DNA from: Candidatus Nanopelagicales bacterium
Lineage (GTDB): Bacteria; Actinomycetota; Actinomycetes; S36-B12
Reading direction: 5' to 3'
Assembly: GCA_018402235.1 (NCBI GenBank)
Contig: JAGYJJ010000005.1
Location: 258,219 to 322,218 of the forward strand
Length of the DNA stretch: 64,000 nucleotides
Shown: positions 1 to 64,000 of the stretch, piece after piece
Numbering within the stretch: the stretch's first letter is position 1
Layout of the letters: each line of letters starts with the position of its first letter
Notes under the pieces: model-generated
Databases searched by the model: none
Told to the model about the DNA's origin: nothing
The model's input: the letters and a program-made list of their open reading frames with translations, nothing else
Translations under genes and position numbers: made by a program

Positions 1-679
1 GCAAAGCACCGGCCGTCTTGGTCAAGATAATCGTCGGCATCACCGCAGCGCGCTCGGTGACCCCGTTGTTTCGACAACCTTCGATGAAGCTCTCCAGCAC
101 ACCCGGCTCGTAGCCGATCTGCAACTGCAGGAATCGAGCGCCGGCGTCGACCTTCATGCGGGCACGGCGAATTCGAACGTCGGCCGGTGGAGCGAAAGGA
201 TTCTCCACCGCACCGATCAGAAGCTCCTTCTTGTGCTTCAGTTCGCGACCCGACAGGTAGCTACCCCGGGACAAGCCACTCATGATCGAGATCAACTGAG
301 GTCCGTCGATATCGAAAACCCGGCGCGCCTCAGGTTCATCGCCAGCGGTGACGTCGTCTCCGGTCAAAGCGCAAAACGTGGTGACCCCGTGCATCGACGC
401 ACCGACAACGTCTGCTTGCGCAGCAATACGGTTCTTGTCTCGGCACACCACCTGCATGATTGGTTCAATGCCGAGTTGCTTAACGGCAATTGCCATGGAG
501 ACGTTGCTTGCATGAGCGTGTGCAGCCGGATTGTCGGTGATGTTCACCGCATCCACGAAGCCGCGGTAGTGCGTGAGCGCTTGTTCAACCGTTGCCAGGT
601 CGCCGCCGTCCATGGATGGGAACTCCGCAGTGACGATCGGGCGTTCCCTACTCGTGAGCAGTACCTCGAAGTCCGACAT
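1..679 (-). CDS. metF: methylenetetrahydrofolate reductase (MetF-type); start present, 3' end runs off the window
   Basis: Not in the ORF track because it is open at the window edge. My own minus-strand translation from ATG 679-677 gives MSDFEVLLTSRERPIVTAEFPSMDGGDL...AVNITDNPAAHAHASNVSMAIAVKQLGIEPIMQVVCRDKNRIAAQADVVGASMHGVTTFCALTGDD, an MTHFR-family pattern. The ATG overlaps the TGA of the upstream gene (TGATG). Confidence 0.65.
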   Translation of the reverse strand, partial: MSDFEVLLTSRERPIVTAEFPSMDGGDLATVEQALTHYRGFVDAVNITDNPAAHAHASNVSMAIAVKQLGIEPIMQVVCRDKNRIAAQADVVGASMHGVTTFCALTGDDVTAGDEPEARRVFDIDGPQLISIMSGLSRGSYLSGRELKHKKELLIGAVENPFAPPADVRIRRARMKVDAGARFLQLQIGYEPGVLESFIEGCRNNGVTERAAVMPTIILTKTAGAL

Positions 680-1053
680 CAGTGGCTCACCTCCCAACCC
701 TCAGGTGTTTCCCTGTCTTTTCCATTCATCAAGTTCAGCCATGAAGAATCACCTTTGAGTTGGTTATTCACCGGCGGCCGAAGGTGACCCACTTCCTCAC
801 GCCAGGACTTTGGCAAGAGCGGCATCGTCTCGGCTCGATGGTTGGCCTTGACCCACACGCACCGCATCTCCGGCTTAACTTCGCAATTGCCATCCGTTCG
901 GACACCTCCGCAGGGTCCGTTACGCAAGGTTTTGGGGCACGTCATCGGGCAGGTCATGCCCGTGGAGTGCAGAACGCACTGTCCGCACATCTGACAATCC
1001 CAGACCGGGCCCTTGACCACGTGTTCGACGATTGGCAACAACTTGCGAAACAT
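679..1053 (-). CDS. small Cys-rich MTHFR C-terminal-domain / MetV-like protein
   Basis: ORF track, 124 aa. Cysteine clusters (CQMCGQC, CPMTCPKTLRNGPCGG, C..C) as in the zinc/FeS small partner of MetF-type reductases. Translationally coupled to the MetF-like gene. Confidence 0.6.
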   Translation of the reverse strand: MFRKLLPIVEHVVKGPVWDCQMCGQCVLHSTGMTCPMTCPKTLRNGPCGGVRTDGNCEVKPEMRCVWVKANHRAETMPLLPKSWREEVGHLRPPVNNQLKGDSSWLNLMNGKDRETPEGWEVSH

Positions 1054-1055
1054 GC

Positions 1056-1712
1056 CTAGGCCCCAGCGCGCACTGCAATTAGTTCCTTGGCCCGACGAAC
1101 CGCAGTTGCCGCATCAGCTGCGTACCCATCGGCTCCCGACACGTCGGCATACTCCTGGGTTACCGGAGCTCCCCCGACCATGATGATGACGTCGTCGCGC
1201 AGACCCGCCTTCTCGATTGCATTGATGTTTACCTTGAACATCGGCATCGTGGTGGTGAGGAACGCACTCATTCCGACGATGTCGGGCTTGTGCTCTTGGA
1301 TCGCCTCAATGAACTTTTCCGGTGGAACCTGAACGCCGATGTCGATCACATGGAATCCGGCACCTTCCAACATGATGTTCACCAGGTTCTTGCCGATGTC
1401 GTGCACATCACCCTTGACGGTGCCCATCAAGAACGTGCCGACGGTTTCCGCGCCGGTCTGTGCCAGTAGCGGGCGCAGCACCTCGAGCGCTCCGGACATC
1501 GCCTTGCCTGCAATGAGCATCTCCGGAACGAAGTAGTCACCGCGTTCGAATCGTGCGCCAACTTCCTCCAATGCAGGAATGAGCGCATCGAACAAGATCG
1601 TGCTTGGGCTCATGCCCAGTTCCAATCCGGCATTCGTGTGCTCAAGCACTGCGGGGGCATTCCCCACCATGGTCTCGTCGTACAAGACCTTCAATACGTC
1701 GTCGGGAGTCAT
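1056..1712 (-). CDS. cobalamin-binding corrinoid protein of a methyltransferase system (MtgC/MttC-like)
   Basis: ORF track, 218 aa. B12-binding DxHxxG signature (GDVHDIGKN) with downstream SAFLTTT and GGAP segments. Lies next to the MttB-family gene. Confidence 0.9.
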   Translation of the reverse strand: MTPDDVLKVLYDETMVGNAPAVLEHTNAGLELGMSPSTILFDALIPALEEVGARFERGDYFVPEMLIAGKAMSGALEVLRPLLAQTGAETVGTFLMGTVKGDVHDIGKNLVNIMLEGAGFHVIDIGVQVPPEKFIEAIQEHKPDIVGMSAFLTTTMPMFKVNINAIEKAGLRDDVIIMVGGAPVTQEYADVSGADGYAADAATAVRRAKELIAVRAGA

Positions 1713-2518
1713 GCAGCACCCACCCTTCCTCCAGTAGGGACGACGGTTGTAGTCCCTGCGTCGTTGTTAGTCGTGCCTTCAAAACCCAAAATCTCCGAAG
1801 CACTCGCTGCCTGCTCAACAAGCAACTCCGCGTAGTTATGGGCGACTTCGCGGGTCATCCGCAGCGTGGGTCCCGCGATGGACATCGCTGCAACAACATC
1901 GCCGCCTGCGGAGAAGACCGGCGCAGCCACTGCGATAAGACCGGGCTCGAGCTCAGAATCGGCCAAGGCCCAGCCGCGTTGGCGGACCTGCTCAAGTTCC
2001 TCGAGCAAGCGCTCACGGGAGGTAATGGTCCGGGTGCTGATCCTTCGTAGCCTTCCCGGCGGCAGATCGGCTCCATAGGCCAAAAAGACTTTGCCGAGTG
2101 CCGAGGCGTGCAGCGGGACCTTTAGATCGCCTGACTTGACCCCGCCAATCAGATACGTGCAATCGATCTGGCTGATTTGTTCTACCTCGGCGCCGTCCAA
2201 GACTGCCAGGTTGATGGTTTCGCCCGTGGCCTCGCTCAACTCGACCATGAAGGTCCGGGTGACCTCGATCAACTCATCCGTTGGGCGCCGCGAGTGAGCG
2301 AACCGGGTCAAGGCCGATCCGGGGCGTACCGCGCCGTCCTCAGAACGAAGGATCAGTTCGTGCCGCTCCAGGCTGGACAGCAGGCGAGACAACGTGCTCT
2401 TGGCCAAACCACTGGACTCCTGCAACTCCGCGAAACTAGGCGGCTGCGTGGCTTCCAACACGGACAGCAGCAAGCCGGCGGCACGGTCCACCGCCTGGGT
2501 GCCGGATGCTGCAGCCAT
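1709..2518 (-). CDS. IclR-family transcriptional regulator
   Basis: ORF track 1709..2614. The internal ATG at 2518 (MAAASGTQAVDRAAGLL...) gives a normal wHTH (LAKSTLSRLLSSLE) plus IclR effector domain. The stop overlaps the corrinoid gene start (ATGA). Divergent from the MttB-family gene. Confidence 0.85.
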   Translation of the reverse strand: MAAASGTQAVDRAAGLLLSVLEATQPPSFAELQESSGLAKSTLSRLLSSLERHELILRSEDGAVRPGSALTRFAHSRRPTDELIEVTRTFMVELSEATGETINLAVLDGAEVEQISQIDCTYLIGGVKSGDLKVPLHASALGKVFLAYGADLPPGRLRRISTRTITSRERLLEELEQVRQRGWALADSELEPGLIAVAAPVFSAGGDVVAAMSIAGPTLRMTREVAHNYAELLVEQAASASEILGFEGTTNNDAGTTTVVPTGGRVGAA

Positions 2519-2574
2519 CGGGGGCCTGCCTTTCGAAAAAACCCGGGGAAAGGTCTTCCGCACGGAACCATATT

Positions 2575-2592
2575 GTGGAACCCTTGTTCCAC
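2575..2592. promoter_or_regulatory. inverted repeat GTGGAAC-cctt-GTTCCAC in the divergent IclR/MttB promoter region (candidate IclR operator)
   Basis: Perfect 7-bp arms with a 4-nt spacer, read directly from the sequence. An extra GGAAC half-site lies about 10 nt upstream. The repeat sits 64 nt before the mttB-family ATG (2656). Confidence 0.5.
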
Positions 2593-2655
2593 GATTGAAG
2601 TGTAGGTAGCCCACCGAAACTCGTCAAGGGTTACTGCTCAACTGATGGGAGAGCC

Positions 2656-4095
2656 ATGTTTCGCAACTCGATGCCGCGCTATGAGATCTTGTCCCAGGAC
2701 GCGCTCGCCACCTTGGACAAGGGCTGGCGAAGGATCGTCTCCGAAATTGGCATCCAGTTCGCCAAACCCGAAGCGGTAGAGATCTTCAAAGCCCACGGCC
2801 AGAAGGTGGACGGGGAGACGGTCTTCCTGGATCCGGAATTTCTCCTCGAGCAGGTAGCAAAGGCTCCGTCGGAGTTCGACATGCAAGCCCGCAACCACGA
2901 TCACGACGTCCACATCGGCGGCGACGCCATGGTCTTCTCCAGCGTGTACGGCCCGCCTTTCTTCCGCCGCGGCGACGAACGACGCGACGGCACGCTCGCT
3001 GATTTCGAGGACTTCGCGAAGCTCGCACAGTCTTTCGAGGTGATGGACAGTGTGGGTGGCGTGGTGGTCGAGCCCAACGACGCTCCTTTGGATTCACGTC
3101 ACCTGGACATGGTTTACCGGGCCCTCACTCTCACCGACAAGATCTTCATGGGCAATGTGGTGAGCGCGACCAATGCGCAGGACACCGTGGCCATGGGCGA
3201 GATGGTGTTCGGTGGCCGCGAATCGATTGAGGAGAAGCCCTTTTGCATCTCACTGATCAACTGCAACTCGCCGATGCGCTGGGACGATCGCATGCTCGAC
3301 TCGCTTTTTGTGTACTCAGCAGCTAACCAACCGGTAATCGTGACCCCGTTCCTACTTATGGGGGCGATGTCGCCGGTAACTATCCCCGCTGCACTCGCTC
3401 AGCAGATGGCTGAGGCTGTGTCGGGCATAGCACTCACCCAGTTGATCCGCCCCGGAGCCCCGGTTGTGTTCGGTTCCTTCCTATCCAACATCGACATGCA
3501 GTCCGGATCCCCCCAGTTTGGAACGCCTGAGTCGGGCATCGGCCTGCTGGCAACAGGACAGATTGCTCGCCACTTCGGATTGCCTTTCCGCGGTGGTGGC
3601 GGCCTCAACTCCTCGCAACTCCCCGACGCCCAAGCAGGGTACGAAGCACTCATGACGCTTATGCCCACGTTCCTTTCCGGCACGAACTTCGTCATGCACT
3701 CTGCCGGCTGGCTCGAAGGCGGTCTGGTGTCCAGCATCGAGAAGTACGTGATCGACGTGCAGCTGGTCGAAATGCTGCAACATCAGTTCACGCCGCTGGA
3801 GATAGACGAAGGCTCCATGGCATTCGATGCCCACCAGGAGATCGGACATGGTGGTCACTTCCTCGGCGCGATGCACACGATGGAACGCTTCCGGGACTGC
3901 TTCTACCGACCCTTCCTGTCGAGTTCGGACAATTTCGAGCGCTGGACGCGCAATGGCTCGAAGGACACCGCAACTCGTGCTGGTGAGATTGCCGCAGAGA
4001 AACTCGCCGCCTATGAAGAGCCACCCATGGACGAGGCACTGAAGGCGGAACTGCAGGCCTTCGTTTCCCGGCGCCGGACAGAACTGGGCGATTAA
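2656..4095 (+). CDS. MttB-superfamily (trimethylamine methyltransferase family) protein, non-pyrrolysine type; likely quaternary-amine (glycine betaine-type):corrinoid methyltransferase
   Basis: ORF track, 479 aa, uninterrupted with no in-frame TAG. N-terminus MPRYEILSQDALATLDKGWRRIVSEIGIQF... and overall length are typical of the MttB family. Context is a corrinoid protein plus bet/opu genes. Confidence 0.85.
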   Translation: MFRNSMPRYEILSQDALATLDKGWRRIVSEIGIQFAKPEAVEIFKAHGQKVDGETVFLDPEFLLEQVAKAPSEFDMQARNHDHDVHIGGDAMVFSSVYGPPFFRRGDERRDGTLADFEDFAKLAQSFEVMDSVGGVVVEPNDAPLDSRHLDMVYRALTLTDKIFMGNVVSATNAQDTVAMGEMVFGGRESIEEKPFCISLINCNSPMRWDDRMLDSLFVYSAANQPVIVTPFLLMGAMSPVTIPAALAQQMAEAVSGIALTQLIRPGAPVVFGSFLSNIDMQSGSPQFGTPESGIGLLATGQIARHFGLPFRGGGGLNSSQLPDAQAGYEALMTLMPTFLSGTNFVMHSAGWLEGGLVSSIEKYVIDVQLVEMLQHQFTPLEIDEGSMAFDAHQEIGHGGHFLGAMHTMERFRDCFYRPFLSSSDNFERWTRNGSKDTATRAGEIAAEKLAAYEEPPMDEALKAELQAFVSRRRTELGD

Positions 4096-4104
4096 TCTCA
4101 GGGC

Positions 4105-5763
4105 ATGAAGGAATCGTTCGACTACGTCATCGTTGGCGGCGGGTCTGCTGGATCCGCGCTCGCCAATCGGCTTTCCGCCGATGAATCCCGCTCGGTGCTG
4201 CTGCTTGAGGCCGGGCGGCGGGATTACTGGTGGGACGTCTACATCCACATGCCGGCGGCACTGACATTTCCCATCGGAAATCCGCGGTACGACTGGATGT
4301 ACTCGAGCGAGCCTGAGCCTGGGATGAATGGCCGACGCATCAGCGCCGGACGCGGCAAGATTCTCGGTGGGTCGAGCAGCATCAACGGGATGATTTTCCA
4401 GCGCGGGAATCCACTCGACTACGAGAAATGGGCCAGCGAGCCCGGCATGGACTCGTGGGACTTCGCACACTGTTTGCCGTACTTCAAGAAGATGGAGACG
4501 TGCACCGCCGGCGCCGATGAATGGCGTGGCAACTCAGGGCCGTTGTATATGGAACGCGGTCCGGTGAAAAATCCACTGTTCAATGCATTCTTCGAAGCAG
4601 TGCAGCAGGCAGGGTACCCGCTTACGGCCGATGTCAATGGCTACAAGCAGGAGGGCTTCGCGGCGTTCGACGGCAGCGTCAAGAATGGTCACCGCGTTAA
4701 TGCATCGAAGGCCTACCTCAACCCGGTTCGCCACCGCAGGAACCTGACAATCAGAACTCGATCACTCGTGACCAGGGTGCTCATGAACGGCACACGTGCC
4801 ACAGGCGTGGAGGTTCGCGACAGACGTGGACGCCTTCAGCAGATCAACGCAGGCGAAGTGATCTTGAGCGGCGGTGCGATCAACTCTCCGCAGTTGCTCC
4901 AGCTATCCGGCATCGGCGATGCAGACCACTTGCGCAGCGTTGGTGTGGAGCCCGTTCATCACCTACCGGGTGTGGGTGAGAATTTGCAGGATCACCTCGA
5001 GGTGTACGTCCAACATGCGTGCACCCAGCCGGTCTCGCTCAATCCGAATCTGCAGTTCTGGCGCCGCCCTTTTATCGGTGCGGCGTGGTTGTTCGGGCGC
5101 ACCGGACCGGGAGCTTCCAACCACTTCGAGGGCGGCGGATTCGCGCGAAGCAACGACGATGTCGATTATCCGAACCTCATGTTCCACTTCCTACCGATTG
5201 CAGTTCGTTACGACGGCACGGCGCCCGAAGGTGGGCACGGTTACCAGGTGCACATCGGCCCGATGTACTCCAATGCCCGCGGTAGCGTTCGGATAACCGC
5301 ATCCGATCCGACCAAGCCACCGGCCCTGCGCTTCAACTACCTGACAACCGAGCAGGACAAGCGTGAGTGGGTCGAAGCAATTCACGTTGCCCGCGACATC
5401 CTCAGCCAGTCTGCCTTCGCCCCCTATAGCGGAGGGGAGATCTCCCCAGGGTCAGCGGTGAGCACTGACGAAGAGATCCTCGAGTGGGTCCGCCAAGACG
5501 GGGAAACCGCGTATCACCCCTCGTGCACCTGCAAAATGGGCGTGGACGAGATGGCCGTTGTGGATCCCGAATCGCTTCGGGTGCACGGGCTCGACGGGCT
5601 GCGTGTGGTCGATGCCTCGGTCATGCCCGAAATCACCAATGCGAACATCTACGCGCCCACCATGATGATTGCGGAAAAGGCTGCAGATCGCATCATTGGG
5701 ATAAAACCGCTCCCACCGGAGCCCGTTCCGTTCTATCGTCACCGCGACTACGTAACCAAATGA
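4105..5763 (+). CDS. betA: choline dehydrogenase (GMC oxidoreductase)
   Basis: ORF track, 552 aa. FAD-binding N-terminus [19 protein letters not shown] and the GMC signature region [14 protein letters not shown]. Followed by betB. Confidence 0.9.
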
Positions 5764-5851
5764 CACGTAACCAACTAAAGGGCCCAACCTGATCACCAGG
5801 TGAACCGCCCGCCAATAAATAATCGCGGTGGAAGGACGGACAATCGTCGTG

Positions 5852-7330
5852 ATGGGACTGCTCATAGATGGTCACTGGTGCCAGGCGGCCAGTGGAGCCA
5901 CCAGGACCATCACCTGCCCGGCAGATGGCCATGTGGTGGGAAGCGTCCCCGAAGCCGGCGAAGTCGACACCGTCCGCGCGATCGAAGCAGCCCGGCGCGC
6001 ATTCGACTCCACCTCCTGGCGCACAACGTCCAGCTTGGAACGCTCTCGACTTCTTCTGGCAGTGGCCGATCGACTCGAGTCCGAGACGCAGACAGTTGCT
6101 GCCGCCGAATCCGCAGACACCGGCAAGCGTCTCGTGGAATCTCGCTACGACGTAGCAGATGTGGTGTCGTGCTTTCGCTACTTCGCAGGGTTAATTCCCA
6201 AGGACTCCGGGCGGGTCATCGACACCGGCAATCCGACCACGATTTCCCGCGTCCAGCACGAGCCCGTGGGCGTGTGTGGACTCATCACTCCGTGGAATTA
6301 CCCGCTCCTGCAAGCGAGTTGGAAGGTTGCCCCAGCCTTGGCCGCGGGGTGCACGTTCGTGCTGAAGCCCAGCGAACTCACGCCACACACCTCGATTCTT
6401 CTCATGCAGTACTTGGTCGACGCTGGGATGCCGGCCGGGGTCGGCAATCTCGTTTTGGGCGCCGGCCCCACTGCTGGAGCACCCCTTTCCAGCCACCCGG
6501 ATATCGACATGGTCTCCTTCACCGGCGGCCTGGCCACCGGTCGCCGCATTATGGAAGCCGCCTCGGCCACGGTGAAGAAGGTCGCCCTTGAACTGGGCGG
6601 CAAGAACCCCAACATCGTCTTCGCCGATGCGGACTGGGATGCGGCCGTCGACAATGCGCTCACCGCCGTCTTTTTGCACTCAGGTCAGGTGTGTTCGGCC
6701 GGAGCGCGGTTGATCGTTGAGGAATCAATTCACGACGACTTTGTGGACGCCCTGGTCGAAGCTGCAGAGGGCATCAGGCTGGGCGGCCCGTACGACGAGA
6801 AGGCACAGACGGGAGCCCTGATCAGCGCAGCGCACCGCGACAAGATCGCCGACTACGTTGCGAAGGCACTGAAAGAAGGAGCCACTTTGCGCTGCGGAGG
6901 CCGAGAGCCCGATGGCCACGCCGATGGCTTCTTCTACCTCCCCACAATCTTGGACGGCTGCACGGCCTCCATGACGTGTGTTCAGGAGGAGTCTTTCGGA
7001 CCGGTGCTCACCGTCGAGACCTTCCGCACCGAGGCCGAGGCAACAGCGATCGCCAACGACACCTACTACGGCCTTGCCGGCGGTGTGTGGACCTCCGATG
7101 CTTCTAAGGCTCAGCGCGTAGCCAACGCCCTTAGGCACGGAACGATTTGGATAAACGACTTCCACCCCTACCTACCTCAGGCAGAATGGGGCGGTTTCAA
7201 ACAATCAGGAGTGGGACGAGAACTCGGCGCCCAGGGCTTCGGCGAGTACTTGGAAACAAAGCACGTCTATCAAAACCTTGACCCGAAACCCAGCGGGTGG
7301 TTCGACGTATCAGCGAAGGAAGCCCGATGA
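5852..7330 (+). CDS. betB: betaine-aldehyde dehydrogenase (NAD-dependent aldehyde dehydrogenase)
   Basis: ORF track 5828..7330. The ALDH catalytic region [15 protein letters not shown]...[16 protein letters not shown] is present. ATG 5852 (MGLLIDGHW...) is the preferred start but remains uncertain. Confidence 0.9.
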
Positions 7331-8406
7331 CAGCCGTAACCGCTATTGATTCCCAAGTTCAGGTTGATACCGATGCAGCGATCTCCGTCCGGGGTCTGTG
7401 GAAAGTCTTCGGTGAAGACGCCAACTCGATCATCGGTTCACCCGAAGCCCATCTGAGCCGGCCAGAATTACTCGAGAAGACAGGTTGCGTAGCAGCAGTC
7501 CGCGATGTGTCCTTTGATGTCGCCAAAGGCGAGGTCTTCGTCGTGATGGGCCTTTCTGGGTCCGGTAAGTCCACACTCGTTCGCTGCCTCACCCGCTTGA
7601 TCGAACCCACCGCCGGCGAAGTCTTCTTCGAAGGCGAGGACATCCTCACCGCCTCGAAGTCTCGATTACGCGAGCTTCGACGAACCAAGTTCTCCATGGT
7701 GTTCCAACACTTCGGGTTGCTGCCACATCGCCGAGTAATAGACAACATCGCCTACCCCCTCGAAATCAACGGTGTGGGCAAGGACGCTCGCTATCAGCGG
7801 GCGCGCGAAGTGATCGAACTCGTCGGACTCGATGGCTACGCAAACCACTTTCCCGAGCAACTGTCTGGCGGGATGCAACAGCGCGTTGGCTTAGCCCGCG
7901 CCCTTGCGGTCAACCCAGAGGTCATGTTTCTCGACGAACCCTTCAGTGCCCTCGACCCGTTGATTCGCCGCGATATGCAAAACGAGGTCAAGCGCCTGCA
8001 TAAGGACTTGAACAAGACGATGGTGTTCATCACCCACGACCTCGCCGAAGCTATGAAACTCGGGGATCGAATCGTCATCATGCGCGACGGCGACATCGTG
8101 CAGGTGGGAACACCGGTTGATTTGGTGATGAAGCCTGTCGACGATTACGTAGCAGACTTCACCAAGGACATACCCAAGTCCCATGTGCTCACCATGGGAG
8201 CACTCGCGCGGGCTGCGCGTGCTGACGAAACTGTGAGTGCCGATCCGGTCGATGCCGATCTGATCGTCCGCAAAGCGATTCCACGCATTGTCAATTCGAC
8301 TAATCCCGTAGGGGTGGTGAAGGGCGGCGCTACCGTCGGCGTAGTGGGTAGAGACGATATTTTGCATCTCATTGCCGACGATGCCGACGAAGGCAGCAGT
8401 ACGTGA
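7327..8406 (+). CDS. opuAA: glycine betaine/proline ABC transporter ATP-binding protein with C-terminal CBS-like region
   Basis: ORF track 7297..8406. ATG 7327 overlaps the betB stop (ATGA). Walker [10 protein letters not shown], signature LSGGMQQRV, Walker [12 protein letters not shown]. Confidence 0.9.
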
Positions 8407-10376
8407 GTACCCCAACTTTCGTCGACACACTCCCTCACTGGCTGCGCAAGCGCAGCAGCGTCATAGTCATAGTCCTGGTCGTCTGGGTCATTCTCGCCAC
8501 ACTCTTGCGCGGAGTCGACACCCTCGAACTATCCACCGCCACCAATACCCCGGTCACGGAATGGTTCCGCGAGTTAGCTGCGTCGATCCGCGGTAGCCGC
8601 TCCGAGGCATGGATCTTCATCTTCGTCTTCAATCCCATCCGGGCTTTCATCCAAGGATTCGTGGAAGTAATCCGTTCGGTTATCGCAGTTCCTGGTTCAG
8701 GAGACGTGATTCCCGTCATCGGCTGGCTCGGTGTCGTTGCTCTCGTGGGCTTCATCGTGTACGCATCATCCAACTGGCGAACTGCTCTGCTGTCGATGGG
8801 CTTGCTCACGGCATGCGGGATGTTGGGCGTGTGGATAGACACCATGGATACCCTCGCAATGACAATGGGGTCGGTCCTCCTGTCGTTAGCGATAGCGCTA
8901 CCCATCGGGATCTGGGCCGGACTCAACGACCGATTCATGGCATTTATTCGCCCGGTTTTGGACCTCGCGCAGATCCTCCCCACACTCGTCTACCTTGCGC
9001 CCCTCGCGTTGGTATTCCTCGTGGGCATCGCGGCCTCCACCATCGCAACGATGATCTACTCCATACCCATTTGCGTTCGCATCACCGCACACGCGATCCG
9101 TAGCCTCAAGGCTGGCCCGATCGAGGCTTCCGAATCTATGGGGTCGACCCGCTTACAGATGCTGCGCAAAGTCCAACTACCCATGGCTCGGCGAACCATC
9201 ATCCTGGGTATCAATCAGACGACTTTGGCGGCGCTGTCCTTCGTGGTTATTGCGGCCCTCATCGGTGCTCCCGGCCTCGGTAAGCCTGTCATCGAGGCAC
9301 TCACTATTCGCAATGTGGGCAACGGAGTAGTTGCAGGTCTAGCCGTGGTCCTTTTGGCGGTCATGCTTGATCGAGCGACCACCGCAGCAGTGCAGCACAG
9401 CGCTGAGATTCCACCAGAAGGCGACGCACTCATCCGGCGTCGGATCGGACTCGCTGCCGCGGCGGCCGCCACCATTGGAGCTATCGCTTTATCGCGCTAC
9501 CAGTTGTGGGCGGCGGTCTTCCCGGAGCGGTTGGTCATCGGCTCCTACATCGGCAATGCCGCCGATGCTGTCACCGACTGGATCACCAGCAACTTCTACG
9601 CCCTCACCATTGGTCTCAATCAGAACTTCACCATTCACGTTCTCAACCGGGTCGAAGCCGTTTTGGCCGATGCCCCCTGGTATCTCACCATCATCGCGAT
9701 TTCCATTCTGGCGGCGATCATCGGCGGTCGCTTTGTTGGCGTACTCTCCCTTGTCCTGTTGACCGGCGTGGTCCTTATTGGACTGTGGAACGACGCCATG
9801 GTGACCTTGACCCAAGTCCTCATCGCCACCGCGATCGTAATGCTGATCGGTGTACTGCTGGGAGTTGCTGCAGGCCGGAGTCCGCGGGTCGAGCGTGCCC
9901 TGAAACCATTCCTGGACGCCGGCCAGACGCTGCCGGCATTCGTGTACCTCGTTCCGGTTCTCGCCCTGTTCGGACCATCTCGCTTCGCCGCGATCGTGTG
10001 CGGTGTCTTCTACGCGTCGCCCGTAGTGGTCCGCGTGGTGGCCGACGGGGTACGCGGCGTCCCCAAGGACATGGTGGAAGCCGCCGTTTCCTCGGGAAGC
10101 AGCACAACTCAAGTCGTAACCAAAGTGCAACTTCCCGCATCCAAGAAGTCGCTGCTCCTGGGCGCTAATCAGGGCATGATTTTCGTGCTTGCCGTTGTTG
10201 TCATCGGCGGGTTCGTTGGGGCAGGTGGCCTTGGCTACCTGGTCATCGTCGGCCAGTCCAAACCGGAGTTACAGGGCAAAGGACTGGCGGCAGGCCTAGC
10301 GATCGTCTTGCTAGGCATTGTCATGGATCGCATCGCGCAAGCCGGAGCGCGTCGCAACGAGAAACAGCCCACTTAA
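8403..10376 (+). CDS. opuAB: glycine betaine ABC transporter permease, fused tandem (two transmembrane domains in one 657-aa chain)
   Basis: ORF track. The two halves each carry the permease loop ([34 protein letters not shown] and [34 protein letters not shown]). The GTG start overlaps the opuAA stop. Confidence 0.85.
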
Positions 10377-10437
10377 CGGTGGGCAAGCACCACCCACGAC
10401 CACAGCGGACGTGGGCAACTCCGAAGGGAAGACAGGT

Positions 10438-11481
10438 ATGAGGAATCACATGCGGGGGCGCCTTGCGGTGCTACCGGTACTGGCAGCCGCCAGTTTGATT
10501 CTCGCCGCGTGCGGTGGAGATGTGAATGAAGCGGCAACGGAAACTGCCGAGGAGACCGTCGCTGAGGAGACGGCTGCAGAAGAAGTTGACGACGCAGGTG
10601 CCACCGAGGAGGTCACTGCTGTTGCCGACTGCGGCGACTGGGGTGTCGCGATGCACGCGTGGGTGGGCTACACGGCATCCGCTCAGGTGCTCTCCGACGT
10701 GGCACGCGAAGCCCTCAACTGCAACATCGAGCAGCTGCAGCTTGCTGAGGCTGGCGTGACCTACGACGCCATGGAAGCCGGCTCCGTCGATGTGATCGTC
10801 GAGGACTGGGGCGGCGGCCGCTGGCAGGAATGGGTTGATCGTGGCGCCGTCCAGGAGGTCGGCACCAACGGCAACGTTGGCCTGATCGGCATGTTCGTTC
10901 CGCAGTGGATGTGTGAGGAATACCCGGACATCACCGACGGCACCAAGCTCAACGACTACGCCGAGCTCTTCGTCACACCAGAGACCGGCGATAAGGGCGC
11001 CTGGTACGAGGGCCCCCCCGGCTACACCACCATCGGCGAGAAGATCATCAACGCCTACGACCTTGACTACCAGGTCATCAACACCGGTTCTGAGGCGGCG
11101 CTGATCGAGATGTTCACCCAGGCTGCAGAAAACCAAACGCCTGGACTGGGCTACTTCTACGAGCCGCAGAACTTCCTCGCGCAGGTGGAGTTGTGCCGCA
11201 TCAACTTCCCGGAGAATGACTGGTCAGATCCGGCCGAGGCCAGTGGTGAGACCGACTACCCGCAGACACCGCTCGTCAAGCTCGCCACCACCGAACTGGT
11301 GGAGTCGGGCTCACCGTTCGCCACACTCGTCGCGAACTTCGAGTGGACCAACGCCGACCAGAACCAGGTTGCGGCAGCCATTGAGGGCGGTGCCACACCT
11401 GAGCAAGCGGCAGCAGACTGGATCGCCGCGAACACCGACCGGGTCAACGCCTGGTTGGAGGGGACGGGCGCCAGCCTGTAG
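10438..11481 (+). CDS. opuAC: glycine betaine-binding lipoprotein (OpuAC/ProX-type substrate-binding protein)
   Basis: ORF track 10318..11481. ATG 10438 follows a GAAGGGA RBS and gives a lipoprotein signal (MRNHMRGRLAVLPVLAAASLILAACGG). Confidence 0.85.
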   Translation: MRNHMRGRLAVLPVLAAASLILAACGGDVNEAATETAEETVAEETAAEEVDDAGATEEVTAVADCGDWGVAMHAWVGYTASAQVLSDVAREALNCNIEQLQLAEAGVTYDAMEAGSVDVIVEDWGGGRWQEWVDRGAVQEVGTNGNVGLIGMFVPQWMCEEYPDITDGTKLNDYAELFVTPETGDKGAWYEGPPGYTTIGEKIINAYDLDYQVINTGSEAALIEMFTQAAENQTPGLGYFYEPQNFLAQVELCRINFPENDWSDPAEASGETDYPQTPLVKLATTELVESGSPFATLVANFEWTNADQNQVAAAIEGGATPEQAAADWIAANTDRVNAWLEGTGASL

Positions 11482-11499
11482 TTCCTACAAACAACGAGA

Positions 11500-11536
11500 G
11501 TGTGGGGTCCCGGTCTTCCGGGGCCCCACACTTTTT
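11500..11536 (+). terminator. rho-independent terminator after opuAC
   Basis: GTGTGGGGTCCCGG-tctt-CCGGGGCCCCACAC, with 13 of 14 stem positions paired, followed by TTTTT. Begins 19 nt after the stop codon. Confidence 0.85.
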
Positions 11537-11599
11537 CCACCAAAGCCTCACCAACGCGCTGCCTTCGTTGTCACACTGGGGTCTTCGATTGGAGGCCCG

Positions 11600-13147
11600 A
11601 TGATCATTCACCGCAGCCCGTTGCCCGATGTGGACATCCCCGATATAACCGTGACGGAATTCGTTCTTCGGGAAGCTGAGCGCGTTCCCGACCGTCCAGC
11701 TTTGATCGACGGACCCAGCGGTCGGACCTACACCTACGCCCAGCTATCGGGGGCGATTCATGCTTTCGCGGGTGGCTTACAGGCCCGTGGATTGGGACCG
11801 GGATCCACCATCGCGTTGATGTCTCCGAATATCCCGGAATTCGCCATCGTCTTCCATGGCGCGGCTGTGGCCGGCGTGGCGGTGAGCACGATCAACCCGA
11901 CCTACACGGCCGAAGAGGTGGCATTCCAACTTCAGGACTCCGGTTCACTCTTGCTCATCACTATCGCGATGTTCGCTGAAACCGCACTGCAAGCAGCCGA
12001 GGATTCCGGTGTTGGTGAGGTACTCATCATTGGTGATCCTCCCGAGGGGCTTTCGCCTTTCACCACATTGATGGGCAACCCGATCAGCCAGGTAGGTGTG
12101 GATCCTGGCGACCAGATAGTGGTTTTGCCCTACTCATCGGGCACCACGGGGTTTCCCAAGGGCGTGATGCTCACCCACACCAACCTGATCGCAAATCTCG
12201 TTCAATGCGAAGGTGCACTTGACGTCCACGACGGGGAAGTGGTTCTTGCCGTGCTGCCCTTCTTCCACATCTACGGCATGCAGGTTTTGATGAACTTCTT
12301 CCTCAGCCGGGGTTCGACGATCGTCACTGTGCCACGGTTCGATCTGCAGCAAAGTCTCGAACTGATTCAGCAGCACCGCATCACGCGCCTGTTCGCAGTC
12401 CCGCCTATCGTCCTCGCGCTAGCCAAGCACCCACTCGTCGATGAGTACGACCTTTCTAGCCTTCGTCAGGTGTTCTCGGGTGCTGCACCGCTGGGTGCGG
12501 AACTCGCCGAGGAAGCATCGAAGCGGATCAACTGTGAGGTGGTGCAGGGCTACGGCATGACCGAGATGAGTCCGGTGTCCCATGTGACACGGATGGGCGA
12601 TTTCAAGCCCGGCACCTGCGGGGTGACCGTCGCGAATACTGAATGTCGCATCATCGATGCCGAAGGCGGAGAAGATCAGGGGGTAGGGGCAGTCGGGGAA
12701 CTATGGGTGCGTGGCCCGCAGGTCATGAAGGGTTACTTGAATAACCCGGAGGCAACTGCCGAGACGATCGATGCTGACGGCTGGCTCCACACCGGCGATG
12801 TCGCGTTCATCGATGAAGACGGTCATATGACGATCGTCGACCGGGTCAAGGAACTCATCAAGTTCAAGGGTTTCCAGGTGGCGCCGGCTGAACTCGAGGC
12901 ACTCCTTCTCACCCACCCGAGCATCGCCGATGCGGCCGTGATTGGGGTCCCCGACGACGAGGCCGGGGAAAGACCCCGAGCTTTCGTGGTCCTCAAAGAC
13001 GGCCAGCAGCTAAGTGCTGACGACGTCACCAACTTCACAGCGGAGCATGTGGCTACCTACAAGGTCATCCACGATGTGGTTTTCACAGACACGATTCCCA
13101 AGTCAGCATCCGGCAAGATCCTGCGCCGGCTACTGCGTGAGAGCTGA
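11600..13147 (+). CDS. AMP-dependent acyl-CoA/4-coumarate-CoA ligase family protein
   Basis: ORF track 11216..13147. The true start is ATG 11600 after a GGAGG RBS (MIIHRSPLPDVDIPD...). AMP-binding motif YSSGTTGFPKGV and the C-terminal motifs GWLHTGD and PKSASGKILRR. Confidence 0.85.
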   Translation: MIIHRSPLPDVDIPDITVTEFVLREAERVPDRPALIDGPSGRTYTYAQLSGAIHAFAGGLQARGLGPGSTIALMSPNIPEFAIVFHGAAVAGVAVSTINPTYTAEEVAFQLQDSGSLLLITIAMFAETALQAAEDSGVGEVLIIGDPPEGLSPFTTLMGNPISQVGVDPGDQIVVLPYSSGTTGFPKGVMLTHTNLIANLVQCEGALDVHDGEVVLAVLPFFHIYGMQVLMNFFLSRGSTIVTVPRFDLQQSLELIQQHRITRLFAVPPIVLALAKHPLVDEYDLSSLRQVFSGAAPLGAELAEEASKRINCEVVQGYGMTEMSPVSHVTRMGDFKPGTCGVTVANTECRIIDAEGGEDQGVGAVGELWVRGPQVMKGYLNNPEATAETIDADGWLHTGDVAFIDEDGHMTIVDRVKELIKFKGFQVAPAELEALLLTHPSIADAAVIGVPDDEAGERPRAFVVLKDGQQLSADDVTNFTAEHVATYKVIHDVVFTDTIPKSASGKILRRLLRES

Positions 13148-13167
13148 CCATATGGTGGACTGGGCGT

Positions 13168-13965
13168 GTGCAGCGACTCCTGGCATACACCGCATCTGCC
13201 GGCCTCGTGGCTACCGCCATGCTGGCAACCGGGTGCAGCACCTCGGCAACGTCGGAACCGACTGCAACGCCTAGCCCAGCCCTCACCGAAGCGCCATCAC
13301 CCACCATCGATGAGCCGACACAGTCGCCTACGTCTCCACGGGAGACCTGGCTCACAGCAGTGCTCGATACCGAGCAAGCGGACGCAGCAACTATGGACAT
13401 ACAACTCATCACCAACGTTGAAGGCTTCGAGCGCATCACGGCCGGTGAAGGCTATGTGGAAATGCTGCAGGGGTACGGGGATATCGCCTGGACCGATGAT
13501 CTCGGCGCGACCCGTGAGGTCCTGACCGCAAACGGACACTTCCTCGAACTCGACGGCACCTGGTTCTCGATAGAACGAGAGGGTGCGCTTCCCACCACAG
13601 TTGCCTTCGATCCATTGACGGGCCTCGCGGAGGCTACGAATGTCGTGGAAATCGGAACCGAGGATGTGGGTGGGCTCACCACCACTCGCTTGGATGCTGA
13701 TCTCGACGCGCGCATAGGTATCTCTTCGATGGGTTTCAGCGAAGAGGAGCGCACCGTCTTTGCAGGCGACACAGGCGCCTCACTCATCGCCACGATATGG
13801 ATTGACGACACGGGCCGAATCGTTCGGGTGCTGCGCGAATACTCCACATCCAGCCTCGACGGGGATCCCATTCGAGCCACCAGTTTGTTCCTTGTGAACA
13901 ACCTCGGTGAATATCAGCCGATAGATGTACCCGAGACCGCCGACGCGATTCCAGCACCGGTCTAG
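13168..13965 (+). CDS. putative secreted lipoprotein, function unknown
   Basis: ORF track, 265 aa. Signal peptide with lipobox (AMLATGCS) followed by a Pro/Thr/Ser linker. No confident family assignment. Confidence 0.6.
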   Translation: MQRLLAYTASAGLVATAMLATGCSTSATSEPTATPSPALTEAPSPTIDEPTQSPTSPRETWLTAVLDTEQADAATMDIQLITNVEGFERITAGEGYVEMLQGYGDIAWTDDLGATREVLTANGHFLELDGTWFSIEREGALPTTVAFDPLTGLAEATNVVEIGTEDVGGLTTTRLDADLDARIGISSMGFSEEERTVFAGDTGASLIATIWIDDTGRIVRVLREYSTSSLDGDPIRATSLFLVNNLGEYQPIDVPETADAIPAPV

Positions 13966-13977
13966 CAGGCTGGTGCC

Positions 13978-15162
13978 ATGAGCGTTCCCATAGTTGTCGT
14001 TGGTGGAGGGTTGAGTTCCCTTCGCAGTGTCGAGTCCTTGCGTAAGGAGGGCTACACGGATCGCATCGTGGTGGTGGGAGACGAAGATCTCCTCCCGTAC
14101 AACCGACCACCGTTGTCCAAGGAAGCTCTCCTGACCGGCGTGGACCCAGTCGCGCTGGAATTTCGTCGGCGTCCCACCGTCGACGACGTGGAGTGGCGAC
14201 TGGGGTCAGGAGCTGTATCCAGTGATCTCAACGAGCGAACCGTCACCTTGGCGGATGGGCAAACACTGCACTTCTCGGGTCTGGTGATTGCTTCAGGTAT
14301 TCGCCCTCGCCGATTGGACATACCTGGTCCAACGGGCGGTCGATACGTCCTACGGACCGAGCACGACGCAACAACCCTGCGTCAGCACCTCACTCCGGGG
14401 TCACGGCTTCTCATCATGGGAGCCGGCTTCATCGGCTGCGAGGTTGCATCGACTGCCCGAGCGTTGGGCTGCGAGGTTGCCATCGTGGCCCTGGATGCTG
14501 AACCCATGATCCGCCCTCTTGGTGCAGACCTCGGTGCGGCCATGCGCCGTCATCATGAGGCGCATGGAGTGATGTTCCATCTGGGCCGGACGATCACGAG
14601 ATTCTTGGGCGACGACACCATCACTGCCGCTGAACTTGACGACGGCACCGTGCTCGACACTGATCTCGTTCTCGAAGCAGTCGGCTCGGACCCCAATACC
14701 CAATGGCTAGATGGCAATGGGTTGGACTTATCCAACGGAGTGCTGACAGACGGCTACCTGCGGGTGATCGATGCGCCAGTACCCGCAGTAGCCCTCGGCG
14801 ATATCGCACGCCACCCGAATGCCTTGTTCCCCGGGCAGACCTTCCGCATCGAACACTGGAACATGCCCACGGAGATGGGGAAGATTGCTGGTCGAACCTT
14901 GGCCTCGTTGATCGCCGGAGCAAGCCCATCGGGTGAGACATTTCGAGGGCTACCGTCCTTTTGGAGCGACCAATACGATCTTCAGCTGCAATCCTTCGGT
15001 ATTCCCGGTATCGCGACGAGTTATCAACTCGTCGATGGGACGTACGACGCCGCCTGCATAGTGGAGTACCACGACGATTCCGGCCTTGTTGGAGTGATCG
15101 GTGTCAATAGGACCCCGGAGTTGGCCCCGTATCGGAGGGAACTCCTCAATCGCGAACAGTGA
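13978..15162 (+). CDS. FAD-dependent pyridine nucleotide-disulfide oxidoreductase (ferredoxin reductase-like)
   Basis: ORF track, 394 aa. Two Rossmann motifs (VVVGGGLSS and IMGAGFIGCEVA) and a typical ferredoxin-NAD(P) reductase C-terminal domain. Confidence 0.85.
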   Translation: MSVPIVVVGGGLSSLRSVESLRKEGYTDRIVVVGDEDLLPYNRPPLSKEALLTGVDPVALEFRRRPTVDDVEWRLGSGAVSSDLNERTVTLADGQTLHFSGLVIASGIRPRRLDIPGPTGGRYVLRTEHDATTLRQHLTPGSRLLIMGAGFIGCEVASTARALGCEVAIVALDAEPMIRPLGADLGAAMRRHHEAHGVMFHLGRTITRFLGDDTITAAELDDGTVLDTDLVLEAVGSDPNTQWLDGNGLDLSNGVLTDGYLRVIDAPVPAVALGDIARHPNALFPGQTFRIEHWNMPTEMGKIAGRTLASLIAGASPSGETFRGLPSFWSDQYDLQLQSFGIPGIATSYQLVDGTYDAACIVEYHDDSGLVGVIGVNRTPELAPYRRELLNREQ

Positions 15163-15211
15163 TCGAACTGTGACCGACCCGTGGACCATGCAGACTCCCT
15201 GATGCGTCCAA

Positions 15212-15240
15212 CATGTGACGAGGTGAAGGGGAGTCACATG
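15212..15240 (+). promoter_or_regulatory. 8-bp perfect inverted repeat CATGTGAC-N13-GTCACATG enclosing an AAGGGGAG RBS and an ATG (15238)
   Basis: Read directly. As RNA it would place the RBS in the loop and the ATG in the stem. As DNA it could be a protein-binding palindrome. Confidence 0.4.
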
Positions 15241-15265
15241 AAGCGCTCGGACGGTTTGGCGGTGG

Positions 15266-15451
15266 TTGCGGTGCTATCCGGAACTGTGTGGCGAATCAGG
15301 TGGATCTCTCCACTGCATGTGGATCGACCAAGTCGATACCGGCGTGGGGTTCGTTCTTCCCACGGCCCTCGTGGTACTTGTCATTGCCGCAGTAATTATC
15401 GGCGTTGTTCGCGCTCGTAGGCAACGCACCAAACGAAAGGAAAGACAATGA
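15266..15451 (+). CDS. small single-pass membrane protein (start and frame of the 5' part uncertain)
   Basis: ORF track. The C-terminal part GFVLPTALVVLVIAAVIIGVVRARRQRTKRKERQ is a TM helix with a basic tail. The stop overlaps the next gene's start (ATGA). A well-placed RBS and ATG at 15238 lie in another frame, so a frameshift is possible. Confidence 0.35.
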   Translation: MRCYPELCGESGGSLHCMWIDQVDTGVGFVLPTALVVLVIAAVIIGVVRARRQRTKRKERQ

Positions 15452-15813
15452 AAAGGCGCACTATCCCGACCCTGGCCGCCACGGTGCTGCTCTCCGCGAC
15501 GGCGCTGGTGGGCTGTTCTGGATCTGAGGAGTCCACCCCCACCTCGAGCCCAACGGCCGAATCCACCGAAGTAGAGATAGGAGAACCTGAGGTGAACCCC
15601 GACATCACTGCAGAGCAGACAGCCTTCGTCGACGAGATCCTTGCTACGCCGCTTCCGCAAGACGAGGTAACGGCGCGCATCGAAGAGGCCGGCTACACCT
15701 GGCGTTTGGGCACCATCGATGGCGAGCCGCAAGCCGTCACCATGGACTACCGAACCGATCGGCTCACGCTCACCACCCAAGACGGATTGGTGATAGACGC
15801 AACCTGGGGCTAG
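15448..15813 (+). CDS. lipoprotein with peptidase-inhibitor I78-like C-terminal domain
   Basis: ORF track, 121 aa. Lipobox LVGCSG. The C-terminus AVTMDYRTDRLTLTTQDGLVIDATWG matches the I78 family pattern (TMDYRxDRL...G.I....G). Confidence 0.6.
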   Translation: MKRRTIPTLAATVLLSATALVGCSGSEESTPTSSPTAESTEVEIGEPEVNPDITAEQTAFVDEILATPLPQDEVTARIEEAGYTWRLGTIDGEPQAVTMDYRTDRLTLTTQDGLVIDATWG

Positions 15814-16052
15814 TCCTGCCCACCGAACGGCCCGCCACGCGGCGGACCCTGCTCCGAGGTGCCCGCGGGCACCTCGGAGGGTGCGGTAGCACGACCTACA
15901 GCCACGCCAATCAAGATTCCCAGCAGCACGAGTAGGACCGCAATCAAGGCGGTGGTTGATGTCGCTCGTCCACGCTTGCCGCGGCGAGCCAGCATGCGCG
16001 CGAGTTCTTCACTCGACGTGACGTCGTCTGTCATGTCGCGATCCTCACTCAT
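15810..16052 (-). CDS. small membrane protein, last gene of the exporter operon
   Basis: ORF track 15810..16214. Only the part from ATG 16052 (MSEDRDMTDD...TTALIAVLLVLLGILIGVAVG...) is free of the upstream permease. It has one TM helix. Overlaps the permease stop by 8 nt. Confidence 0.4.
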   Translation of the reverse strand: MSEDRDMTDDVTSSEELARMLARRGKRGRATSTTALIAVLLVLLGILIGVAVGRATAPSEVPAGTSEQGPPRGGPFGGQD

Positions 16053-17250
16053 GGCGTAACGCCTCGATAGGTCGCAATGACGCGGCCCGCTTTGCCGGGT
16101 AACTACCGAAGAACAGTCCGATAGCCACGCTGATCGCGTACGCACCCACCACGGAAATAGGAACAACCGACGGTGAGATTCCTGCCACCTCGATTTGCGA
16201 AACCAATAGCGCAATGATCAAGCCCGCCGTGGCGCCGAAAACGGAGAGCACGGTCGCTTCCAAGAGGAACTGCAGCAGGATGAACCGCCGCGAAGCACCG
16301 ATGGCTTTGCGGATTCCAATTTCGCGTGTTCGCTCCGTGACGGACACCAGCATGATGTTGGTGATTCCGATTCCGCCCACCAACAGGCTGATCGCTCCTA
16401 CCGCCCCCAGGAGCGCCGTGAAAACACCCAGTGCCGTATTCGCGGTCTCCAGCAGACTCGCCTGATTGAAAATCTGATAGTCGCGCGTCCCTTCCACCGT
16501 TCCATGGCGTTCATCCAAGATCGTGAAGGCTTGATCCTCATGCGAGGTCGGTCGTTTCCGGCGACGTGGCTTGGACGGAGATGGAGGTCAGCTCTCCGTA
16601 ACCCGTTATCGAATTCTCCACAGCCGATAGCGGCGCCACCACTACGTCATCAGGGTTCGTGAACGACGCACCCTTCTTCTCCTGGACGCCCACCACGGTG
16701 AAGGGTGCTCCGTTGCAGATGATTCGGGCGCCTAGCGGATCGCTACCCGGGAACAACTCCTCGGCCACGGTCGATCCGATCACCGCGATCCGCCGGGCCG
16801 AGAGTTCATCGGAGTTGGTGAAGTAGGCACCCACCGCAACCGGGGAGTTGGTGATCTCGAAGTAGGAAGGCCAGGTTCCGACGATCTGTGTTGAATGACT
16901 GAGATCCCCGATGGTGCAGGTGACGACGGCCCGCTTCTCGGGGCAGCCCCGGCGATGTCGGGTGCGCTAATGGGATCGTTCAGCGCCGCGGCATCATCGA
17001 CCGTGAGTTCTTGCGGCGAAGGGTTGACCACCTCTCCACCGCGATTGGGATTACTCGGCGTGATGGTCAACAGGTTGCTGCCCAGGGACTGAATGCTGGC
17101 CGTAACGGAATTGGACGCGCCCTGCCCGAAAGCCACCAAGATGATCACAGCGGCAACGCCAATCATGATGCCCAAAGTGGTGAGGATCGAGCGCAGTCGA
17201 TTAGCAATGATGGCCTGCCAACCGCTCCGCAGCGCTTCGATCAAGATCAT
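16045..17250 (-). pseudogene. MacB/FtsX-type ABC exporter permease, split by two compensating frameshifts as assembled
   Basis: Three ORF-track pieces (16780..17250, 16538..16834, 16045..16518) make up the N-terminal TM, the periplasmic domain and the FtsX C-terminus (LLVGGIGITNIMLVSVTERTREIGIRKAIGA). The outer pieces share a frame. The shifts lie near 16940-16943 (base missing) and 16538-16543 (extra base). Confidence 0.85.
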
Positions 17251-17939
17251 CGGCTGCCCGCAAACTGATCCGATTCGACTCGCCCATCACGCAAGGTAAT
17301 GATGCGCTGGGCGCGTGCGGCTACTTCGTCCTCGTGCGTGATGATCACGATCGTTTTGCCTTCCCGATGGATCTCATCCAGCAGATCAAGGACATCGGCA
17401 GTGGACTTTGAATCAAGATTTCCGGTTGGTTCATCGGCCAGCATGAGCGACGGTTCCATGGCCAGAGCGCGGGCAACAGCAGCCCGCTGTTGCTGGCCGC
17501 CCGATAGTTCATTCGGCTGGTGGTGAGATCGGTCAGCAAGACCCACCTTGCCCAAAGCTTCGAGTGCTCGTCGTCGTCGTTCACCTCGTCGCACGCCTCG
17601 GTACATCAAGGGCAGTTCGACGTTCGCCGCGGCACTCATGCGGGGAATCAGATTGAACGCCTGGAAGATGAACCCAATCCTTCGGTTACGCACCAGCGAT
17701 AACGCGTCGTCGTCCAGGTCACCGATGTCGACACCGTCGATGCGGTAGGTGCCCGTCGTAGCGACGTCCAATGCACCGATGATGTTCATGAGCGTTGATT
17801 TGCCCGAGCCTGATGCACCCATGATGGCCACGTACTCTCCTGGATTCACCGTCAGTGAAACACCATCAACGGCGCGAACCTCAGCCTCACCGGTGCCATA
17901 GACCTTCGTGATGTTGTGCATCTCAACGACGGGGATCAT
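17247..17939 (-). CDS. MacB-type ABC transporter ATP-binding protein
   Basis: ORF track, 230 aa. Walker A GASGSGKST, signature LSGGQQQRAAVARA, Walker B MLADEPTGNLD. Overlaps the permease start. Confidence 0.9.
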   Translation of the reverse strand: MIPVVEMHNITKVYGTGEAEVRAVDGVSLTVNPGEYVAIMGASGSGKSTLMNIIGALDVATTGTYRIDGVDIGDLDDDALSLVRNRRIGFIFQAFNLIPRMSAAANVELPLMYRGVRRGERRRRALEALGKVGLADRSHHQPNELSGGQQQRAAVARALAMEPSLMLADEPTGNLDSKSTADVLDLLDEIHREGKTIVIITHEDEVAARAQRIITLRDGRVESDQFAGSR

Positions 17940-17944
17940 CCGAA

Positions 17945-19702
17945 CTACTCACCTCCCCCACCAAACGGCCCATCGGGATCATCGTCGCGACCCGATCCGG
18001 GAACCCCACCTTCAGGGAAGGACAAATCGTCCGCAGACGGAATTACTAAGACATCGCCTTCGTTGATGCCGGCGGCGATCTCGGTGCCGGTATCCCCCTG
18101 CAAGCCCACCACGACCGGAGTCGCGACGGCTACTCCGTCCTCATTCTTCACCAACACGGTGGCTCGATCTCCCGACCCGGTGATCGCTCCCTGGGGGACC
18201 ACCAGGGCGCCCGTTACCTGATCAATGAGAACCGCAACCGTTGCGGTCATCCCTTCCCGGACAGTGGTCGGTGCTTCATTTACCTGGACGCGTACGCGAT
18301 AGGTCACCAAACCGGTTGCGCCAGTGGTGGCTACAGGATCAACGGCCACCACCACACCGGCGGCCTGCTCACCGGCCAGCGCATCGAACGTGACGGTGGC
18401 TTCAGCACCTACCGTGATTCCTGCAGCATCGGATTCCGCGAAGTCGGCTACCACCTCGAGAGGCCCGTCGGGAATCACCGTGATTCCGCCCGAAGTGCCA
18501 GCGGCGGTCGCCAATTCGCCCACAACGTACGGAACACGACCGATTGTTCCCGTAACCGGCGCCACGAGGCGGGTGTCGTCCAGCGCACGTTGGGCCAACT
18601 CAACACTTGTTCGTGCAGCCGCGAGAGCCGCTTCGGCCGCCGTCAACTCCTCGCCACCAGGGACCTCAACCGTTTGTTCCGCCGCAAGAGCCGACCGCAG
18701 TGCAGATTCCGCGGTGCGAACGGACTGTTCGCCCGCCACCTTCCCTTGTTCGAAAATTCCTTCAGCGCTTTGGAACGCCTGCCTCGCGGATCGAACTGCA
18801 TCACTTCCTGCCTTACGAAGTTCAGCTTGCGCTCTTTGGAGTGCCACATTGGCGCTCGCAAGGCTTAACGAGGCGGTCTGCTGGGCCTGCTGATCGACGA
18901 GCAAACCCGTGCTCCGTGCACGTACGGCGTTGTCGTAAGCCTGGCGCGCGGCGACAGTCGCCGCCTGTGCACTGCTGCAAGCGGGTGTACCCGACCCAAT
19001 CCCCTCACATGCAGATTGCTCTTGGTTTTGGCGCTGGGTAAGCGACTCTCCCGCCTGGTTAATTGCGATCTCGTAACCGACGGCATTGTTCGCAGAATTC
19101 TCCACCGCGGTGTCGAGCGCGCGTTTCGCGGAGTCGATGCTCGCCTCGGCTGCTCGCAACTGCGCCTGCGCCGACGGATTCGGGCACAGGGGACTGCCCA
19201 CATCAAGGCACGACTCGTCCCACAGCCGCTCGGCCGCAGCCAGCGATTCGCGCGCCTGATCCTCCGCGAGTTTGTTCCTCCTATTCGTCTGAGCTGCAAC
19301 TCGTTTCGCATCGGCAAGAGCGGCACTCGCACTCGCGACCGAGGCATCGGTGGATGCGGAACTCTGCGCCGCTTGCGCCAATGTGGATTCAGCGGCCGCC
19401 AACTGCTGAAGTGCCGACGTGTCGTCGACCGTGGCTAGCAGTTCACCTGCCGCAACTGCGTCCCCTGCCTCTACCTCAACCGAGGTAACGGTTCCTGGTG
19501 ATACGAAAACCAACTCAACAACGCCAGCCCGCTCAACCGTGCCGCTTGCCGTGACCGTAGCCGAGATGTCATCTCGGGCGACAGTGACAGTCCGCTCATC
19601 CGTGGGTTCCTCGCCTGATTGCAGTGAGGCGAGAATCAGTGCGACGATCATCACGATCAGCGCACCGATTCCGAGGTTGATCCATAAGGTGCGGCGCTTC
19701 AT
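17945..19702 (-). CDS. HlyD/MacA-family periplasmic adaptor (membrane fusion protein) with a very long coiled-coil
   Basis: ORF track, 585 aa. N-terminal TM, lipoyl-like motif (ELLATVDD...RLVAPVTGTI), an Ala/Gln-rich coiled coil of about 300 aa, and a beta-barrel C-terminus. Confidence 0.8.
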   Translation of the reverse strand: MKRRTLWINLGIGALIVMIVALILASLQSGEEPTDERTVTVARDDISATVTASGTVERAGVVELVFVSPGTVTSVEVEAGDAVAAGELLATVDDTSALQQLAAAESTLAQAAQSSASTDASVASASAALADAKRVAAQTNRRNKLAEDQARESLAAAERLWDESCLDVGSPLCPNPSAQAQLRAAEASIDSAKRALDTAVENSANNAVGYEIAINQAGESLTQRQNQEQSACEGIGSGTPACSSAQAATVAARQAYDNAVRARSTGLLVDQQAQQTASLSLASANVALQRAQAELRKAGSDAVRSARQAFQSAEGIFEQGKVAGEQSVRTAESALRSALAAEQTVEVPGGEELTAAEAALAAARTSVELAQRALDDTRLVAPVTGTIGRVPYVVGELATAAGTSGGITVIPDGPLEVVADFAESDAAGITVGAEATVTFDALAGEQAAGVVVAVDPVATTGATGLVTYRVRVQVNEAPTTVREGMTATVAVLIDQVTGALVVPQGAITGSGDRATVLVKNEDGVAVATPVVVGLQGDTGTEIAAGINEGDVLVIPSADDLSFPEGGVPGSGRDDDPDGPFGGGGE

Positions 19703-19906
19703 GTACTGAGCCTGCCTGATTCAAGCGCCGACGTCACTGTCGGGGTGTTCGGTTCACGTAATTTGTGGATAACTTTTGATCGGTCACCTCACTGTCGAGG
19801 CCACGCGTTGGACATCCACGAAACTGCTGCGCTTGGAGCCTCGCTAGTACGTCCCTTCCGCGGACTACTGTCCCTAATGGGGTAACAGGACAAGAGTACT
19901 GGCGAA

Positions 19907-20695
19907 CTAGACAACCTCAGTGGGCTCCGACAGCCCCCTGACAAGTGAGTAGACGTGTGTTCGGAGTTCAGCAAATCGTGGATCGTTTCTCGTCTCAATC
20001 TGAGAGCGAGGGAAATTGATATCAACGGAAACTACCTCGCGCACCCCTGCCGGCTTTCCGTAAAGGACGACCACTTCGTCACTCAAGTAGACAGCTTCAT
20101 CAATATCATGCGTGACCATAAGTGTCGTTATACCAAAGTCCTTCCTGACCTTCAGTACTAGATCTTCTAGATCGAAGCGCGTCTGAGCATCAACCGATGC
20201 GAACGGCTCATCCATAATCAGTAGATCCGGTCGTGTGGCAAGTGCCCGGGCAATAGCAACACGTTGCTGCATGCCTCCAGAGAGTTGCCACGGGTAACTC
20301 TTTTCCGTGCCCTCCAATCCGACCTCGGCTAAAGACTCACGAACACGTGCGCTCAGCTCCGATTTAGCGATCCTCTTCTTGCGTAACGGCAAACTAATGT
20401 TCTTCTCAACGGTCAACCAAGGCATAAGAGAACGTGTGTAGTCCTGGAGAACAACCGCTAGCCCATCGGGTGGGCCCTCAATAGCCGAGCCACGGACTTG
20501 AACGGTTCCCCCCGTCGGCTTAGTAAGTCCTGTCAAGATTCGCAAAAGAGTTGTCTTGCCCACTCCCGAAGGACCCACTATGGCAACAAAAAGCCCAGGG
20601 GTGACGCTGTAGGAGACGTTGCGCAGCACATCTTTTGTCCCTGTCGGCGTCTCGAAGGACATGCTCACATCCGAGATCGTGATTCCTATGCTCAT
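19907..20695 (-). CDS. NitT/TauT-family (sulfonate/nitrate/taurine-type) ABC transporter ATP-binding protein
   Basis: ORF track, 262 aa. Walker [10 protein letters not shown], signature [14 protein letters not shown], Walker [12 protein letters not shown]. Confidence 0.9.
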
Positions 20696-20707
20696 TGAGA
20701 CAACTCC

Positions 20708-21487
20708 TCAGACAATCTTTTTCTGACCGTAATACCAGCGCAATGTGAATCTTTCCACGATGTCGAAGACCACGTTTATCAAGTAGCCAAGAAGCCCCAT
20801 CAGGATCACACCAGTCCAGGCATCCAGAATCAGAAACGACTCCGTTGCAATAAGAGTAAATGATCCGATACCAAATCCGGACCCGAGGAATTCAGATGCG
20901 ATAGTGACGATAAAGGCGATCTGGAGCCCGAGTTGTAGACCGGAGAAGATGAGCGGTAGCGCACCCGGTAGCCGTACTCGCCACAGTTGCTGAGACTTCG
21001 ACAGATGGAAGACCCGAGCAGTCTCCACTTGAACCACGTCCGCCGACCGTACACCTTGGATAGTGGCAATGAGAATCGGCATAGTCGCAGCAACTGTGAT
21101 CGAGGCTACCCGCATTGCTATGTCTAAACCGAAGATCACGATGAAGATCGGCACGGTCGCAACAGCAGGTATCGAGCGGACAAAGTCGATAATCGGTTCC
21201 GCATACTTGATGCCTGTACGAGATCCACCAATGAGGGTGCCCAAGACTATTCCAATCAGGCATGCGAGTGCATATCCCAATATAAAATTGCGGAGGCTGG
21301 GAAAGACAGTTACGACGAACTCCTGAGAGAACCACAACTCGGTGAAGCGCTCCAGGATCAGTGACAACGGAGGGAAATATGGGTTGGCTGATTCCGCGGA
21401 GAGTGTCCACCACGCGTAGATAATCGTCACTGGGATCCAGGCGCCAATGAGCACTATGAGAATTCTTCGCCACCATGTCATGATCAT
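20708..21487 (-). CDS. NitT/TauT-family ABC transporter permease
   Basis: ORF track, 259 aa, polytopic membrane protein. Overlaps the upstream permease gene by 4 nt. Confidence 0.85.
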   Translation of the reverse strand: MIMTWWRRILIVLIGAWIPVTIIYAWWTLSAESANPYFPPLSLILERFTELWFSQEFVVTVFPSLRNFILGYALACLIGIVLGTLIGGSRTGIKYAEPIIDFVRSIPAVATVPIFIVIFGLDIAMRVASITVAATMPILIATIQGVRSADVVQVETARVFHLSKSQQLWRVRLPGALPLIFSGLQLGLQIAFIVTIASEFLGSGFGIGSFTLIATESFLILDAWTGVILMGLLGYLINVVFDIVERFTLRWYYGQKKIV

Positions 21488-22233
21488 GTTGGCATCCAGA
21501 AGATCGCCTTGCGCTGCGTCCAGATTACGACCCTGGAAACCGCAATTCCTATGACGCCCAGTACGAAGACAGTCGCGAAGGTACGCGGATCATCTCCCGA
21601 TGCCTGCGAGAGCAGGATGGACTTGCCCAATCCGGGGGCACCTCCAATGAGTCCTGCGACGATCGATACGACAAGGGCAGCCGAAGCCGAAAGACGAACA
21701 CCCACAGCGATATACGGACCGGCGCTGGGCAATCGTGCGTATCTGATTTGCTTCCACGTGCTCATCCCGTAACACCGCATAGTCTCAAGGAGAACAGCAT
21801 CTGCATCTCTTACACCGAGGCCAGTTTGAATCGACATGGCGAATACCAAGGTGAAGACGATGAGGAATATGCCCATTTGCATGGTGGGACCCAGAACAAG
21901 TATCACAATGGGGATGATCACGATTGGTGGAATGACTTTGAAGAAGTCAAAGGTGAACTTCGTCGATCGCCAAGCGAAGCGTGACAGTCCGATCAGGACA
22001 CCCAGTGGAATCGCAAGTCCCATAGCTATTACAAATCCCGCGACAGCCATCTGGATGGTTTCCCATAGCCGAATGTAGAACTGTGCAGACGTCAGTTCCG
22101 TTACTAATGCTCCTGCTGTCTCAGTAACGCTAGGAATTGAGAGATTAGCCAACGGCCCAACACTCGTAGCAAGCTGCCACAACGCTAGTGCGGCTACAAC
22201 CGAAACGACGGCAGGCGGCACAGGTCCCAGCAC
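21484..22233 (-). CDS. NitT/TauT-family ABC transporter permease (second subunit)
   Basis: ORF track, 249 aa, polytopic. Paralogous to the downstream permease. Confidence 0.85.
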   Translation of the reverse strand: MLGPVPPAVVSVVAALALWQLATSVGPLANLSIPSVTETAGALVTELTSAQFYIRLWETIQMAVAGFVIAMGLAIPLGVLIGLSRFAWRSTKFTFDFFKVIPPIVIIPIVILVLGPTMQMGIFLIVFTLVFAMSIQTGLGVRDADAVLLETMRCYGMSTWKQIRYARLPSAGPYIAVGVRLSASAALVVSIVAGLIGGAPGLGKSILLSQASGDDPRTFATVFVLGVIGIAVSRVVIWTQRKAIFWMPT

Positions 22234-22323
22234 AGAGGAACGCGATGCGCTGCTCAGCTCATTCTCCTTTGCCTAGTCACGCTGATGGCCGGGCCCGCAT
22301 CTGGGCCCGGCCATCAGCTACCG

Positions 22324-23352
22324 CTAGCGACGGGGCCGATACTGCTTTTGAAGAAGTCCCGCTACGTCAGCCTTCTTGGACAAGAAGCCAAGATCCAGCA
22401 TCTTCTGCGCGGGTCTCGTGACATCAACGCGCGTCACGTAGAGAGGGTAAGTAGGCGGGTTAGCCGCTAGGGCAACCGCTGGCGACACTTCAGTGATCTT
22501 TGTTGATGCCCGCAAGACCCTGTTCATATTCGCCTTCGACTTCATCGCGTATTGGTGCACCTCGAACATGCTCTTCTGGAATCCGGTTACCACCTTCGGA
22601 TTAGCCTTGGCGTAGGGAGCAGTGGTGACCCAAACGCCAATTGCGGTTTCAGTGTCGAAGAACTCCACGCCCGGACGCCCGACCGTCTTGAGTCCCTGCT
22701 TTTCACACTCGGTCACGAATGGTTCGACAGTAAAACCTGCATCAATCCGTCCGGATTTCACGGCATCGACCGCCTGGCCAGGAGGCAAGGTAGTCCACTT
22801 GATGGTCTTGGGATCTCCGCCATCATTCTTCACTGCAGCGACTATGGTTACTTCCGCTTGTGCGCCACGGGCGGGCACGGCAACCGTCAGTTCCTCCAGA
22901 TCCCGCCACCGATTAATTCCTTTTGATGGCGAGGCACAGACACCAGTGTCGTCCAACTGAGCTGCAATCTTGGGATCCGTCTTGGCAGCTACCAGGACCG
23001 ATCGCGAGTAGCCATCAGCTGGGGCCACGATTCGCAGGTCGACTCCTGCATTCTCATAAGCGTTGACGGCGGGAATCGTGGGCGTGTAGGTGAATTGGAC
23101 CGCTCCCGACGCAACGGCAGCGATTCCTGGCGGCGGTGCCGGGAAGACGACGACTTCAGTCACGTTTATGCCGTTTTTTCTAAAGATTCCACTGTCGATC
23201 GCATACTGCAACGCACCCGTTGAGTTGATCGCGACGACACCTACCTTGATGTCCGTGGCTGCTTGAGCCACTGCCGCAGCCACCGACAAGCCAAGTGCCG
23301 CGGTGGCCCCTGATGCGGCGACAGCCACGAACCGACGAATTGATCTACGCAC
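22324..23352 (-). CDS. NMT1/SsuA/TauA-like ABC substrate-binding protein with Tat-like signal
   Basis: ORF track, 342 aa. GTG start after an AGGAGGA RBS. Signal MRRSIRRFVAVAASGATAALGLSVAAAVAQA. Confidence 0.8.
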   Translation of the reverse strand: MRRSIRRFVAVAASGATAALGLSVAAAVAQAATDIKVGVVAINSTGALQYAIDSGIFRKNGINVTEVVVFPAPPPGIAAVASGAVQFTYTPTIPAVNAYENAGVDLRIVAPADGYSRSVLVAAKTDPKIAAQLDDTGVCASPSKGINRWRDLEELTVAVPARGAQAEVTIVAAVKNDGGDPKTIKWTTLPPGQAVDAVKSGRIDAGFTVEPFVTECEKQGLKTVGRPGVEFFDTETAIGVWVTTAPYAKANPKVVTGFQKSMFEVHQYAMKSKANMNRVLRASTKITEVSPAVALAANPPTYPLYVTRVDVTRPAQKMLDLGFLSKKADVAGLLQKQYRPRR

Positions 23353-23469
23353 GGGCTCCTCCTAATGTCCCTTCACAGCCGGACCCTACGACCGACCACG
23401 CTGGGGGAACGTTAGCAACCGAATGAACTCCAGGGGATGCTTTTACAAACAATCGGCAAACTGGTGGGC

Positions 23470-25029
23470 TCAGGCGGCATAGAAGGGGATTCGCGAGGAA
23501 TCGAGTAGTTGGAGAACCTCCCGCAACAGCCCTTCTCGGCCCTGTGCAACGAACGCGGCCGCTGCCGGATCGCCAGCGAGATTGACGGTCTCACTGGGAT
23601 CCGCACGAAGATCGAAACATTCGGATATCCCGTGCCCCACAATCTCTGTCAGCCTGAGATCGTGGGTCACGAATGTTCGCATGCGAACCGGTCCAGGGAG
23701 ATTGTCCAGCCCGAATGGCTGATCCTCTTCAATAACTAGGCCGCGACGATCCCACTCGGATACTTCGTTAAGTAACGGGACCAACGAGCGGCCCTGTACG
23801 GCCGGTAACGAGGGGAGGTTCGCCAATTCCACAATCGTGGGTGCGATATCTGCGCTACTGACCAGTTCATCTCGCGTGGTTGGTGCGACTCCCGGCACAC
23901 GCAGGATCAACGGCACTCGAGTCACTCCGCGATAGTGGGTGAAGTGCTTCAGCATTAACCCGTGGTCACCGAACACATCACCATGATCCGCCGTGAAAAT
24001 GACGATCGTGTCCTCAGTGAGCCCCAGGGAGTCGATGGCCCCAAGAATTCGTCCCACTGAGTCGTCAAGGAACTCGATACTCCCCAATTCAGCAGCCAAA
24101 GCATGGCGAAACTGCTGTTCCGTTGGAGCCCATGTCATTGTCGGATCTTCATTCGGGAAGCCGCGATTCTCGATAATCGTCTTGACGTAGTCAGGCGAAC
24201 CGACGTGTTCGTCGAAAAAAGTTTTCGGTAATGGCATTTCCCCTGGAGAGTGCCGGTGAAAATACTCACGCGGAGGCGCAAAAGGATGATGAGGGTCAGG
24301 AAAAGACACGTACAAGCAGAAAGCTTCATCGCGTTGAGCGAACTGCTCCAAACGCGAGATTGCTTCATCGGTGACGTACGTAGTCGGATGCAAATGGGCG
24401 GGTACAGCCGACTCGTACACCTGGCTCCATGCAGTCGAGACATCAGCCGAGGCCTGCACTCCAGCTTCAGTTATGGGATCAAATCCCCGATCGCGCGCCC
24501 ACTGAAGATAGTTTCCAGAGATGCGATCGCCATGCCCCACGGTTAAGGACACATCGTCAAAACCGTAATAATCAGGCGGAAGTGTGATCACTTCATTTGC
24601 ATGACGGTCGTAGTCTTCCCATGAGGTGAAGTTGTCACCGAAACTTGACATAGCTTGTGCCCAAAGGGCCGGCATCGCCTCTTGTATCTCCTCCTGCTGG
24701 AATTCCTCGAATGGCCATCCCATCGGCTGCAAGTGCAGTTTTCCAACCGCGGATGTTCTCCAGCCGTTCGCACGAAGACTCCGAACAAAGGTCTCCGCGT
24801 GCCAATCAAGGGGTAAACCATTTGTTCGCAAACCGTGCGCAGATGGCCACCGACCGGTCATGATCGTGGCCCTGTTCGGCATACAAACTGGATTTGCGAC
24901 GAACGCGCTGTTCATCACAACCGATCCAGCCGCCAACTCGTCGATATTTGGGGTGCGGACAGGCACCTGCTGCTCGAATCCGAGATGATCGGCTCTCAGC
25001 TGGTCAGCAATAATCACAACGATGTTCAA
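23470..25029 (-). CDS. Cys-type sulfatase (formylglycine-dependent)
   Basis: ORF track 23470..25116. The sulfatase signature PVCMPNRATIMTGR (C-x-P-x-R) is present. The preferred start is TTG 25029 (MNIVVIIADQL...) after an AAAGGGA RBS, 15 nt past the upstream stop. Confidence 0.85.
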   Translation of the reverse strand: MNIVVIIADQLRADHLGFEQQVPVRTPNIDELAAGSVVMNSAFVANPVCMPNRATIMTGRWPSAHGLRTNGLPLDWHAETFVRSLRANGWRTSAVGKLHLQPMGWPFEEFQQEEIQEAMPALWAQAMSSFGDNFTSWEDYDRHANEVITLPPDYYGFDDVSLTVGHGDRISGNYLQWARDRGFDPITEAGVQASADVSTAWSQVYESAVPAHLHPTTYVTDEAISRLEQFAQRDEAFCLYVSFPDPHHPFAPPREYFHRHSPGEMPLPKTFFDEHVGSPDYVKTIIENRGFPNEDPTMTWAPTEQQFRHALAAELGSIEFLDDSVGRILGAIDSLGLTEDTIVIFTADHGDVFGDHGLMLKHFTHYRGVTRVPLILRVPGVAPTTRDELVSSADIAPTIVELANLPSLPAVQGRSLVPLLNEVSEWDRRGLVIEEDQPFGLDNLPGPVRMRTFVTHDLRLTEIVGHGISECFDLRADPSETVNLAGDPAAAAFVAQGREGLLREVLQLLDSSRIPFYAA

Positions 25030-25043
25030 CGGGCCATTCCCTT

Positions 25044-26702
25044 TCAGTCCAGTCCGCCATATACCCACGTGCCACCAATGGCCGTACCGGCGATCGGTAC
25101 TTCCGGTAGTGACCAAGGATCTGACCAGTCAATCCGCTCATCCATGACGACAAAATCTGCAACTTGCCCCACGGCTAACTGCCCGCGCCACGACTCGGCC
25201 CCACTTTGCCACGCCGCATTGTGAGTGAGGCTCAAGATCGCCTCCTTGGCAGTCAGCTTCTCCGCATCGCTTCGCTGCGGATCATCTTTCCAAGCTCTGG
25301 TCATCGCAGCAGCAACCATGACCCGCCAATCCGGAGGAGACACGGGTGCATCAGACGATGAACACACGTTTACCCCGATGTCCCAGGCGGTCCGGAGTCG
25401 TTGACGACTGTTATTCCTAGCCTCTCCCACGATAGGTGCGACGCGGCCTCCGACCGACCAGCGGATGCTCGGATTCGCGTTCAATGTGATACCTAATTCC
25501 CGCATACGGTGGAGATCCTCGTCGATAACGAAGTCGCCGTGGATGATGTAGTGCCTCAGCGATGTATTCAGTGGCTTGATGTTGGCAAGGCCATCGACCA
25601 CTGTAGAAATCGCCCGATCTCCGATGGTGTGCAAGCCAATCTGCCATCCACGACTCGAAGCCTCAAACAGCATCTGATCGAGTTCGGCAACCCGCTCCTC
25701 ATCTGATGCACCCTCAACCTGAAGACGGCCATGCGTGCAATCGTCGTAGGGCTCAGCCATCCAGGCCGTCCGGCTGCGGGGAATACCATCGGCGAAAATC
25801 TTGACCTGGCTGATGCCTAGGTGACCGCCAGGGGGCATGGGTTCTGGGGGCCCAAATGCATCCAGCCCCGACGCAACATCGCGAGCGGTGGAGCCACCTA
25901 GTCCGCCGTACAGCAACATGATGTCAACACGAACCTTCAGTTGATCCGCTTCCGCCAGAGTTCGATACGCCTGGACAGCTTCGAGGTCTCCTGTCCCGTC
26001 CATCAAAGTGTCCGCGCCAGGTCCCAATCCAGGATCGGTGTAGGCAACAACCCCCTGGCTCCACAGACTCTCTTGGGCAGCTAGCACCGCCTCACGCTTC
26101 GCACTGACTGCCAAGGCAGGAATCGCCTCATTAATGCGAGCGACCGCAGACTCGTACAGCAACCCCGACGGCGTGCCATCTGTGTAGCGAATGAATCGAC
26201 CACCCTTGGGATCTGGGACCAATTTCCCGAGCATTCCTGCAACTTCCAATGCCTTGGAGTTGCACAAGGCCTGGTGCCCAGTCACATCGGACAGGACTAC
26301 CGGAACATCAGGACAGGCAGCGTCGATATCTCGTGCCGTGACGGTCCCGTTTGGCCCTGAGCCCTTCACAACAGTGTCGTCCCACCCGATTCCTCTAATC
26401 CAGCCCGTCTCTTCCACCTGCGCTCGGGAAACGACTGCTCGAAGTGTTTCCAGATCGGGAGCGTTTCGGGTGGAGACATCGACAGCAGTTAACGATCGTC
26501 CGTACTCGTAACCGTGCAGGTGGGAGTCCTCTATTCCTGGAAGGAGCGTCCGTCCGCCGCAGTCCACGACTCTTTTGGCCTCAACTGCAGACTCATCGGT
26601 CCAGTGAGCGACAACTCTGCCGTGGGATATCCCAACAGCCTTAACGTCGGGATGCCAAGGCGAACAATCGACGTTGGAGAGGGCCAGTTCAATGTGAACC
26701 AT
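25044..26702 (-). CDS. amidohydrolase-3 family metal-dependent hydrolase (YtcJ-like)
   Basis: ORF track 25044..26933. ATG 26702 (MVHIELALSN...) avoids overlap with the upstream gene. HxH metal motif (EDSHLHG). Confidence 0.8.
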   Translation of the reverse strand: MVHIELALSNVDCSPWHPDVKAVGISHGRVVAHWTDESAVEAKRVVDCGGRTLLPGIEDSHLHGYEYGRSLTAVDVSTRNAPDLETLRAVVSRAQVEETGWIRGIGWDDTVVKGSGPNGTVTARDIDAACPDVPVVLSDVTGHQALCNSKALEVAGMLGKLVPDPKGGRFIRYTDGTPSGLLYESAVARINEAIPALAVSAKREAVLAAQESLWSQGVVAYTDPGLGPGADTLMDGTGDLEAVQAYRTLAEADQLKVRVDIMLLYGGLGGSTARDVASGLDAFGPPEPMPPGGHLGISQVKIFADGIPRSRTAWMAEPYDDCTHGRLQVEGASDEERVAELDQMLFEASSRGWQIGLHTIGDRAISTVVDGLANIKPLNTSLRHYIIHGDFVIDEDLHRMRELGITLNANPSIRWSVGGRVAPIVGEARNNSRQRLRTAWDIGVNVCSSSDAPVSPPDWRVMVAAAMTRAWKDDPQRSDAEKLTAKEAILSLTHNAAWQSGAESWRGQLAVGQVADFVVMDERIDWSDPWSLPEVPIAGTAIGGTWVYGGLD

Positions 26703-26746
26703 GGCAGCGAACCCTACAGACCTCCTTGTCGAGGAAGCCGGTGAAC

Positions 26747-28396
26747 TCAGATTCCGATCAACGTGCGCAAATGACGCGGTGCCGGTGAGCCGTGGGACAA
26801 CATCAAATCGTGCACTTGCTGATCGCTCCAATCCGGATGGAGCACCCGAAGGTCGTCGGAAATCGACTTCATCGCTCGGTAACCCACAAAGTAGGTCGGC
26901 AGTTGACCAGCGGTGAGCAGTGCCCGACGCCACTTACCTACTGCTTCGCCTTCTTCTTGGAAACCGCGAAAGGTCATCAGCCGCAGACCCTCTTCCTCGG
27001 TCATGTCCATCGAGTGCACGCGGATATCCAAGATGGTGTTGATTGCCATACGCGCTTGCATCTTTAACTGCTGGAGGCGGATTGCCAGTGCCGAACGCCG
27101 GGACGTTTCAGGGGAGTAGCCGCGGTCAAGTAACAACTCCTCGGCATAAACCGCCCACCCCTCGACGAACACACCACTGAATCCGAAACGTCGAACACGC
27201 GTGGGTGTCTGCAATCCGGCGGCGTGCGCTAGCTGCAGAACATGGCCCGGCATCGCTTCATGAATCGTGAGGTCGTGCAACAAAGTGGAGTTGTACTCGC
27301 GGTAGAAGGACGCGATCTGCTGGGCATCCCATGCAGCCGGAGTGGGTGATACCGCCACGTAGGTCGGCACGGCCACTGATTCCAGCGGCCCGGGTGCATC
27401 ACAGTAGGCAACAGCCACACCCCGATGGATCTCCGGCATCTCAATGATCTCTGTTGTGACATCCGGCATCGAGACCAGTTGATGTGCGCGAACAAACTCG
27501 GTGGTCCTTTCCAAAGCTTGCGACACAATCTCCAGTACCGAGTCATCACTTACCGGTGAAGTGAGAGCCACAGACTCCAGTGCTCGACGCACCACCTTGT
27601 CCGCGTGCACCGATTCTTCGAGGTACTCGGCGGCAACTTCCCGCATCTGCTCAGTAACGTGATCCAGATGGGTCTCGGCATCACGCAGGAGATGACTCGC
27701 GTTCGTGGCATCGTCTAACACGTGCCATAAAACGCCGGCATACGTTCGCTGATTGAGCCGGGGGCTTCGAGTGGCTTCGTGGAGGCGTTCCTCCAACCAC
27801 GCCAGCTGCTCATCAACCGCATCGATAGCTGTCTGAAGCGCGGCGGGAACCCCACCTCCCTGCTCGCGACACTGCTGAGGAATGTGACCTTCCATCAGTT
27901 GTCGAGTTCCCGTTAGTTGCGCAATAGCTGTTTCAACATGGACCTGCGGCATCGACGTGAGCGTGGTTCGTGCCTGTGCGAGGAAGTTGGGCACTTCAGT
28001 AAGTCGCCCTTCGATACTGGCTAGTCGCTCAGCCCACGGGGCAAAATCTCGCGACATCAGCAGATGCAAGGCGGTACCCGGGTTCCACACCATCGGGTTC
28101 CATTCCGTTGCTCGCAATTCCTCGATCTCGAAGGCCTCTCGCTGCATCCGGGACCGGAGAATCTCTAAATCGACGAGGTCCACCACGTCAAGTTCAACGT
28201 CGTCCACAGCATCGATCGCGGTGAGTTGGTTATCAATCGAGCGCGCCCGGGCATCTACGGCGGCCAACGAATAGTCGGGTAAACGGGTATCGAAGCGGTG
28301 ATCTCCCAGCCACGTGGCTGCTACCGGATCGGCCTCGAGTGCGGAATCTACGCACTGTTCGGCAAGGAGTCGAAATCCACGAGTCGCTTCGTTCAC
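26747..28396 (-). CDS. DUF885-family protein (putative metallopeptidase-like)
   Basis: ORF track 26747..28471. GTG 28396 overlaps the mazG stop (GTGA). The conserved HEAMPGHVLQ motif is typical of DUF885. Confidence 0.75.
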   Translation of the reverse strand: MNEATRGFRLLAEQCVDSALEADPVAATWLGDHRFDTRLPDYSLAAVDARARSIDNQLTAIDAVDDVELDVVDLVDLEILRSRMQREAFEIEELRATEWNPMVWNPGTALHLLMSRDFAPWAERLASIEGRLTEVPNFLAQARTTLTSMPQVHVETAIAQLTGTRQLMEGHIPQQCREQGGGVPAALQTAIDAVDEQLAWLEERLHEATRSPRLNQRTYAGVLWHVLDDATNASHLLRDAETHLDHVTEQMREVAAEYLEESVHADKVVRRALESVALTSPVSDDSVLEIVSQALERTTEFVRAHQLVSMPDVTTEIIEMPEIHRGVAVAYCDAPGPLESVAVPTYVAVSPTPAAWDAQQIASFYREYNSTLLHDLTIHEAMPGHVLQLAHAAGLQTPTRVRRFGFSGVFVEGWAVYAEELLLDRGYSPETSRRSALAIRLQQLKMQARMAINTILDIRVHSMDMTEEEGLRLMTFRGFQEEGEAVGKWRRALLTAGQLPTYFVGYRAMKSISDDLRVLHPDWSDQQVHDLMLSHGSPAPRHLRTLIGI

Positions 28397-29085
28397 GGGG
28401 TCTGCTCCAGCCGGCGGATCCGTTCGATCCTGCGGCGTACGGCTTCCCGAAGCGCACCCTCGGCATCCCACTGCCGATCACGCGCGATCGATGCAAGCGT
28501 GAGCAGAAGGTCCCCGAATTGCTCCTCGGAAGGAATCGAATCCAGGATGCGCTCAGCGTCGTCTTCTCCTGGGAGAACCGGAAGCCGATCAGCCAGCGTT
28601 GCACTTCGGGCATGGACCTTGGCCGCGCGCAATAGTGCCGGAAGTTGCTCAGGAATTCCGTCGGTAACCGACGCTCGTCCCTTTTCCGCAGCCTTGAGTG
28701 CATGCCAATTCGCTTCAACTTTTTCCGCAGTGTCCGCATCAACATCCGCAAAAACGTGCGGATGACGACGGATCAACTTATCGACGATGCCCCGAGCTAC
28801 GTCGTCGATGTCCCAAGCTTCGTCTGCTCGCTCCTGCGCAATGCGCGCATGGAACACCACCTGTAGCAGGAGATCGCCGAGTTCCTCCCGCAGTCCGGCG
28901 TCGTCGCTCGTTTCGATTGCCTCTACCGTCTCGTACGCCTCTTCGACCAGGTACTCAACAAGACTTTCATGAGTTTGTCGGGCATCCCAGGGACAACCGC
29001 CCGGTGACCGTAATCGGTCCATCACCGCTACCAATTCCAGGAGTGTGGCTCCCCGGGTGTGATCTGGATCCGGCACGTTGGTCAC
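28393..29085 (-). CDS. mazG: nucleoside triphosphate pyrophosphohydrolase MazG
   Basis: ORF track, 230 aa. MazG motifs GCPWDARQTHESLVEYLVEEAYE and EELGDLLLQVVFHA. Confidence 0.9.
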   Translation of the reverse strand: MTNVPDPDHTRGATLLELVAVMDRLRSPGGCPWDARQTHESLVEYLVEEAYETVEAIETSDDAGLREELGDLLLQVVFHARIAQERADEAWDIDDVARGIVDKLIRRHPHVFADVDADTAEKVEANWHALKAAEKGRASVTDGIPEQLPALLRAAKVHARSATLADRLPVLPGEDDAERILDSIPSEEQFGDLLLTLASIARDRQWDAEGALREAVRRRIERIRRLEQTP

Positions 29086-29094
29086 GTGATGATG

Positions 29095-29709
29095 CTAGGA
29101 GTTGCTGCCGGGCACCGAGAGGTCGTTGCCGGTCGCGCCGATGGACAACGTGGCTGCGTCCCAGGAGCCATACCGAGGGCTGACGGTTGTGCCCACTTCC
29201 TGACTGAACTCCGCGACCGCAACGAGAACAGCCGTAGATTGCGCCTCGGGGCTACCCATGGGATCGAGTTCCATGCCCAACTTCTGGGCCAAAATGTTGA
29301 CTCGGAAGAGGTCCTTGATGCTTTCCGGGGCGAGATCTTGCTCCAAGAGCAACTCCTCGAATGCTTCCTGGCCACCTGTTGCCTCGGCGTAGTTGGCCAA
29401 GGTTGCGTCCAATTCCCCTTGGGTAACCTCCACGTTCTCCTGCGCAGCGAATTGATCCACCAAGCTTGTGGTGATCATCCGATCGAGGGTGGTCACCACC
29501 AATGCTTCGGATGATGAATCCACCGGGCGTCCTTGGGCCTGCAGCACCTGCTCGACCTTCTGCGTCAACTGCCGCTCGGAGATTCGGTCGCCTCCTACAA
29601 CTGCCGCCGCTCCGGGGGACGCTGAGCCACAACCGCTCACGAGGGCGGCCACCATGGCCACCGCACCCACAAGAGTCCACTGCTTGTTGCTCACCATCGA
29701 CTGTTCCAT
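29095..29709 (-). CDS. SurA N-terminal-domain-like lipoprotein
   Basis: ORF track, 204 aa. Lipobox LVSGCG. It occupies the conserved actinobacterial position between mfd and mazG. Confidence 0.55.
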   Translation of the reverse strand: MEQSMVSNKQWTLVGAVAMVAALVSGCGSASPGAAAVVGGDRISERQLTQKVEQVLQAQGRPVDSSSEALVVTTLDRMITTSLVDQFAAQENVEVTQGELDATLANYAEATGGQEAFEELLLEQDLAPESIKDLFRVNILAQKLGMELDPMGSPEAQSTAVLVAVAEFSQEVGTTVSPRYGSWDAATLSIGATGNDLSVPGSNS

Positions 29710-29740
29710 CTCCCGGAATCGTGTGTGCTGTTCTACTCGC

Positions 29741-32700
29741 TTAGTTGTTGCTGGCTTTCGCTGGTACGCCCCGAACCACGTTCACCAGCTCATCGGCCCA
29801 GGCGAGCAGTTCCCCGTCCTTCAGGGCCGCTGCGCCCAGTGCCGCACCCGCGGTGGGTCGAGGCACGATGATCGTACGGACTGCAGGCTTCACGGTGGTG
29901 CGCGGGTACAGGCGCGACAACCGCATCTGAGCCGACTCAGGAAGCTCGACCGGGTGCACCCGCACGTTGTTCCCCTGCGCGATCACCTCGCTGATTCCCG
30001 CCTCGCGGCAGTGCACTCGGAACCGTGCGACATCAACAAGGGTTTGTGCCGGCGCGGGGAGGGGGCCATAGCGATCGCTCAACTCCGTAACCACGTCATT
30101 GACCTGCTCGTCGGTATGGGCATCGGCCAATCTCTTATAAGCCTCGAGCCTGAGCCGCTCAACTGGGACGTAACTCTCGGGTAGGTGAGCCGTGACAGGT
30201 AATTCCACCTTGACTTCGGCGATCTCCGGCTCCGCATCTCCGGACTTGTGCGCGGCCAGTGCCTCACCCACCAGTCGAACGTACAGATCGAATCCGACTT
30301 CAGCGATATGCCCGCTTTGCTCACCACCGAGCAAATTGCCAGCCCCGCGTATTTCCAGATCCTTCAGGGCTATTTGCATACCCGATCCCAGATCGGTGCG
30401 TTGGGCGATCGTGGAAAGTCGCTCATGAGCGGTTTCTGTCAAGGGCTTGTTGGGGTCGTACAGCAGATAGGCGTAGGCCCGTTCTCTGCCTCGACCCACC
30501 CGCCCACGGAGTTGATGCAGTTGAGACAACCCGAAAGTGTCAGCGCGATCCACGATGAGGGTGTTGGCGTTCGCGATATCGATTCCGGATTCAACGATCG
30601 TGGTGCACACCAAGACGTCGATCTCCTTATTCCAGAAGTCGACGATCACCTGCTCCAGGCGTGCTTCCGGCATTTGACCATGCGCAATCGCCACCCGCGC
30701 TTCGGGCACCAGGTCTCGAACGCGAGCAGCAGCGCGTTCGATCGATTCGACCCTGTTGTGAACGAAAAAGACCTGTCCATCGCGCAGCAGTTCGCGTCTG
30801 ATCGCAGCCGATATCTGTTTGTCCTCGTATGGCCCCACGTACGTGAGGACCGGATGGCGCTCTTCCGGGGGAGTCTGGATCACCGACATCTCGCGGATTC
30901 CCGTAACAGCCATCTCAAGCGTCCGCGGAATCGGCGTGGCGGACATCGCCAATACGTCCACGTTTGTCCGTAGCGCCTTGAGGTGTTCTTTGTGTTCCAC
31001 TCCAAAGCGCTGCTCTTCATCGATGACCACTAGGCCTAGATCCTTGAACCGAACATCAGGAGTCAACAGGCGATGGGTGCCAATCACGATGTCGACCGAG
31101 CCACTTTGAATCCCAGCGAGGATGTCCTTTCGCTCCTTGTCCGAGGTGAAGCGCGACAACGCGGCGATCCGAACCGGGAACGGCGCGTATCGCTCACCGA
31201 AAGTCGATTGATGCTGCTGAACTAACAGCGTCGTGGGTACCAAGATGGCCACCTGTTTGCCGTCCTGGACGGCCTTAAATGCTGCGCGGACGGCGATTTC
31301 GGTTTTGCCGTATCCGACATCACCGCAAATCAGGCGGTCCATGGGGGTCACGCGCTCCATGTCACGTTTGACTTCGTCGATGCTCGCCAATTGATCAGGG
31401 GTTTCGACATAAGCGAATGCATCCTCCAGTTCCCGTTGCCACGGAGAGTCCGAACCGAAGGCATGGCCGGTACTTGCTTGTCGCGCTGCATACAAGCGAA
31501 TGAGTTCATCGGCGATCTGTCGAACCGCCTTGCGAGCACGACCCTTGGTCTTGGCCCAATCGCCGCCACCAAGCCGATGCAAACTCGGCGACTCCCCTCC
31601 CACGTATCGGGTGATGAGGTCGAGTTGATCCATCGGCAAGAAGAGACGATCGGCAGGCTGTCCCCGCTTGCTCGGTGCATATTCAATGATCAGATACTCA
31701 CGCTCAGCGCCGTGCACCGTGCGCCGCACCATCTCTACGTACTTGCCCACCCCATGGTGCTCATGGACCACGAAGTCCCCGGCTTCAAACTCATCGGATC
31801 CACGGTGCGGCGACGCCGGCTGGGCATTCGGGCATCGGCCTTGCCGGTCGAGCGCTGACCGAGGAGGTCTGTCTCGGTCAAGAGAACTACGCCTGCGGCG
31901 GGGAAGATGAAGCCATCCACGGCAGCGCTACGAATCAGCGAGACCACCGCCTCGGACTCCACATCCGGGCTGGATCGGGCTGGGATATCGGCGTCAGCCA
32001 TTTCCTCGGCAAGTCGATCGAGAGGTCCGTGCCCCCTCGCAGTGATGATGACGCGACTTCCGGTGCCTAGCCACTGCCGGATATCACCGAAAGCCACCGA
32101 GGCATCGCCCCGATACGCCTCAGGCACCACCGCGCCGATATCTACATCGGGGTCCGGGCTGCGCAACGACGATAACTCCCACCAACGACCCCCCCGAGTC
32201 ATGGCTGTAGCCATGACCTCGTCAACGGTCAGGTAGGGAGCCGGTGCAATGTCGATCGGGACATCGGCTCCGACGGCAGCGTTGTGCCACCCGGCTTGCA
32301 AGAACTCCTCTGCCGTCCGCAGAACGTCGGCAGCTCGTGCCTTTACCCGTTCGGGCTCACTGACCACCACCTGAATCCCGCGAGGAAGGAGTTCCAGCAA
32401 GGTCACCATCTGGGCGGACAGCACAGATGCGAGTGACTCCATCCCTTCGACGCAAACACCCTCAGCGAGACTCGCGCACATTTCCGCGATTACTGGTGCG
32501 TGTTCACCTAGTTCACGTGCGCGAGCACGAACCTCGTCGGTGAGCAACAACTCACGCACCGGCCCAGCAAGCAGGCCATGCTCCAGCGGTTCTAACGAAC
32601 GCTGATCGGAAACCGCGAAGTGGCGCAAGCTTTCCACTTCATCGCCCCAGAATTCGATCCGAACCGCATGTTCTTCCGTTGCCGGAAAGACATCGACGAT

Positions 32701-33264
32701 TCCGCCCCGGACGCCCACGTGCCCGCGACGTTCGACGAGGTCCACGCGCTCGTAGCCGAGCTCGACCAATCGATCGACGACATCTGTCAACTCACAATGA
32801 TCACCCTCATGGAGTCGAACGGGCTGCGCATCAGCGACTTCTCGAACGATGGGTTGAATCACCGCACGTACCGATGCAACCAGCACGTCGATGGGCGCAA
32901 GAAGGGGATCGGCTTCATCAGACGCCGTGAGTCGCCGGACTACGGCTGTTCGCCTGCCAACGGTGTCTGCCGACGGGGACAGCCGCTCGTGCGGCAGTGT
33001 TTCCCAGGAAGGGAAAACCACCACTTCGGCATCCGGTGCGTAGTCCCGCACCATCGCCGCCATGTCTTCCGCGCTCTGCCCGGAGGCCGTGACCAGCAAT
33101 AGCGGTGCACCACTTGCGCGCTCAACGGCGGCGGTCACGAGCGGGTGCGTGCTGGTCGGACAATGCACATCAATCAGCGATGCCGACGAATCCGTTGCGA
33201 GCTCATTGAGGCGAGTGAAAGGTTGCTGACGTTCGAGGATGTCGAGAAGGCCACGCAAGCTCAC
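29741..33264 (-). pseudogene. mfd: transcription-repair coupling factor Mfd, one frameshift as assembled
   Basis: ORF-track pieces 31735..33438 (N-terminal) and 29741..31771 (C-terminal helicase with DExH/RecG-like motifs). The reading ...SLKPG(D)[12 protein letters not shown] is restored by adding one G to the G4 run at 31777-31780. The GTG start at 33264 overlaps the cysQ-like stop. Confidence 0.9.
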
Positions 33265-34079
33265 GTTGCAGACGCCTCCGCAAGTGCGCTCATCAAGAGG
33301 GGATAGAGCTGGGCTTGGGAGACCACCAGGTTGTTGACATAGGGCGGCATGTGGTTGAACGTGATGGCGGCTTCGACGGTGTTCGAACAGGTCAGTCCAT
33401 AGTGCTGAGCCACTCCGTATGGGGCTGCCACGTCCCATTCGTAGAAACCAGTGTCGTGCACATAAGCCTCAGCACGGCCACTGAGGATCTCGTTGACTTT
33501 CGCGCCCACCGATCCAACATCGACAATCTCGACCCCGTGGTGGTTCACGCCAGAATCCGATAGCAGCCTGGTGAGAACAACGCTTGCTGCTTCCAAGGTG
33601 GCCGGCGGCCTACTGCGGGAGGCAACGATGCGGATGGCTCGATCGGTGGGCAGCGCTCGGTGCTCAACGGCGTCGAGCACCGAGCGAGTGATTCCCTGGG
33701 CGGGCAAATCGACCGTGCACGCACTCAAGTGCTCGCCCGTCCACAAGGCGATGTGCACCGCGAAATCGGCACGGTCTTGGCCGTACTCCCAGGTGCCGTC
33801 CAACGGGTCGACTATCCATACGCGATCTGATTCCAGGCGAATCGGGTCGTCTTTGGCTTCCTCGCTCAAGACGGGATCATTCGGTCGAGCTTGCCCGAGC
33901 AAATTCAAGATCAGCTCATTGGAGGCCGCATCGGCTATATCGCGCAGACGAGTCGCATTCTCCCTGTCCTGGATCGACCCGTACTCAACTAGGAAGTCTC
34001 GACGTATCTCAAGCAGCAACTGCCCGGCTTGTTGGGCTACGTCGCGCGACAACTCCGCGTCCGATCGCAGATCACTCAT
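33261..34079 (-). CDS. cysQ: inositol monophosphatase / 3'(2'),5'-bisphosphate nucleotidase family protein
   Basis: ORF track, 272 aa. Metal-binding motifs LSEE and WIVDPLDGT. Confidence 0.75.
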   Translation of the reverse strand: MSDLRSDAELSRDVAQQAGQLLLEIRRDFLVEYGSIQDRENATRLRDIADAASNELILNLLGQARPNDPVLSEEAKDDPIRLESDRVWIVDPLDGTWEYGQDRADFAVHIALWTGEHLSACTVDLPAQGITRSVLDAVEHRALPTDRAIRIVASRSRPPATLEAASVVLTRLLSDSGVNHHGVEIVDVGSVGAKVNEILSGRAEAYVHDTGFYEWDVAAPYGVAQHYGLTCSNTVEAAITFNHMPPYVNNLVVSQAQLYPLLMSALAEASAT

Positions 34080-34681
34080 GCGTCATCTCCACTAGCGGTT
34101 CGATTGAACTCATTTTGCGCTACCTCGAGTCCTTGCCGCACAAGGGTCTCCACGGCGTCCCCGGCACGATCCAAGAAGGCCGGTAATACAGCTCGTTGCG
34201 AGGAGGCGAAAGGCTGCAGCACGAAATCGGCCGGCGCCTGCCTGCCCAGTGGCCGTCCGATTCCCAATCGGACTCGGTAGTAGTCACCCGTACCGATTGC
34301 CTGGCGAATGCTCTTCAATCCGTTGTGGCCACCGTCGCCGCCACCCTTCTTGATCCGGATTGCGTCGAAATCGATATCCAGATCATCGTGAATAACCACA
34401 AGTCGGTCTGGTTCTACGTTGTAGAAGGACATCGCGGCCTTGACCGGTCCCCCACTTTCGTTCATGTAGGACAAAGGGGTGCACAGCACGATCGGTTGTC
34501 GATCACCGGGGAACCCGAAGTGCGTCTCGGCGGTTTCGGCGAGCGCCCGCTTGTGCCGGGAGAGTTTCACACCGGTGATCGATGCAACGTGCTCAATGAG
34601 CATCTCGCCAATGTTGTGTCGGGTGGTTGCGTATGCCGGGCCAGGATTCCCCAGCCCGACTATGAGCCAGGGTCCAGACAT
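34076..34681 (-). CDS. pth: peptidyl-tRNA hydrolase
   Basis: ORF track, 201 aa. LIVGLGNPG...TRHNIG...YMNESG...GHNGLKS. Confidence 0.95.
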   Translation of the reverse strand: MSGPWLIVGLGNPGPAYATTRHNIGEMLIEHVASITGVKLSRHKRALAETAETHFGFPGDRQPIVLCTPLSYMNESGGPVKAAMSFYNVEPDRLVVIHDDLDIDFDAIRIKKGGGDGGHNGLKSIRQAIGTGDYYRVRLGIGRPLGRQAPADFVLQPFASSQRAVLPAFLDRAGDAVETLVRQGLEVAQNEFNRTASGDDA

Positions 34682-34711
34682 CGCGGTGAGGGTTGCGGTG
34701 AAGGTACTGAC

Positions 34712-35284
34712 CTACTCGCCCGCAGATTCCACGGGCGCTTCGCCCTCGGCTTCGCTCGCCTCCGCGGCGCTCGCCTCGGCGTCGCTCGCCTCGCGCGCGG
34801 CCGCAGCAGCTGCCATCTCCAGGGCGTTTGCCCTCACGTCGGCCACCGCATGATCAACGGCCTCGAGTGGATCTTCACCGCGTGCCACCGCTTCTTCGAG
34901 GGCCATGATCACCGAAGCAGCGTCGTATCCGGCCTCAGCCGCGGCGATTTCCGCCTTGGCGACAGCATCGGCGTAGTTGCTGCGGATCGCCGCCTCGCGC
35001 TCGGTAATGATCACCAGGTCCACATGCTCGAGGTTGCGCTTGACCGGATCGCGTTGCACATCGCGAGGCTTGGTGAGGTACGTGGTCCCAGCCAGCGAGA
35101 TGCTCAACACCACGCGGGGCTTGCGCAGCGCGAGGTCGAAGTCGTGTTCGGGAACGGCCACATGGGCCAGTTCCATGCCGGAGCCGTAGATGACCGCGGG
35201 GATGTGGCCCGAGCGGCGGATCCGACGTGCGGCGCCTTTCCCGAAATCGGAACGGGGCTCGGCGCTGATCTCGACCTTGGTCAT
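34712..35284 (-). CDS. rplY: 50S ribosomal protein L25/Ctc (long form with acidic Ala/Glu-rich tail)
   Basis: ORF track 34712..35386. ATG 35284 follows an AAGGAG RBS (MTKVEISAEPRSDFGKGAARRIRRSGHIPAVIYG...). Confidence 0.9.
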   Translation of the reverse strand: MTKVEISAEPRSDFGKGAARRIRRSGHIPAVIYGSGMELAHVAVPEHDFDLALRKPRVVLSISLAGTTYLTKPRDVQRDPVKRNLEHVDLVIITEREAAIRSNYADAVAKAEIAAAEAGYDAASVIMALEEAVARGEDPLEAVDHAVADVRANALEMAAAAAAREASDAEASAAEASEAEGEAPVESAGE

Positions 35285-35468
35285 GGTGCTCCTTCGGCAG
35301 GTACTTACGGACGTTCGGGCGATCGCTTTCTCGTTCTCGCGGGGGCGTGGCCGACGGCGCGGCTCTTCGCCGCCCGCGTCGATCACGGTGGCGCGGCTTG
35401 CTGGTTTTCACCAGCCGACCGAACCTCCCTCGCCGAGGACGGCAGGAGTCTAGCCGGGCCTCAGGGCA

Positions 35469-36467
35469 CTAGTGCGATGAGGCCTCATCGGCGATAGCGG
35501 GCTCGAACATTGAAGTGACCGATCCATCGGTAAACACCTCATTGATTGCCTTGGCCAGGATCGGCGCAATGGACAAGATAGTGAGCTTGTCGAAGTGGTG
35601 ATCTTCGGTGATCGGCAAGGTATCGGTGACGACCACCTCGGAAATTCGCGACTGCTGCAAGCGCTCTTTGGCGGGGTCGCTCAAGATTCCGTGCGTCGCG
35701 GCGACGATCACGTCCTTGGCGCCGTTCTCAAAGAGGGTCTCTGCGGCCTTCACGATCGTGCCACCGGTGTCGATCATGTCGTCGACCACCACACATACGC
35801 GGTCCTTGACATCGCCCACCACCTCGAACACCCGCACCTGATTCGGTACGTCGGGATCGCGACGCTTGTGGATGATCGCCAGGGGTGCACCGAGAACATC
35901 GGTCCACCTTTCCGCCACCCGCACCCGACCGGCATCCGGAGACACCACGGTGATCTTGTCCGTGGAAACCCTCGAGGCGACGTGTGCAGCGAGCAACGGC
36001 AGCGCAAACAGGTGGTCAACGGGCCCATCGAAAAAACCCTGAATCTGCGAGGTGTGGAGGTCGACAGTCATCAGCCGATCAGCACCCGCCGCCTTGAACA
36101 GATCCGCCATGAGACGTGCGGAGATGGGTTCGCGGCCCCGATGCTTCTTGTCCTGGCGGGCATATCCGTAGAACGGGACGATCACTGTGATGCGCTTGGC
36201 CGATGCTCTCTTCAAAGCATCGATCATGATCAGTTGTTCCATGATCCACTTGTTGATCGGCGTGGTGTGGCTTTGCAAGACGAATGCATCGGTGCCTCGG
36301 ACGGACTCACGGAAGCGGATGAAGATCTCGCCGTTGGCGAAGTCGTACGCGAGAGTGGGAGAAAGGTCTATTCCGAGTTCGTCTGCGACCGATTCCGCTA
36401 GTTCTGGATGCGAACGTCCACTGAGCAGGACGAGGCGCTTTTGCGTGGGAACAGACTTCTCGGCCAC
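35469..36467 (-). CDS. prs: ribose-phosphate pyrophosphokinase
   Basis: ORF track, 332 aa. YARQDKK and the PRPP-binding loop VVDDMIDTGGT. Confidence 0.95.
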   Translation of the reverse strand: MAEKSVPTQKRLVLLSGRSHPELAESVADELGIDLSPTLAYDFANGEIFIRFRESVRGTDAFVLQSHTTPINKWIMEQLIMIDALKRASAKRITVIVPFYGYARQDKKHRGREPISARLMADLFKAAGADRLMTVDLHTSQIQGFFDGPVDHLFALPLLAAHVASRVSTDKITVVSPDAGRVRVAERWTDVLGAPLAIIHKRRDPDVPNQVRVFEVVGDVKDRVCVVVDDMIDTGGTIVKAAETLFENGAKDVIVAATHGILSDPAKERLQQSRISEVVVTDTLPITEDHHFDKLTILSIAPILAKAINEVFTDGSVTSMFEPAIADEASSH

Positions 36468-37955
36468 TCATTCCTCCGAATCCGACGAACCGTCAGAGGG
36501 AACCCTTCCAGATGCCTTATCGGCTTCGCGCGCCGCCCTCGCTGCCGACGCCGACGTCGAGTCGGGGCGACGTCGTTCGACCCACCCTTCGATGTTCCGC
36601 TGCTGGGCTCGACCGACAGCCATGGCTCCCGGCGGGACATCCTCGGTGATGACCGAGCCAGCCGCGGTGTAGGCGCCATCGCCGATCTCCACCGGCGCCA
36701 CCAGCATCGAATCGCTGCCGATACGGACATCACGACCCACCACCGTTCGGTGCTTTTCTTGGCCGTCGTAGTTGACGAAAACGGTGGCGGCGCCGATGTT
36801 GGTGCCCTCGCCGATCTCGGCATCACCTACGTAGGAAAGGTGCGGAACCTTCGCCCCATCACCCACACGCGAGTTCTTGATCTCGACGTAGGCTCCGGCT
36901 TTCGCGCCAGCACCGAGCTGGGCGCCGGGTCGCAAGTATGTGTACGGACCAACCTGCGCACCATCGCCGATCACGGCGAGTTCGGCCCAGGTATGGATCA
37001 CCTGCGCACCCGGTCCCACCTCACAGGAGATAAGCGTGGTTCCTGGACCCACCCGCGCACCTGAGGCGATGGCCGTGGGTCCACGAAGAATCGTCTGCGG
37101 CAACACGGTGACATCGGCCGCTAACTCGACATCAACATCGATCCAAACGGAGAACGGATCGGCCATCGTGACGCCGTCGCGCATCCATCGAGTGTTGATG
37201 CGATCGCGCATGATCGCGCCCGCCTCGGCTAGTTGGACGCGATCGTTCACACCGCGGATGTCATCCGCATCGGGCGCGATGAATGCATCGACGCGAAGGC
37301 CATCTGCGCTGAGCAGGCCAACCACGTCGGTCAGGTACTCCTCGCCCTGAGCATTGTCCGTACCCAGACGCTCGATGGTCTCGTTCAATGCAGCCGCATC
37401 GAACGCATACATCCCGGAGTTGATTTCATCGATCGCCCGTTGCTCATCGGTTGCGTCGCGCTCTTCGACGATCGCCGTCACGGCATCACCGCTTCGAACG
37501 ATGCGCCCGTATCCGGTTGGATCAGCGATCCGCGCCGTGAGAACGGTGCACGCAGCGGAGTGTGCAGCCATCAATCCCGAGAGAGTTTCGCCCCGCAGCA
37601 ATGGAGTATCGCCCGTGACCACCACAACCGGACCGGTCAACTGCGCTCCGCGTGCGGCGAGATCATGCAACGCGATCCGCACCGCATGCCCGGTTCCGAG
37701 CTGTTCTTCTTGCACCACGGTCAGAACCCACGGCGCTACCTCAGCCAGGTGCGCAGCAACTTGTTCGCGGCCGTGACCGATGACCACGACTATGTGCTCG
37801 GGTTCGATGTGGGCGGCAGCCTCAATGACATGACCCAGAAGCGACCGGCCCGCCACTTCATGCAACACCTTCGGCATCGCGGACTTCATCCGCGTGCCTT
37901 CGCCTGCGGCCAGGATCACTACAGCAGAGGGACGGACGGCCACGGGAGCATCCAA
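36468..37955 (-). CDS. glmU: bifunctional UDP-N-acetylglucosamine pyrophosphorylase / glucosamine-1-phosphate N-acetyltransferase
   Basis: ORF track, 495 aa. N-terminus [11 protein letters not shown] and C-terminal hexapeptide repeats. Abuts prs. Confidence 0.95.
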
Positions 37956-38004
37956 CCACTCCGGTGACCGTCAATGCCGTGAATATGCGCTCATCCGCGA
38001 CCCC

Positions 38005-38568
38005 TTACGAGGTTGCACCGAGAATCGCGGCCCTACGAGCCGAGGGCAACTGCCGAAACCGCGCCCACTCGCGCTCTCGTTCTTCTCGCCCCATCCCCGG
38101 TTCGGTGCGACTCAGGTGCCTCATGAAGCGGTTGCGCTCAAATTGGGGTCCGATCTCATCGGACGGGGACGGCGGAATCTCCATCAGATCGATCAGGTCG
38201 CCCAACGTCGCTGGGTGACCAACCGAAGTGACCGGGTGACGAAGAAGTTCGCGAACCGCAGCGTTCACTCGAACATCACCGGTGACGTGACTGGCCACCC
38301 AGTTCCGCAGCTCCCGAGTGAACGGTTGGCCTGCCGGAATGACCATGGCCGCGCAGAACGGTGGCTGCAGGTGACTTCCCGTCGTCTTCTTCGGCGGCGT
38401 GCGAGGCTCGTGGCCAGCCAAACGGGCCGTGATGGCTTCGATGAGGTCCTGCTTGGAGCCCGAGCGTCGCGCCCCCATACGGCGTGCGATCTGGATCAAT
38501 TCCGCCCTGGTCCAGTACCAACCGGTGATGTCCGTGGGGTCCTGGACGTCGTTCAACTCCGGTCGCAT
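38005..38568 (-). CDS. SAP-domain-containing conserved hypothetical protein
   Basis: ORF track 38005..38730. The 5' part of that ORF overlaps tRNA-Gln, so ATG 38568 is used. SAP-like motif ELIQIARRMGARRSGSKQDLIEAITARL. Confidence 0.5.
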   Translation of the reverse strand: MRPELNDVQDPTDITGWYWTRAELIQIARRMGARRSGSKQDLIEAITARLAGHEPRTPPKKTTGSHLQPPFCAAMVIPAGQPFTRELRNWVASHVTGDVRVNAAVRELLRHPVTSVGHPATLGDLIDLMEIPPSPSDEIGPQFERNRFMRHLSRTEPGMGREEREREWARFRQLPSARRAAILGATS

Positions 38569-38583
38569 GAGCAGCCCCCCTTG

Positions 38584-38654
38584 CTCCCCGGGGAGGATTC
38601 GAACCTCCGTTGACGGATTCAAAGTCCGCTGTCCTGCCACTAGACGACCGGGGA
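38584..38654 (-). tRNA. tRNA-Gln (anticodon TTG), CCA not encoded
   Basis: Hand-folded cloverleaf: TCCCCGG tc GTCT agtggca GGAC a GCGGA CTTTGAA TCCGT caac GGAGG ttcgaat CCTCC CCGGGGA g. Confidence 0.9.
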
Positions 38655-38732
38655 CCGATGGTGCGATGGCTAACCCTAGAACCTGCCCCGTGACCCGCCG
38701 AAATCCCCGAATAGGTGGCGCTGCCAGCATGG

Positions 38733-38762
38733 GTTACGCTACCGTAACTTACGCAACCGTAG
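38733..38762. promoter_or_regulatory. two adjacent palindromes GTTACG-ctac-CGTAAC and TTACG-caac-CGTAG upstream of the desaturase-TetR operon (candidate TetR operator)
   Basis: Read directly. They end about 31 nt before the desaturase ATG (38794). Confidence 0.45.
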
Positions 38763-38793
38763 GTTTGTTGAAAGTAGAGCCGGAAGGAACCCC

Positions 38794-39798
38794 ATGGCAC
38801 TGGTGCAGGATTTTGAGAAGATCGACGAGGGCGACGCTCTCTTCCTCAGCACGCCGATGAAGATCACCATCGGAATCTTCGTCATCGGACCGACGGTGGC
38901 ACTGCTGGGCGTTATCCCGATGATCTATTGGGGTCTTGTCTCATGGGTCGATCTGGGCTTGTTCCTCGGCTTCTGGGCGCTCACCGCCATCGGTGTGACG
39001 GTGGGATACCACCGGTACTTCACCCACGGCTCCTTCAAGACCAATCGCGCGGTGAAGATCGCGCTCGCCCTCATGGGCTCGTACGCCCTCGAAGGTTCCA
39101 TCAACCAGTGGGTTGCCGACCACCGCAAGCACCACAAGTTCTCCGACGAGATCGGCGATCCGCATTCCCCGTGGCGCTTTGGCACCTCGCGCAAGGCCAT
39201 CGCCAAAGGCCTGGTCTTCGCGCACATGGGTTGGCTGTTCTCTGAGCAGCAAGCCACGGTCGATCAGTACGCGCCCGATATCCGCGACGACAAAGACCTG
39301 CAGCGCATCAACAATGCATTCCCGGGCATCGTCGTAATGACGTTCCTGCTTCCTGGCATCATCGGCGGCTTGATCACCTGGTCCTGGATCGGATTCCTCA
39401 CCGGCATGTTCTGGGGTGGCGTTGTCCGTGTCGCTTTCGTGCACCACGTGACCTGGTCCATCAACTCCATCTGCCACGTGTTCGGCAAGCGCCCGTTCAA
39501 AAGCCGCGACCTGTCTAGCAATGTGAACTGGCTCGCTATTCCCTCCTTCGGTGAGTCCTGGCACAACCTGCACCACGTCGATCCGACCTGCGCACGTCAC
39601 GGCGTGCTCAAAGGGCAGATCGATCCGAGCGCAGGCTTGATCCGCGTCCTGGAGCGTTTGAACCTGGCTTCCGATGTTCGCTGGCCCAAGCCCGAGCGCC
39701 TGGCCAAGAAGCTCATCGACCCGTCGATGGCTCCTCGTATCCGCGGCTACGACAAGGCTCTTGCCGCCAAGGCCGCGGCCGAGTCTGTAGGGGCGTGA
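38794..39798 (+). CDS. acyl-CoA (stearoyl-CoA-type) fatty acid desaturase
   Basis: ORF track, 334 aa. Histidine boxes HRYFTH, HRKHH and HNLHH, with TM segments. Confidence 0.9.
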   Translation: MALVQDFEKIDEGDALFLSTPMKITIGIFVIGPTVALLGVIPMIYWGLVSWVDLGLFLGFWALTAIGVTVGYHRYFTHGSFKTNRAVKIALALMGSYALEGSINQWVADHRKHHKFSDEIGDPHSPWRFGTSRKAIAKGLVFAHMGWLFSEQQATVDQYAPDIRDDKDLQRINNAFPGIVVMTFLLPGIIGGLITWSWIGFLTGMFWGGVVRVAFVHHVTWSINSICHVFGKRPFKSRDLSSNVNWLAIPSFGESWHNLHHVDPTCARHGVLKGQIDPSAGLIRVLERLNLASDVRWPKPERLAKKLIDPSMAPRIRGYDKALAAKAAAESVGA

Positions 39799-40562
39799 CT
39801 CCACTACCGGTCGACAACAACCACGACGCTGTCGAAAGCGCGACAGACGGCACCGTTGTCGAACTGAGTTCAGCGGCGGCGCGAACAGCGCCGCGAACCC
39901 AGCGCAGATCGAGCCGTTCGACCAACACTCGGTCCAAGGTCCGGATGACCGGACAAGAACGCCGCGAGCAACTGCTGGATGTTGGTCGTTCGCTGTTCGC
40001 CAGTAAGGGATTCGAGGCGGTCAGCGTCGAGGAGATCGCCGCGAAGGCTGGCGTGTCCAAGCCGGTTGTCTACGAGCACTTCGGTGGCAAGGAGGGGCTA
40101 TACGCCGTCCTGGTCGACCGGGAGATGAACGACCTGCTGCATTCCATCTCCGATGCGCTCACCGCCGGGACCGCACGTTCACTTCTCGAGCAAGCCGGCA
40201 TGGCGCTGTTCGACTACATCGACACCAACCCTGATGGGTTTCGCATTCTCGTTCGCGATTCACCCGTCTCGCAGTCGAGCGGTTCCTTCGCGAGCTTGAT
40301 CGTCGACATCGCCGCGCAGGTCGAGCACCTGCTGGCACGTGAGTTCACCAACCATCACATCAGTACTAAGTACGCGGGTGTCTACTCCCAGGCCCTCGTC
40401 GGCATGGTGGCCCTCACCGGTCAGTGGTGGCTGGATGTTCGCAAGCCCGGCAAAGAAGACGTGGTCTCCCACCTGGTGAACCTGGCCTGGAACGGCCTGG
40501 AGCACTTGGAGCCCAAGCCTCAACTGCGCACGGTGGGTAAGTCGGCCAAGAAGCGACGGTGA
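39795..40562 (+). CDS. TetR/AcrR-family transcriptional regulator
   Basis: ORF track, 255 aa. HTH VSVEEIAAKAGVSKPVVYEHFGGKEGL. The start overlaps the desaturase stop. Confidence 0.85.
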   Translation: MTPLPVDNNHDAVESATDGTVVELSSAAARTAPRTQRRSSRSTNTRSKVRMTGQERREQLLDVGRSLFASKGFEAVSVEEIAAKAGVSKPVVYEHFGGKEGLYAVLVDREMNDLLHSISDALTAGTARSLLEQAGMALFDYIDTNPDGFRILVRDSPVSQSSGSFASLIVDIAAQVEHLLAREFTNHHISTKYAGVYSQALVGMVALTGQWWLDVRKPGKEDVVSHLVNLAWNGLEHLEPKPQLRTVGKSAKKRR

Positions 40563-40576
40563 AGGTAGGTCTCCTC

Positions 40577-40608
40577 GATCAAGATTCTTGACGTCAAGAT
40601 TCTTGATC
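40577..40608. promoter_or_regulatory. tandem duplicated palindrome (TCAAGAtTCTTGA x2, 15-bp period) immediately upstream of the MarR gene (candidate autoregulatory operator)
   Basis: GATCAAGATTCTTGACGTCAAGATTCTTGATC read directly. It ends 12 nt before ATG 40621. Confidence 0.6.
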
Positions 40609-40620
40609 TACTATGACGGA

Positions 40621-41115
40621 ATGTCCGCCGACGACGTCGACCTCATCGTCGAAGCCTGGCATCGAGAACGCCCCGATCTGGACGTTCAACCTCTCTCAGT
40701 TCTATCCCGGGTGACCCGATTGGCCCGACACCTCGACCACGCCCGCGCCGAGGCATTCCAGATTCATGGCCTCGATGGTTGGGAATTCGATGTACTGGCG
40801 GCGCTTCGCCGCGCCGGTCAACCGTACGCCCTGTCCCCTGGGCAACTCAGCGCGCAAACCCTCGTCACCAGCGGAACCATGACCAACCGCGTAGACCGGT
40901 TGGTGGAGCGCGGCTTCGTACATCGATCACCTGATCCGGCGGACCGCCGCGGGGTCCGGGTCGAACTCACCGACTCCGGCAGGCGTGCCGTGGATGGAGC
41001 TTTCACCGACCTGCTCAAACGCGAGCATGCGCTCTTGGAGTCGCTCACGGATACCGAGCGGGCGGAGCTCGCCGAACTCCTTCGAACCTTGATGGGCCAG
41101 TTTCCTGATTCCTGA
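40621..41115 (+). CDS. MarR-family transcriptional regulator
   Basis: ORF track 40588..41115, whose TTG start lies inside the operator. ATG 40621 is preferred. The wHTH region LSPGQLSAQTLVTSGTMTNRVDRLVERGFVHRSPDPADRRGVRVELT is present. Confidence 0.85.
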   Translation: MSADDVDLIVEAWHRERPDLDVQPLSVLSRVTRLARHLDHARAEAFQIHGLDGWEFDVLAALRRAGQPYALSPGQLSAQTLVTSGTMTNRVDRLVERGFVHRSPDPADRRGVRVELTDSGRRAVDGAFTDLLKREHALLESLTDTERAELAELLRTLMGQFPDS

Positions 41116-41120
41116 ACTCG

Positions 41121-42033
41121 CTAGTCCTTGACCTTCGCCCCGGCAACGGGGCCGTGGGCGCGCTTGACAGTTCGACACGCGCCGCTTGCCGTCAGTGCCA
41201 CCGCAACGTCGAGCGCGTGTTCATCGTCGCGCACCAAAAAGGCGCACGTGGGACCACTTCCTGAAACCATCCCAGCTAGCGCCCCGTATTCCATACCCGC
41301 ATCGAGCAGTCGATGCAAGGACGGGCGTAGCGACAATGCGGCCGCTTGAAGGTCGTTGCTCATTGCTCCCGCCAGTTGCTGCGCATCGCCCGATCGCAGA
41401 GCTTGCACCACAACCTCGGAAACGTGAGATTCGGGAACTTCTCTGTCATCGCGCAAACTCATCGCGCAACTCATCAAGACGCCGGTACACCTCGGGCGTG
41501 GACAACCCTTCGTCCGCTAGTGCGAGCACCCAGTGGAATCGACCCCGTCCGAGAACAGGCGTGATCAACTCACCGCGCCCTCGTCCAATCGCATTGCCGC
41601 CGTATAACGCGAAGGGAACGTCCGACCCCAGCCTCGCCGCAAGCCCCGCAAGTTCCTCGCGCGATAGACCCGTGTGCCAGAGCGCATCGCACGCCACCAG
41701 GGTTCCGGCCGCATCGGCGCTTCCCCCGGCCATACCACCTGCGATCGGAATGGATTTCGCGATATGCAGAGAGACATTCGCGTCAATGCCCACGTGACCG
41801 GCGAGCAGACGGGCCGCCCGCACAGCCAGGTTCGACTCATCAACCGGCAAAGACTCTGAACCCTCTCCGGTCATGGTGAGGGTGATGCCGTCTCCATCAG
41901 TTGCGGTGATCACGTCTTCGAGAGATAACGCCTGAAAGACAGTGAGCAATTCGTGGTAACCGTCTACCCGCACCGGCCCCACGGACAATTGCACATTGAC
42001 CTTGGCTGGTGATCGAACCACAACGGACACCAC
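41121..42033 (-). pseudogene. ispE: 4-diphosphocytidyl-2-C-methyl-D-erythritol kinase, one frameshift as assembled
   Basis: ORF-track pieces 41446..42033 (GHMP kinase motif PIAGGMAGGSADAA) and 41121..41477 (MVSGSGPTCAFL). They are joined by removing one base in the GCGCG stretch near 41449-41452. Confidence 0.85.
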
Positions 42034-42045
42034 GACAGGTTACGT

Positions 42046-42927
42046 CTAGGCCGAAGCCGCAGCGCGGGCGATGGAGATGAAGTCCTGCACGTCGAGTTGT
42101 TCACCGCGTGCGCTCGGGTCCACCCCGGCTGCGGCTAGTACCGAATCCACCTGTCCGAGAAAGTGACCGGATAACGCCGAACGCAGTTGCTTACGTCGCT
42201 GCCCGAATGCTGCATCCACGATCGCGAACACCTCACTTCGATTCGCACCCGCCGGTTCCGTCCCACGGGTGATCGACACCAGCCCGGAATCAACGTTGGG
42301 CGCCGGCCAGAACACGGTGCGCCCAACATCGCCGGCATAGCGGACATCACCGAACCACCGAGCCTTGACGCTCGGCACGCCGTAGGTGCGCGAACCAGGT
42401 TCAGCGCATAGGCGATCGGCCACTTCGCGCTGGACCATCACCAAGATCCGCTGGATCGATGGGAAGGTCACAAGCAGGTGTAAGACCACAGGCACGGCGA
42501 CGTTGTAAGGAAGGTTCGCCACCACTGACGTTGGCTCGGCGGGCAGCTCGACAACCTCCATCGCATCGGCACACACCACGTCCAGCCGGTCAGCAAACTC
42601 AGGGGCGAACTCGGCAACCGTCCTCGGTAATCGTTCGGCCAGACGTGGGTCGATCTCAACGGCCACCACGTGGGCTCCGGTTTCCAGCAACGCCAACGTG
42701 AGGCTTCCGATCCCCGGCCCCACTTCCAACACGACGTCGTTCGGCGCTACATCGGCCACGCGCACGATGCGACGCACGGTATTGGGATCGATCACGAAGT
42801 TCTGCCCCCACTTCTTGGTGGGACGAACGTCCAACTCTTCGGCAATCCGCCGCACATCCGCGGCCCCCAGCAGGGTGCTCACCAGTCCCCGAACGCTCGA
42901 TGCGTATTGGCCACCAGTTGATCGCAT
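42046..42927 (-). CDS. rsmA: 16S rRNA (adenine1518/1519-N6)-dimethyltransferase
   Basis: ORF track, 293 aa. KKWGQNFV...[12 protein letters not shown]. The start is uncertain because the longest ORF overlaps the tatD 3' end by 49 nt. Confidence 0.9.
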
Positions 42928-43740
42928 AACTGCGCAACCTCCGCGCCGCGTTCATCCGCCATGCGCTGCACGGTCCACGGCATCAGATACGTGGCATTCA
43001 CTCGACCGCGGTGCGGCTTGGGCGTCAGATAAGGGGCGTCGGTCTCCACCAGCACCAACTCATCCGGAACCACCCGCAATGCCTCGCGTAAACCTTCCGC
43101 GCTGCCGAACGTCACCACACCGGCAAAAGACATGAACCAGCCGTGCTCAGCGCACGTACGTGCCATGTCGGCATCGCCGGAAAAGCAGTGGAACACCACA
43201 CGATCGGGCGCGCCCTGGTCCACAAGCACCGAGATGACGTCGTCGTGGGAATCGCGATCGTGGATCACCAACGTCTTGTCGAGTTCCTTCGCCAGGTCGA
43301 TATGCCAGCGGAAGGACTCGTGCTGGAACGCTTGCCCTTCGGCCTCCGGAGTACGGAAGTAATCCAACCCGGTTTCTCCGACCGCCTTCACCACGTCCTC
43401 GCGAGCTAGTTCAGCTATCCGCGCCCAGGCCTGCTCCAGACCCGCGCGCCCCTGCCGGACACCGATGCGCGCCGCATCGTTCGGGTGCAGGGCAACACCC
43501 AACAGCAACCTGCGGGTGAGATTTCGCGAAGGGCACCGACCATTCGGCCGATTCGACATCGCAGCCGATCTGCACAACCTTGGGCACGCCAACCTCGGCC
43601 GCGCGGCGCAACAACTCATCTGGATCGGGAGCAACGTCACCATGCAGCGAGCGATCATGCACATCTAGATGGGTGTGGGAATCGATCACCGGCCGCGGTA
43701 GCGCTTCCGGTGCGTCCGGCCACTCTGCAACACGCGCCAC
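42879..43740 (-). pseudogene. tatD: TatD-family metal-dependent hydrolase, one frameshift as assembled
   Basis: ORF-track pieces 43411..43740 (VIDSHTHLD...) and 42879..43664 (...VALHPNDAA...GETGLDYF...VIHDRDSH...ETDAPYL). They are joined by removing one G from the GGG at about 43498-43500. Confidence 0.85.
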
Positions 43741-43742
43741 CG

Positions 43743-45371
43743 TCAGGACTCCGGGGTGTCGTCGGGCAAACGCGGGAAGAGTGCATCGCCCTTCGTCACG
43801 TGCGCACCCGCCGGCAGCTGACCCCAGCGACCAGCATCGCCGATTCGCTGCGCACCGATATCACCGAGCGCCTCGTGCGCACCGAGTTGCTGCCACAAAC
43901 TCGACATCGCTTTGGGCATCAGCGGGTTGTAGAGCACGGCAACCCCGCGAAGCGCCTCACACATCGTGTAGAGAACCGTGTCCAACCGCTGCGCGTTCGC
44001 TTCATCCTTGGCGAGCACCCACGGTTCCACCTCGGTCACGTATTGATTGACGAGTTCCACCACGCTGCGGACTTCGCCGATCGCGGTAGCGAAGTCAAGT
44101 TCATCCATCGCGCGATCTGCAGCACTGCATGCAGCAGCTAGGCGCTCCACCACAGCGTCCTCAGCCGGGGTCAAAGGACCCGCTTCCGGCAGCACACCGT
44201 CGCGATACTTGCCCACCATCGCGGTGGCACGCGACGCTAGGTTTCCCAGCCCGTTGGCGAGCTCGGATGTGTAGCGCGCGGACATGTCCTCCCAGGAGAA
44301 GGACCCGTCGTGGCCGAAGTTGATCGCGCGCATGAAGTAGTAGCGGAAGGCATCGGCTCCGAAGTGATCGATGATCTGCTCCGGTGCGATGCCGGTGAGC
44401 TTGGACTTACTCATCTTCTCCCCGCCCACCAGCAACCACCCGTGCGCGAAGACCTGCTTAGGGCAGCGGTTGATCAGCGGCCAGCAGCATCGCCGGCCAA
44501 TACACAGCATGGAAGCGCAGGATGTCCTTACCCACCAGGTGCACATCGGCCGGCCAGGTAGTGGCGTACTGCGCTGCATCCGCCGAGCCAGGCTCGGATC
44601 CGTAACCCACGGCGGTTGCATAGTTGAGCAGTGCGTCGAACCACACGTACACCACCTGCTTGGAATCCCAGGTAAGCGGAATTCCCCAGTCCACGCTCGA
44701 GCGCGACATTGAAATGTCGACCAGACCTTTGCGCAGGAAAGCCATGACCTCGTTGTACGCGCTTTGCGGACGGACGGCGTTCGGGTGTGCTTCGTAGTGC
44801 TCGATCAAACGATCGCCAAAAGCCGAGAGTTTGAAGAACCAGTTGTCCTCGCGCAGTTCTTCGGCCGGTTTTCCATGCACCGGGCACACCAGTTGACCTT
44901 CGAACTCACCTGTTCCCTCGACCAAGTCCCCGGGAACTTGAACTCCTCACACCCCACGCAATACGGACCTTCGTAGGGCGCGGAGTACACGAAACCGTTG
45001 TCGCGAATGTGCTCCCAGAACTTCTGCACGCGCTCGATGTGCCGGGTTTGCGTGGTGCGGATGAAATCGTCGTTCGCAGCATCCACGGTCTCCAAGACCG
45101 GGAGCCACGATTGCTCGACCAGTCGATCCACCCATTGCTGCGGGGTCACGCCCCCGGCATCGGCCGCCCGCTGCACCTTGGTCCCGTGCTCATCCACGCC
45201 GGTGAGGTACCAGACCTTCTCCCCGCGCTGACGGTGCCAACGGGTCAGAAAATCCCCGGCCGTGGTCGTGTACGCATGCCCGATGTGCGGCGCATCGTTG
45301 ACGTAATAAATGGGTGTGGAGACGTAATACGCCTTTTCACCTAAGAACGCATCACCCACGGGCCCGGACAT
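43743..45371 (-). pseudogene. metG: methionine--tRNA ligase, two compensating frameshifts as assembled
   Basis: ORF-track pieces 44805..45371 (HIGH motif APHIGHAYT), 44458..44925 and 43743..44621 (KMSKS). The outer pieces share a frame. The shifts lie at the G4 run 44928-44931 (one G missing, context CCGGGGAC) and at the CCC 44461-44463 (one extra C). Confidence 0.9.
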
Positions 45372-45380
45372 ACCCCGATC

Positions 45381-46223
45381 CTAGGAGCCGGGCGTAAAAC
45401 GCAACGAGACGTCGTATACCCGGCGTTTGGGTAGCCCCGCTTCGGCTGCCACCTGCGCCACCGCATCCTTGCGCGATGCCCCGTGCGCGATCACTGCGTT
45501 GACCGCCGCAGCGATCTGCTCATCGGTGGTCAGACCGGCTGCCGCCCGGACATCATCGCTCGACGCGCCATCAATCACCACGGTGATCTCCCCGCGCACC
45601 TCACCACCGGCCCACTCGTGCAGATCCGAGAGCCGGCCGCGGATCACTTCCTCATGCACCTTCGTCAATTCCCGGCACACCGCCGCCTCCCGCCCGCCAC
45701 CGAAGGCGTGCACCATGTCGGCCAACGATGCTTCCAGCCGGTGCGGGGCTTCGAAGAACACCATGGTGCGCTCCTCGGTTGCCAGTGATTCCAACCGACG
45801 ACGACGCTCCCCCGCCTTACGCGGCAAGAACCCTTCGAATGCGAACCTCGCCACCGGCAACCCCGACAACACCAGGGCAGCGAGCACCGCGGAAGGACCA
45901 GGCAAACACGTCACGCGGATGCCGGCATCGTTCGCCTCGCGCACCAACCGAAAGCCCGGATCGCTCACCGAGGGCATACCCGCATCGGTCACCACGAGCA
46001 CCCGAGCACCTGCGCGAGCACGCTCGATCAGCTCCGGCACACGCGCCGATTCGTTGCCCTCGTAGAAGGACAGGATCTGCCCGCGCGGTTCGATCCCCAG
46101 CCGCGAGGTGAGAGCGCGCAATTTACGGGTGTCCTCCGCGGCGATCACGTCGCAGTTCTGCAACGCGGCCACCAATCGAGCCGAGGCGTCATCGACATTG
46201 CCCAGCGGTGTTGCGGCAAGCAA
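45381..46223 (-). CDS. rsmI: 16S rRNA (cytidine1402-2'-O)-methyltransferase
   Basis: ORF track, 280 aa. ...VIAAEDTRKLRAL...VVTDAGMPSVSDPG... Confidence 0.9.
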   Translation of the reverse strand: MLAATPLGNVDDASARLVAALQNCDVIAAEDTRKLRALTSRLGIEPRGQILSFYEGNESARVPELIERARAGARVLVVTDAGMPSVSDPGFRLVREANDAGIRVTCLPGPSAVLAALVLSGLPVARFAFEGFLPRKAGERRRRLESLATEERTMVFFEAPHRLEASLADMVHAFGGGREAAVCRELTKVHEEVIRGRLSDLHEWAGGEVRGEITVVIDGASSDDVRAAAGLTTDEQIAAAVNAVIAHGASRKDAVAQVAAEAGLPKRRVYDVSLRFTPGS

Positions 46224-46285
46224 TAGCAGCCCTTCGTCCTCGTCAGCCGGTCACCGGCCCATCCTGTCGCACCTACGATGAAGCC

Positions 46286-47867
46286 GTGCCCGCTGCGACC
46301 CTCGAGCCCACGGCTCCCGGGCCCGTTCCTCCCGACCGCAGCGTGGCCTCACTCCCTGAACGCCTTGCACCTCCCATGCCGTCGAGCAGCTGGCGTGGCT
46401 GGGTGGGACCACTGGCCGTTGGGGCCCTCGCAGCCGTCACCCGAATCACGAACCTCGGCAGGCCGGACGCCGTGGTCTTCGACGAGACCTATTACGCCAA
46501 GGACGCCTGGTCCTACCTGCGCTTCGGAGTGGAGATCGATGAGGTCGATAACCACAAGGACCTGATGCTGCAGGCCGGCGATAACTGGCGCACGGTCGAA
46601 GCGTTCAGTGGTGAACCGGGATTCATCGTCCATCCACCCGTGGGCAAGTGGACCATCGCGGTGGGTGAATACATCTTCGGCGTGACACCCTTCGGCTGGC
46701 GGATCGCCGTCGCGATCCTCGGCGTGCTGGCTGTGATCATCACCGCGCGCATCGTGCGCCGGCTCACCCGCTCAGACGTCCTCGGCACCATCGCCGGCCT
46801 GCTGCTAGCGCTCGAAGGCATCCACATCGTGATGAGCAGAACAGCGCTGCTCGATCTCACGCTCGGGTTCTGGGTACTCGTCGGGTTCGGTCTGCTACTG
46901 ATCGACAGGGATAGGACGCGGCAACGCGTGGCCCAGGACATTCGAATACGCGGCGTGGACCAAGTGGCGAACGGACTCGGCCCCTACCTGGGTCTTCGAC
47001 CCTGGCGCATCGCCGCGATCGCCGCACTTGGCTTGGCGATCGGCACCAAGTGGTCGGGGCTGTATTTCCTGGCCGCGTTCATGGTGATGTCGCTCATCTG
47101 GGATGCACTACTTCAGACGCGCCATTGGCGTGGACCACCCGTGGTCGTCGGCCTTCGCGCGCGATCTTCCGCTTGCAGCACTGTCCACCATCGTGATCGG
47201 TATTGGCGTCTACCTCCTTACCTGGACCGGCTGGTTCGCCACCTCTACCGGTTGGAGCCGCAACTGGGCTGCTGATCAAGGTCCATCGATCGTTCCCGAC
47301 CCCATCCGATCGCTGTGGCACTACCACTCCGAGATGTGGAACTTCCATACCAACCTCGACGCCGAGCACAACTACGCCTCGAACCCGCTCTCCTGGCCGT
47401 TCATGACGCGACCCACGTCCTTCTACTACGAAACACCCGAGGGTTGCGGCGCCGATAGTTGCTCCAGCACCGTTCTAGCCGTTGGCAATCCGATCATCTG
47501 GTGGGCTGCGCTGCTCGCCATCCCCTACCAACTGTGGCGCTGGATAGCCGCACGCGATTGGCGCTCCGGTGCCGTTCTCGTCGGCATCGCAGCCGGCTGG
47601 TTGCCATGGATGTTGTATCTGGATCGCACAATCTTCACGTTCTACACCGTGGTTTACGTGCCGTTCCTCGTCATGGCCGTCACCTTGACCCTCGGATCTA
47701 TCGCCCGCGGACTGCGCAACAAACCGCAATGGATACCCGCAGCGATCATCGGCGGTTACCTCTTAGCTGTAGTCCTCGCCGCCTGGTGGTTCTATCCGAT
47801 TTGGACAGCCGAGGTCATTCCTTACGATTCCTGGCGTATGCGGATGTGGTTGCCCACCTGGATTTGA
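46286..47867 (+). pseudogene. pmt: dolichyl-phosphate-mannose--protein O-mannosyltransferase, one frameshift as assembled
   Basis: ORF-track pieces 46208..47275 and 47103..47867. Motif VVFDETYYAKDAW. GTG 46286 is the likely start. The frames are joined by removing one base near 47088-47102 (GGG at 47100-47102). Confidence 0.8.
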
Positions 47868-47886
47868 TCTAGTACGCGAGCTCTGG

Positions 47887-50800
47887 CTACGCCGAGGTAG
47901 AGAACCAAATGGTTACCAGCCCTCGACCTGCCTGGCGTTCCTTGCGCTTCTTCACCATTCGCGTGGTGACCGGTCCTTCGTATCCCACGGCCCGCAGCGT
48001 GCGCTCGACCAGCGCAAGGCGCTTGCGCGTCAACTTCACGTCCTTCGACTGTGCCGACTTCGGGACCGTGAGTACCACCCGCGACGTCTGCGCATCGGCA
48101 CTCGCGGGGATCTGTCCCACGAGTGAGCGCAGAGCCACCACGCTGGCCTTGGTGAGGTCAGGTCGGTTCTTGAGGAAGCCCACGCGCGTCCCGATGGGAG
48201 ATGTGACCTGCAAGGCATCTGTCGGCTCTGCCACGACCTGAAGCCCGAGTGACGCCTGTGAGAGTTCGTTTCCTGGATTCGTTCCGATGATCTGGATCGT
48301 GTGAGTGCCCAGACTCAGAGACGGTGGGACGGTGATGTTCGTAGTGAATGCACCGCGTACATCTGCGGTGGTGGTGCCGACCAGGATCGGGCTGGACATC
48401 ATGTAGATATCCACCGTTGAGCGCTTCATGTAGCCGGCACCTGTCACGGCCATTCCTTCACCGCCCCAGGTCTGCAGAATTCCGCCATCCCGCAATGGCA
48501 GCGCTCGCGATGCAACACTGGGCTCGACTTCCAACTGCCATTGCCCCATGGACGCCACGAGCCCCGTGTTGGCCTGGTTTGCAGTGATGGTCAGTGCCAC
48601 GGACGTGGTGCCCACGATCAACGACGCATCACCGGGTTGCCGGGCCGCATCACCCGGGGACGGCTTCCTGACCGGCGAAGTCGGGGACCCAGAACTCGTT
48701 TGACCCGATGATGAATTCCCGGGGTTCGATCCACCGCCACCATTGGAGTTCGCTGAGAGGATGAACGTCGAGGAGGCTGTGCCTACGGTGAAGCCCGTTA
48801 GGGAAGCTGCAGTTGCCACTATCAGGCATTGTCCCGGGGTCGTGAAACTCAAAACACCGGTGATGGAAGTGATCGTGCAATCACTGGTTCCCTGACTTGT
48901 CACCGCGTAGGTGATAGCACCACCACCGGAACCATTGGCCGAATCCATCTCGACCGGTGATTGCGAAAGAGTCAATGAGGTGGTGGGTGACCATGAAACG
49001 GTCTGCGGCGCACTTGTGATCGTGAAAGTGACCGACGTGGATGTGAGAGCGTAGATCGAGTTCGCCGGCGCTGTAGCAACGATGACGCACGTTCCCGGCG
49101 CGGTAAAGGCGATGACGGCCGACGACGCATTAACCGTGCAACCAGAGGTTCCAGCCGAATTCACGGTGTAGCTCGGCGATCCGGAACCCGTACTTATCGT
49201 CGCAAGAGACGACGCCACTGATCCGGAATCCGCTGCGTCCAGTGTGGTGGTGGGACTCCAGGTGATCGAGCGGGTAGCCAATCCCACTGTGAGCGTGAGC
49301 GACACCGGTAATGACGCCGCATGCGTGGAGGTCGCACCGGCAACCACCTGAACCGTGCAACTGCCCTGTGCAGTGAAGGCCAGAGTCGATCCGCTGGTGA
49401 ACGAGCAAGATGCCGTACCCACCGACGCTACTGAGTACGCCAATGCGCCGCTAGCACTTGCCGTTGCAGGTGCCAAAATCACTGGCGAATCCACGACCGT
49501 AAATGCAGTCGTGGGTGCCCAACTCACCGTTTGGACCGCCGGGGTCACCGTCACGGAAACTCCATCACTGGTCGCTGCCGCGTTCAAAGCATCAGCTGCA
49601 ATAGTTACCGTCACGGTGCACGCGCCGATACGGGTAGCCGTCAACGCCGCGCCCGACACGGTGCATGGATCATCAGGTGAGACCGCGAAAGTCTTTGCGC
49701 CCGTACCCGAGCTGCCCGAACTCGACAACAAGATCTTGGAACCAGCCGTCATTGTTGTCGCATCCGGCACCACCGTGATGCTCTGCGCGACCAAGCCCAT
49801 GGTGACCGCTGCGCTGGCTGTCGAGTTGGTGCCATCGCCCATGAGGTTGGTTGCCTTCACGGTAATCGTGTACGTCTTATCGATGTCCAATATCAGGGTT
49901 ACTGAAGTCAATGTGGGCGTAGCCGTCACCGCGGCACTCGCATCCGATGGCGTTGCCGTGACGGTGTAGCCGGTGATGGGCTGCCCACCATCACTTGACG
50001 GTGCACTCCAACCCACAGACACCGTGGTCGCGGTCAACCGCGAAACCGTGACATCAGTTGGTGCTGAAGGCACTGTGGCAGGAACCTGCTGAGCGAGTGC
50101 ATCAGCAGATGGTGGGCTCGTACTCGTTGTCACGGTGACCTTGACGTCATACTGAGTCCCGTTGACCAGTCCCGCAATTGCCGTTGAGATCGTGGCCGAA
50201 TCAGTAATTGTCGCCTTTAGTAGGTATTCGTCACCAGAGGTTTTTGTGAAAACTTTGTAGTCAACGAATGTTCCGCACGTATTCAGGGCGAGGCAAGCAG
50301 GCGCCACCCAAGAAACGGCCAAAGTTTCATCTCCCGGCAAGACACTGAGGTTTTCAACCGCGCCGGTCGAAGTTGCAGGGGTCACGGGCGGCGAAGCAAG
50401 GGAAGCCACGCTTGTTCCCGCGGCGTTTGTCGCAGTGACCTGAATTGTGTAAGTCACTCCAAGAGTGAGCCCACTGACAGTGCAGGGACTGCTCGTACAA
50501 CTACCCGTAGCACCGTTGGATGCTGTCGCGGTGTAGCCCGTGATGATTACACCACCATTAGAACTGGGAACGCTGAATGCAACCGTGGCTGTGCCATTGC
50601 CCGCCGAAGCCGACGTGATCGTGGGAGCGGTCGGGCGATCAGCAGAAATCGTGAAGGTGACATCCCGCGTTCCTGCGGAGTAGTCGGGGCTAGCCGCTGC
50701 AGTCGCACGAACCACGCACGTACCTGCGGCGGAGTAGGTAAGCGTGCCCGAACTCTCATTAACTGAACACGAACCACTTGTTACGGAGTAGGTGATTGCG

Positions 50801-52168
50801 CCATCACCTGATGTCGACGCACCCGAACTCGGCGTCACTGGCGAACTACTGAACGAAAGTGACGTATTGGTCGGCGCCCACGTCACAGACTGGGCTGCCA
50901 CTTGCACTGTGATCGTAATCGCGCTACTGATGGCCGATGCGTACATTGAATCAGCCGCGACACTTGAGGTAACCGTGCAAGCTCCAACAGCTGAGCCAGT
51001 CAGGGTCGAGTCCGCAAGGGAACAGTTCGATGTGCCCGAGGCAACGCTGTACGTGACTTGACCCGTGCCCACGACACCCGTCGTAGAAAGGTCCGTGTTA
51101 GAAAACACTGGCGGTGTTGTCGTACCAGCAGAGACTGTGATCGTCTGCGGTGTCAGGGCGACAGTGAAAGTGACCGCGGTGGAATTAGCGGTATAGGACG
51201 TTGTCTCGCTTGCAGATGCAGTGATCTGGCAATCACCCGCACCCGTGAAGGTCAATGCCGCGGTGGAAGAGTTCACCGTGCACCCGGTGGCGCCGGCACT
51301 TGTCACCGCGTAGCTGATCGTTCCGTTGCCATCGGTCGTCGCGGTTGTGGACGGTGAGGCCGTAGTGGTGGTGATCGATGTGGTCGGAGCCCATGTCACC
51401 GTCTGAGGGAACACTGGGGCCGTAAAAGCTCGGATCGGACGAACCCTCTGCTCTAATTGCTTGCCGTGGTGGGGTTCGGAGGCACTAAAACTCACACGCT
51501 GGGCATACGAGGTTCCCGAGTACAGTTCACTCGAACTCCAGTAATCGGTGCCATCGGCGCTACCAAACCCGTAGTCGCTAAGAGCGAAATCGGCATTTTG
51601 TGAACCAGCGCATTTTGATGTTGACGGAGTTCCAACCCATGTTCTCGAGTAATTACACATCGCAGTCAGTTCATCCTTGGATGGCAAAAACCAGTCATCA
51701 AAACCACCTAGTACCAGATTCGCTACCGTTTTACCAGCGCCGCTTGAACAGAACGCAGCAATAGCTGCCGTATTGGCCGCTCCGGTACCGATATTGATGT
51801 TGCGTGCGGCGGATCCAGGGACATTCTTATTCACAATGTTGCACCATTGGTATGAGGGATCTGCGCTGCCACCACTCCACGTTTTTGGCCATCTCATATG
51901 TCTTTCCACCGGAGACCAAGAACACGACTCCACCCCCAGGCCCGATGTCACCTAGAGCACAGGGGCCACCTTCTGCGCAGGACGGCACTGGGTCCGCAGC
52001 TGTTGCAGGTGACGAGGCGACGACGCTTCCAGCCAAAGCGCCGAGGACCAGGGACGCGCTGGCCAAGGTCAAGGTGATCGGTCGGAGCGCACGACCCGCG
52101 ACTTGCGCACGAGCTCGATTACTTGCTCGCCAAGGCCCGGTGAAAATTCCTCTGCGCAGTCGACTCAT
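47887..52168 (-). pseudogene. giant secreted surface protein (about 1,430 aa) with DUF1566/Lcl-like N-terminal domain, Cys-pair repeat modules and FN3 modules; one frameshift as assembled
   Basis: ORF-track pieces 51827..52168 (signal peptide, then GDIGPGGGVVFLVSGGKTYEMA) and 47887..51951. They are joined by removing one A from the A5 run at 51882-51886 (...YEMAKTWSGGSADPSYQWCN...). See findings for the domain layout. Confidence 0.8.
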
Positions 52169-52174
52169 GACAAC

Positions 52175-52221
52175 ACGCTATGCAGGGAATTTCAATTATG
52201 GCTCAGGGTTCACAAGTGTGA
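52175..52221 (-). promoter_or_regulatory. candidate activator-dependent leaderless promoter of the giant surface protein gene: TCACACTTGTGA, 29 nt, TAGCGT, 6 nt, ATG
   Basis: Read directly on the minus strand. The same architecture occurs at 54118-54164 and 56662-56708. Confidence 0.55.
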
Positions 52222-52312
52222 CGGTTCCCGCGTAATCCACGCTTGCCAAGGTGCGAACAGTGCCGTCACCGTGGGTTAGGCAGGTGACTTCCACGGAAAG
52301 GCCGGATGTGAG

Positions 52313-53440
52313 TCACTTTTTGGTATTTCCATGACCATTCGGGTCAAGTGCCAGACAGGCAGACAGAACGACACCCGCCGTCTTTCCGTTCTGCCAGCTC
52401 CATGAGCCATCGAGTGAATGGGCCCAGGTCGTCATCAGCGTCGACCCGAAACCCGTCATGTCCGGTGGGCCCGCTAATCCTCGGCCATCATCCTTCACTG
52501 TCAGTTCGAGTACGTCGTGTTCCACTCTTACGTCGATCTCGCACAGCCGAGCAGCACCATGGCCGGCAGAATTCAACAGCGCTTGCTCGATAATCCGATA
52601 GGCACCAAGCAGCACGTTCGAGGATGGGCGCGTTTCCTTGTTCTCAATCACGGAATCGACTGTGATTGTCGCCTTCATGCCCGGTTCGTATTGCAGCGCT
52701 AGTTCGTCTAGAGCCGATTCCAAATCCACTTCACTGAGACTCGGGCTAAGGGCACGCGCAATTCGACGAATGTCTACTGCACGGATCTCCTCGAGCTGCG
52801 CGACCGTGTGGTCGAGTGTCCGTTGAGTCTCCGCTGGCCTCTCAACGTCGACCATCTGGAGTTCAAGACAAGCGGCGATCAGACGAGCTTGCACTCGGTC
52901 GTGCAAGGCGCCGGAAATTTGCCGCCGAGTGAACTCGTCTCCCTGCAACAGGATCGCCTGCTGTGCTTGCGCCAGGTTGAGCGCACTCTGCGTCTGAACT
53001 ACTTGGCTGGCCAACTTCGCACCTGCTCTACCGGTAATGATCAGGATGAGGAACATGGCTGCAGCCAGACGCAGGACAGCAACCAACACCGTTGGAACGT
53101 TGTCTAGGGCTGCGGAGTCCACATCGCCAATGATGATTCGAAGCGCGATCACGGTTGCGGACGAAAGAAGTACGAAGACGATGTAGGACACCACCCGAAC
53201 ACCGAAACGCCGCTGCCACAGAACACCGATCTGCAGGACTAGGCCGCTAGGGATCGCGATCAGTACTGATACGGATGTCCCTTCAGTCAGCCATGCAATC
53301 TCAAAGTTACCGCTCGCGATCCGCTCACTGTTGCGAATCCCCGATAGCCATAGCGCCATAGTTACCGTGACGAGTACGGGGCGAAGTGGCCAGGGACCCA
53401 AGATTCGCCAGGATGACCGCTTGAGCGGAATTACCTTCAC
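52313..53440 (-). CDS. sensor histidine kinase (HisKA_3/NarX-type) with polytopic N-terminal membrane domain
   Basis: ORF track, 375 aa. H-box ISGALHDRVQARL and a C-terminal HATPase region (DDGRGL...GFGSTL). The GTG start overlaps the regulator stop. Confidence 0.85.
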   Translation of the reverse strand: MKVIPLKRSSWRILGPWPLRPVLVTVTMALWLSGIRNSERIASGNFEIAWLTEGTSVSVLIAIPSGLVLQIGVLWQRRFGVRVVSYIVFVLLSSATVIALRIIIGDVDSAALDNVPTVLVAVLRLAAAMFLILIITGRAGAKLASQVVQTQSALNLAQAQQAILLQGDEFTRRQISGALHDRVQARLIAACLELQMVDVERPAETQRTLDHTVAQLEEIRAVDIRRIARALSPSLSEVDLESALDELALQYEPGMKATITVDSVIENKETRPSSNVLLGAYRIIEQALLNSAGHGAARLCEIDVRVEHDVLELTVKDDGRGLAGPPDMTGFGSTLMTTWAHSLDGSWSWQNGKTAGVVLSACLALDPNGHGNTKK

Positions 53441-54111
53441 GAGTCACGCCACTCATCGGCATCAACCAGTCGAAGGTAAGACATTACGGCTTTGGTGCGA
53501 ACGTCAGATCCAGCGCCACCGTCAGGAACAAGTGTTTGATAAGCCCTGGACAGGTCCTTGCGCACCGACTCCGGACTGAGATCTATATGGTCACCAATCT
53601 CCGGCGCGCTCATGCCGAGGGAAGCTAAGCCCATGATCACTCGCTGGCGCGCAGTGAGGTTCCTGAGCAACACCGATCCACGGTCATCTTCGGTGTCATC
53701 ACTTCGCATTCGATCGTGGCTCATGCCAAGGGCTGTTGACCGCAAGAGTTCGGTCAGTTCCTCCGGCTTCAACGTGCCCGTCTTCGCCAGATACGACCAG
53801 CCCATCTGCTGCGCTTCGGGAACCTGCTTCGAGACGTTCTTCATCGGATGTTGGGAGTGGATGACGATCCCGATGTTGGGGTTGCGGTTACGCAACGCCA
53901 TTCCCAGATCCATGCCGGTGAGGGTGTCGCGACCCAATGCCAGGTCGAGCAGCGCCACATCCGCTCGTTCCACGCACTCTGAACCGAGCACCTCAAGAGG
54001 ATCAGCGGACGCGAGTATCAAATCCAGCATCGGCTGGGATCGAAGGACCGTGGACATAACACCCAAGAGCGCCGGATCGTTCTCGACATAGATCAGTCGA
54101 GAGGGGCGCAT
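53437..54111 (-). CDS. NarL/FixJ-family response regulator (REC + LuxR-type HTH)
   Basis: ORF track, 224 aa. Receiver domain aspartate (VALLDLALG) and HTH LTARQRVIMGLASLGMSAPEIGDHIDLSPESVRKDLSRAY. Confidence 0.9.
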   Translation of the reverse strand: MRPSRLIYVENDPALLGVMSTVLRSQPMLDLILASADPLEVLGSECVERADVALLDLALGRDTLTGMDLGMALRNRNPNIGIVIHSQHPMKNVSKQVPEAQQMGWSYLAKTGTLKPEELTELLRSTALGMSHDRMRSDDTEDDRGSVLLRNLTARQRVIMGLASLGMSAPEIGDHIDLSPESVRKDLSRAYQTLVPDGGAGSDVRTKAVMSYLRLVDADEWRDS

Positions 54112-54117
54112 GGGCGC

Positions 54118-54164
54118 AGCATCTCATCCCGCGTGCATAAGGGAAAACGGTTTCACACTTGTGA
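54118..54164 (-). promoter_or_regulatory. candidate autoregulated leaderless promoter of the two-component operon: TCACAAGTGTGA, 29 nt, GATGCT, 6 nt, ATG
   Basis: Read directly. The 12-mer is the exact reverse complement of the copy at 52210-52221. Confidence 0.5.
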
Positions 54165-54173
54165 CAGCATCTG

Positions 54174-54602
54174 TTACCGGGTCTTGCTGCGCCAGGTCCA
54201 CGCAAGTCTGATGACGATCGCAAGCAGCACCACCTCAACCAGGCTGCCGAGCACGAAGTAGGCCCACTCGCCTACGGCCGCACCGGCGATCGTGATCGCG
54301 TAAACGCTGGCCACCACGATCGAGACGATTCGGTTGATGCGTCTGGGCATGACCAACGTGAGGTAGACCATCACACTGGGGATGATCACGTAGGCGGTGA
54401 TGCCGAGGAGGAAGGGCTGGCCTACCTCGAAGACGAAGATCCTTCCTTCGTCGAGGCCTTGACGAAAGTCCTGGCGATACAGCGAGAACAGATCCACGTA
54501 GAGGAATACCAACATGGTCGCCACCCACAAAGCGGACATCCGTATCCGGACGTCGATGGGCGAACGCCCCTGCTCGAGTGCCACCGGGTTCGACATAGCC
54601 AT
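54174..54602 (-). CDS. small integral membrane protein (about 4 TM helices), function unknown
   Basis: ORF track, 142 aa, hydrophobic segments throughout. Divergent from a TetR gene. Confidence 0.6.
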   Translation of the reverse strand: MAMSNPVALEQGRSPIDVRIRMSALWVATMLVFLYVDLFSLYRQDFRQGLDEGRIFVFEVGQPFLLGITAYVIIPSVMVYLTLVMPRRINRIVSIVVASVYAITIAGAAVGEWAYFVLGSLVEVVLLAIVIRLAWTWRSKTR

Positions 54603-54612
54603 CCTCTCGTTG

Positions 54613-54660
54613 CCTTACGCTCGTAAGGCTTGAACCGAAGACTAGCCTTACAGGCGTAAG
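54613..54660. promoter_or_regulatory. two palindromes CCTTACG-ct-CGTAAGG and CCTTAC-aggc-GTAAG in the divergent TetR/membrane-protein intergenic region (candidate TetR operators)
   Basis: Read directly. The first begins 11 nt from the membrane-protein ATG (54602). The second abuts the TetR GTG (54660). Confidence 0.55.
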
Positions 54661-55328
54661 TGCGCAAGTATGGGCCCGTGCCCAAGCGACCACCGCTCAC
54701 TGCGCAGCGGATCATCGAGGCCGCTGCCGCAGTGGCTGATGACGGAGGGCTCGCGGCTGTGAGCATGCGCAACGTCGCCAAGGAACTCAAGGTCGAAGCG
54801 ATGTCGCTCTACCACCACGTGGCGGACAAGGAGAGCCTGCTCGATGGCCTAGCCGATTGGATCGTCGTACAGATCGAACTTCCCGAGGTCACCGATCCGT
54901 GGCGAGCAGCGATGTCCGCTCGCGCACACTCCGCCCACGACGTGTTGTCTGCGCATCCGTGGGCGATCACGTTGATCGAATCGCGTCCGGCACCGGGCTT
55001 ACCGCTGCTACGTCATCATGACCGCATCGTTGGGTGCTTGCTCGAATCGGGATTCTCCGCTGCGCTGGCAACCCACGCCTTCTCCGCGATCGACGCCTAC
55101 GTGTACGGATTCACCTTGAGCGAGGCGAACCTGCCCTTCACACCCGGCGATGGAGCTGAGGAAGCCTTCGCCTCGGATGTCGCTCCGGCGGCCGATGAGT
55201 TTCCGTACCTAGCGCGCTCCCTGGGCGAACTCATGGAAACGGGCACCTACTCCTACGCAGCGGAATTCGACTACGGCCTGGACCTAATCCTTGATGGATT
55301 TGTAACCAGATTGGCTGCGCGTTCCTAA
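54660..55328 (+). CDS. TetR-family transcriptional regulator
   Basis: ORF track, 222 aa. HTH VSMRNVAKELKVEAMSLYHHVADKESL. The start could be GTG 54660 or GTG 54678. Confidence 0.85.
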   Translation: MRKYGPVPKRPPLTAQRIIEAAAAVADDGGLAAVSMRNVAKELKVEAMSLYHHVADKESLLDGLADWIVVQIELPEVTDPWRAAMSARAHSAHDVLSAHPWAITLIESRPAPGLPLLRHHDRIVGCLLESGFSAALATHAFSAIDAYVYGFTLSEANLPFTPGDGAEEAFASDVAPAADEFPYLARSLGELMETGTYSYAAEFDYGLDLILDGFVTRLAARS

Positions 55329-55356
55329 CCCCCGGCATCGAACTACTGCCTACCGG

Positions 55357-55893
55357 CTAACTGCCTACTGCGGCGGACGTTCCGAGCGCGCCCATCACGA
55401 TCATCATGATCGCCCACACCGAGATTCCAATGATGCCGCCGATCTTTCGCTGGCGAGCACCCGAGGTGATGATGACAAAGATCGCAACGAAGCCGAAATA
55501 CAGACCGCTGATCAAGAACGATGCGGAGACCGCCATGAGTCCCCAATCAAGGACCACAGCGAGCAACGCGTAAGTACCCCATGCAAGGTTCGCCAGACCA
55601 ACTTCGATCTGGAAGTTGTTGCGTTGCCCGTAATCCCAACCACCATGCACCGCATCGGATCGGTTGTAGATCGCGTGGCGGAAGAAGGACAGCACTCCGG
55701 TGGCGGTGACGGCGAGCAGTGCCGCAACGGAAAGCGATGCGGGCTCTTGTTGCAATGTTGAGATGCCGATGAAGTAGCCGACGCCACCGACGATGTAGGT
55801 CAGCCACATCAAGGTGGCCGCGGGACGGGGACTGACGGTGGCCTGCTCGCTCATGGGTGGAGCATGTCGGAAAGGAACGAGTAAATCGGTCAC
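55357..55893 (-). CDS. integral membrane protein (about 5 TM helices), function unknown
   Basis: ORF track, 178 aa. The start could be GTG 55893 or ATG 55854. Confidence 0.55.
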   Translation of the reverse strand: MTDLLVPFRHAPPMSEQATVSPRPAATLMWLTYIVGGVGYFIGISTLQQEPASLSVAALLAVTATGVLSFFRHAIYNRSDAVHGGWDYGQRNNFQIEVGLANLAWGTYALLAVVLDWGLMAVSASFLISGLYFGFVAIFVIITSGARQRKIGGIIGISVWAIMMIVMGALGTSAAVGS

Positions 55894-55944
55894 CGAGGTG
55901 GGGATTCCCCCTTTTTTTGGAAGCGTAGCCGCCTTGTTTTCACA

Positions 55945-56655
55945 TCAAGCCACGGTTCGTTCACACGTGTGTCCACCAAAACCAGAATTCGGCCAGTACG
56001 CCCACCCAGGTTGATAACCGTCCGGGCAGTCGTCGTCGGGCGAGTCTCTGCCTATTGACTGCACCCACGGGGCACTGGCCTCAGCCGAATTGGACGAGGG
56101 GATTGGCAGTTGCGGGTAGTAGACGTAGCTGCGGTGGTTGCATACGAATCCACCGGTTCCCCCATTAGGCCAGTGCTCCCAACTCGGTTCCCAGTCCGCG
56201 GGGCACGAATCGCTCTCGGTCGCTCGCCCGGTTGACTGGTGCCAGATGCTTAAATCGCGCTCCTGGGACTGGTCGGAGTACACGTTTATCAAGACGGTGC
56301 TGTTGAGCCGTTCCCCAAAGACCTCTTCGCCAAATACTGTGACGGTGTATTGGCCTGCAGGAAGAGGAACAGCATTGCCCGACCGGTCTTTAACCGAGAA
56401 CCCCGGTGAGACGATCACCTCGTCAACCCCGATTGGTGGTCGATATGTGTATTGGTACGGATCCGTTGAACTACAACTCGACTGTGTCCCTGCGCAAACG
56501 TATGCAAGAGTGTTTGCCGAAGCTGGCTCGGTTGAAGCGATAAGTACCGTGCCTGAGCCAGAGGCGGTTAGACACCCGGTGGCAACAAGACAAACCCCCA
56601 GTAGGACAGAGCTGATCATGGCGACCCGGATGCGAGATTGCGACAACGCCACCAC
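55945..56655 (-). CDS. secreted lipoprotein with duplicated Cys/Trp-rich C-terminal module
   Basis: ORF track, 236 aa. Lipobox LVATGC. Duplicated motif CPADWEPSWEHWPNGGTGGFVCNHR / CPDGYQPGWAYWPNSGFGGHTCER. Confidence 0.65.
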   Translation of the reverse strand: MVALSQSRIRVAMISSVLLGVCLVATGCLTASGSGTVLIASTEPASANTLAYVCAGTQSSCSSTDPYQYTYRPPIGVDEVIVSPGFSVKDRSGNAVPLPAGQYTVTVFGEEVFGERLNSTVLINVYSDQSQERDLSIWHQSTGRATESDSCPADWEPSWEHWPNGGTGGFVCNHRSYVYYPQLPIPSSNSAEASAPWVQSIGRDSPDDDCPDGYQPGWAYWPNSGFGGHTCERTVA

Positions 56656-56661
56656 AGGAGA

Positions 56662-56708
56662 ACGCTAAGAGCCTGCCAACCCTCCATGGAGAGGTGTCAC
56701 GAGTGTGA
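56662..56708 (-). promoter_or_regulatory. candidate leaderless promoter of the Cys/Trp lipoprotein gene: TCACACTCGTGA, 29 nt, TAGCGT, 6 nt, GTG
   Basis: Read directly. It matches the giant-gene motif at 11 of 12 positions with identical spacing. It lies between the gene and tRNA-Ala. Confidence 0.5.
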
Positions 56709-56714
56709 ACCAAC

Positions 56715-56790
56715 TGGTGGAGCTGAGGGGATTCGAACCCCTGGCCTTCTCATTGCGAACGAGACGCGCTACCAACTGCGCCACAGCCCC
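56715..56790 (-). tRNA. tRNA-Ala (anticodon CGC), CCA encoded
   Basis: Hand-folded: GGGGCTG tg GCGC agttggta GCGC g TCTCG TTCGCAA TGAGA aggcc AGGGG ttcgaat CCCCT CAGCTCC ACCA. The G3:U70 alanine identity pair is present. Confidence 0.9.
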
Positions 56791-56820
56791 AAGCGAGGGG
56801 AAAGGCTAGCAGCCGAGCAA

Positions 56821-57804
56821 CTACTCGCCCGCGGCGCGGCGGGTTTCTTCATACCCGTCGTTCACGCCATCGTGCATCCGGACCCGGGGCAATTCCGCGG
56901 TGTCGTCGGCCGCGGTGTGCGCAGGCGAACCCAAGGCGTAGGAGTCGTCAGCAAGATCATCAACCGTGATGCGCGGACGACGCATAGTGCGGGCCGCTTC
57001 GACCATGGCTTCTCCGGACCAGTCGCGGTCGCGCTCGATCGGGCGGCGGACGCGGGTTGCCCGCGGGGCGTTGACGTACGTGGGCAAGGTGGTGGGGACA
57101 GCAGTCCAGCCAACTTCGGTTTCCTGCTCCTCGCCCTCCCACGGATCCCACGAAACGAAGTCGTCCATCGCGGCGGCGATCTGCGCATCGCGGCTGCGCT
57201 TGCTCGGTGGGCGAAGACCACGGGTGCGCGGGTAAGCAACTTCGGCAACCTGATCGCTGTACGCGACGTCGCGGTAGTCATCAAGATCGTCGTAATCGGC
57301 CTGGACGTCGTCGTACGTTTCGACAAACCGCTCGCGCCGACGCGAACTACCAGCGCTGGACGAACGCTGCGAGGACGTAACCGAGGCAGCAATCACGTAG
57401 GACAAAACAACGACGGCAAGAAGAATCGGTGCCCACCGGGGCACCACGTTGACGATCGCCAGGACGAGGGTTAGGGCCAAAGCCGAACTCAGGACACCCA
57501 TGATGATCGCCCGGCGCTTCGCGGCCGTTTCCTGCGCCCGCGTCCGCGGATCGAAGGCCAGATTCGACGCCCGAACGTCACGCGAACCTGAGCTATGCCC
57601 GCCACTGTCGGTCCTGTTGTTCTTGCCGAGGGACCGCATCGCGGAGGAGAAGCGCGCGGTGGAACGGACCTCGCTGATCTGGTCGTGGCGACGCAACCAG
57701 ATGGGAATCAAGACGGCAGCCCACAGGGCGATGATCACCACATAGATCAAGCCCGTCACAATTGCACACGCTAGGCGCTGAAAACCCCGTGTTGTGGTAG
57801 GCAA
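56821..57804 (-). CDS. conserved actinobacterial membrane protein with acidic/basic low-complexity cytoplasmic region
   Basis: ORF track, 327 aa. Two to three TM helices and a D/E- and R-rich tail. It occupies a syntenic position next to rimJ-like and galU. Confidence 0.6.
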   Translation of the reverse strand: MPTTTRGFQRLACAIVTGLIYVVIIALWAAVLIPIWLRRHDQISEVRSTARFSSAMRSLGKNNRTDSGGHSSGSRDVRASNLAFDPRTRAQETAAKRRAIIMGVLSSALALTLVLAIVNVVPRWAPILLAVVVLSYVIAASVTSSQRSSSAGSSRRRERFVETYDDVQADYDDLDDYRDVAYSDQVAEVAYPRTRGLRPPSKRSRDAQIAAAMDDFVSWDPWEGEEQETEVGWTAVPTTLPTYVNAPRATRVRRPIERDRDWSGEAMVEAARTMRRPRITVDDLADDSYALGSPAHTAADDTAELPRVRMHDGVNDGYEETRRAAGE

Positions 57805-57857
57805 GAGCTAGACGGGTGTGGCGTGTCGCGCTCGGAGGGACACGAGTTACTCGCCGA

Positions 57858-58478
57858 TTACTGCTGGTGCGCAGCCTCATCCCGCAATCGCGCGACCACT
57901 CCGCCGGGAACATCACCGGCGATAAGGACGTAGGTGAGGTGGTCGCGCCAGTCCCCGTCGATGTGCAGGTACTTCTCGCGGAAGCCCTCTTTCCGGTAGC
58001 CGAGTTTCTCTGCCACGGCCAGTGAGGCCGCGTTTTCTGGCCGGATATTGAGTTCGAGGCGGTGCAGGCGCAAGGTGGTCAGGGCGTAATCCGACGCCAT
58101 CGCCACCGCCATGGTCGTGATGCCGCGTCCGGCGAACTCTTGGTCGATCCAGTAGCCGATATAGGCGCTGCGCAGCGAGCCGTACGTGACGCCCCCCACG
58201 GTCACCTGTCCCACCATGCGTCCACCGAACTCGACCACCCAGGGCAGCACTCGACCCGCACGCGCCTCCGCGCGAAGCCGGCGCACCATCGCCGGGAAGT
58301 TGGGAGGGATCTCACCGGCCTGGGCGCCCTCGTCAGGAACGGTGGCATCCCACGGACCGAGCCAGGCTTGATTACGACGACGAATCTCCTGCCAGCGGGT
58401 GGCATCTGAGAGTCGGAGTGGACGCAACCGAACATCGCCCTCGGTGAGGGTCGGCACCGCATCCGAGCGAGCAAACAT
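57858..58478 (-). CDS. GNAT-family N-acetyltransferase (RimJ/RimL-like)
   Basis: ORF track, 206 aa. Acetyl-CoA-binding region QEFAGRGITTMAV and a typical RimJ-like N-terminus LRPLRLSDA. Confidence 0.8.
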   Translation of the reverse strand: MFARSDAVPTLTEGDVRLRPLRLSDATRWQEIRRRNQAWLGPWDATVPDEGAQAGEIPPNFPAMVRRLRAEARAGRVLPWVVEFGGRMVGQVTVGGVTYGSLRSAYIGYWIDQEFAGRGITTMAVAMASDYALTTLRLHRLELNIRPENAASLAVAEKLGYRKEGFREKYLHIDGDWRDHLTYVLIAGDVPGGVVARLRDEAAHQQ

Positions 58479-58480
58479 GC

Positions 58481-59371
58481 TCAGCCGCTGAAGTCCTGCT
58501 CGACCAACCAGGCCCGAAGGTCCGGTCCGATGTCCTCGCGTTCGGTCGCCAGGCGGATGACAGCCTTGAGATATCCGAGTTTGTCGCCGGTGTCGTAGCG
58601 CCGCCCGGTAAACACCACTCCGCGCACACCGCCCCCATCCTCGGCAGCCATCTTCGACAGTTCGAGCAGTGCATCGGTCAGTTGAATCTCACCGCCGCGT
58701 CCGGGCTTGGTGCGATGCAGTACTGCAAACACTGCCGGATCGAGCACGTACCGGCCGATGATGGCGTAATTGCTGGGTGCATCGGCAACTGCAGGCTTCT
58801 CGATCAGGTCGGTTACTTCCAGGACGTCGTTGTAGTCCGTGGGCGTTACCGCAGCGCACCCGTACAGCGAGATGTCTTCTTTCGGAACCTGCATCAAGCA
58901 GATAACCGAGCCACCGAACTCTTCACGAACCTCGATCATGCGAGGAAGGATCGGATCGCGTTCATCAATCAAGTCATCACCGAGCAGCACCGCGAACGGA
59001 TGATCACCAACATGGTGCTCGGCCATCAACACTGCGTGGCCAAGTCCCAGGGCCTGCCCCTGTCGGACATAGTGAATGCGCGCAAGGTCCGTGGATTCCT
59101 GGGTGAGGGCCAGCCGATCGGAGTCGTTCTTCTCCTGCAGCGCTACTTCGAGTTCGGTATTTCTATCGAAATGATCCTCAAGGGCTCGCTTGCCGCGGCT
59201 GGTGATGAACAGAACGTCTTCCAGCCCTGCGGCCACCGCCTCTTCCACCACGAACTGGATCGCCGGTTTGTCGACTACCGGCAGCATCTCCTTGGGCATT
59301 GCCTTGGTGGCCGGCAGAAAGCGGGTGCCCAGCCCAGCAGCGGGGATGACCGCTGCATTCACGCCCTTCAT
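58481..59371 (-). CDS. galU: UTP--glucose-1-phosphate uridylyltransferase
   Basis: ORF track 58481..59470. ATG 59371 gives MKGVNAAVIPAAGLGTRFLPATKAMPKEMLPVVDKP. The upstream 33 codons are the tandem-repeat region. Confidence 0.9.
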   Translation of the reverse strand: MKGVNAAVIPAAGLGTRFLPATKAMPKEMLPVVDKPAIQFVVEEAVAAGLEDVLFITSRGKRALEDHFDRNTELEVALQEKNDSDRLALTQESTDLARIHYVRQGQALGLGHAVLMAEHHVGDHPFAVLLGDDLIDERDPILPRMIEVREEFGGSVICLMQVPKEDISLYGCAAVTPTDYNDVLEVTDLIEKPAVADAPSNYAIIGRYVLDPAVFAVLHRTKPGRGGEIQLTDALLELSKMAAEDGGGVRGVVFTGRRYDTGDKLGYLKAVIRLATEREDIGPDLRAWLVEQDFSG

Positions 59372-59395
59372 GAGGGCAGACCATACGCGCCTTCT

Positions 59396-59440
59396 GGTGA
59401 TAAGGGCACGGGTGATGAGGGCACGGGTGATGAGGGCACG
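59396..59440. repeat. 15-bp tandem repeat x3 (GGTGATGAGGGCACG; first copy has one mismatch) in the galU / 5-FTHF cyclo-ligase divergent intergenic region
   Basis: Read directly. It is also visible as RALITRALITRALIT in the over-extended galU ORF. Confidence 0.85.
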
Positions 59441-59462
59441 CTGCTTAGGGCAGGCTGTGGCC

Positions 59463-60068
59463 ATGGCCACGTCGGCGAACGCCGCTCAGCACAAGAGCGA
59501 ACTACGACGCACCATTCGACACAAGCGACAAGAACGACCCATGAGGTCCGATAGCACCCAACAAGGCGATGCACTCCGCATCGCAGAGCACGTCATGGAT
59601 CTGGAGGAGATTCACCTAGCCTGCGAAGAAGGGCTACCCATCGCCTGTTACGTCTCGCGAATGGATGAGCCACCAACGCAGGAACTGCGCGAGCAGCTAT
59701 TCGATGCCGGCGCAACCTTGTTGCTTCCGCGGATAGATGGTGAGGATCTGGTCTGGGTTCAGGTGACACCCGAGACCGAGTGGGTGAAGAACCGGTGGAA
59801 CATCGACGAACCCGCCGGCTCGACTTTCGACGGGACACCGTCGATTTGGATCATTCCCGGATTGGCGATCGACGCCGACGGTTACCGACTTGGCCAAGGC
59901 GGCGGCTACTACGACCGCGCCTTGCAGAACGTGCCCGCAGACCTTCCCATCATCGCGATCGTCTTTGAAGACGAGGTGATGGAGGAAGTGCCCCGCGAGG
60001 AGCACGACCACCGCGTGGACATCGTGGTCACACCCGAGCGGGTGCGCTGGCTATCGATGCCCGACTAA
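59463..60068 (+). CDS. 5-formyltetrahydrofolate cyclo-ligase
   Basis: ORF track 59190..60068. ATG 59463 gives MATSANAAQHKSELRRTIRHKR... The C-terminal motif GYRLGQGGGYYDR is present. Confidence 0.85.
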   Translation: MATSANAAQHKSELRRTIRHKRQERPMRSDSTQQGDALRIAEHVMDLEEIHLACEEGLPIACYVSRMDEPPTQELREQLFDAGATLLLPRIDGEDLVWVQVTPETEWVKNRWNIDEPAGSTFDGTPSIWIIPGLAIDADGYRLGQGGGYYDRALQNVPADLPIIAIVFEDEVMEEVPREEHDHRVDIVVTPERVRWLSMPD

Positions 60069-60454
60069 GGGGTTATCGCCACTGCGATAACAACCACGCT
60101 GATGCACACCACCGGCATGGCAATCACCGCCTGCCACGCAGCTTTTCGGTTCTCACTCCACGCACGGTTGATGAAGAGCGCATAAGTCGAGTATGTGGTC
60201 AAGGCCCCGCACGCTCCGGTCGCGATCAACGCGCGCCAGTGACCATCGAGGCTTGAATAAGCAATACCAATGAACAGCGAACCGAGAGCATTAACAGCCA
60301 ACAGACCCCAGGGAAAACCAACGTGCCGCCCCTGGCCCTGACTTCGACCCTGACTCTTACTCACCGTTCGCATCACGCGGGTATCGATGAACAGGCGCAA
60401 CGGCGCTCCGATCGCGCCACCCAGCGCCACAGCCATCGCAAATGTCCAACTCAT
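60065..60454 (-). CDS. crcB: fluoride ion channel CrcB/FluC (second subunit)
   Basis: ORF track, 129 aa, four TM segments. GALTTYSTY motif. Overlaps the upstream crcB by 4 nt. Confidence 0.85.
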   Translation of the reverse strand: MSWTFAMAVALGGAIGAPLRLFIDTRVMRTVSKSQGRSQGQGRHVGFPWGLLAVNALGSLFIGIAYSSLDGHWRALIATGACGALTTYSTYALFINRAWSENRKAAWQAVIAMPVVCISVVVIAVAITP

Positions 60455-60852
60455 GATGCGTACCTCGTGCGATTAGTCCCGGGGTTGAGTCGACTACCCA
60501 GCGCCACGGCCCCGGCGGTCGCGCCGATCGTCGCCAGCACGTAGACCCCTGCGAGCACGACCCCTGTCACGTCCCCGCGGTCAGCCAGAACGAAGGTCTC
60601 CTCAGCAAAGGCCGAGTAGGTGGTGAAGCCTCCGAGGAATCCGGTCACCACGAATCCGGCGACCCACGGGCTTCGTGTCACAACGACCGGCGCCAGGAAG
60701 CCGATCAAGGCGCAGCCGACCACGTTCACGATCAATGTGTCCCAGGGGAAGGTGGCCGCTGGTCCAAGCCAGGCAAGGACCCCTTCGCCGACCAACCATC
60801 GGCCCAGGGCGCCCAAGGCCCCGCCGATAGCAGCCGCCAGCCACACCCGCAC
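60451..60852 (-). CDS. crcB: fluoride ion channel CrcB/FluC (first subunit)
   Basis: ORF track, 133 aa. GALGRW...NVVGCALIG...GFLGGFTTYSAF. Confidence 0.85.
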   Translation of the reverse strand: MRVWLAAAIGGALGALGRWLVGEGVLAWLGPAATFPWDTLIVNVVGCALIGFLAPVVVTRSPWVAGFVVTGFLGGFTTYSAFAEETFVLADRGDVTGVVLAGVYVLATIGATAGAVALGSRLNPGTNRTRYAS

Positions 60853-60882
60853 GCGCGGAGCGTATCGGCCACGGCTTTGGAT

Positions 60883-60909
60883 TTAGCACTCTTGCCAATC
60901 GAGTGCTAA
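60883..60909. promoter_or_regulatory. CIRCE element (HrcA operator), perfect consensus TTAGCACTC-N9-GAGTGCTAA
   Basis: Read directly: TTAGCACTC ttgccaatc GAGTGCTAA. It ends 25 nt before the GTG start (60935), with an AAGGAGG RBS in between. Confidence 0.85.
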
Positions 60910-60934
60910 TCTCAGCGATCGACAAGGAGGTCAG

Positions 60935-61315
60935 GTGCCCACCTACGAATACGCGTGTGGCTCGTGCGATACCCATCACGAGATCGTTCAAAAGATGACC
61001 GACCCCACCTTGACCGAATGCCCCGACTGCGGTCAGCCCACGCTGCGCAAGCTGTTCAACGGCGTGGGAGTCGTCTTCAAGGGCTCGGGTTTCTACCGAA
61101 CCGACTCCCGCTCCTCCGATAAGGGTGACAAAGGATCCAGCGAGAAAGGATCCGGTAATTCTGAGAGCACTTCCACTCAGTCCTCAGAAAAGACCTCTGG
61201 GAAGTCCTCGGACTCCTCATCGAAGCCCGCCTCGACTTCATCCTCGGGAAATTCATCCTCGGGAAGCTCATCGTCCAGCAGCTCACCGGCCAAGAAGTCG
61301 ACCTCTTCCACCTAA
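60935..61315 (+). CDS. FmdB-family zinc-ribbon protein with Ser-rich disordered tail (Rv0991c/Ruc-like)
   Basis: ORF track, 126 aa. MPTYEYACGSCDTHHE...CPDCG zinc ribbon, then an S/K/G-rich low-complexity tail. Confidence 0.85.
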   Translation: MPTYEYACGSCDTHHEIVQKMTDPTLTECPDCGQPTLRKLFNGVGVVFKGSGFYRTDSRSSDKGDKGSSEKGSGNSESTSTQSSEKTSGKSSDSSSKPASTSSSGNSSSGSSSSSSSPAKKSTSST

Positions 61316-61387
61316 GAAGTCCCAGCTCTCTGGCGGCCTGTGGATAAGCGTTCGCGCGGACCCACCGGATCGTCGTACCGTCCTTAG

Positions 61388-61840
61388 GTGGCGTCACTCA
61401 AAGAATCCGTACTCGACTTCCGTCGGCTGCTCGATGTACAGCGCATTCGCCATACCCTCACCCGGCGACGCCGCCTGGTGGCCGCTGTTCTCGCGGGGCT
61501 GGGAGTCATTTTCTTGATCTCATCGTTGCGCGGGCCGGCCCCGGTCGCGATCGAAGATTCCGCGACTGGAACGGGGCTGCACGCCGATGAAGTTGCCGTT
61601 CCCGTGGTTGTCCGACCAGGTGTGGTGGTTGGTGCGCTTACCCCCGGGATGATCATCGACCTGATCGGTGATGGTCACACAACTCGCGAAGCCCGCATCG
61701 TCGGGATTCCCCGGTCCGGGTTCGGACCGACGTCGGATGCGGTTGTTGTGGTGGCGGTTTCCGAAGCACAAGGACTCGCCCTCGCCTCCCACTCTTCTGC
61801 CGGCCTGAATGTCATTATTCGACCAACCACTGTCGAATGA
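61388..61840 (+). CDS. SAF/CpaB-like domain membrane-anchored protein
   Basis: ORF track, 150 aa. An Arg-rich N-terminus plus a TM helix, then a beta-rich domain (VVRPGVVVGALTPGMIIDLIG...VVVVAVSEAQGLALA). Conserved position upstream of mscL. Confidence 0.5.
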   Translation: MASLKESVLDFRRLLDVQRIRHTLTRRRRLVAAVLAGLGVIFLISSLRGPAPVAIEDSATGTGLHADEVAVPVVVRPGVVVGALTPGMIIDLIGDGHTTREARIVGIPRSGFGPTSDAVVVVAVSEAQGLALASHSSAGLNVIIRPTTVE

Positions 61841-61849
61841 GGTGATGAG

Positions 61850-62228
61850 ATGTTCAAGGGTTTCAAGGAGTTTGCCTACCGTGGCAACGTCATCGATCTT
61901 GCCGTAGCGGTTGTTGCCGGTGCTGCAATCACGGCACTCGTGGGCGACTTCACTACAGCCATGGTCAACCCACTGATCGGGTTGGCCCTTGGTGGTGGCG
62001 TGGACGTCGGTGTTGTCACGGTCAACGGACAGGTCTTCGACTTCACCTTGCTCGATCAATTCACTCATCACATTCATCATCACGCTGCTGGTGATCTACT
62101 ACGCACTCGTCGTTCCCGTGAACAAGTTGCGCGAGCGTCAAGAAGCCAGGGACGAAGCCGAGCCCGAGCCCACACCTGAGGACATCGCCTTGTTGAGTGA
62201 GATTCGCGACCTACTTAAGCGCTCCTGA
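61850..62228 (+). pseudogene. mscL: large-conductance mechanosensitive channel, one frameshift as assembled
   Basis: ORF-track pieces 61850..62179 (MFKGFKEFAYRGNVIDLAVAVV...) and 61989..62228 (...INSLITFIITLLVIYYALVVPVNKL...LLSEIRDLLKRS). They are joined by removing one base near 62048-62058. Confidence 0.85.
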
Positions 62229-62408
62229 GGTCTATCGCTCAACCGTGGTGCGGGGGGACCTGGTCACGTAGCCATTGCTCACGGCTCAACTCTTCGCGGG
62301 CATCTTCGGGGTCAATATCGTCGCGCGTTTGCTCCGGCAGCAACTCTTCAGGACCCACAACCGCCAGGGTACGTCAATGACAATCCGGGCAGCGCGTAAC
62401 GTCAGAGC

Positions 62409-63290
62409 GTGAGCGATCGAGTCCACGACGCCGCCACATGGCGCACGCTCGCCAGCGAGCATGCCCGGCGCGCTGAGCGCTGGACTATTCCCCATCTCGA
62501 GCGGCGTCGACGCGGTGATAAGCACCCGGTGATGGACTTTCTGTTCGACTACTACCCGTACTCCCCGGGCAAGTTGCGCACCTGGCACCCAGGGATTGGT
62601 GTTGAACTTCGAGGTGATTGGCAGCCGCCATCGGGAGCATCTGCGTACAGGTCCACGGCCCGCGGCTGGACGGTCGATCCCGCCACTGTCGATCCGGCCC
62701 GGCTGTCACTTGCCCTGCGGATACTCCAGGGCACACAGACGAGACCGGCTCAGCATTCATGCTTCGGTATGCACGAGTGGGCGATGGTCTACCGGATCGA
62801 TCCTGGACAGGTACGCCACGAGAAGCAGCCGCTCCGGCTGAGCATCAATGAGATCAGCGCGGCGGTCGATGAGGTGGGGCTGCGCTGCACCCACATCGAC
62901 GCTTACCGCTTCTTCACTGACGAAGCCGTCCCCTTAAACGCGACCGTCCCAACACGGACAGACCAACCCGATGTCGAGCAGCCAGGCTGCCTGCACGCCA
63001 ACATGGATCTGTTCAAGTACGCGATGTGGTTTCAGCCCTACGTTCCCGGGGACCTGGTGTTGGACTGCTTCGAATTGTCGGCTTATGCCCGCGAGATTGA
63101 TATGCGTGCGTCTCCCTACAACGTTAGTGATTTCGGGTACCCGGCCATCGCTATCGAAACCCCAACCGGGCGCCGGGAGTACGCGCGTGAGCAGCGAGTG
63201 ATCGCCGAGCGAGCGCGGCCCCTTCGCGCGCAACTGCTGAGCACACTGCGCGCAGTCGAATCAGCTGCTACGCGCGTCCCTTCAGCATGA
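62409..63290 (+). CDS. conserved hypothetical protein (family often labelled 3-methyladenine DNA glycosylase-like in actinobacteria; function unverified)
   Basis: ORF track, 293 aa. Motif HPVMDFLFDYYPYSPGKLRTWHPG. The 3' end overlaps the convergent downstream gene by 23 nt. Confidence 0.5.
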   Translation: MSDRVHDAATWRTLASEHARRAERWTIPHLERRRRGDKHPVMDFLFDYYPYSPGKLRTWHPGIGVELRGDWQPPSGASAYRSTARGWTVDPATVDPARLSLALRILQGTQTRPAQHSCFGMHEWAMVYRIDPGQVRHEKQPLRLSINEISAAVDEVGLRCTHIDAYRFFTDEAVPLNATVPTRTDQPDVEQPGCLHANMDLFKYAMWFQPYVPGDLVLDCFELSAYAREIDMRASPYNVSDFGYPAIAIETPTGRREYAREQRVIAERARPLRAQLLSTLRAVESAATRVPSA

Positions 63291-64000
63291 GACTCCAGTA
63301 CAGGTTGGGAAGGCCCACCTTCTTCAGCAACGTGTAGTCGGTGAATTCCTTCTTCTGGTCGATCAGTGGTAGCGACGGCTTCATGTTGAAGTCGTAGTCG
63401 AATTCGCAGAGCAGCATCTTCTTGCGGCTCGTGGTGATCGGGCAGGACGCATAACCGTCGTAACTACCTGCGCCCACGCTTCCCTTGAGCGAAGCCAGCA
63501 GGTTTTCGACGAGAACCGGTGCCTGCTTGCGGATCGCCGCACCGGTCTTGGAGTTTGGCGTGGTGGTGCAGTCCCCGAGCGCGAATACGTCCGGGTAGAC
63601 GTTGTGCTGCATCGTGTGCTTGTTGACTCCCACGTAGCCCATGGGGTTCTCGGGATCTGCGAGCGGGGAGTTCTTGATCCAATCGGGGGCGCTTTGCGGT
63701 GGAGTCATGTGGGCGAAGGAGTATTCGATCGTGTCTGTTTCACCGGTCTCGTTGCTCTTGATCGTGACGGTGTGATTGACCGGATCCATCTCGGTGATGA
63801 CGGAGTTGAAGCGGACATCAATGCCGTAGCCGGCAGCCACCTTCGCCAGGACATCGGACCATTCCTTGATGCCGAACATGCCCGGTGTGGGAAGAACCAT
63901 GATCGGGTTGATGTTGCCGAGCACGCCTTGTTCGCGCCAGTAATCGCAGGCCAGGTAGGCGATCTTCTGGGGAGCGCCCGCGCACTTGATCGGATTGGGT
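63268..64000 (-). CDS. NAD(P)/FAD-dependent oxidoreductase, sulfide:quinone oxidoreductase-like; 5' end beyond the window
   Basis: ORF track 63268..63924, with the frame staying open to the window end (...CAGAPQKIAYLACDYWREQGVLGNINP...). The C-terminal part carries FALGDCTTTPNSKTGAAIRKQ. Confidence 0.75.
   Translation of the reverse strand, partial: PNPIKCAGAPQKIAYLACDYWREQGVLGNINPIMVLPTPGMFGIKEWSDVLAKVAAGYGIDVRFNSVITEMDPVNHTVTIKSNETGETDTIEYSFAHMTPPQSAPDWIKNSPLADPENPMGYVGVNKHTMQHNVYPDVFALGDCTTTPNSKTGAAIRKQAPVLVENLLASLKGSVGAGSYDGYASCPITTSRKKMLLCEFDYDFNMKPSLPLIDQKKEFTDYTLLKKVGLPNLYWSLMLKGRA

Follow-up and report, generated by a model that had tools for sequence, protein, structure and literature searches.

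The gene cluster at the left end of the 64-kb stretch of DNA analyzed here (the window) likely belongs, as an actinobacterial representative, to the known MtgBCD-type systems for cobalamin-dependent glycine betaine demethylation. It would form part of a two-operon, IclR-controlled regulon for choline and glycine betaine catabolism in an aerobic host. The cluster is intact and most likely serves actinobacterial choline uptake, oxidation to glycine betaine, and B12-dependent methyl removal. Anaerobes are already known to demethylate betaine in a B12-dependent way, as are, since 2025, aerobic marine bacteria; we found no experiments on any actinobacterial member in the searchable literature.

The closest genomes are metagenome-assembled genomes (MAGs) labelled Actinomycetota or Candidatus Nanopelagicales (MttB identity, 91-94%). 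Together with a GC content of 59-60% at the locus, these labels uphold the description of the host as a high-GC actinobacterium in an earlier sequence-only reading. The remainder of the window carries prs-glmU-ksgA-tatD-metG-rsmI-pmt-mfd, presumably a conserved Actinomycetes arrangement. The five genes described in the earlier reading are all where it placed them, as judged by Pfam matches (Table 1): opposite mttB runs a divergent operon for an IclR regulator, a DxHxxG corrinoid protein, a Cys-rich MetV-like protein, and MetF. Chance origin is not an issue for these genes because they give strong family matches and are conserved across dozens of genomes. The translational coupling proposed for the whole operon holds at two of its junctions, the ATGA overlap between the IclR and corrinoid protein genes and the TGATG overlap between the MetV stop and the metF start, but the corrinoid protein and MetV genes are separated by a 2-nt gap (TAG-GC-ATG).

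Table 1. Features of the two divergent operons and the region between them
Feature	Position	Strand	Evidence
MetF-like methylenetetrahydrofolate reductase	1..679	-	PF02219 E=3e-13; first 226/308 codons, gene leaves window at left end
MetV-like small Cys-rich protein, MetF partner	679..1053	-	PF12225 (MTHFR C-terminal domain family) E=2e-24
Corrinoid (cobalamin-binding) protein, MtgC-like	1056..1712	-	PF02607 + PF02310; DVHDIG
IclR-family transcriptional regulator, first in minus-strand operon	1709..2518	-	HTH_IclR + IclR_C
Candidate operator, inverted repeat TGGAAC-CCTT-GTTCCA, divergent mttB/iclR intergenic region	2576..2591		
Promoter-like site TTGACG-17-TACACT	2599..2627	-	Promoter scan
Non-pyrrolysine MttB-superfamily methyltransferase, putative glycine betaine:corrinoid methyltransferase (MtgB-like)	2656..4095	+	PF06253
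Choline dehydrogenase BetA	4105..5763	+	TIGR01810, NF002550
Betaine-aldehyde dehydrogenase-like protein BetB	5852..7330	+	TIGR01804 best NCBIfam match
Betaine/choline ABC transporter ATPase (ProV/OpuAA-like)	7327..8406	+	TIGR01186
Fused double permease (ProW/ChoW-like), betaine/choline ABC transporter	8403..10376	+	Two BPD_transp_1 stretches
Glycine betaine/choline substrate-binding protein (OpuAC)	10450..11481	+	PF04069 E=1e-32

The match of the 479-aa mttB product to PF06253 (E=7.5e-185; 615 bits against a cutoff of 25) covers profile positions 25-500 of 500. Its ORF has no internal stop of any kind, in-frame TAG included, and Leu317 aligns to the pyrrolysine residue ('X') of 7xcl, which confirms the assignment to the pyrrolysine-free branch. 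The source annotations read 'trimethylamine--corrinoid protein Co-methyltransferase', and TIGR02369 is the only NCBIfam match. We nevertheless give next to no credence to the gene being a trimethylamine methyltransferase: apart from the missing TAG and Leu317, the TIGR02369 score of 288 bits lies well under the cutoff of 525, identity to Methanosarcina barkeri MttB is only 28%, and MttB has Tyr at the position of the carboxylate-binding Arg312. The M. barkeri system (MttB/MttC; PDB 7XCL, 7XCN) shares the Pfam family and a homologous corrinoid partner (MttC, 144 bits to 7xcn_M), but where MttB has Tyr residues this protein has Arg312 and His348, and the methyl acceptor pathway would be THF rather than coenzyme M.

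According to the sequence-only reading, the sequence by itself does not reveal the substrate. The window does constrain it, through betA, betB, proV, proW, and opuAC and through the residues aligned to the substrate contacts of MtgB. Four glycine betaine contacts of Desulfitobacterium hafniense MtgB are known from mutagenesis and a crystal structure (PMC13080624), and three of them are kept here: Tyr98 (Tyr97 in D. hafniense MtgB), Arg312, and His348. The carboxylate-binding Arg312 and His348 are identical in the query and in 85/85 actinobacterial orthologues; the cation-pi aromatic Tyr98 is kept in 84 of the 85. The fourth contact, the cation-pi Phe356 of MtgB, is Gly356 in 85/85 orthologues, and Trp352, four residues earlier, is invariant and common to 4yyc (45% identical to our protein) and Paracoccus. 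In an orphan Leisingera paralogue, whose gene context is unrelated, Ala occupies the Tyr98 position. The three conserved residues, the bet and transporter genes, and a dimethylglycine dehydrogenase (DMGDH)-like gene next to the operon all point to glycine betaine as the most likely substrate.

The same four-component corrinoid system could instead act on another quaternary amine (proline betaine, carnitine, gamma-butyrobetaine, choline, or phosphocholine) or on several betaines. Members of the MttB superfamily have diverged in substrate, and since the close relatives MtyB and MtcB differ in substrate preference despite 53% identity, the substrate cannot be assigned from homology by itself. Our protein is only 41% identical, over the full length, to D. 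hafniense MtgB, the one biochemically characterized MtgB that we compared, and Phe356 of that enzyme is not conserved. OpuA-type transporters often carry several betaines. Still, we consider another substrate fairly unlikely. BetA and BetB would make glycine betaine beside mttB, and the DMGDH-like enzyme would use the expected product; at least one of BetA, BetB, or the DMGDH-like gene lies within 10 kb in 47 of the 51 fully flanked loci among the best 80 of 587 (see below). The flanks showed no genes for carnitine or proline betaine. Tyr98 is kept as well, whereas MtcB, MtpB, MthB, and MtyB do not retain the aromatic pair (PMC13080624).

On the plus strand, betA follows mttB after 9 nt, and its product scores 844 bits against TIGR01810 (cutoff, 732) and 872 bits against NF002550. 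BetB reaches 586 bits with TIGR01804 (BADH), below the cutoff of 669; we took its start from a 492-aa gene call on L001, one of the near-identical public contigs (98.9% identity). The ProV-like ATPase passes the TIGR01186 cutoff (358 bits against 327), and the coordinates imply a 4-nt overlap of proV with the betB stop codon. The ProW-like fused permease matches TIGR03416 (335 bits) and NF008196 (314 bits), both below cutoff, and for opuAC the start follows the 343-aa protein called on L001. BetA, BetB, and the transporter may have an additional role in osmoprotection.

Two parts predicted to lie beyond coordinate 1, to be sought by extending the sequence leftward, were a methylcorrinoid:THF methyltransferase and a reductive activase. 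We read these off-window genes from five public contigs that are 97.5-99% identical to the window's first 8.4-11.7 kb, and the remainder of the operon could be annotated there. It consists of the rest of MetF, the methyl-THF:corrinoid methyltransferase, and a RACo-type activase, and is followed by GntR, the DMGDH-like enzyme, electron transfer flavoprotein (ETF), and formate-THF ligase. The predicted methyltransferase, a pterin-binding protein, is encoded 33 nt after metF; it scores 320 bits with NF005719 (cutoff, 259) and resembles AcsE/MT2-like methyltransferase II (PDB 4o0q, 135 bits). MtgB and MtgC in the window and MtgD on the near-identical contigs are thus encoded together. An activase is also there, but it is of the RACo/AcsV type and not the methanogen RamA type. 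This 647-aa [2Fe-2S]-RACo gives 350 bits to PDB 3zyy over residues 41-642, contains Fer2, RACo_linker, Raco_middle, and RACo_C_ter Pfam domains, and scores 444 bits against the AcsV cutoff of 800. The RamA-type model TIGR04270 gives only 101 bits, and the protein is not of that type, which has C-terminal 4Fe-4S domains. Like RACo/AcsV of Carboxydothermus hydrogenoformans (PDB 3ZYY), which it matches over its full length, it has an N-terminal [2Fe-2S] ferredoxin followed by RACo linker, middle, and C-terminal (ASKHA ATPase) domains, but it would serve a betaine methyltransferase system rather than CO dehydrogenase/acetyl-CoA synthase.

Of the minus-strand genes in the window, iclR likely starts at the ATG at 2518 (269 aa, per gene calls on the near-identical contigs) and not at the GTG at 2614. 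The corrinoid protein combines a B12-binding_2 cap (PF02607) with a Rossmann B12-binding domain (PF02310), its DVHDIG motif lying at aa 102-107, the architecture of methyltransferase-associated corrinoid proteins of the TIGR02370 type. Its best NCBIfam match is MtgC_2 (200 bits, below the cutoff of 370), it scores under the equivalog cutoffs for MtgC and MtbC, and it matches PDB 1y80 at 182 bits. With the cobalamin-binding protein of a Sinorhizobium meliloti cluster it shares 45% identity. This resemblance would fit a reading in which the corrinoid protein and the pterin methyltransferase mainly work together as a split methionine synthase, in the manner of Phaeobacter/Ruegeria MtgCDE, with MttB as a side input. 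We regard that as highly improbable, given that no homocysteine-binding module (MtgE/Bmt-like) was present among the genes scanned in the window and its 9-kb extension, that the operon is probably IclR-regulated and sits amid catabolic genes (bet, DMGDH-like, ETF, and FTHFS), and that the layout accompanies bet genes in most genomes.

The 124-aa MetV-like protein has 8 Cys between residues 20 and 65. The gene was left uncalled by the gene callers on the five public contigs, and its product is 68-93% identical in 20 related loci and 53% identical to a 'MTHFR C-terminal domain-containing' protein of the S. meliloti cluster. The full 308-aa MetF on L001 scores 156 bits with NF006396 and only 38 bits with the canonical TIGR00676. 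As in acetogen MetV/MetF, a small Cys-rich PF12225 protein is encoded directly upstream of a MetF divergent from that of E. coli; here the MetV-like protein is short, and the pair would work oxidatively, in an aerobic host.

An MttB relative was encoded in 587 scanned stretches, of which we kept the best 80; 51 of these had full 10-kb flanks. The core layout is found in 51/51 of these fully flanked loci, as is each of IclR, the corrinoid protein, and the pterin methyltransferase, and RACo is found in 49. BetA and ProV are each encoded in 41 of the 51, BetB in 39. MetV/MetF occur in only 12-13 of the same 51 and, being absent from most related clusters, are therefore an accessory part. The hosts include the cultivated aerobes Nocardioides, Phycicoccus, and Nostocoides jenkinsii.

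These data suggest how the glycine betaine system may work. The window's left end would hold one half of the two-operon regulon. From the plus strand (mttB-betA-betB-proV-proW-opuAC), the ABC transporter would bring in choline and/or betaine, and BetA and BetB would convert choline to glycine betaine. The MtgB-like enzyme would then take one N-methyl group from glycine betaine, load it onto the Co(I) corrinoid protein, and release dimethylglycine, and the off-window methyltransferase would move the methyl to tetrahydrofolate. MetV/MetF would turn methyl-THF into methylene-THF; we infer this oxidative direction and the electron partners. The [2Fe-2S]/ATP-dependent RACo would re-reduce corrinoid that has been oxidized to Co(II), a step that matters in an oxygen-exposed cell. 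The adjoining unit (GntR, DMGDH-like enzyme, ETF, and formate-THF ligase) may remove the next methyl and dispose of C1 units. The route from a betaine methyl through corrinoid into the tetrahydrofolate pool and on to oxidation had been proposed from the sequence alone, and everything testable fits it.

The aerobic alphaproteobacterial MtgBCD system (PMC12478193) has the same parts: its methyltransferase belongs to pfam06253, and with it come a cobalamin-binding protein, a pterin-binding methyltransferase, a MetF paralogue that oxidizes methyl-THF, and a reductive activase of the ASKHA type. It has genetic support from knockouts of mtgC and mtgD in Ruegeria pomeroyi DSS-3 (PMC12478193) and of mtgB1 in Phaeobacter inhibens (bioRxiv 10.64898/2025.12.19.695462). 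Its hosts, like the one here, are aerobic, and the signatures VYGPPF, LPFR..GG.L, and H.AGWLEGGL are common to the alphaproteobacterial and actinobacterial systems. Here, however, the host belongs to Actinomycetota, an IclR gene heads the operon, and betA, betB, the betaine ABC transporter, and DMGDH-like/ETF/FTHFS genes are joined into the same locus. No MtgE/Bmt module lies nearby among the genes scanned in the window and extension, so there is no sign of a dual methionine-synthase role. S. meliloti and Paracoccus methylovorus show the same divergent layout, with MttB facing the corrinoid protein, MetV, MetF, methyltransferase II, and activase; RACo aligns to the ASKHA-domain protein of their clusters. 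All six window/L001 proteins have S. meliloti counterparts at 32-54% identity (45%, 45%, and 48% for MtgB, MtgC, and MtgD). In contrast to those two clusters, which have the DUF1638 gene counted among the accessory genes of the MtgBCD system, the gene and Pfam list for ours contains none.

The D. hafniense system (MtgB/MtgC/MtgA; PDB 2QNE, 9YCE; PMC13080624) likewise combines an MttB-superfamily enzyme that has Leu at the pyrrolysine position with a DxHxxG corrinoid protein and an AcsE/MT2-like methyltransferase II. That host is an anaerobe, whereas the one here is an aerobe, and the gene neighborhood differs, as do the Phe356 and Trp352 positions described above.

Directly upstream of the operator, on the minus strand, the promoter scan marked TTGACG-17-TACACT. 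The scan gave 4 hits in this region where 3.5 would be expected by chance, and the position of this one is faintly suggestive of a promoter. The palindrome TGGAAC-CCTT-GTTCCA is unique within the window. With at most one mismatch, the repeat occurs in 60 of 76 orthologous intergenic regions, against a mean of 0.005 of 76 in shuffles, and the spacer sequence of TGGAAC-N4-GTTCCA differs between loci. The IclR protein probably binds this palindrome between the two operons.

The minus-strand genes at the left end of the window face an MttB-family gene, and an operon of this make-up could pass methyl groups from a betaine through cobalamin into the tetrahydrofolate (THF) pool, as a sequence-only reading had proposed. 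We recovered every gene on the list of that reading by an ORF scan and family searches, in a sequence of 59-60% GC, and the interpretation is supported as well. The MttB homologue was said to lack a pyrrolysine codon. Indeed, its ORF contains no internal stop codon, and Leu317 aligns to the pyrrolysine of MttB; the glycine betaine methyltransferase MtgB has the same residue there. The minus-strand genes had been described as all overlapping, which is true of the IclR/corrinoid (ATGA) and MetV/MetF (TGATG) junctions but not of corrinoid/MetV, where TAG-GC-ATG leaves a two-base gap. On the plus strand, betA starts 9 nt after mttB, and the coordinates give 4-nt overlaps at betB/proV and proV/proW. 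We therefore treat mttB-betA-betB-proV-proW-opuAC (2656-11481) as one operon. An Rfam search of the window and of L001, a public contig 98.9% identical to its left end, found only two tRNAs and no cobalamin riboswitch or other RNA element. The single 15-nt indel between the two sequences is placed by coordinate arithmetic in the betA-betB spacer (window 5764-5851).

Features of the betaine cluster, its continuation on near-identical contigs and the rest of the window
Feature	Position	Strand	Match or description
MetF, first 226 codons	1-679	-	PF02219
MetV-like protein, 124 aa, eight cysteines	679-1053	-	PF12225, E=2e-24
Corrinoid protein	1056-1712	-	B12-binding_2 + B12-binding; DVHDIG at residues 102-107
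IclR-family regulator, 269 aa, most likely start	1709-2518	-	gene call on near-identical public contigs
Inverted repeat	2576-2591		TGGAAC-CCTT-GTTCCA
MttB homologue, 479 aa	2656-4095	+	Pfam MTTB PF06253, full length, E=7.5e-185
betA	after mttB	+	TIGR01810, 844 bits, above cutoff
betB, betaine-aldehyde-dehydrogenase-like	after betA	+	best match TIGR01804, below cutoff
proV	after betB	+	TIGR01186, above cutoff
proW/choW	after proV	+	fused double permease
OpuAC binding protein	after proW/choW	+	
Complete MetF, 308 aa	runs past coordinate 1, near-identical contigs	-	
Pterin-binding protein, 285 aa	33 nt after metF, near-identical contigs	-	NF005719, 320 bits vs cutoff 259
RACo-type activase, 647 aa	14 nt after pterin-binding gene, near-identical contigs	-	N-terminal [2Fe-2S] ferredoxin + RACo linker, middle and C-terminal domains
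GntR regulator	beyond activase gene, near-identical contigs		
842-aa DAO/FAO_M/GCV_T protein	after GntR		dimethylglycine/sarcosine dehydrogenase architecture
ETF beta, ETF alpha, formate-THF ligase	after 842-aa protein, near-identical contigs		
Three ORFs just downstream of transporter genes	11216-13147, 13168-13965, 13978-15162	+	acyl-CoA-synthetase-like (AMP-binding); 265-aa ORF; ferredoxin-NAD+ reductase-like flavoprotein (Pyr_redox_2 + Reductase_C)
MacB-type permease, two pieces	16045-16518, 16780-17250	-	
Low-GC segment (52-58% vs ~60% elsewhere)	~20000-28000		NitT/TauT-type ABC transporter, sulfatase, Amidohydro_3 protein, DUF885 protein
Mfd/TRCF, two overlapping ORFs	29741-31771, 31735-33438	-	
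IspE-like kinase	41446-42033	-	N-terminal domain alone
Methionyl-tRNA synthetase, split	43743-44621, 44805-45371	-	N- and C-terminal pieces, middle missing
1354-aa ORF	47887-51951	-	fibronectin type III domain + weak Lcl_C-terminal domain match
Two ORFs beside the 1354-aa ORF	52313-53440, 53558-54091		no family match

A methylcorrinoid:THF methyltransferase and a reductive activase had been predicted to lie beyond coordinate 1. An exact look-up placed the identical corrinoid protein on 11 public metagenome contigs. The five that we fetched belong to the species-level population of the window; they match its first 8.4-11.7 kb at 97.5-99.1% identity, and the alignments need one to four gap openings. 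These contigs lengthen the locus by about 9 kb leftwards, and both predicted genes are there, on near-identical contigs rather than on the window's own molecule. NF005719, which the pterin-binding protein matches, is the model for methyltetrahydrofolate:corrinoid/iron-sulfur protein methyltransferase; the best solved relatives of the protein are Carboxydothermus hydrogenoformans MeTr (2yck, 154 bits) and Desulfitobacterium hafniense MT2 (4o0q, 135 bits). The activase scores 350 bits against RACo (3zyy) over residues 41-642 and 444 bits against AcsV, and only 101 bits against RamA. The MetV-like ORF (679-1053 on the minus strand; L001 10658-11033) is uncalled on all five contigs, where an empty 377-bp gap stands in its place, and is kept in 20 related loci. 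Searching for exact copies of the MetV-like and MttB proteins gave no match, in the case of MetV because the ORF is uncalled on the public contigs.

When one genome was scanned for each species, at least 599 stretches matched, of which at least 587 encode an MttB relative. We fetched the best 80 of these at least 587 relatives with their flanks (72-94% identity). Their hosts are Actinomycetes. Some are metagenome-assembled genomes (MAGs) that carry the label Nanopelagicales or Actinomycetota, and others are cultivated aerobes, including Phycicoccus, Nostocoides jenkinsii and several species of Nocardioides. Among these best 80, 51 loci have full 10-kb flanks. The IclR regulator, the corrinoid protein and the pterin methyltransferase are each present in 51/51 of them and RACo in 49/51, followed by BetA (41/51), ProV (41/51), BetB (39/51), the DMGDH-like gene (13/51), MetV (13/51) and MetF (12/51). 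The core thus consists of MttB and, facing it, IclR, the corrinoid protein, methyltransferase II and the activase. Dozens of Actinomycetes share this layout, to which the window's own lineage typically adds MetV/MetF as an accessory insertion. ORFs between mttB and betB in Nocardioides mangrovi (L029) were set aside, since spurious high-GC ORFs obscured the picture there. Of the 51 loci, 47 carry one or more of BetA, BetB and the DMGDH-like gene within 10 kb. This association of the cluster with betaine-making and dimethylglycine-consuming genes is strong, and it is the main reason that we name glycine betaine as the substrate. Four MAGs with the cluster in full synteny (L008, L010, L012 and L015; 80-91% MttB identity) are titled "Rubrivirga sp." and "Bifidobacterium breve"; these labels look wrong, the result of mis-binning or mislabelling.

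We then compared the MttB homologue with the PDB sequences 4yyc, 2qne/9yce and 7xcl and with plasmid-borne alphaproteobacterial homologues, confirming identities by blastp. It is 44.6% identical to 4yyc (433 bits), deposited as a "putative trimethylamine methyltransferase", about 41% (41.1%) to D. hafniense MtgB (2qne/9yce, 407-409 bits) and 28.3% to Methanosarcina barkeri MttB (7xcl, 160 bits). The 4yyc protein, which PMC9842639 does not mention, matches Sinorhizobium meliloti over the same residues, and the S. meliloti hit is likewise 44.6% identical to our protein. Since 4yyc and MtgB are 44.9% identical, the three form roughly equidistant lineages. Public annotation routinely labels such genes trimethylamine methyltransferases, and an NCBIfam search of our protein returned the MttB model only. 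True activity on trimethylamine is nevertheless hardly credible, being contradicted by Leu317, a TIGR02369 score below cutoff and Arg312.

Arg312 corresponds to a substrate contact of MtgB. Based on mutagenesis and a betaine-bound structure, Picking et al. report that Tyr97 and Phe356 of MtgB make cation-pi contacts with glycine betaine and that Arg312 and His348 hold its carboxylate; they add that MtcB, MtpB, MthB and MtyB do not conserve the aromatic pair (PMC13080624). Our protein has three of these four contacts: Arg312 and His348, kept in 85/85 actinobacterial orthologues, and Tyr98, the equivalent of Tyr97, kept in 84/85. The Phe356 contact is absent; the position is Gly356 in our protein and in the 85 orthologues, and Trp352 is invariant. 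A motif, H-x-A-G-W-L-E-G-G-L, is common to our protein, 4yyc and a Paracoccus homologue. It is also kept in an orphan Leisingera paralogue from an unrelated gene context, where Ala replaces Tyr98, which suggests that the tyrosine goes with betaine-associated copies. This paralogue, an MttB-family protein 42% identical to ours (Leisingera sp. M527 plasmid, L088 8914-10452), lies among MmgE/PrpD, hydantoinase/oxoprolinase and Asp/Glu racemase genes and has no corrinoid genes in its vicinity; given the Ala at the betaine-contact Tyr, its substrate is probably another methylated compound. MtyB and MtcB are 53% identical and prefer different substrates, so the substrate of our enzyme cannot be deduced from its 41% identity to MtgB. 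Some other quaternary amine is accordingly conceivable, and the Phe356 position leaves room for one, but we consider it improbable, as gene context and active-site residues together appear to constrain the substrate to glycine betaine.

These data suggest that the locus is probably an actinobacterial cluster for B12-dependent, MtgBCD-type demethylation of glycine betaine. The ABC transporter would take up choline and/or betaine, and BetA and BetB would oxidize choline to glycine betaine. The MttB homologue would then move one N-methyl group of glycine betaine onto the corrinoid protein, leaving dimethylglycine. The pterin methyltransferase would pass this methyl group to THF, and MetV/MetF could oxidize the resulting methyl-THF; RACo would re-reduce the Co(II) corrinoid at the expense of ATP. 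Further demethylation may fall to the DMGDH-like enzyme with ETF, with C1 units disposed of via formate-THF ligase. In principle, the ferredoxin-NAD+ reductase-like flavoprotein encoded downstream of the transporter genes could supply the [2Fe-2S] domain of RACo with electrons; the 265-aa ORF in the same group has no family match.

The first descriptions of glycine betaine demethylation through a corrinoid came from anaerobes, namely D. hafniense (MtgB/MtgC/MtgA) and methanogens. Aerobic Ruegeria pomeroyi requires MtgC and the pterin-binding MtgD for growth on glycine betaine, which induces pfam06253 proteins, a MetF paralogue, RamA and DUF1638; the clusters are co-located in S. meliloti, and 5% of ocean mtgC reads are actinobacterial (Mausz et al. 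2025, PMC12478193). An mtgB1 deletion was reported in Phaeobacter inhibens (2025 preprint, bioRxiv 10.64898/2025.12.19.695462). The loci of S. meliloti and Paracoccus methylovorus, which we retrieved for comparison, show the divergent layout of the window. In both of them MttB faces a B12-binding protein, DUF1638, a MetV-like protein and MetF, together with a methyl-THF:cobalamin methyltransferase and an ASKHA-domain protein. Proteins of the window or its extension match their S. meliloti counterparts at 44.6% (MttB), 44.9% (corrinoid protein), 53.5% (MetV), 36.5% (MetF), 47.9% (pterin methyltransferase) and 32.2% (RACo) identity. The shared layout and these six matches indicate that the window carries an actinobacterial version of the alphaproteobacterial system, a further, uncharacterised case of a known system and not a new kind. 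In the literature searched we found no experimental characterisation of an actinobacterial member.

The two versions differ in several ways. Unlike the alphaproteobacterial clusters, the window operon is headed by an IclR gene, no DUF1638 shows up among the annotated genes and Pfam families of the actinobacterial cluster, and the same locus physically incorporates the bet genes, the transporter and the DMGDH-like/ETF/FTHFS unit. In Phaeobacter and Ruegeria, MtgCDE acts as a split methionine synthase, and by analogy a largely anabolic role of this kind might be considered here. However, a survey of genes in the window and its 9-kb extension turned up no homocysteine module nearby, so nothing suggests a dual methionine-synthase role, and we regard this possibility as very remote.

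The 137-bp mttB/iclR intergenic region contains an inverted repeat that occurs once in the 64-kb window. Allowing at most one mismatch, we find the palindrome in 60 of 76 orthologous intergenic regions, compared to a mean of 0.005 of 76 in shuffled controls; its arms are kept and the four spacer bases differ among loci. On the minus strand, a site resembling a promoter, TTGACG-17-TACACT, ends 7 nt upstream of the palindrome. A scan for sigma-70 promoters and terminators was overall not above chance, so this site is notable for its position alone. We infer that the palindrome is a candidate operator of the co-conserved IclR protein, at which the regulator would control the cluster.

In soils as well as in saline and fresh waters, few nitrogen-containing osmolytes are more abundant than glycine betaine and choline. 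To our knowledge, no experiment has demonstrated how Gram-positive aerobes take the first methyl group off glycine betaine. If the cluster works as we read it, a large share of Actinomycetes would depend on cobalamin for this step, given at least 587 stretches with a relative in a species-level genome collection and a layout near-universal in the fully flanked loci of the best 80. The link between betaine turnover and B12 demand, recently recognised in marine Alphaproteobacteria, would then reach another major phylum, and a widespread mis-annotation as "trimethylamine methyltransferase" would be corrected. The value of the finding lies in this breadth, in the routine mis-annotation and in the cultivable carriers: cultivated strains have the same cluster, so the idea is directly testable. 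More speculatively, many Actinomycetes (Nocardioides, Phycicoccus, Nostocoides and uncultured Nanopelagicales-like bacteria) might possess a self-contained, oxygen-exposed B12-dependent glycine betaine demethylase, decoupled from methionine synthesis and governed by a dedicated IclR repressor on a TGGAAC-N4-GTTCCA operator. Such an enzyme would hold trimethylammonium with Tyr98/Trp352, in place of Tyr97/Phe356 in the characterised enzyme, and in the window's lineage an acetogen-type MetV/MetF would run oxidatively. We put this forward tentatively, as a proposal that may well fail.

Elsewhere in the window, several genes appear to be broken into separate ORFs. The split methionyl-tRNA synthetase, Mfd, MacB and IspE-like genes most likely reflect assembly indel errors rather than pseudogenes. 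The betaine cluster itself is unbroken, in agreement with five independent contigs. The low-GC segment may be a horizontally acquired catabolic island, and the 1354-aa ORF probably encodes a large surface protein.

Follow-up and report, generated by a model that had tools for sequence, protein, structure and literature searches.

Response regulators of the NarL/FixJ family bind inverted repeats with a 2-bp centre, as in the '7-2-7' sites of E. coli NarL. The LiaSR and VraSR systems of Firmicutes deal with cell-envelope stress, combining strong positive autoregulation with a very small, mostly local regulon and a single palindrome upstream of the promoter. In the actinobacterium M. tuberculosis, the NarL-type regulator DevR/DosR recognizes palindromes located upstream of the promoter, and its own operon is among those it activates. 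The Streptomyces protein BldM, an atypical orphan regulator of the NarL family, has the Group I site 5'-TCACcCgnncGgGTGA-3', for which homodimer binding has been inferred (PMC4125116).

Few strains of Nanopelagicales-like freshwater actinobacteria have been cultivated, which has left their regulation almost unstudied, and the searchable literature yielded no description of the regulator clade or the motif reported here. We analyzed a 64-kb stretch of DNA (the window) in which copies of a 12-bp inverted repeat with the consensus TCACA-NN-TGTGA precede a regulator/kinase operon, a large secreted protein gene and a lipoprotein gene (Table 1). We consider it likely that this repeat is the operator of the local NarL/FixJ-type regulator, which would thereby activate its own operon and the two target genes from leaderless promoters.

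Table 1. Features of the repeat-bearing region, in positions of the window; repeat sequences are given as read on the minus strand.
Feature	Position	Strand	Remarks
Large secreted protein, about 1430 aa if repaired	47887..52168	-	Signal peptide, Lcl_C/DUF1566-like domain, fn3, Ig-like repeats
-10 hexamer TAGCGT, large secreted protein promoter	52175..52180	-	29 nt after the repeat, 6 nt before ATG 52168; no TG
Inverted repeat copy 1, TCACACTTGTGA	52210..52221	.	Exact match; large secreted protein gene promoter, directly after the kinase
Histidine kinase, 375 aa	52313..53440	-	GTG start overlaps the regulator stop codon (GTGA)
Response regulator, 224 aa	53437..54111	-	Receiver domain and LuxR/GerE-type helix-turn-helix
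TG-extended -10 TGaGATGCT, regulator operon promoter	54118..54126	-	Ends 6 nt before ATG 54111
Inverted repeat copy 2, TCACAAGTGTGA	54153..54164	.	Exact match; regulator/kinase operon promoter
Lipoprotein, 236 aa	55945..56655	-	Arg-containing n-region, lipobox-like LVATGC, two Trp/Cys-rich module copies
Possible weak fourth site, ACACACGTGTGA	55961..55972	.	One mismatch; within the 3' end of the lipoprotein gene
-10 hexamer TAGCGT, lipoprotein promoter	56662..56667	-	Read in the sequence
Inverted repeat copy 3, TCACACTCGTGA	56697..56708	.	One mismatch; lipoprotein promoter
tRNA-Ala(CGC)	56715..56790	-	Immediately upstream of repeat copy 3; syntenic landmark in relatives

Read on the minus strand, the large secreted protein promoter consists of cgTCACACTTGTGA, 29 nt, TAGCGT, gttgtc and ATG (52168); the regulator operon promoter of tgTCACAAGTGTGA, 29 nt, GATGCT, gcgccc and ATG (54111); and the lipoprotein promoter of gtTCACACTCGTGA, 29 nt, TAGCGT, tctcct and GTG (56655). 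These coordinates and spacings, re-read from the sequence, agree to the base with those of an earlier sequence-only reading, and the equal 41-nt offset between repeat and start codon that it had pointed out recurs with identical geometry at all three sites. In none of the three ORFs does an ATG, GTG or TTG precede the assigned start, and copy 2 spans -53..-42 relative to its ATG. A comparison of the three upstream regions revealed no similarity beyond the 12-mer and the -10 hexamer.

The receiver of the regulator scores above the Pfam Response_reg cut-off (31.5 vs 30.2 bits). Searched as a single sequence, the helix-turn-helix falls below the Pfam cut-offs (GerE, 19.4 vs 23.5; Sigma70_r4_2, 23.4 vs 25.7); many homologs carry a precomputed PF00196 assignment. 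A single-sequence search of all solved structures retrieved DevR only (E 0.003), and a family profile matched DevR, NarL and VraR over their full length (E 4.5e-9 to 5.7e-8) as well as the isolated DNA-binding domains of DosR (1zlk, E 2.1e-5) and NarL (1je8, E 7.2e-5). The clade is isolated in sequence space, with only 503 cluster representatives out of 1.84 billion matching at E ≤ 0.001, and several individual Nanopelagicales-like genomes contribute at least 2-3 copies. Residues D56, S86 and K110 are invariant in 20 homologs, and the N-terminal segment MRPxRxIYVENDP aligns exactly at the proposed start. In the alignment, the acidic pair after strand β1 reads E10-N11(-D12) instead of the usual D-D; because the receiver has E-N-D where NarL has D-D-H, its phosphorylation chemistry may be atypical.

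The kinase begins with ~145 residues that contain 3-4 hydrophobic segments joined by short loops, followed by the H-box (ALHDRVQARL) and an ATPase domain with a weak HATPase_c match. Its NCBIfam matches are partial, to UhpB (E 1.1e-13), MctS and NarX, all far below the equivalog cut-offs, and place it with the NarX/DesK (HisKA_3)-type kinases that are the cognate partners of such regulators. Kinase and regulator are syntenic in 73 tblastn hits. The receiver, the GerE-type helix-turn-helix and the adjacent kinase bear out the proposed NarL-type assignment and, taken with the profile matches, indicate that the regulator is a very divergent NarL/FixJ-type protein.

Among the described systems, NarL shares with this locus the combination of a receiver with a LuxR/GerE-type helix-turn-helix, a neighbouring kinase whose H-box region is NarX/UhpB-like and a palindrome with a 2-bp centre, and the family profile matches full-length NarL (1a04, E 3.9e-8). 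However, the sequences are very remote, the conserved core here is 5-2-5 (12 bp) instead of 7-2-7 (16 bp), the half-site is unrelated to the TACYYMT of NarL, and the targets are secreted proteins rather than respiratory genes. LiaSR and VraSR likewise pair a NarL-type regulator (VraR is matched by the profile at E about 4e-8) with a kinase whose sensor is essentially transmembrane helices only, and their strong positive autoregulation and small local regulon have counterparts here that we propose from sequence. The present locus differs in having no LiaF-like accessory gene, another motif and apparently leaderless actinobacterial promoters, and its targets are large variable secreted proteins, whereas theirs are phage-shock-like or cell-wall synthesis proteins. 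DevR/DosR from M. tuberculosis is the best-scoring solved homolog of the family profile (3c3w, E 4.5e-9), but the Dos box is a 20-bp GGGACT-type palindrome, the regulon comprises ~50 dormancy genes and the kinases carry GAF sensor domains. BldM, another actinobacterial NarL-family protein, recognizes a palindrome with identical outer half-sites, TCAC...GTGA (PMC4125116). The two blocks are 8 bp apart in BldM sites and 4 bp here, and BldM is an orphan, whereas the regulator described here is accompanied by a translationally coupled kinase. We rejected the 16-bp BldM Group I palindrome as an identity for the repeat, the blocks being 4 bp apart in the three copies and in the family consensus.

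To judge the repeat against chance, we first consider the window. Up to one mismatch, it contains 5 sites against a mean of 2.03 in shuffled sequence, and 3 of 100 shuffles reach 5; taken alone, this test gives only marginal support for a non-random repeat. Two exact matches were seen where base composition predicts ~0.03 in 64 kb. At up to two mismatches, the window holds no further site that combines the hexamer with the start codon of a long ORF; two other sites have a start codon 41 nt downstream, with ORFs of only 53-57 codons and without a NANNNT hexamer. Within the 64 kb, all sites with promoter geometry are confined to a 4.5-kb cluster around the regulator. The fourth site listed in Table 1 is a doubtful operator candidate because its hexamer, TACGCT, follows after 33 nt instead of 29, a deviation of 4 nt; this hexamer is located upstream of a DUF6790 gene. 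A comparative set of 686 kb surrounding 80+ response regulator homologs (Ca. Nanopelagicales and allies) contains 51 exact motif sites against 0.2 in block shuffles, and 40 one-mismatch sites against 9.6. We regard this enrichment near the regulators of relatives as the decisive support against chance.

The same enrichment weighs against the idea that the repeat is not a protein site at all, and is instead a -35-like left half, an RNA hairpin or terminator of the upstream gene or tRNA, or a chance spacing. A consensus scan does propose GTCACA-16-CATAAT in the large secreted protein promoter, and copies 2 and 3 follow an upstream gene and tRNA-Ala by just 9 nt and 6 nt, respectively. Yet such a -35/-10 pairing occurs in one of the three promoters only, and 54 aligned promoters show no conserved signal 16-18 nt after the repeat. 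An intrinsic terminator or structured RNA was rejected, as the stem is 4 bp, folds no better than shuffles (z -0.35 to -0.87) and has no T-tract, and no terminator-like site was found at the repeats; an Rfam scan returned the tRNA only. This explanation is largely refuted, and we give it almost no weight.

We then examined the promoters of relatives. Of 91 sites with up to one mismatch, 45 are regulator promoters with a start codon 40-43 nt downstream, and the encoded proteins diverge down to ~40% identity. Another 13 sites precede non-regulator ORFs with the same geometry, mostly for large signal-peptide proteins with fn3, RCC1, cadherin-like, BNR or collagen domains. The earlier reading had proposed checking whether islands in relatives keep motif and spacing; these 45 regulator promoters do. 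In a start-anchored matrix of 54 aligned promoters, the repeat occupies -53..-42, A is found at -11 in 41 and T at -7 in 35, with no signal at -35. Close orthologs, whose regulators are 88-91% identical, keep the repeat and a TG-extended -10 (TGaGATGCT in L002/L082; TGcAAAGGT in L001/L010/L081), and the 29-nt spacer between them is unrelated. Even highly diverged promoters keep 29±1 nt between repeat and -10; in L082 this spacing is 31 nt. Sites located after the kinase in relatives retain the repeat, 28-31 nt and a TAGCGT-like hexamer, in some cases followed by a leader of 40-80 nt with a Shine-Dalgarno sequence (GGAGG). The proposed fixed offset to the start codon thus holds, at 40-43 nt, for the regulator promoters but not for these leadered genes, and the invariant is the distance between repeat and -10.

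Two promoter classes can be distinguished. A TG two bases upstream of the NANNNT hexamer is present in 35 of 42 regulator promoters. Target promoters carry this extension in 4 of 35 cases and mostly have TAGCGT-like hexamers; at non-regulator sites, TAGCGT is the commonest hexamer at the -10 offset (8 cases). In all three promoters of the window, a -10 of the ANNNT form ends 6 nt before the start codon, in the 6-7 nt range that marks leaderless promoters and leaves no space for a Shine-Dalgarno sequence. The layout described from the window, with a -10 and no -35, agrees with the conserved A at -11 and T at -7 and the absent -35 signal in the aligned promoters. From this spacing we predict leaderless mRNAs for all three units, with transcription beginning at the start codon. 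The missing -35 is weak evidence for activator dependence, since actinobacterial promoters commonly lack one. The centre of the repeat lies at -47.5. Compared with the usual class II position (about -42), it is displaced by half a helical turn, and contact with polymerase would therefore not be of the textbook type.

This non-canonical position, together with the frequent absence of -35 elements in actinobacteria and a TG-extended -10 that should function without an activator, could also fit a regulator that represses or fine-tunes from the repeat, for example with the unphosphorylated protein restraining polymerase at promoters that are constitutive without it. We consider this unlikely: the site is positioned entirely upstream of the contacts made by the polymerase core, whereas repressor sites usually overlap -35, -10 or +1, and the target promoters have neither TG nor -35. 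Furthermore, a spacing of 29±1 nt to the -10 across diverged promoters is the signature of face-specific activator contact.

Which protein binds the repeat is suggested by linkage. In every source examined, a member of this regulator family is encoded no more than a few kb from the sites with promoter geometry, and the cassettes have no other conserved regulator; the neighbouring TetR in the window has separate palindromes of its own. Among DNA-binding proteins, this regulator alone accompanies the motif consistently. In the L041, L051 and L055 cassettes, half-site variants are common to the regulator promoter and the post-kinase site. Paralogous regulators of one genome often have a near-identical 12-mer (e.g. 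L007 and L023 in one MAG), and a nearly invariant recognition helix, S/T-x-D/E-x-V-R-K/Q-D/E-L-S, leaves little co-variation between helix and motif. Both features would also suit a different, unlinked factor common to these genomes, with the regulator and secreted-protein genes as its regulon, and the half-sites resemble those of CRP/Rex-type proteins (TGTGA, TCACA). The constant proximity to this regulator family and the lack of any other conserved regulator make such a factor improbable, and the relative without the two-component system island (L085) is also without an intact repeat. A CRP/FNR/Rex-type operator was itself rejected: it reads TGTGA-N6-TCACA, whereas here TCACA precedes TGTGA with a 2-bp gap, so that the half-sites are reversed in order and the 6-bp spacing is not matched.

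From the observed motif, spacing, conservation, linkage to the regulator family and division into two promoter classes, we infer binding by the regulator, a need for its phosphorylation, and activation. In the operator reading that we favour, the membrane-embedded kinase would pair with the regulator, and a phosphorylated regulator dimer would bind the repeat on a fixed helix face and recruit or stabilise RNA polymerase. The regulator would thereby raise transcription of its own operon, whose TG-extended -10 may also permit basal expression, and would switch on the large secreted protein and lipoprotein genes from two activator-dependent promoters, whose TAGCGT hexamers both lack a TG extension. 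More tentatively, the locus could be one cassette of a lineage-restricted family, in which a membrane-sensing two-component system is dedicated to an adjacent large variable secreted or surface protein through a nearly common 12-bp operator and two promoter grades. The proposed grades are a TG-extended 'idling' regulator promoter and a strictly dependent TAGCGT cargo promoter.

Mechanistically, the proposed design is a standard one: a two-component system that activates itself and has its targets next to it. What the motif adds is a testable operator/promoter grammar, TCACA-NN-TGTGA, then 29±1 nt, then the -10, for a regulator clade barely recognised by ordinary family models. This grammar ties the clade to large variable secreted proteins that are usually unannotated and unregulated in genome descriptions, and can also guide the assignment of start codons and promoters in these genomes. 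If paralogs cross-talk through the common operator, very abundant freshwater bacteria would possess a combinatorial surface-remodelling switch, possibly one that answers envelope attack by phages or grazers.

Of the two putative targets, the gene downstream of copy 1 does encode a large protein with a signal peptide, in keeping with its description as a giant surface protein, but it is split by a frameshift in the assembly. Two overlapping ORFs lie in different frames: 51827-52168, with the signal peptide and the beginning of the Lcl_C/DUF1566-like domain, and 47887-51951. The frameshift, near 51880-51895, is probably an assembly error; the homolog in L027 is intact and has ...GGKTYEMAPKAWG... 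at the corresponding place.

The lipoprotein matched no Pfam or NCBIfam family, and only 9 homologs were found among 5.8 billion proteins. The orthologous loci L082 and L083 keep tRNA-Ala, the repeat (as TTCACACTTGTGAC), a -10-like hexamer (TAGCGT in L082, GAGAGT at the same offset in L083) and the GTG. The residues upstream of ATG 56619, an alternative start that had been named as a risk, are conserved in frame (VLPLSRSRLR and VLQLSRSRLR vs VVALSQSRIR), which upholds GTG 56655 as the start. At L085, which is without the ~8-kb island carrying the two-component system, only a single half-site precedes the lipoprotein ortholog; absence of the island and absence of an intact repeat coincide there.

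Read along the minus strand of 52000-57000, the repeat coordinates, 29-nt spacers, hexamers and start codons put forward in the sequence-only reading proved exact. Three copies of the inverted repeat TCACA-NN-TGTGA precede the genes for a giant secreted protein, a response regulator and a lipoprotein, and the three start codons are the 5'-most of their respective ORFs.

Genes and repeat copies of the locus, in minus-strand order
Feature	Position	Strand	Remarks
tRNA-Ala(CGC)	56790-56715	-	upstream of repeat copy 3; Rfam match
Repeat copy 3, TCACACTCGTGA	56708-56697	-	then 29 nt, TAGCGT, 6 nt, GTG 56655
Lipoprotein, 236 aa		-	after repeat copy 3; no known family
DUF6790 membrane protein gene		-	after lipoprotein gene
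TetR gene	54660-55328	+	own CTTAC-N4-GTAAG palindromes in 54603-54659
DUF6326 membrane protein gene		-	between TetR gene and repeat copy 2
Repeat copy 2, TCACAAGTGTGA	54164-54153	-	then 29 nt, GATGCT, 6 nt, ATG 54111
Response regulator, 224 aa	53437-54111	-	after repeat copy 2; kinase start overlaps regulator stop
Kinase, 375 aa	52313-53440	-	after regulator
Repeat copy 1, TCACACTTGTGA	52221-52210	-	then 29 nt, TAGCGT, 6 nt, ATG 52168
Large secreted (giant) protein	47887-52168	-	after repeat copy 1; signal peptide, Lcl_C/DUF1566-like domain, fn3 repeats

Two exact matches to the repeat lie 2 kb apart, against ~0.03 expected in 64 kb from base composition; sites with at most one mismatch number 5 against 2.03 expected in a shuffle test of the window, an excess that is marginal taken alone. 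A search of both strands of the 64-kb window, allowing up to two mismatches, returned no further site that combined a hexamer with a start codon leading into a long ORF. Two two-mismatch sites lie 41 nt upstream of a start codon; the ORFs are just 53-57 codons long, and the NANNNT hexamer is missing. The three upstream regions share no similarity beyond the 12-mer and the -10 element, so they are not copies of one duplicated promoter. For the lipoprotein, the earlier choice of GTG 56655 over ATG 56619 is backed by its orthologs in two relatives' loci, L082 and L083, where the tRNA-Ala, the repeat and the GTG start are retained along with a -10-like hexamer (TAGCGT in L082, GAGAGT in L083) and the residues encoded ahead of ATG 56619 are conserved in frame. 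At its 3' end the lipoprotein gene contains a one-mismatch copy, ACACACGTGTGA (55961-55972, minus strand), followed after 33 nt rather than 29 nt by a TACGCT hexamer that precedes the DUF6790 gene; this copy may be weak or decayed.

Alignment of 54 non-redundant promoters on their start codons placed the repeat at -53 to -42, followed by positions -36 to -30 without information, a T/G enrichment at -15/-14, an A at -11 in 41 promoters and a T at -7 in 35. The leaderless layout proposed from the three window promoters, with a -10-like hexamer and no -35 box, is borne out by this alignment. The element matches an actinobacterial -10 (ANNNT) and, given its position relative to the start codon, transcription should begin at the first base of that codon, yielding leaderless mRNAs. 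When the promoters are anchored on the repeat instead, the NANNNT hexamer falls at offset 29, and less often at 28, 30 or 31, in both gene classes. The conserved distance is that from repeat to -10, not from repeat to start. The equal repeat-to-start distance noted earlier thus stands for the window's three promoters and fails as an invariant, since leadered relatives keep only the repeat-to-(-10) spacing. An exact repeat directly follows the kinase gene in L018, L019, L022, L025, L028, L031, L032 and L036. Most of these repeats have a -10-like hexamer 28-30 nt downstream (TAGCGT in L025, L028 and L031, AACGCT in L019, TAAATT in L018), after which comes a 40-80-nt leader, usually with a GGAGG-type Shine-Dalgarno sequence, and then a secreted protein of ~350 aa. 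The lipoprotein-ortholog promoter of L082 has 31 nt, not 29, between repeat and -10.

Other readings of the repeat were considered and rejected. A consensus scan of the giant-gene promoter offered a -35 reading, GTCACA-16-CATAAT; the other two promoters contain no such -10, and in the 54 aligned promoters the stretch 16-18 nt past the repeat is without signal. Nor does the repeat look like an RNA hairpin or terminator belonging to the DUF6326 gene or the tRNA that lies upstream: its 4-bp stem is no better than in shuffles, and no terminator or Rfam family matched at the repeats. A CRP/Rex-type site would need the opposite half-site order and a 6-bp gap.

For comparison, regulator homologs from Ca. 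Nanopelagicales and allied actinobacterial MAGs were collected, giving 80 genome loci and several more contigs (686 kb). The motif is conserved upstream of most regulator homologs, with a TCACA-NN-TGTGA-like palindrome at the same offset (75 nt upstream printed) down to ~40% protein identity. In the 686 kb, exact sites number 51 (0.2 in block shuffles) and one-mismatch sites 40 (9.6 in block shuffles); 45 lie in regulator promoters, 13 precede other ORFs in the same 39-43-nt geometry, and 33 are classed as 'other'. Close orthologs (regulators 88-91% identical) keep the repeat and a TG-extended -10 around an unrelated spacer, a classical phylogenetic footprint. Several MAGs have 2-3 regulator paralogs on separate contigs, and L002 (4395-4460 and 5947-6672) has two regulator genes of this family with their own repeats, TCACATGTGTGA and TCACACCTGTGA, ~1.5 kb apart. 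In some promoters a second, weaker palindrome lies ~19-22 bp from the main repeat, for example CTCACGCCTGCGAG upstream of TTCACATATGTGAG; it is found ~21 bp upstream in L048, L050, L052 and L053, and also occurs in L042, L045, L060 (8709-8728), L001 (3583-3614) and L036 (4393-4423). The pattern suggests that dimers bind in tandem in part of the family; none of the window's three promoters has a second palindrome of this kind.

The -10 elements differ between gene classes. A TG-extended -10 is present in 35 of 42 regulator promoters (TGaGATGCT in the window) versus 4 of 35 non-regulator sites, where hexamers such as TAGCGT (8) and TACCGT (3) prevail. By inference, the operon of the regulator can idle when not activated, and the promoters of the target, or cargo, genes depend on bound regulator. 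Repression instead of activation is less likely: it fits poorly with a site that lies entirely upstream of the core promoter, at a fixed phase.

Several observations bear on which protein binds the repeat. The L085 locus shares with the window the flanking genes for NTP transferase, acetyltransferase, GlpR, tRNA-Ala, lipoprotein, PMT, RsmI and MetG, and lacks (at 5688-8048) the ~8-kb segment that in the window lies between the lipoprotein and PMT genes (~47887-55893) and contains the DUF6790, TetR, DUF6326, regulator, kinase and giant-protein genes. The segment is a variable island near tRNA-Ala; after the tRNA, L085 has only a TGTGAC half-site. GC content is slightly lower (0.56-0.58) over 49.5-54 kb. 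The repeats are not boundary repeats, that is, island attachment sites beside tRNA-Ala, because copy 3 lies outside the indel (~47.9-55.9 kb) and copies 1 and 2 are internal. In L041, L051 and L055, AGTGA replaces TGTGA at both the regulator promoter and the post-kinase site. Two paralogs, L038 and L039, carry a different palindrome, GGAACG-N4-CGTTCC, at the repeat's usual position; their recognition helix has just small changes, at its start, and as the helix is otherwise nearly invariant across motif variants, this co-variation is suggestive only. Within a cassette of regulator, kinase and targets, the central dinucleotide matches between regulator and target sites in 5 of 13 pairs, a hand count of non-independent pairs with weak significance. 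On this correlative evidence we favour the regulator as the repeat-binding protein. An unlinked shared factor is a less likely alternative, raised by the nearly identical 12-mers that paralogs of a single genome often have (for example L007 and L023). TetR was rejected for this role: it is missing from most cassettes, and the divergent TetR/DUF6326 intergenic region has palindromes of its own (CTTAC-GCCT-GTAAG and CCTTAC-GAGC-GTAAGG), which are unrelated to the 12-mer and probably TetR operators.

The regulator itself is a highly divergent protein of the NarL/FixJ type. Its receiver domain is only just detected by Pfam, and its helix-turn-helix falls below the Pfam cut-offs; when the single sequence was searched against all solved structures, only DevR was returned (E 0.003), and a family profile gave full-length matches to DevR, NarL and VraR. 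Among 1.84 billion cluster representatives, just 503 match at E ≤ 0.001 and 24 at E ≤ 1e-30, indicating a small, isolated clade. The N-terminus, MRPxRxIYVENDP, is conserved from codon one among homologs, which fixes the start codon at 54111. Read by eye, the alignment places an invariant E-N-D (residues 10-12) after strand β1, versus D-D-H in NarL, which may mean that metal binding or phosphorylation chemistry is altered; D56, S86 and K110 are retained. In the first 145 residues of the kinase there are 3-4 hydrophobic segments joined by short loops, and a large external domain is absent, which suggests sensing within the membrane.

With its predicted positive autoregulation and small local regulon, the design matches NarL/FixJ-type two-component systems. 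Its logic and kind of kinase resemble those of LiaSR/VraSR, and its palindrome shares the 2-bp centre of NarL sites. The Streptomyces BldM site, TCACcCgnncGgGTGA (PMC4125116), has the same outer half-sites, TCAC...GTGA, with blocks 8 bp apart rather than 4 bp. As far as sequence analysis allows, the original interpretation is supported. A literature search found no description of this regulator clade or motif; the clade thus appears previously undescribed, with a predicted operator and promoter grammar now defined. The mechanism is a conventional one; what is useful, and open to test, is the rule that holds across the family together with the connection to variable secreted giant proteins of abundant freshwater bacteria.

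Most non-regulator ORFs downstream of the motif encode large signal-peptide proteins, whose domains are diverse (fn3, RCC1 propeller, cadherin-like, BNR, collagen-like and other β-propellers), so the regulon appears local and its cargo variable. In L045 a peptidase situated on the opposite side of a palindromic regulator site also fits the geometry, probably by chance. Targets in L023 (3739-5922 and 7846-9681), L037 (3809-6130) and L057 (2198-5446) have unrelated N-terminal domains; common to them are an fn3 domain and, after it, a conserved ~85-aa C-terminal region (...ITG.R.G..V.V.G...G......W.....G.......R......G.F.W.R.T.K...VYF...) that Pfam does not match and that may serve in anchoring or sorting.

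No NCBIfam family matched the lipoprotein, giant, DUF6790 or DUF6326 proteins. The C-terminal half of the lipoprotein (55948-56250) holds two copies of a ~40-aa Trp/Cys-rich module, C-P-x-x-W/Y-x-P-S/G-W-x-x-W-P-N-x-G-x-G-G-x-x-C, without a family match; the module also stands ahead of the Lcl_C-like domain in the L027 post-kinase protein (L027 8100-8250). The giant gene is frameshifted at 51880-51895 (minus strand ...GAGATGGCCAAAAACGTGG...), between ORFs 51827-52168 and 47887-51951, by an indel adjoining a GGCC/A5 run; the intact L027 homolog reads YEMAPKAWG across the break. The PMT glycosyltransferase gene (46376-47864, plus strand) matches its L085 ortholog in two frames and the MetG gene (43746-45341, minus strand) in three. 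The window assembly thus seems to carry several indel errors, making the frameshift likelier an artefact than the mark of a pseudogene. The giant protein's C-terminus (...GLVTIWFSTSA) differs from that shared by the L023, L037 and L057 targets; a similar C-terminal region occurs in L054, with 42.5% identity over the last 87 residues.
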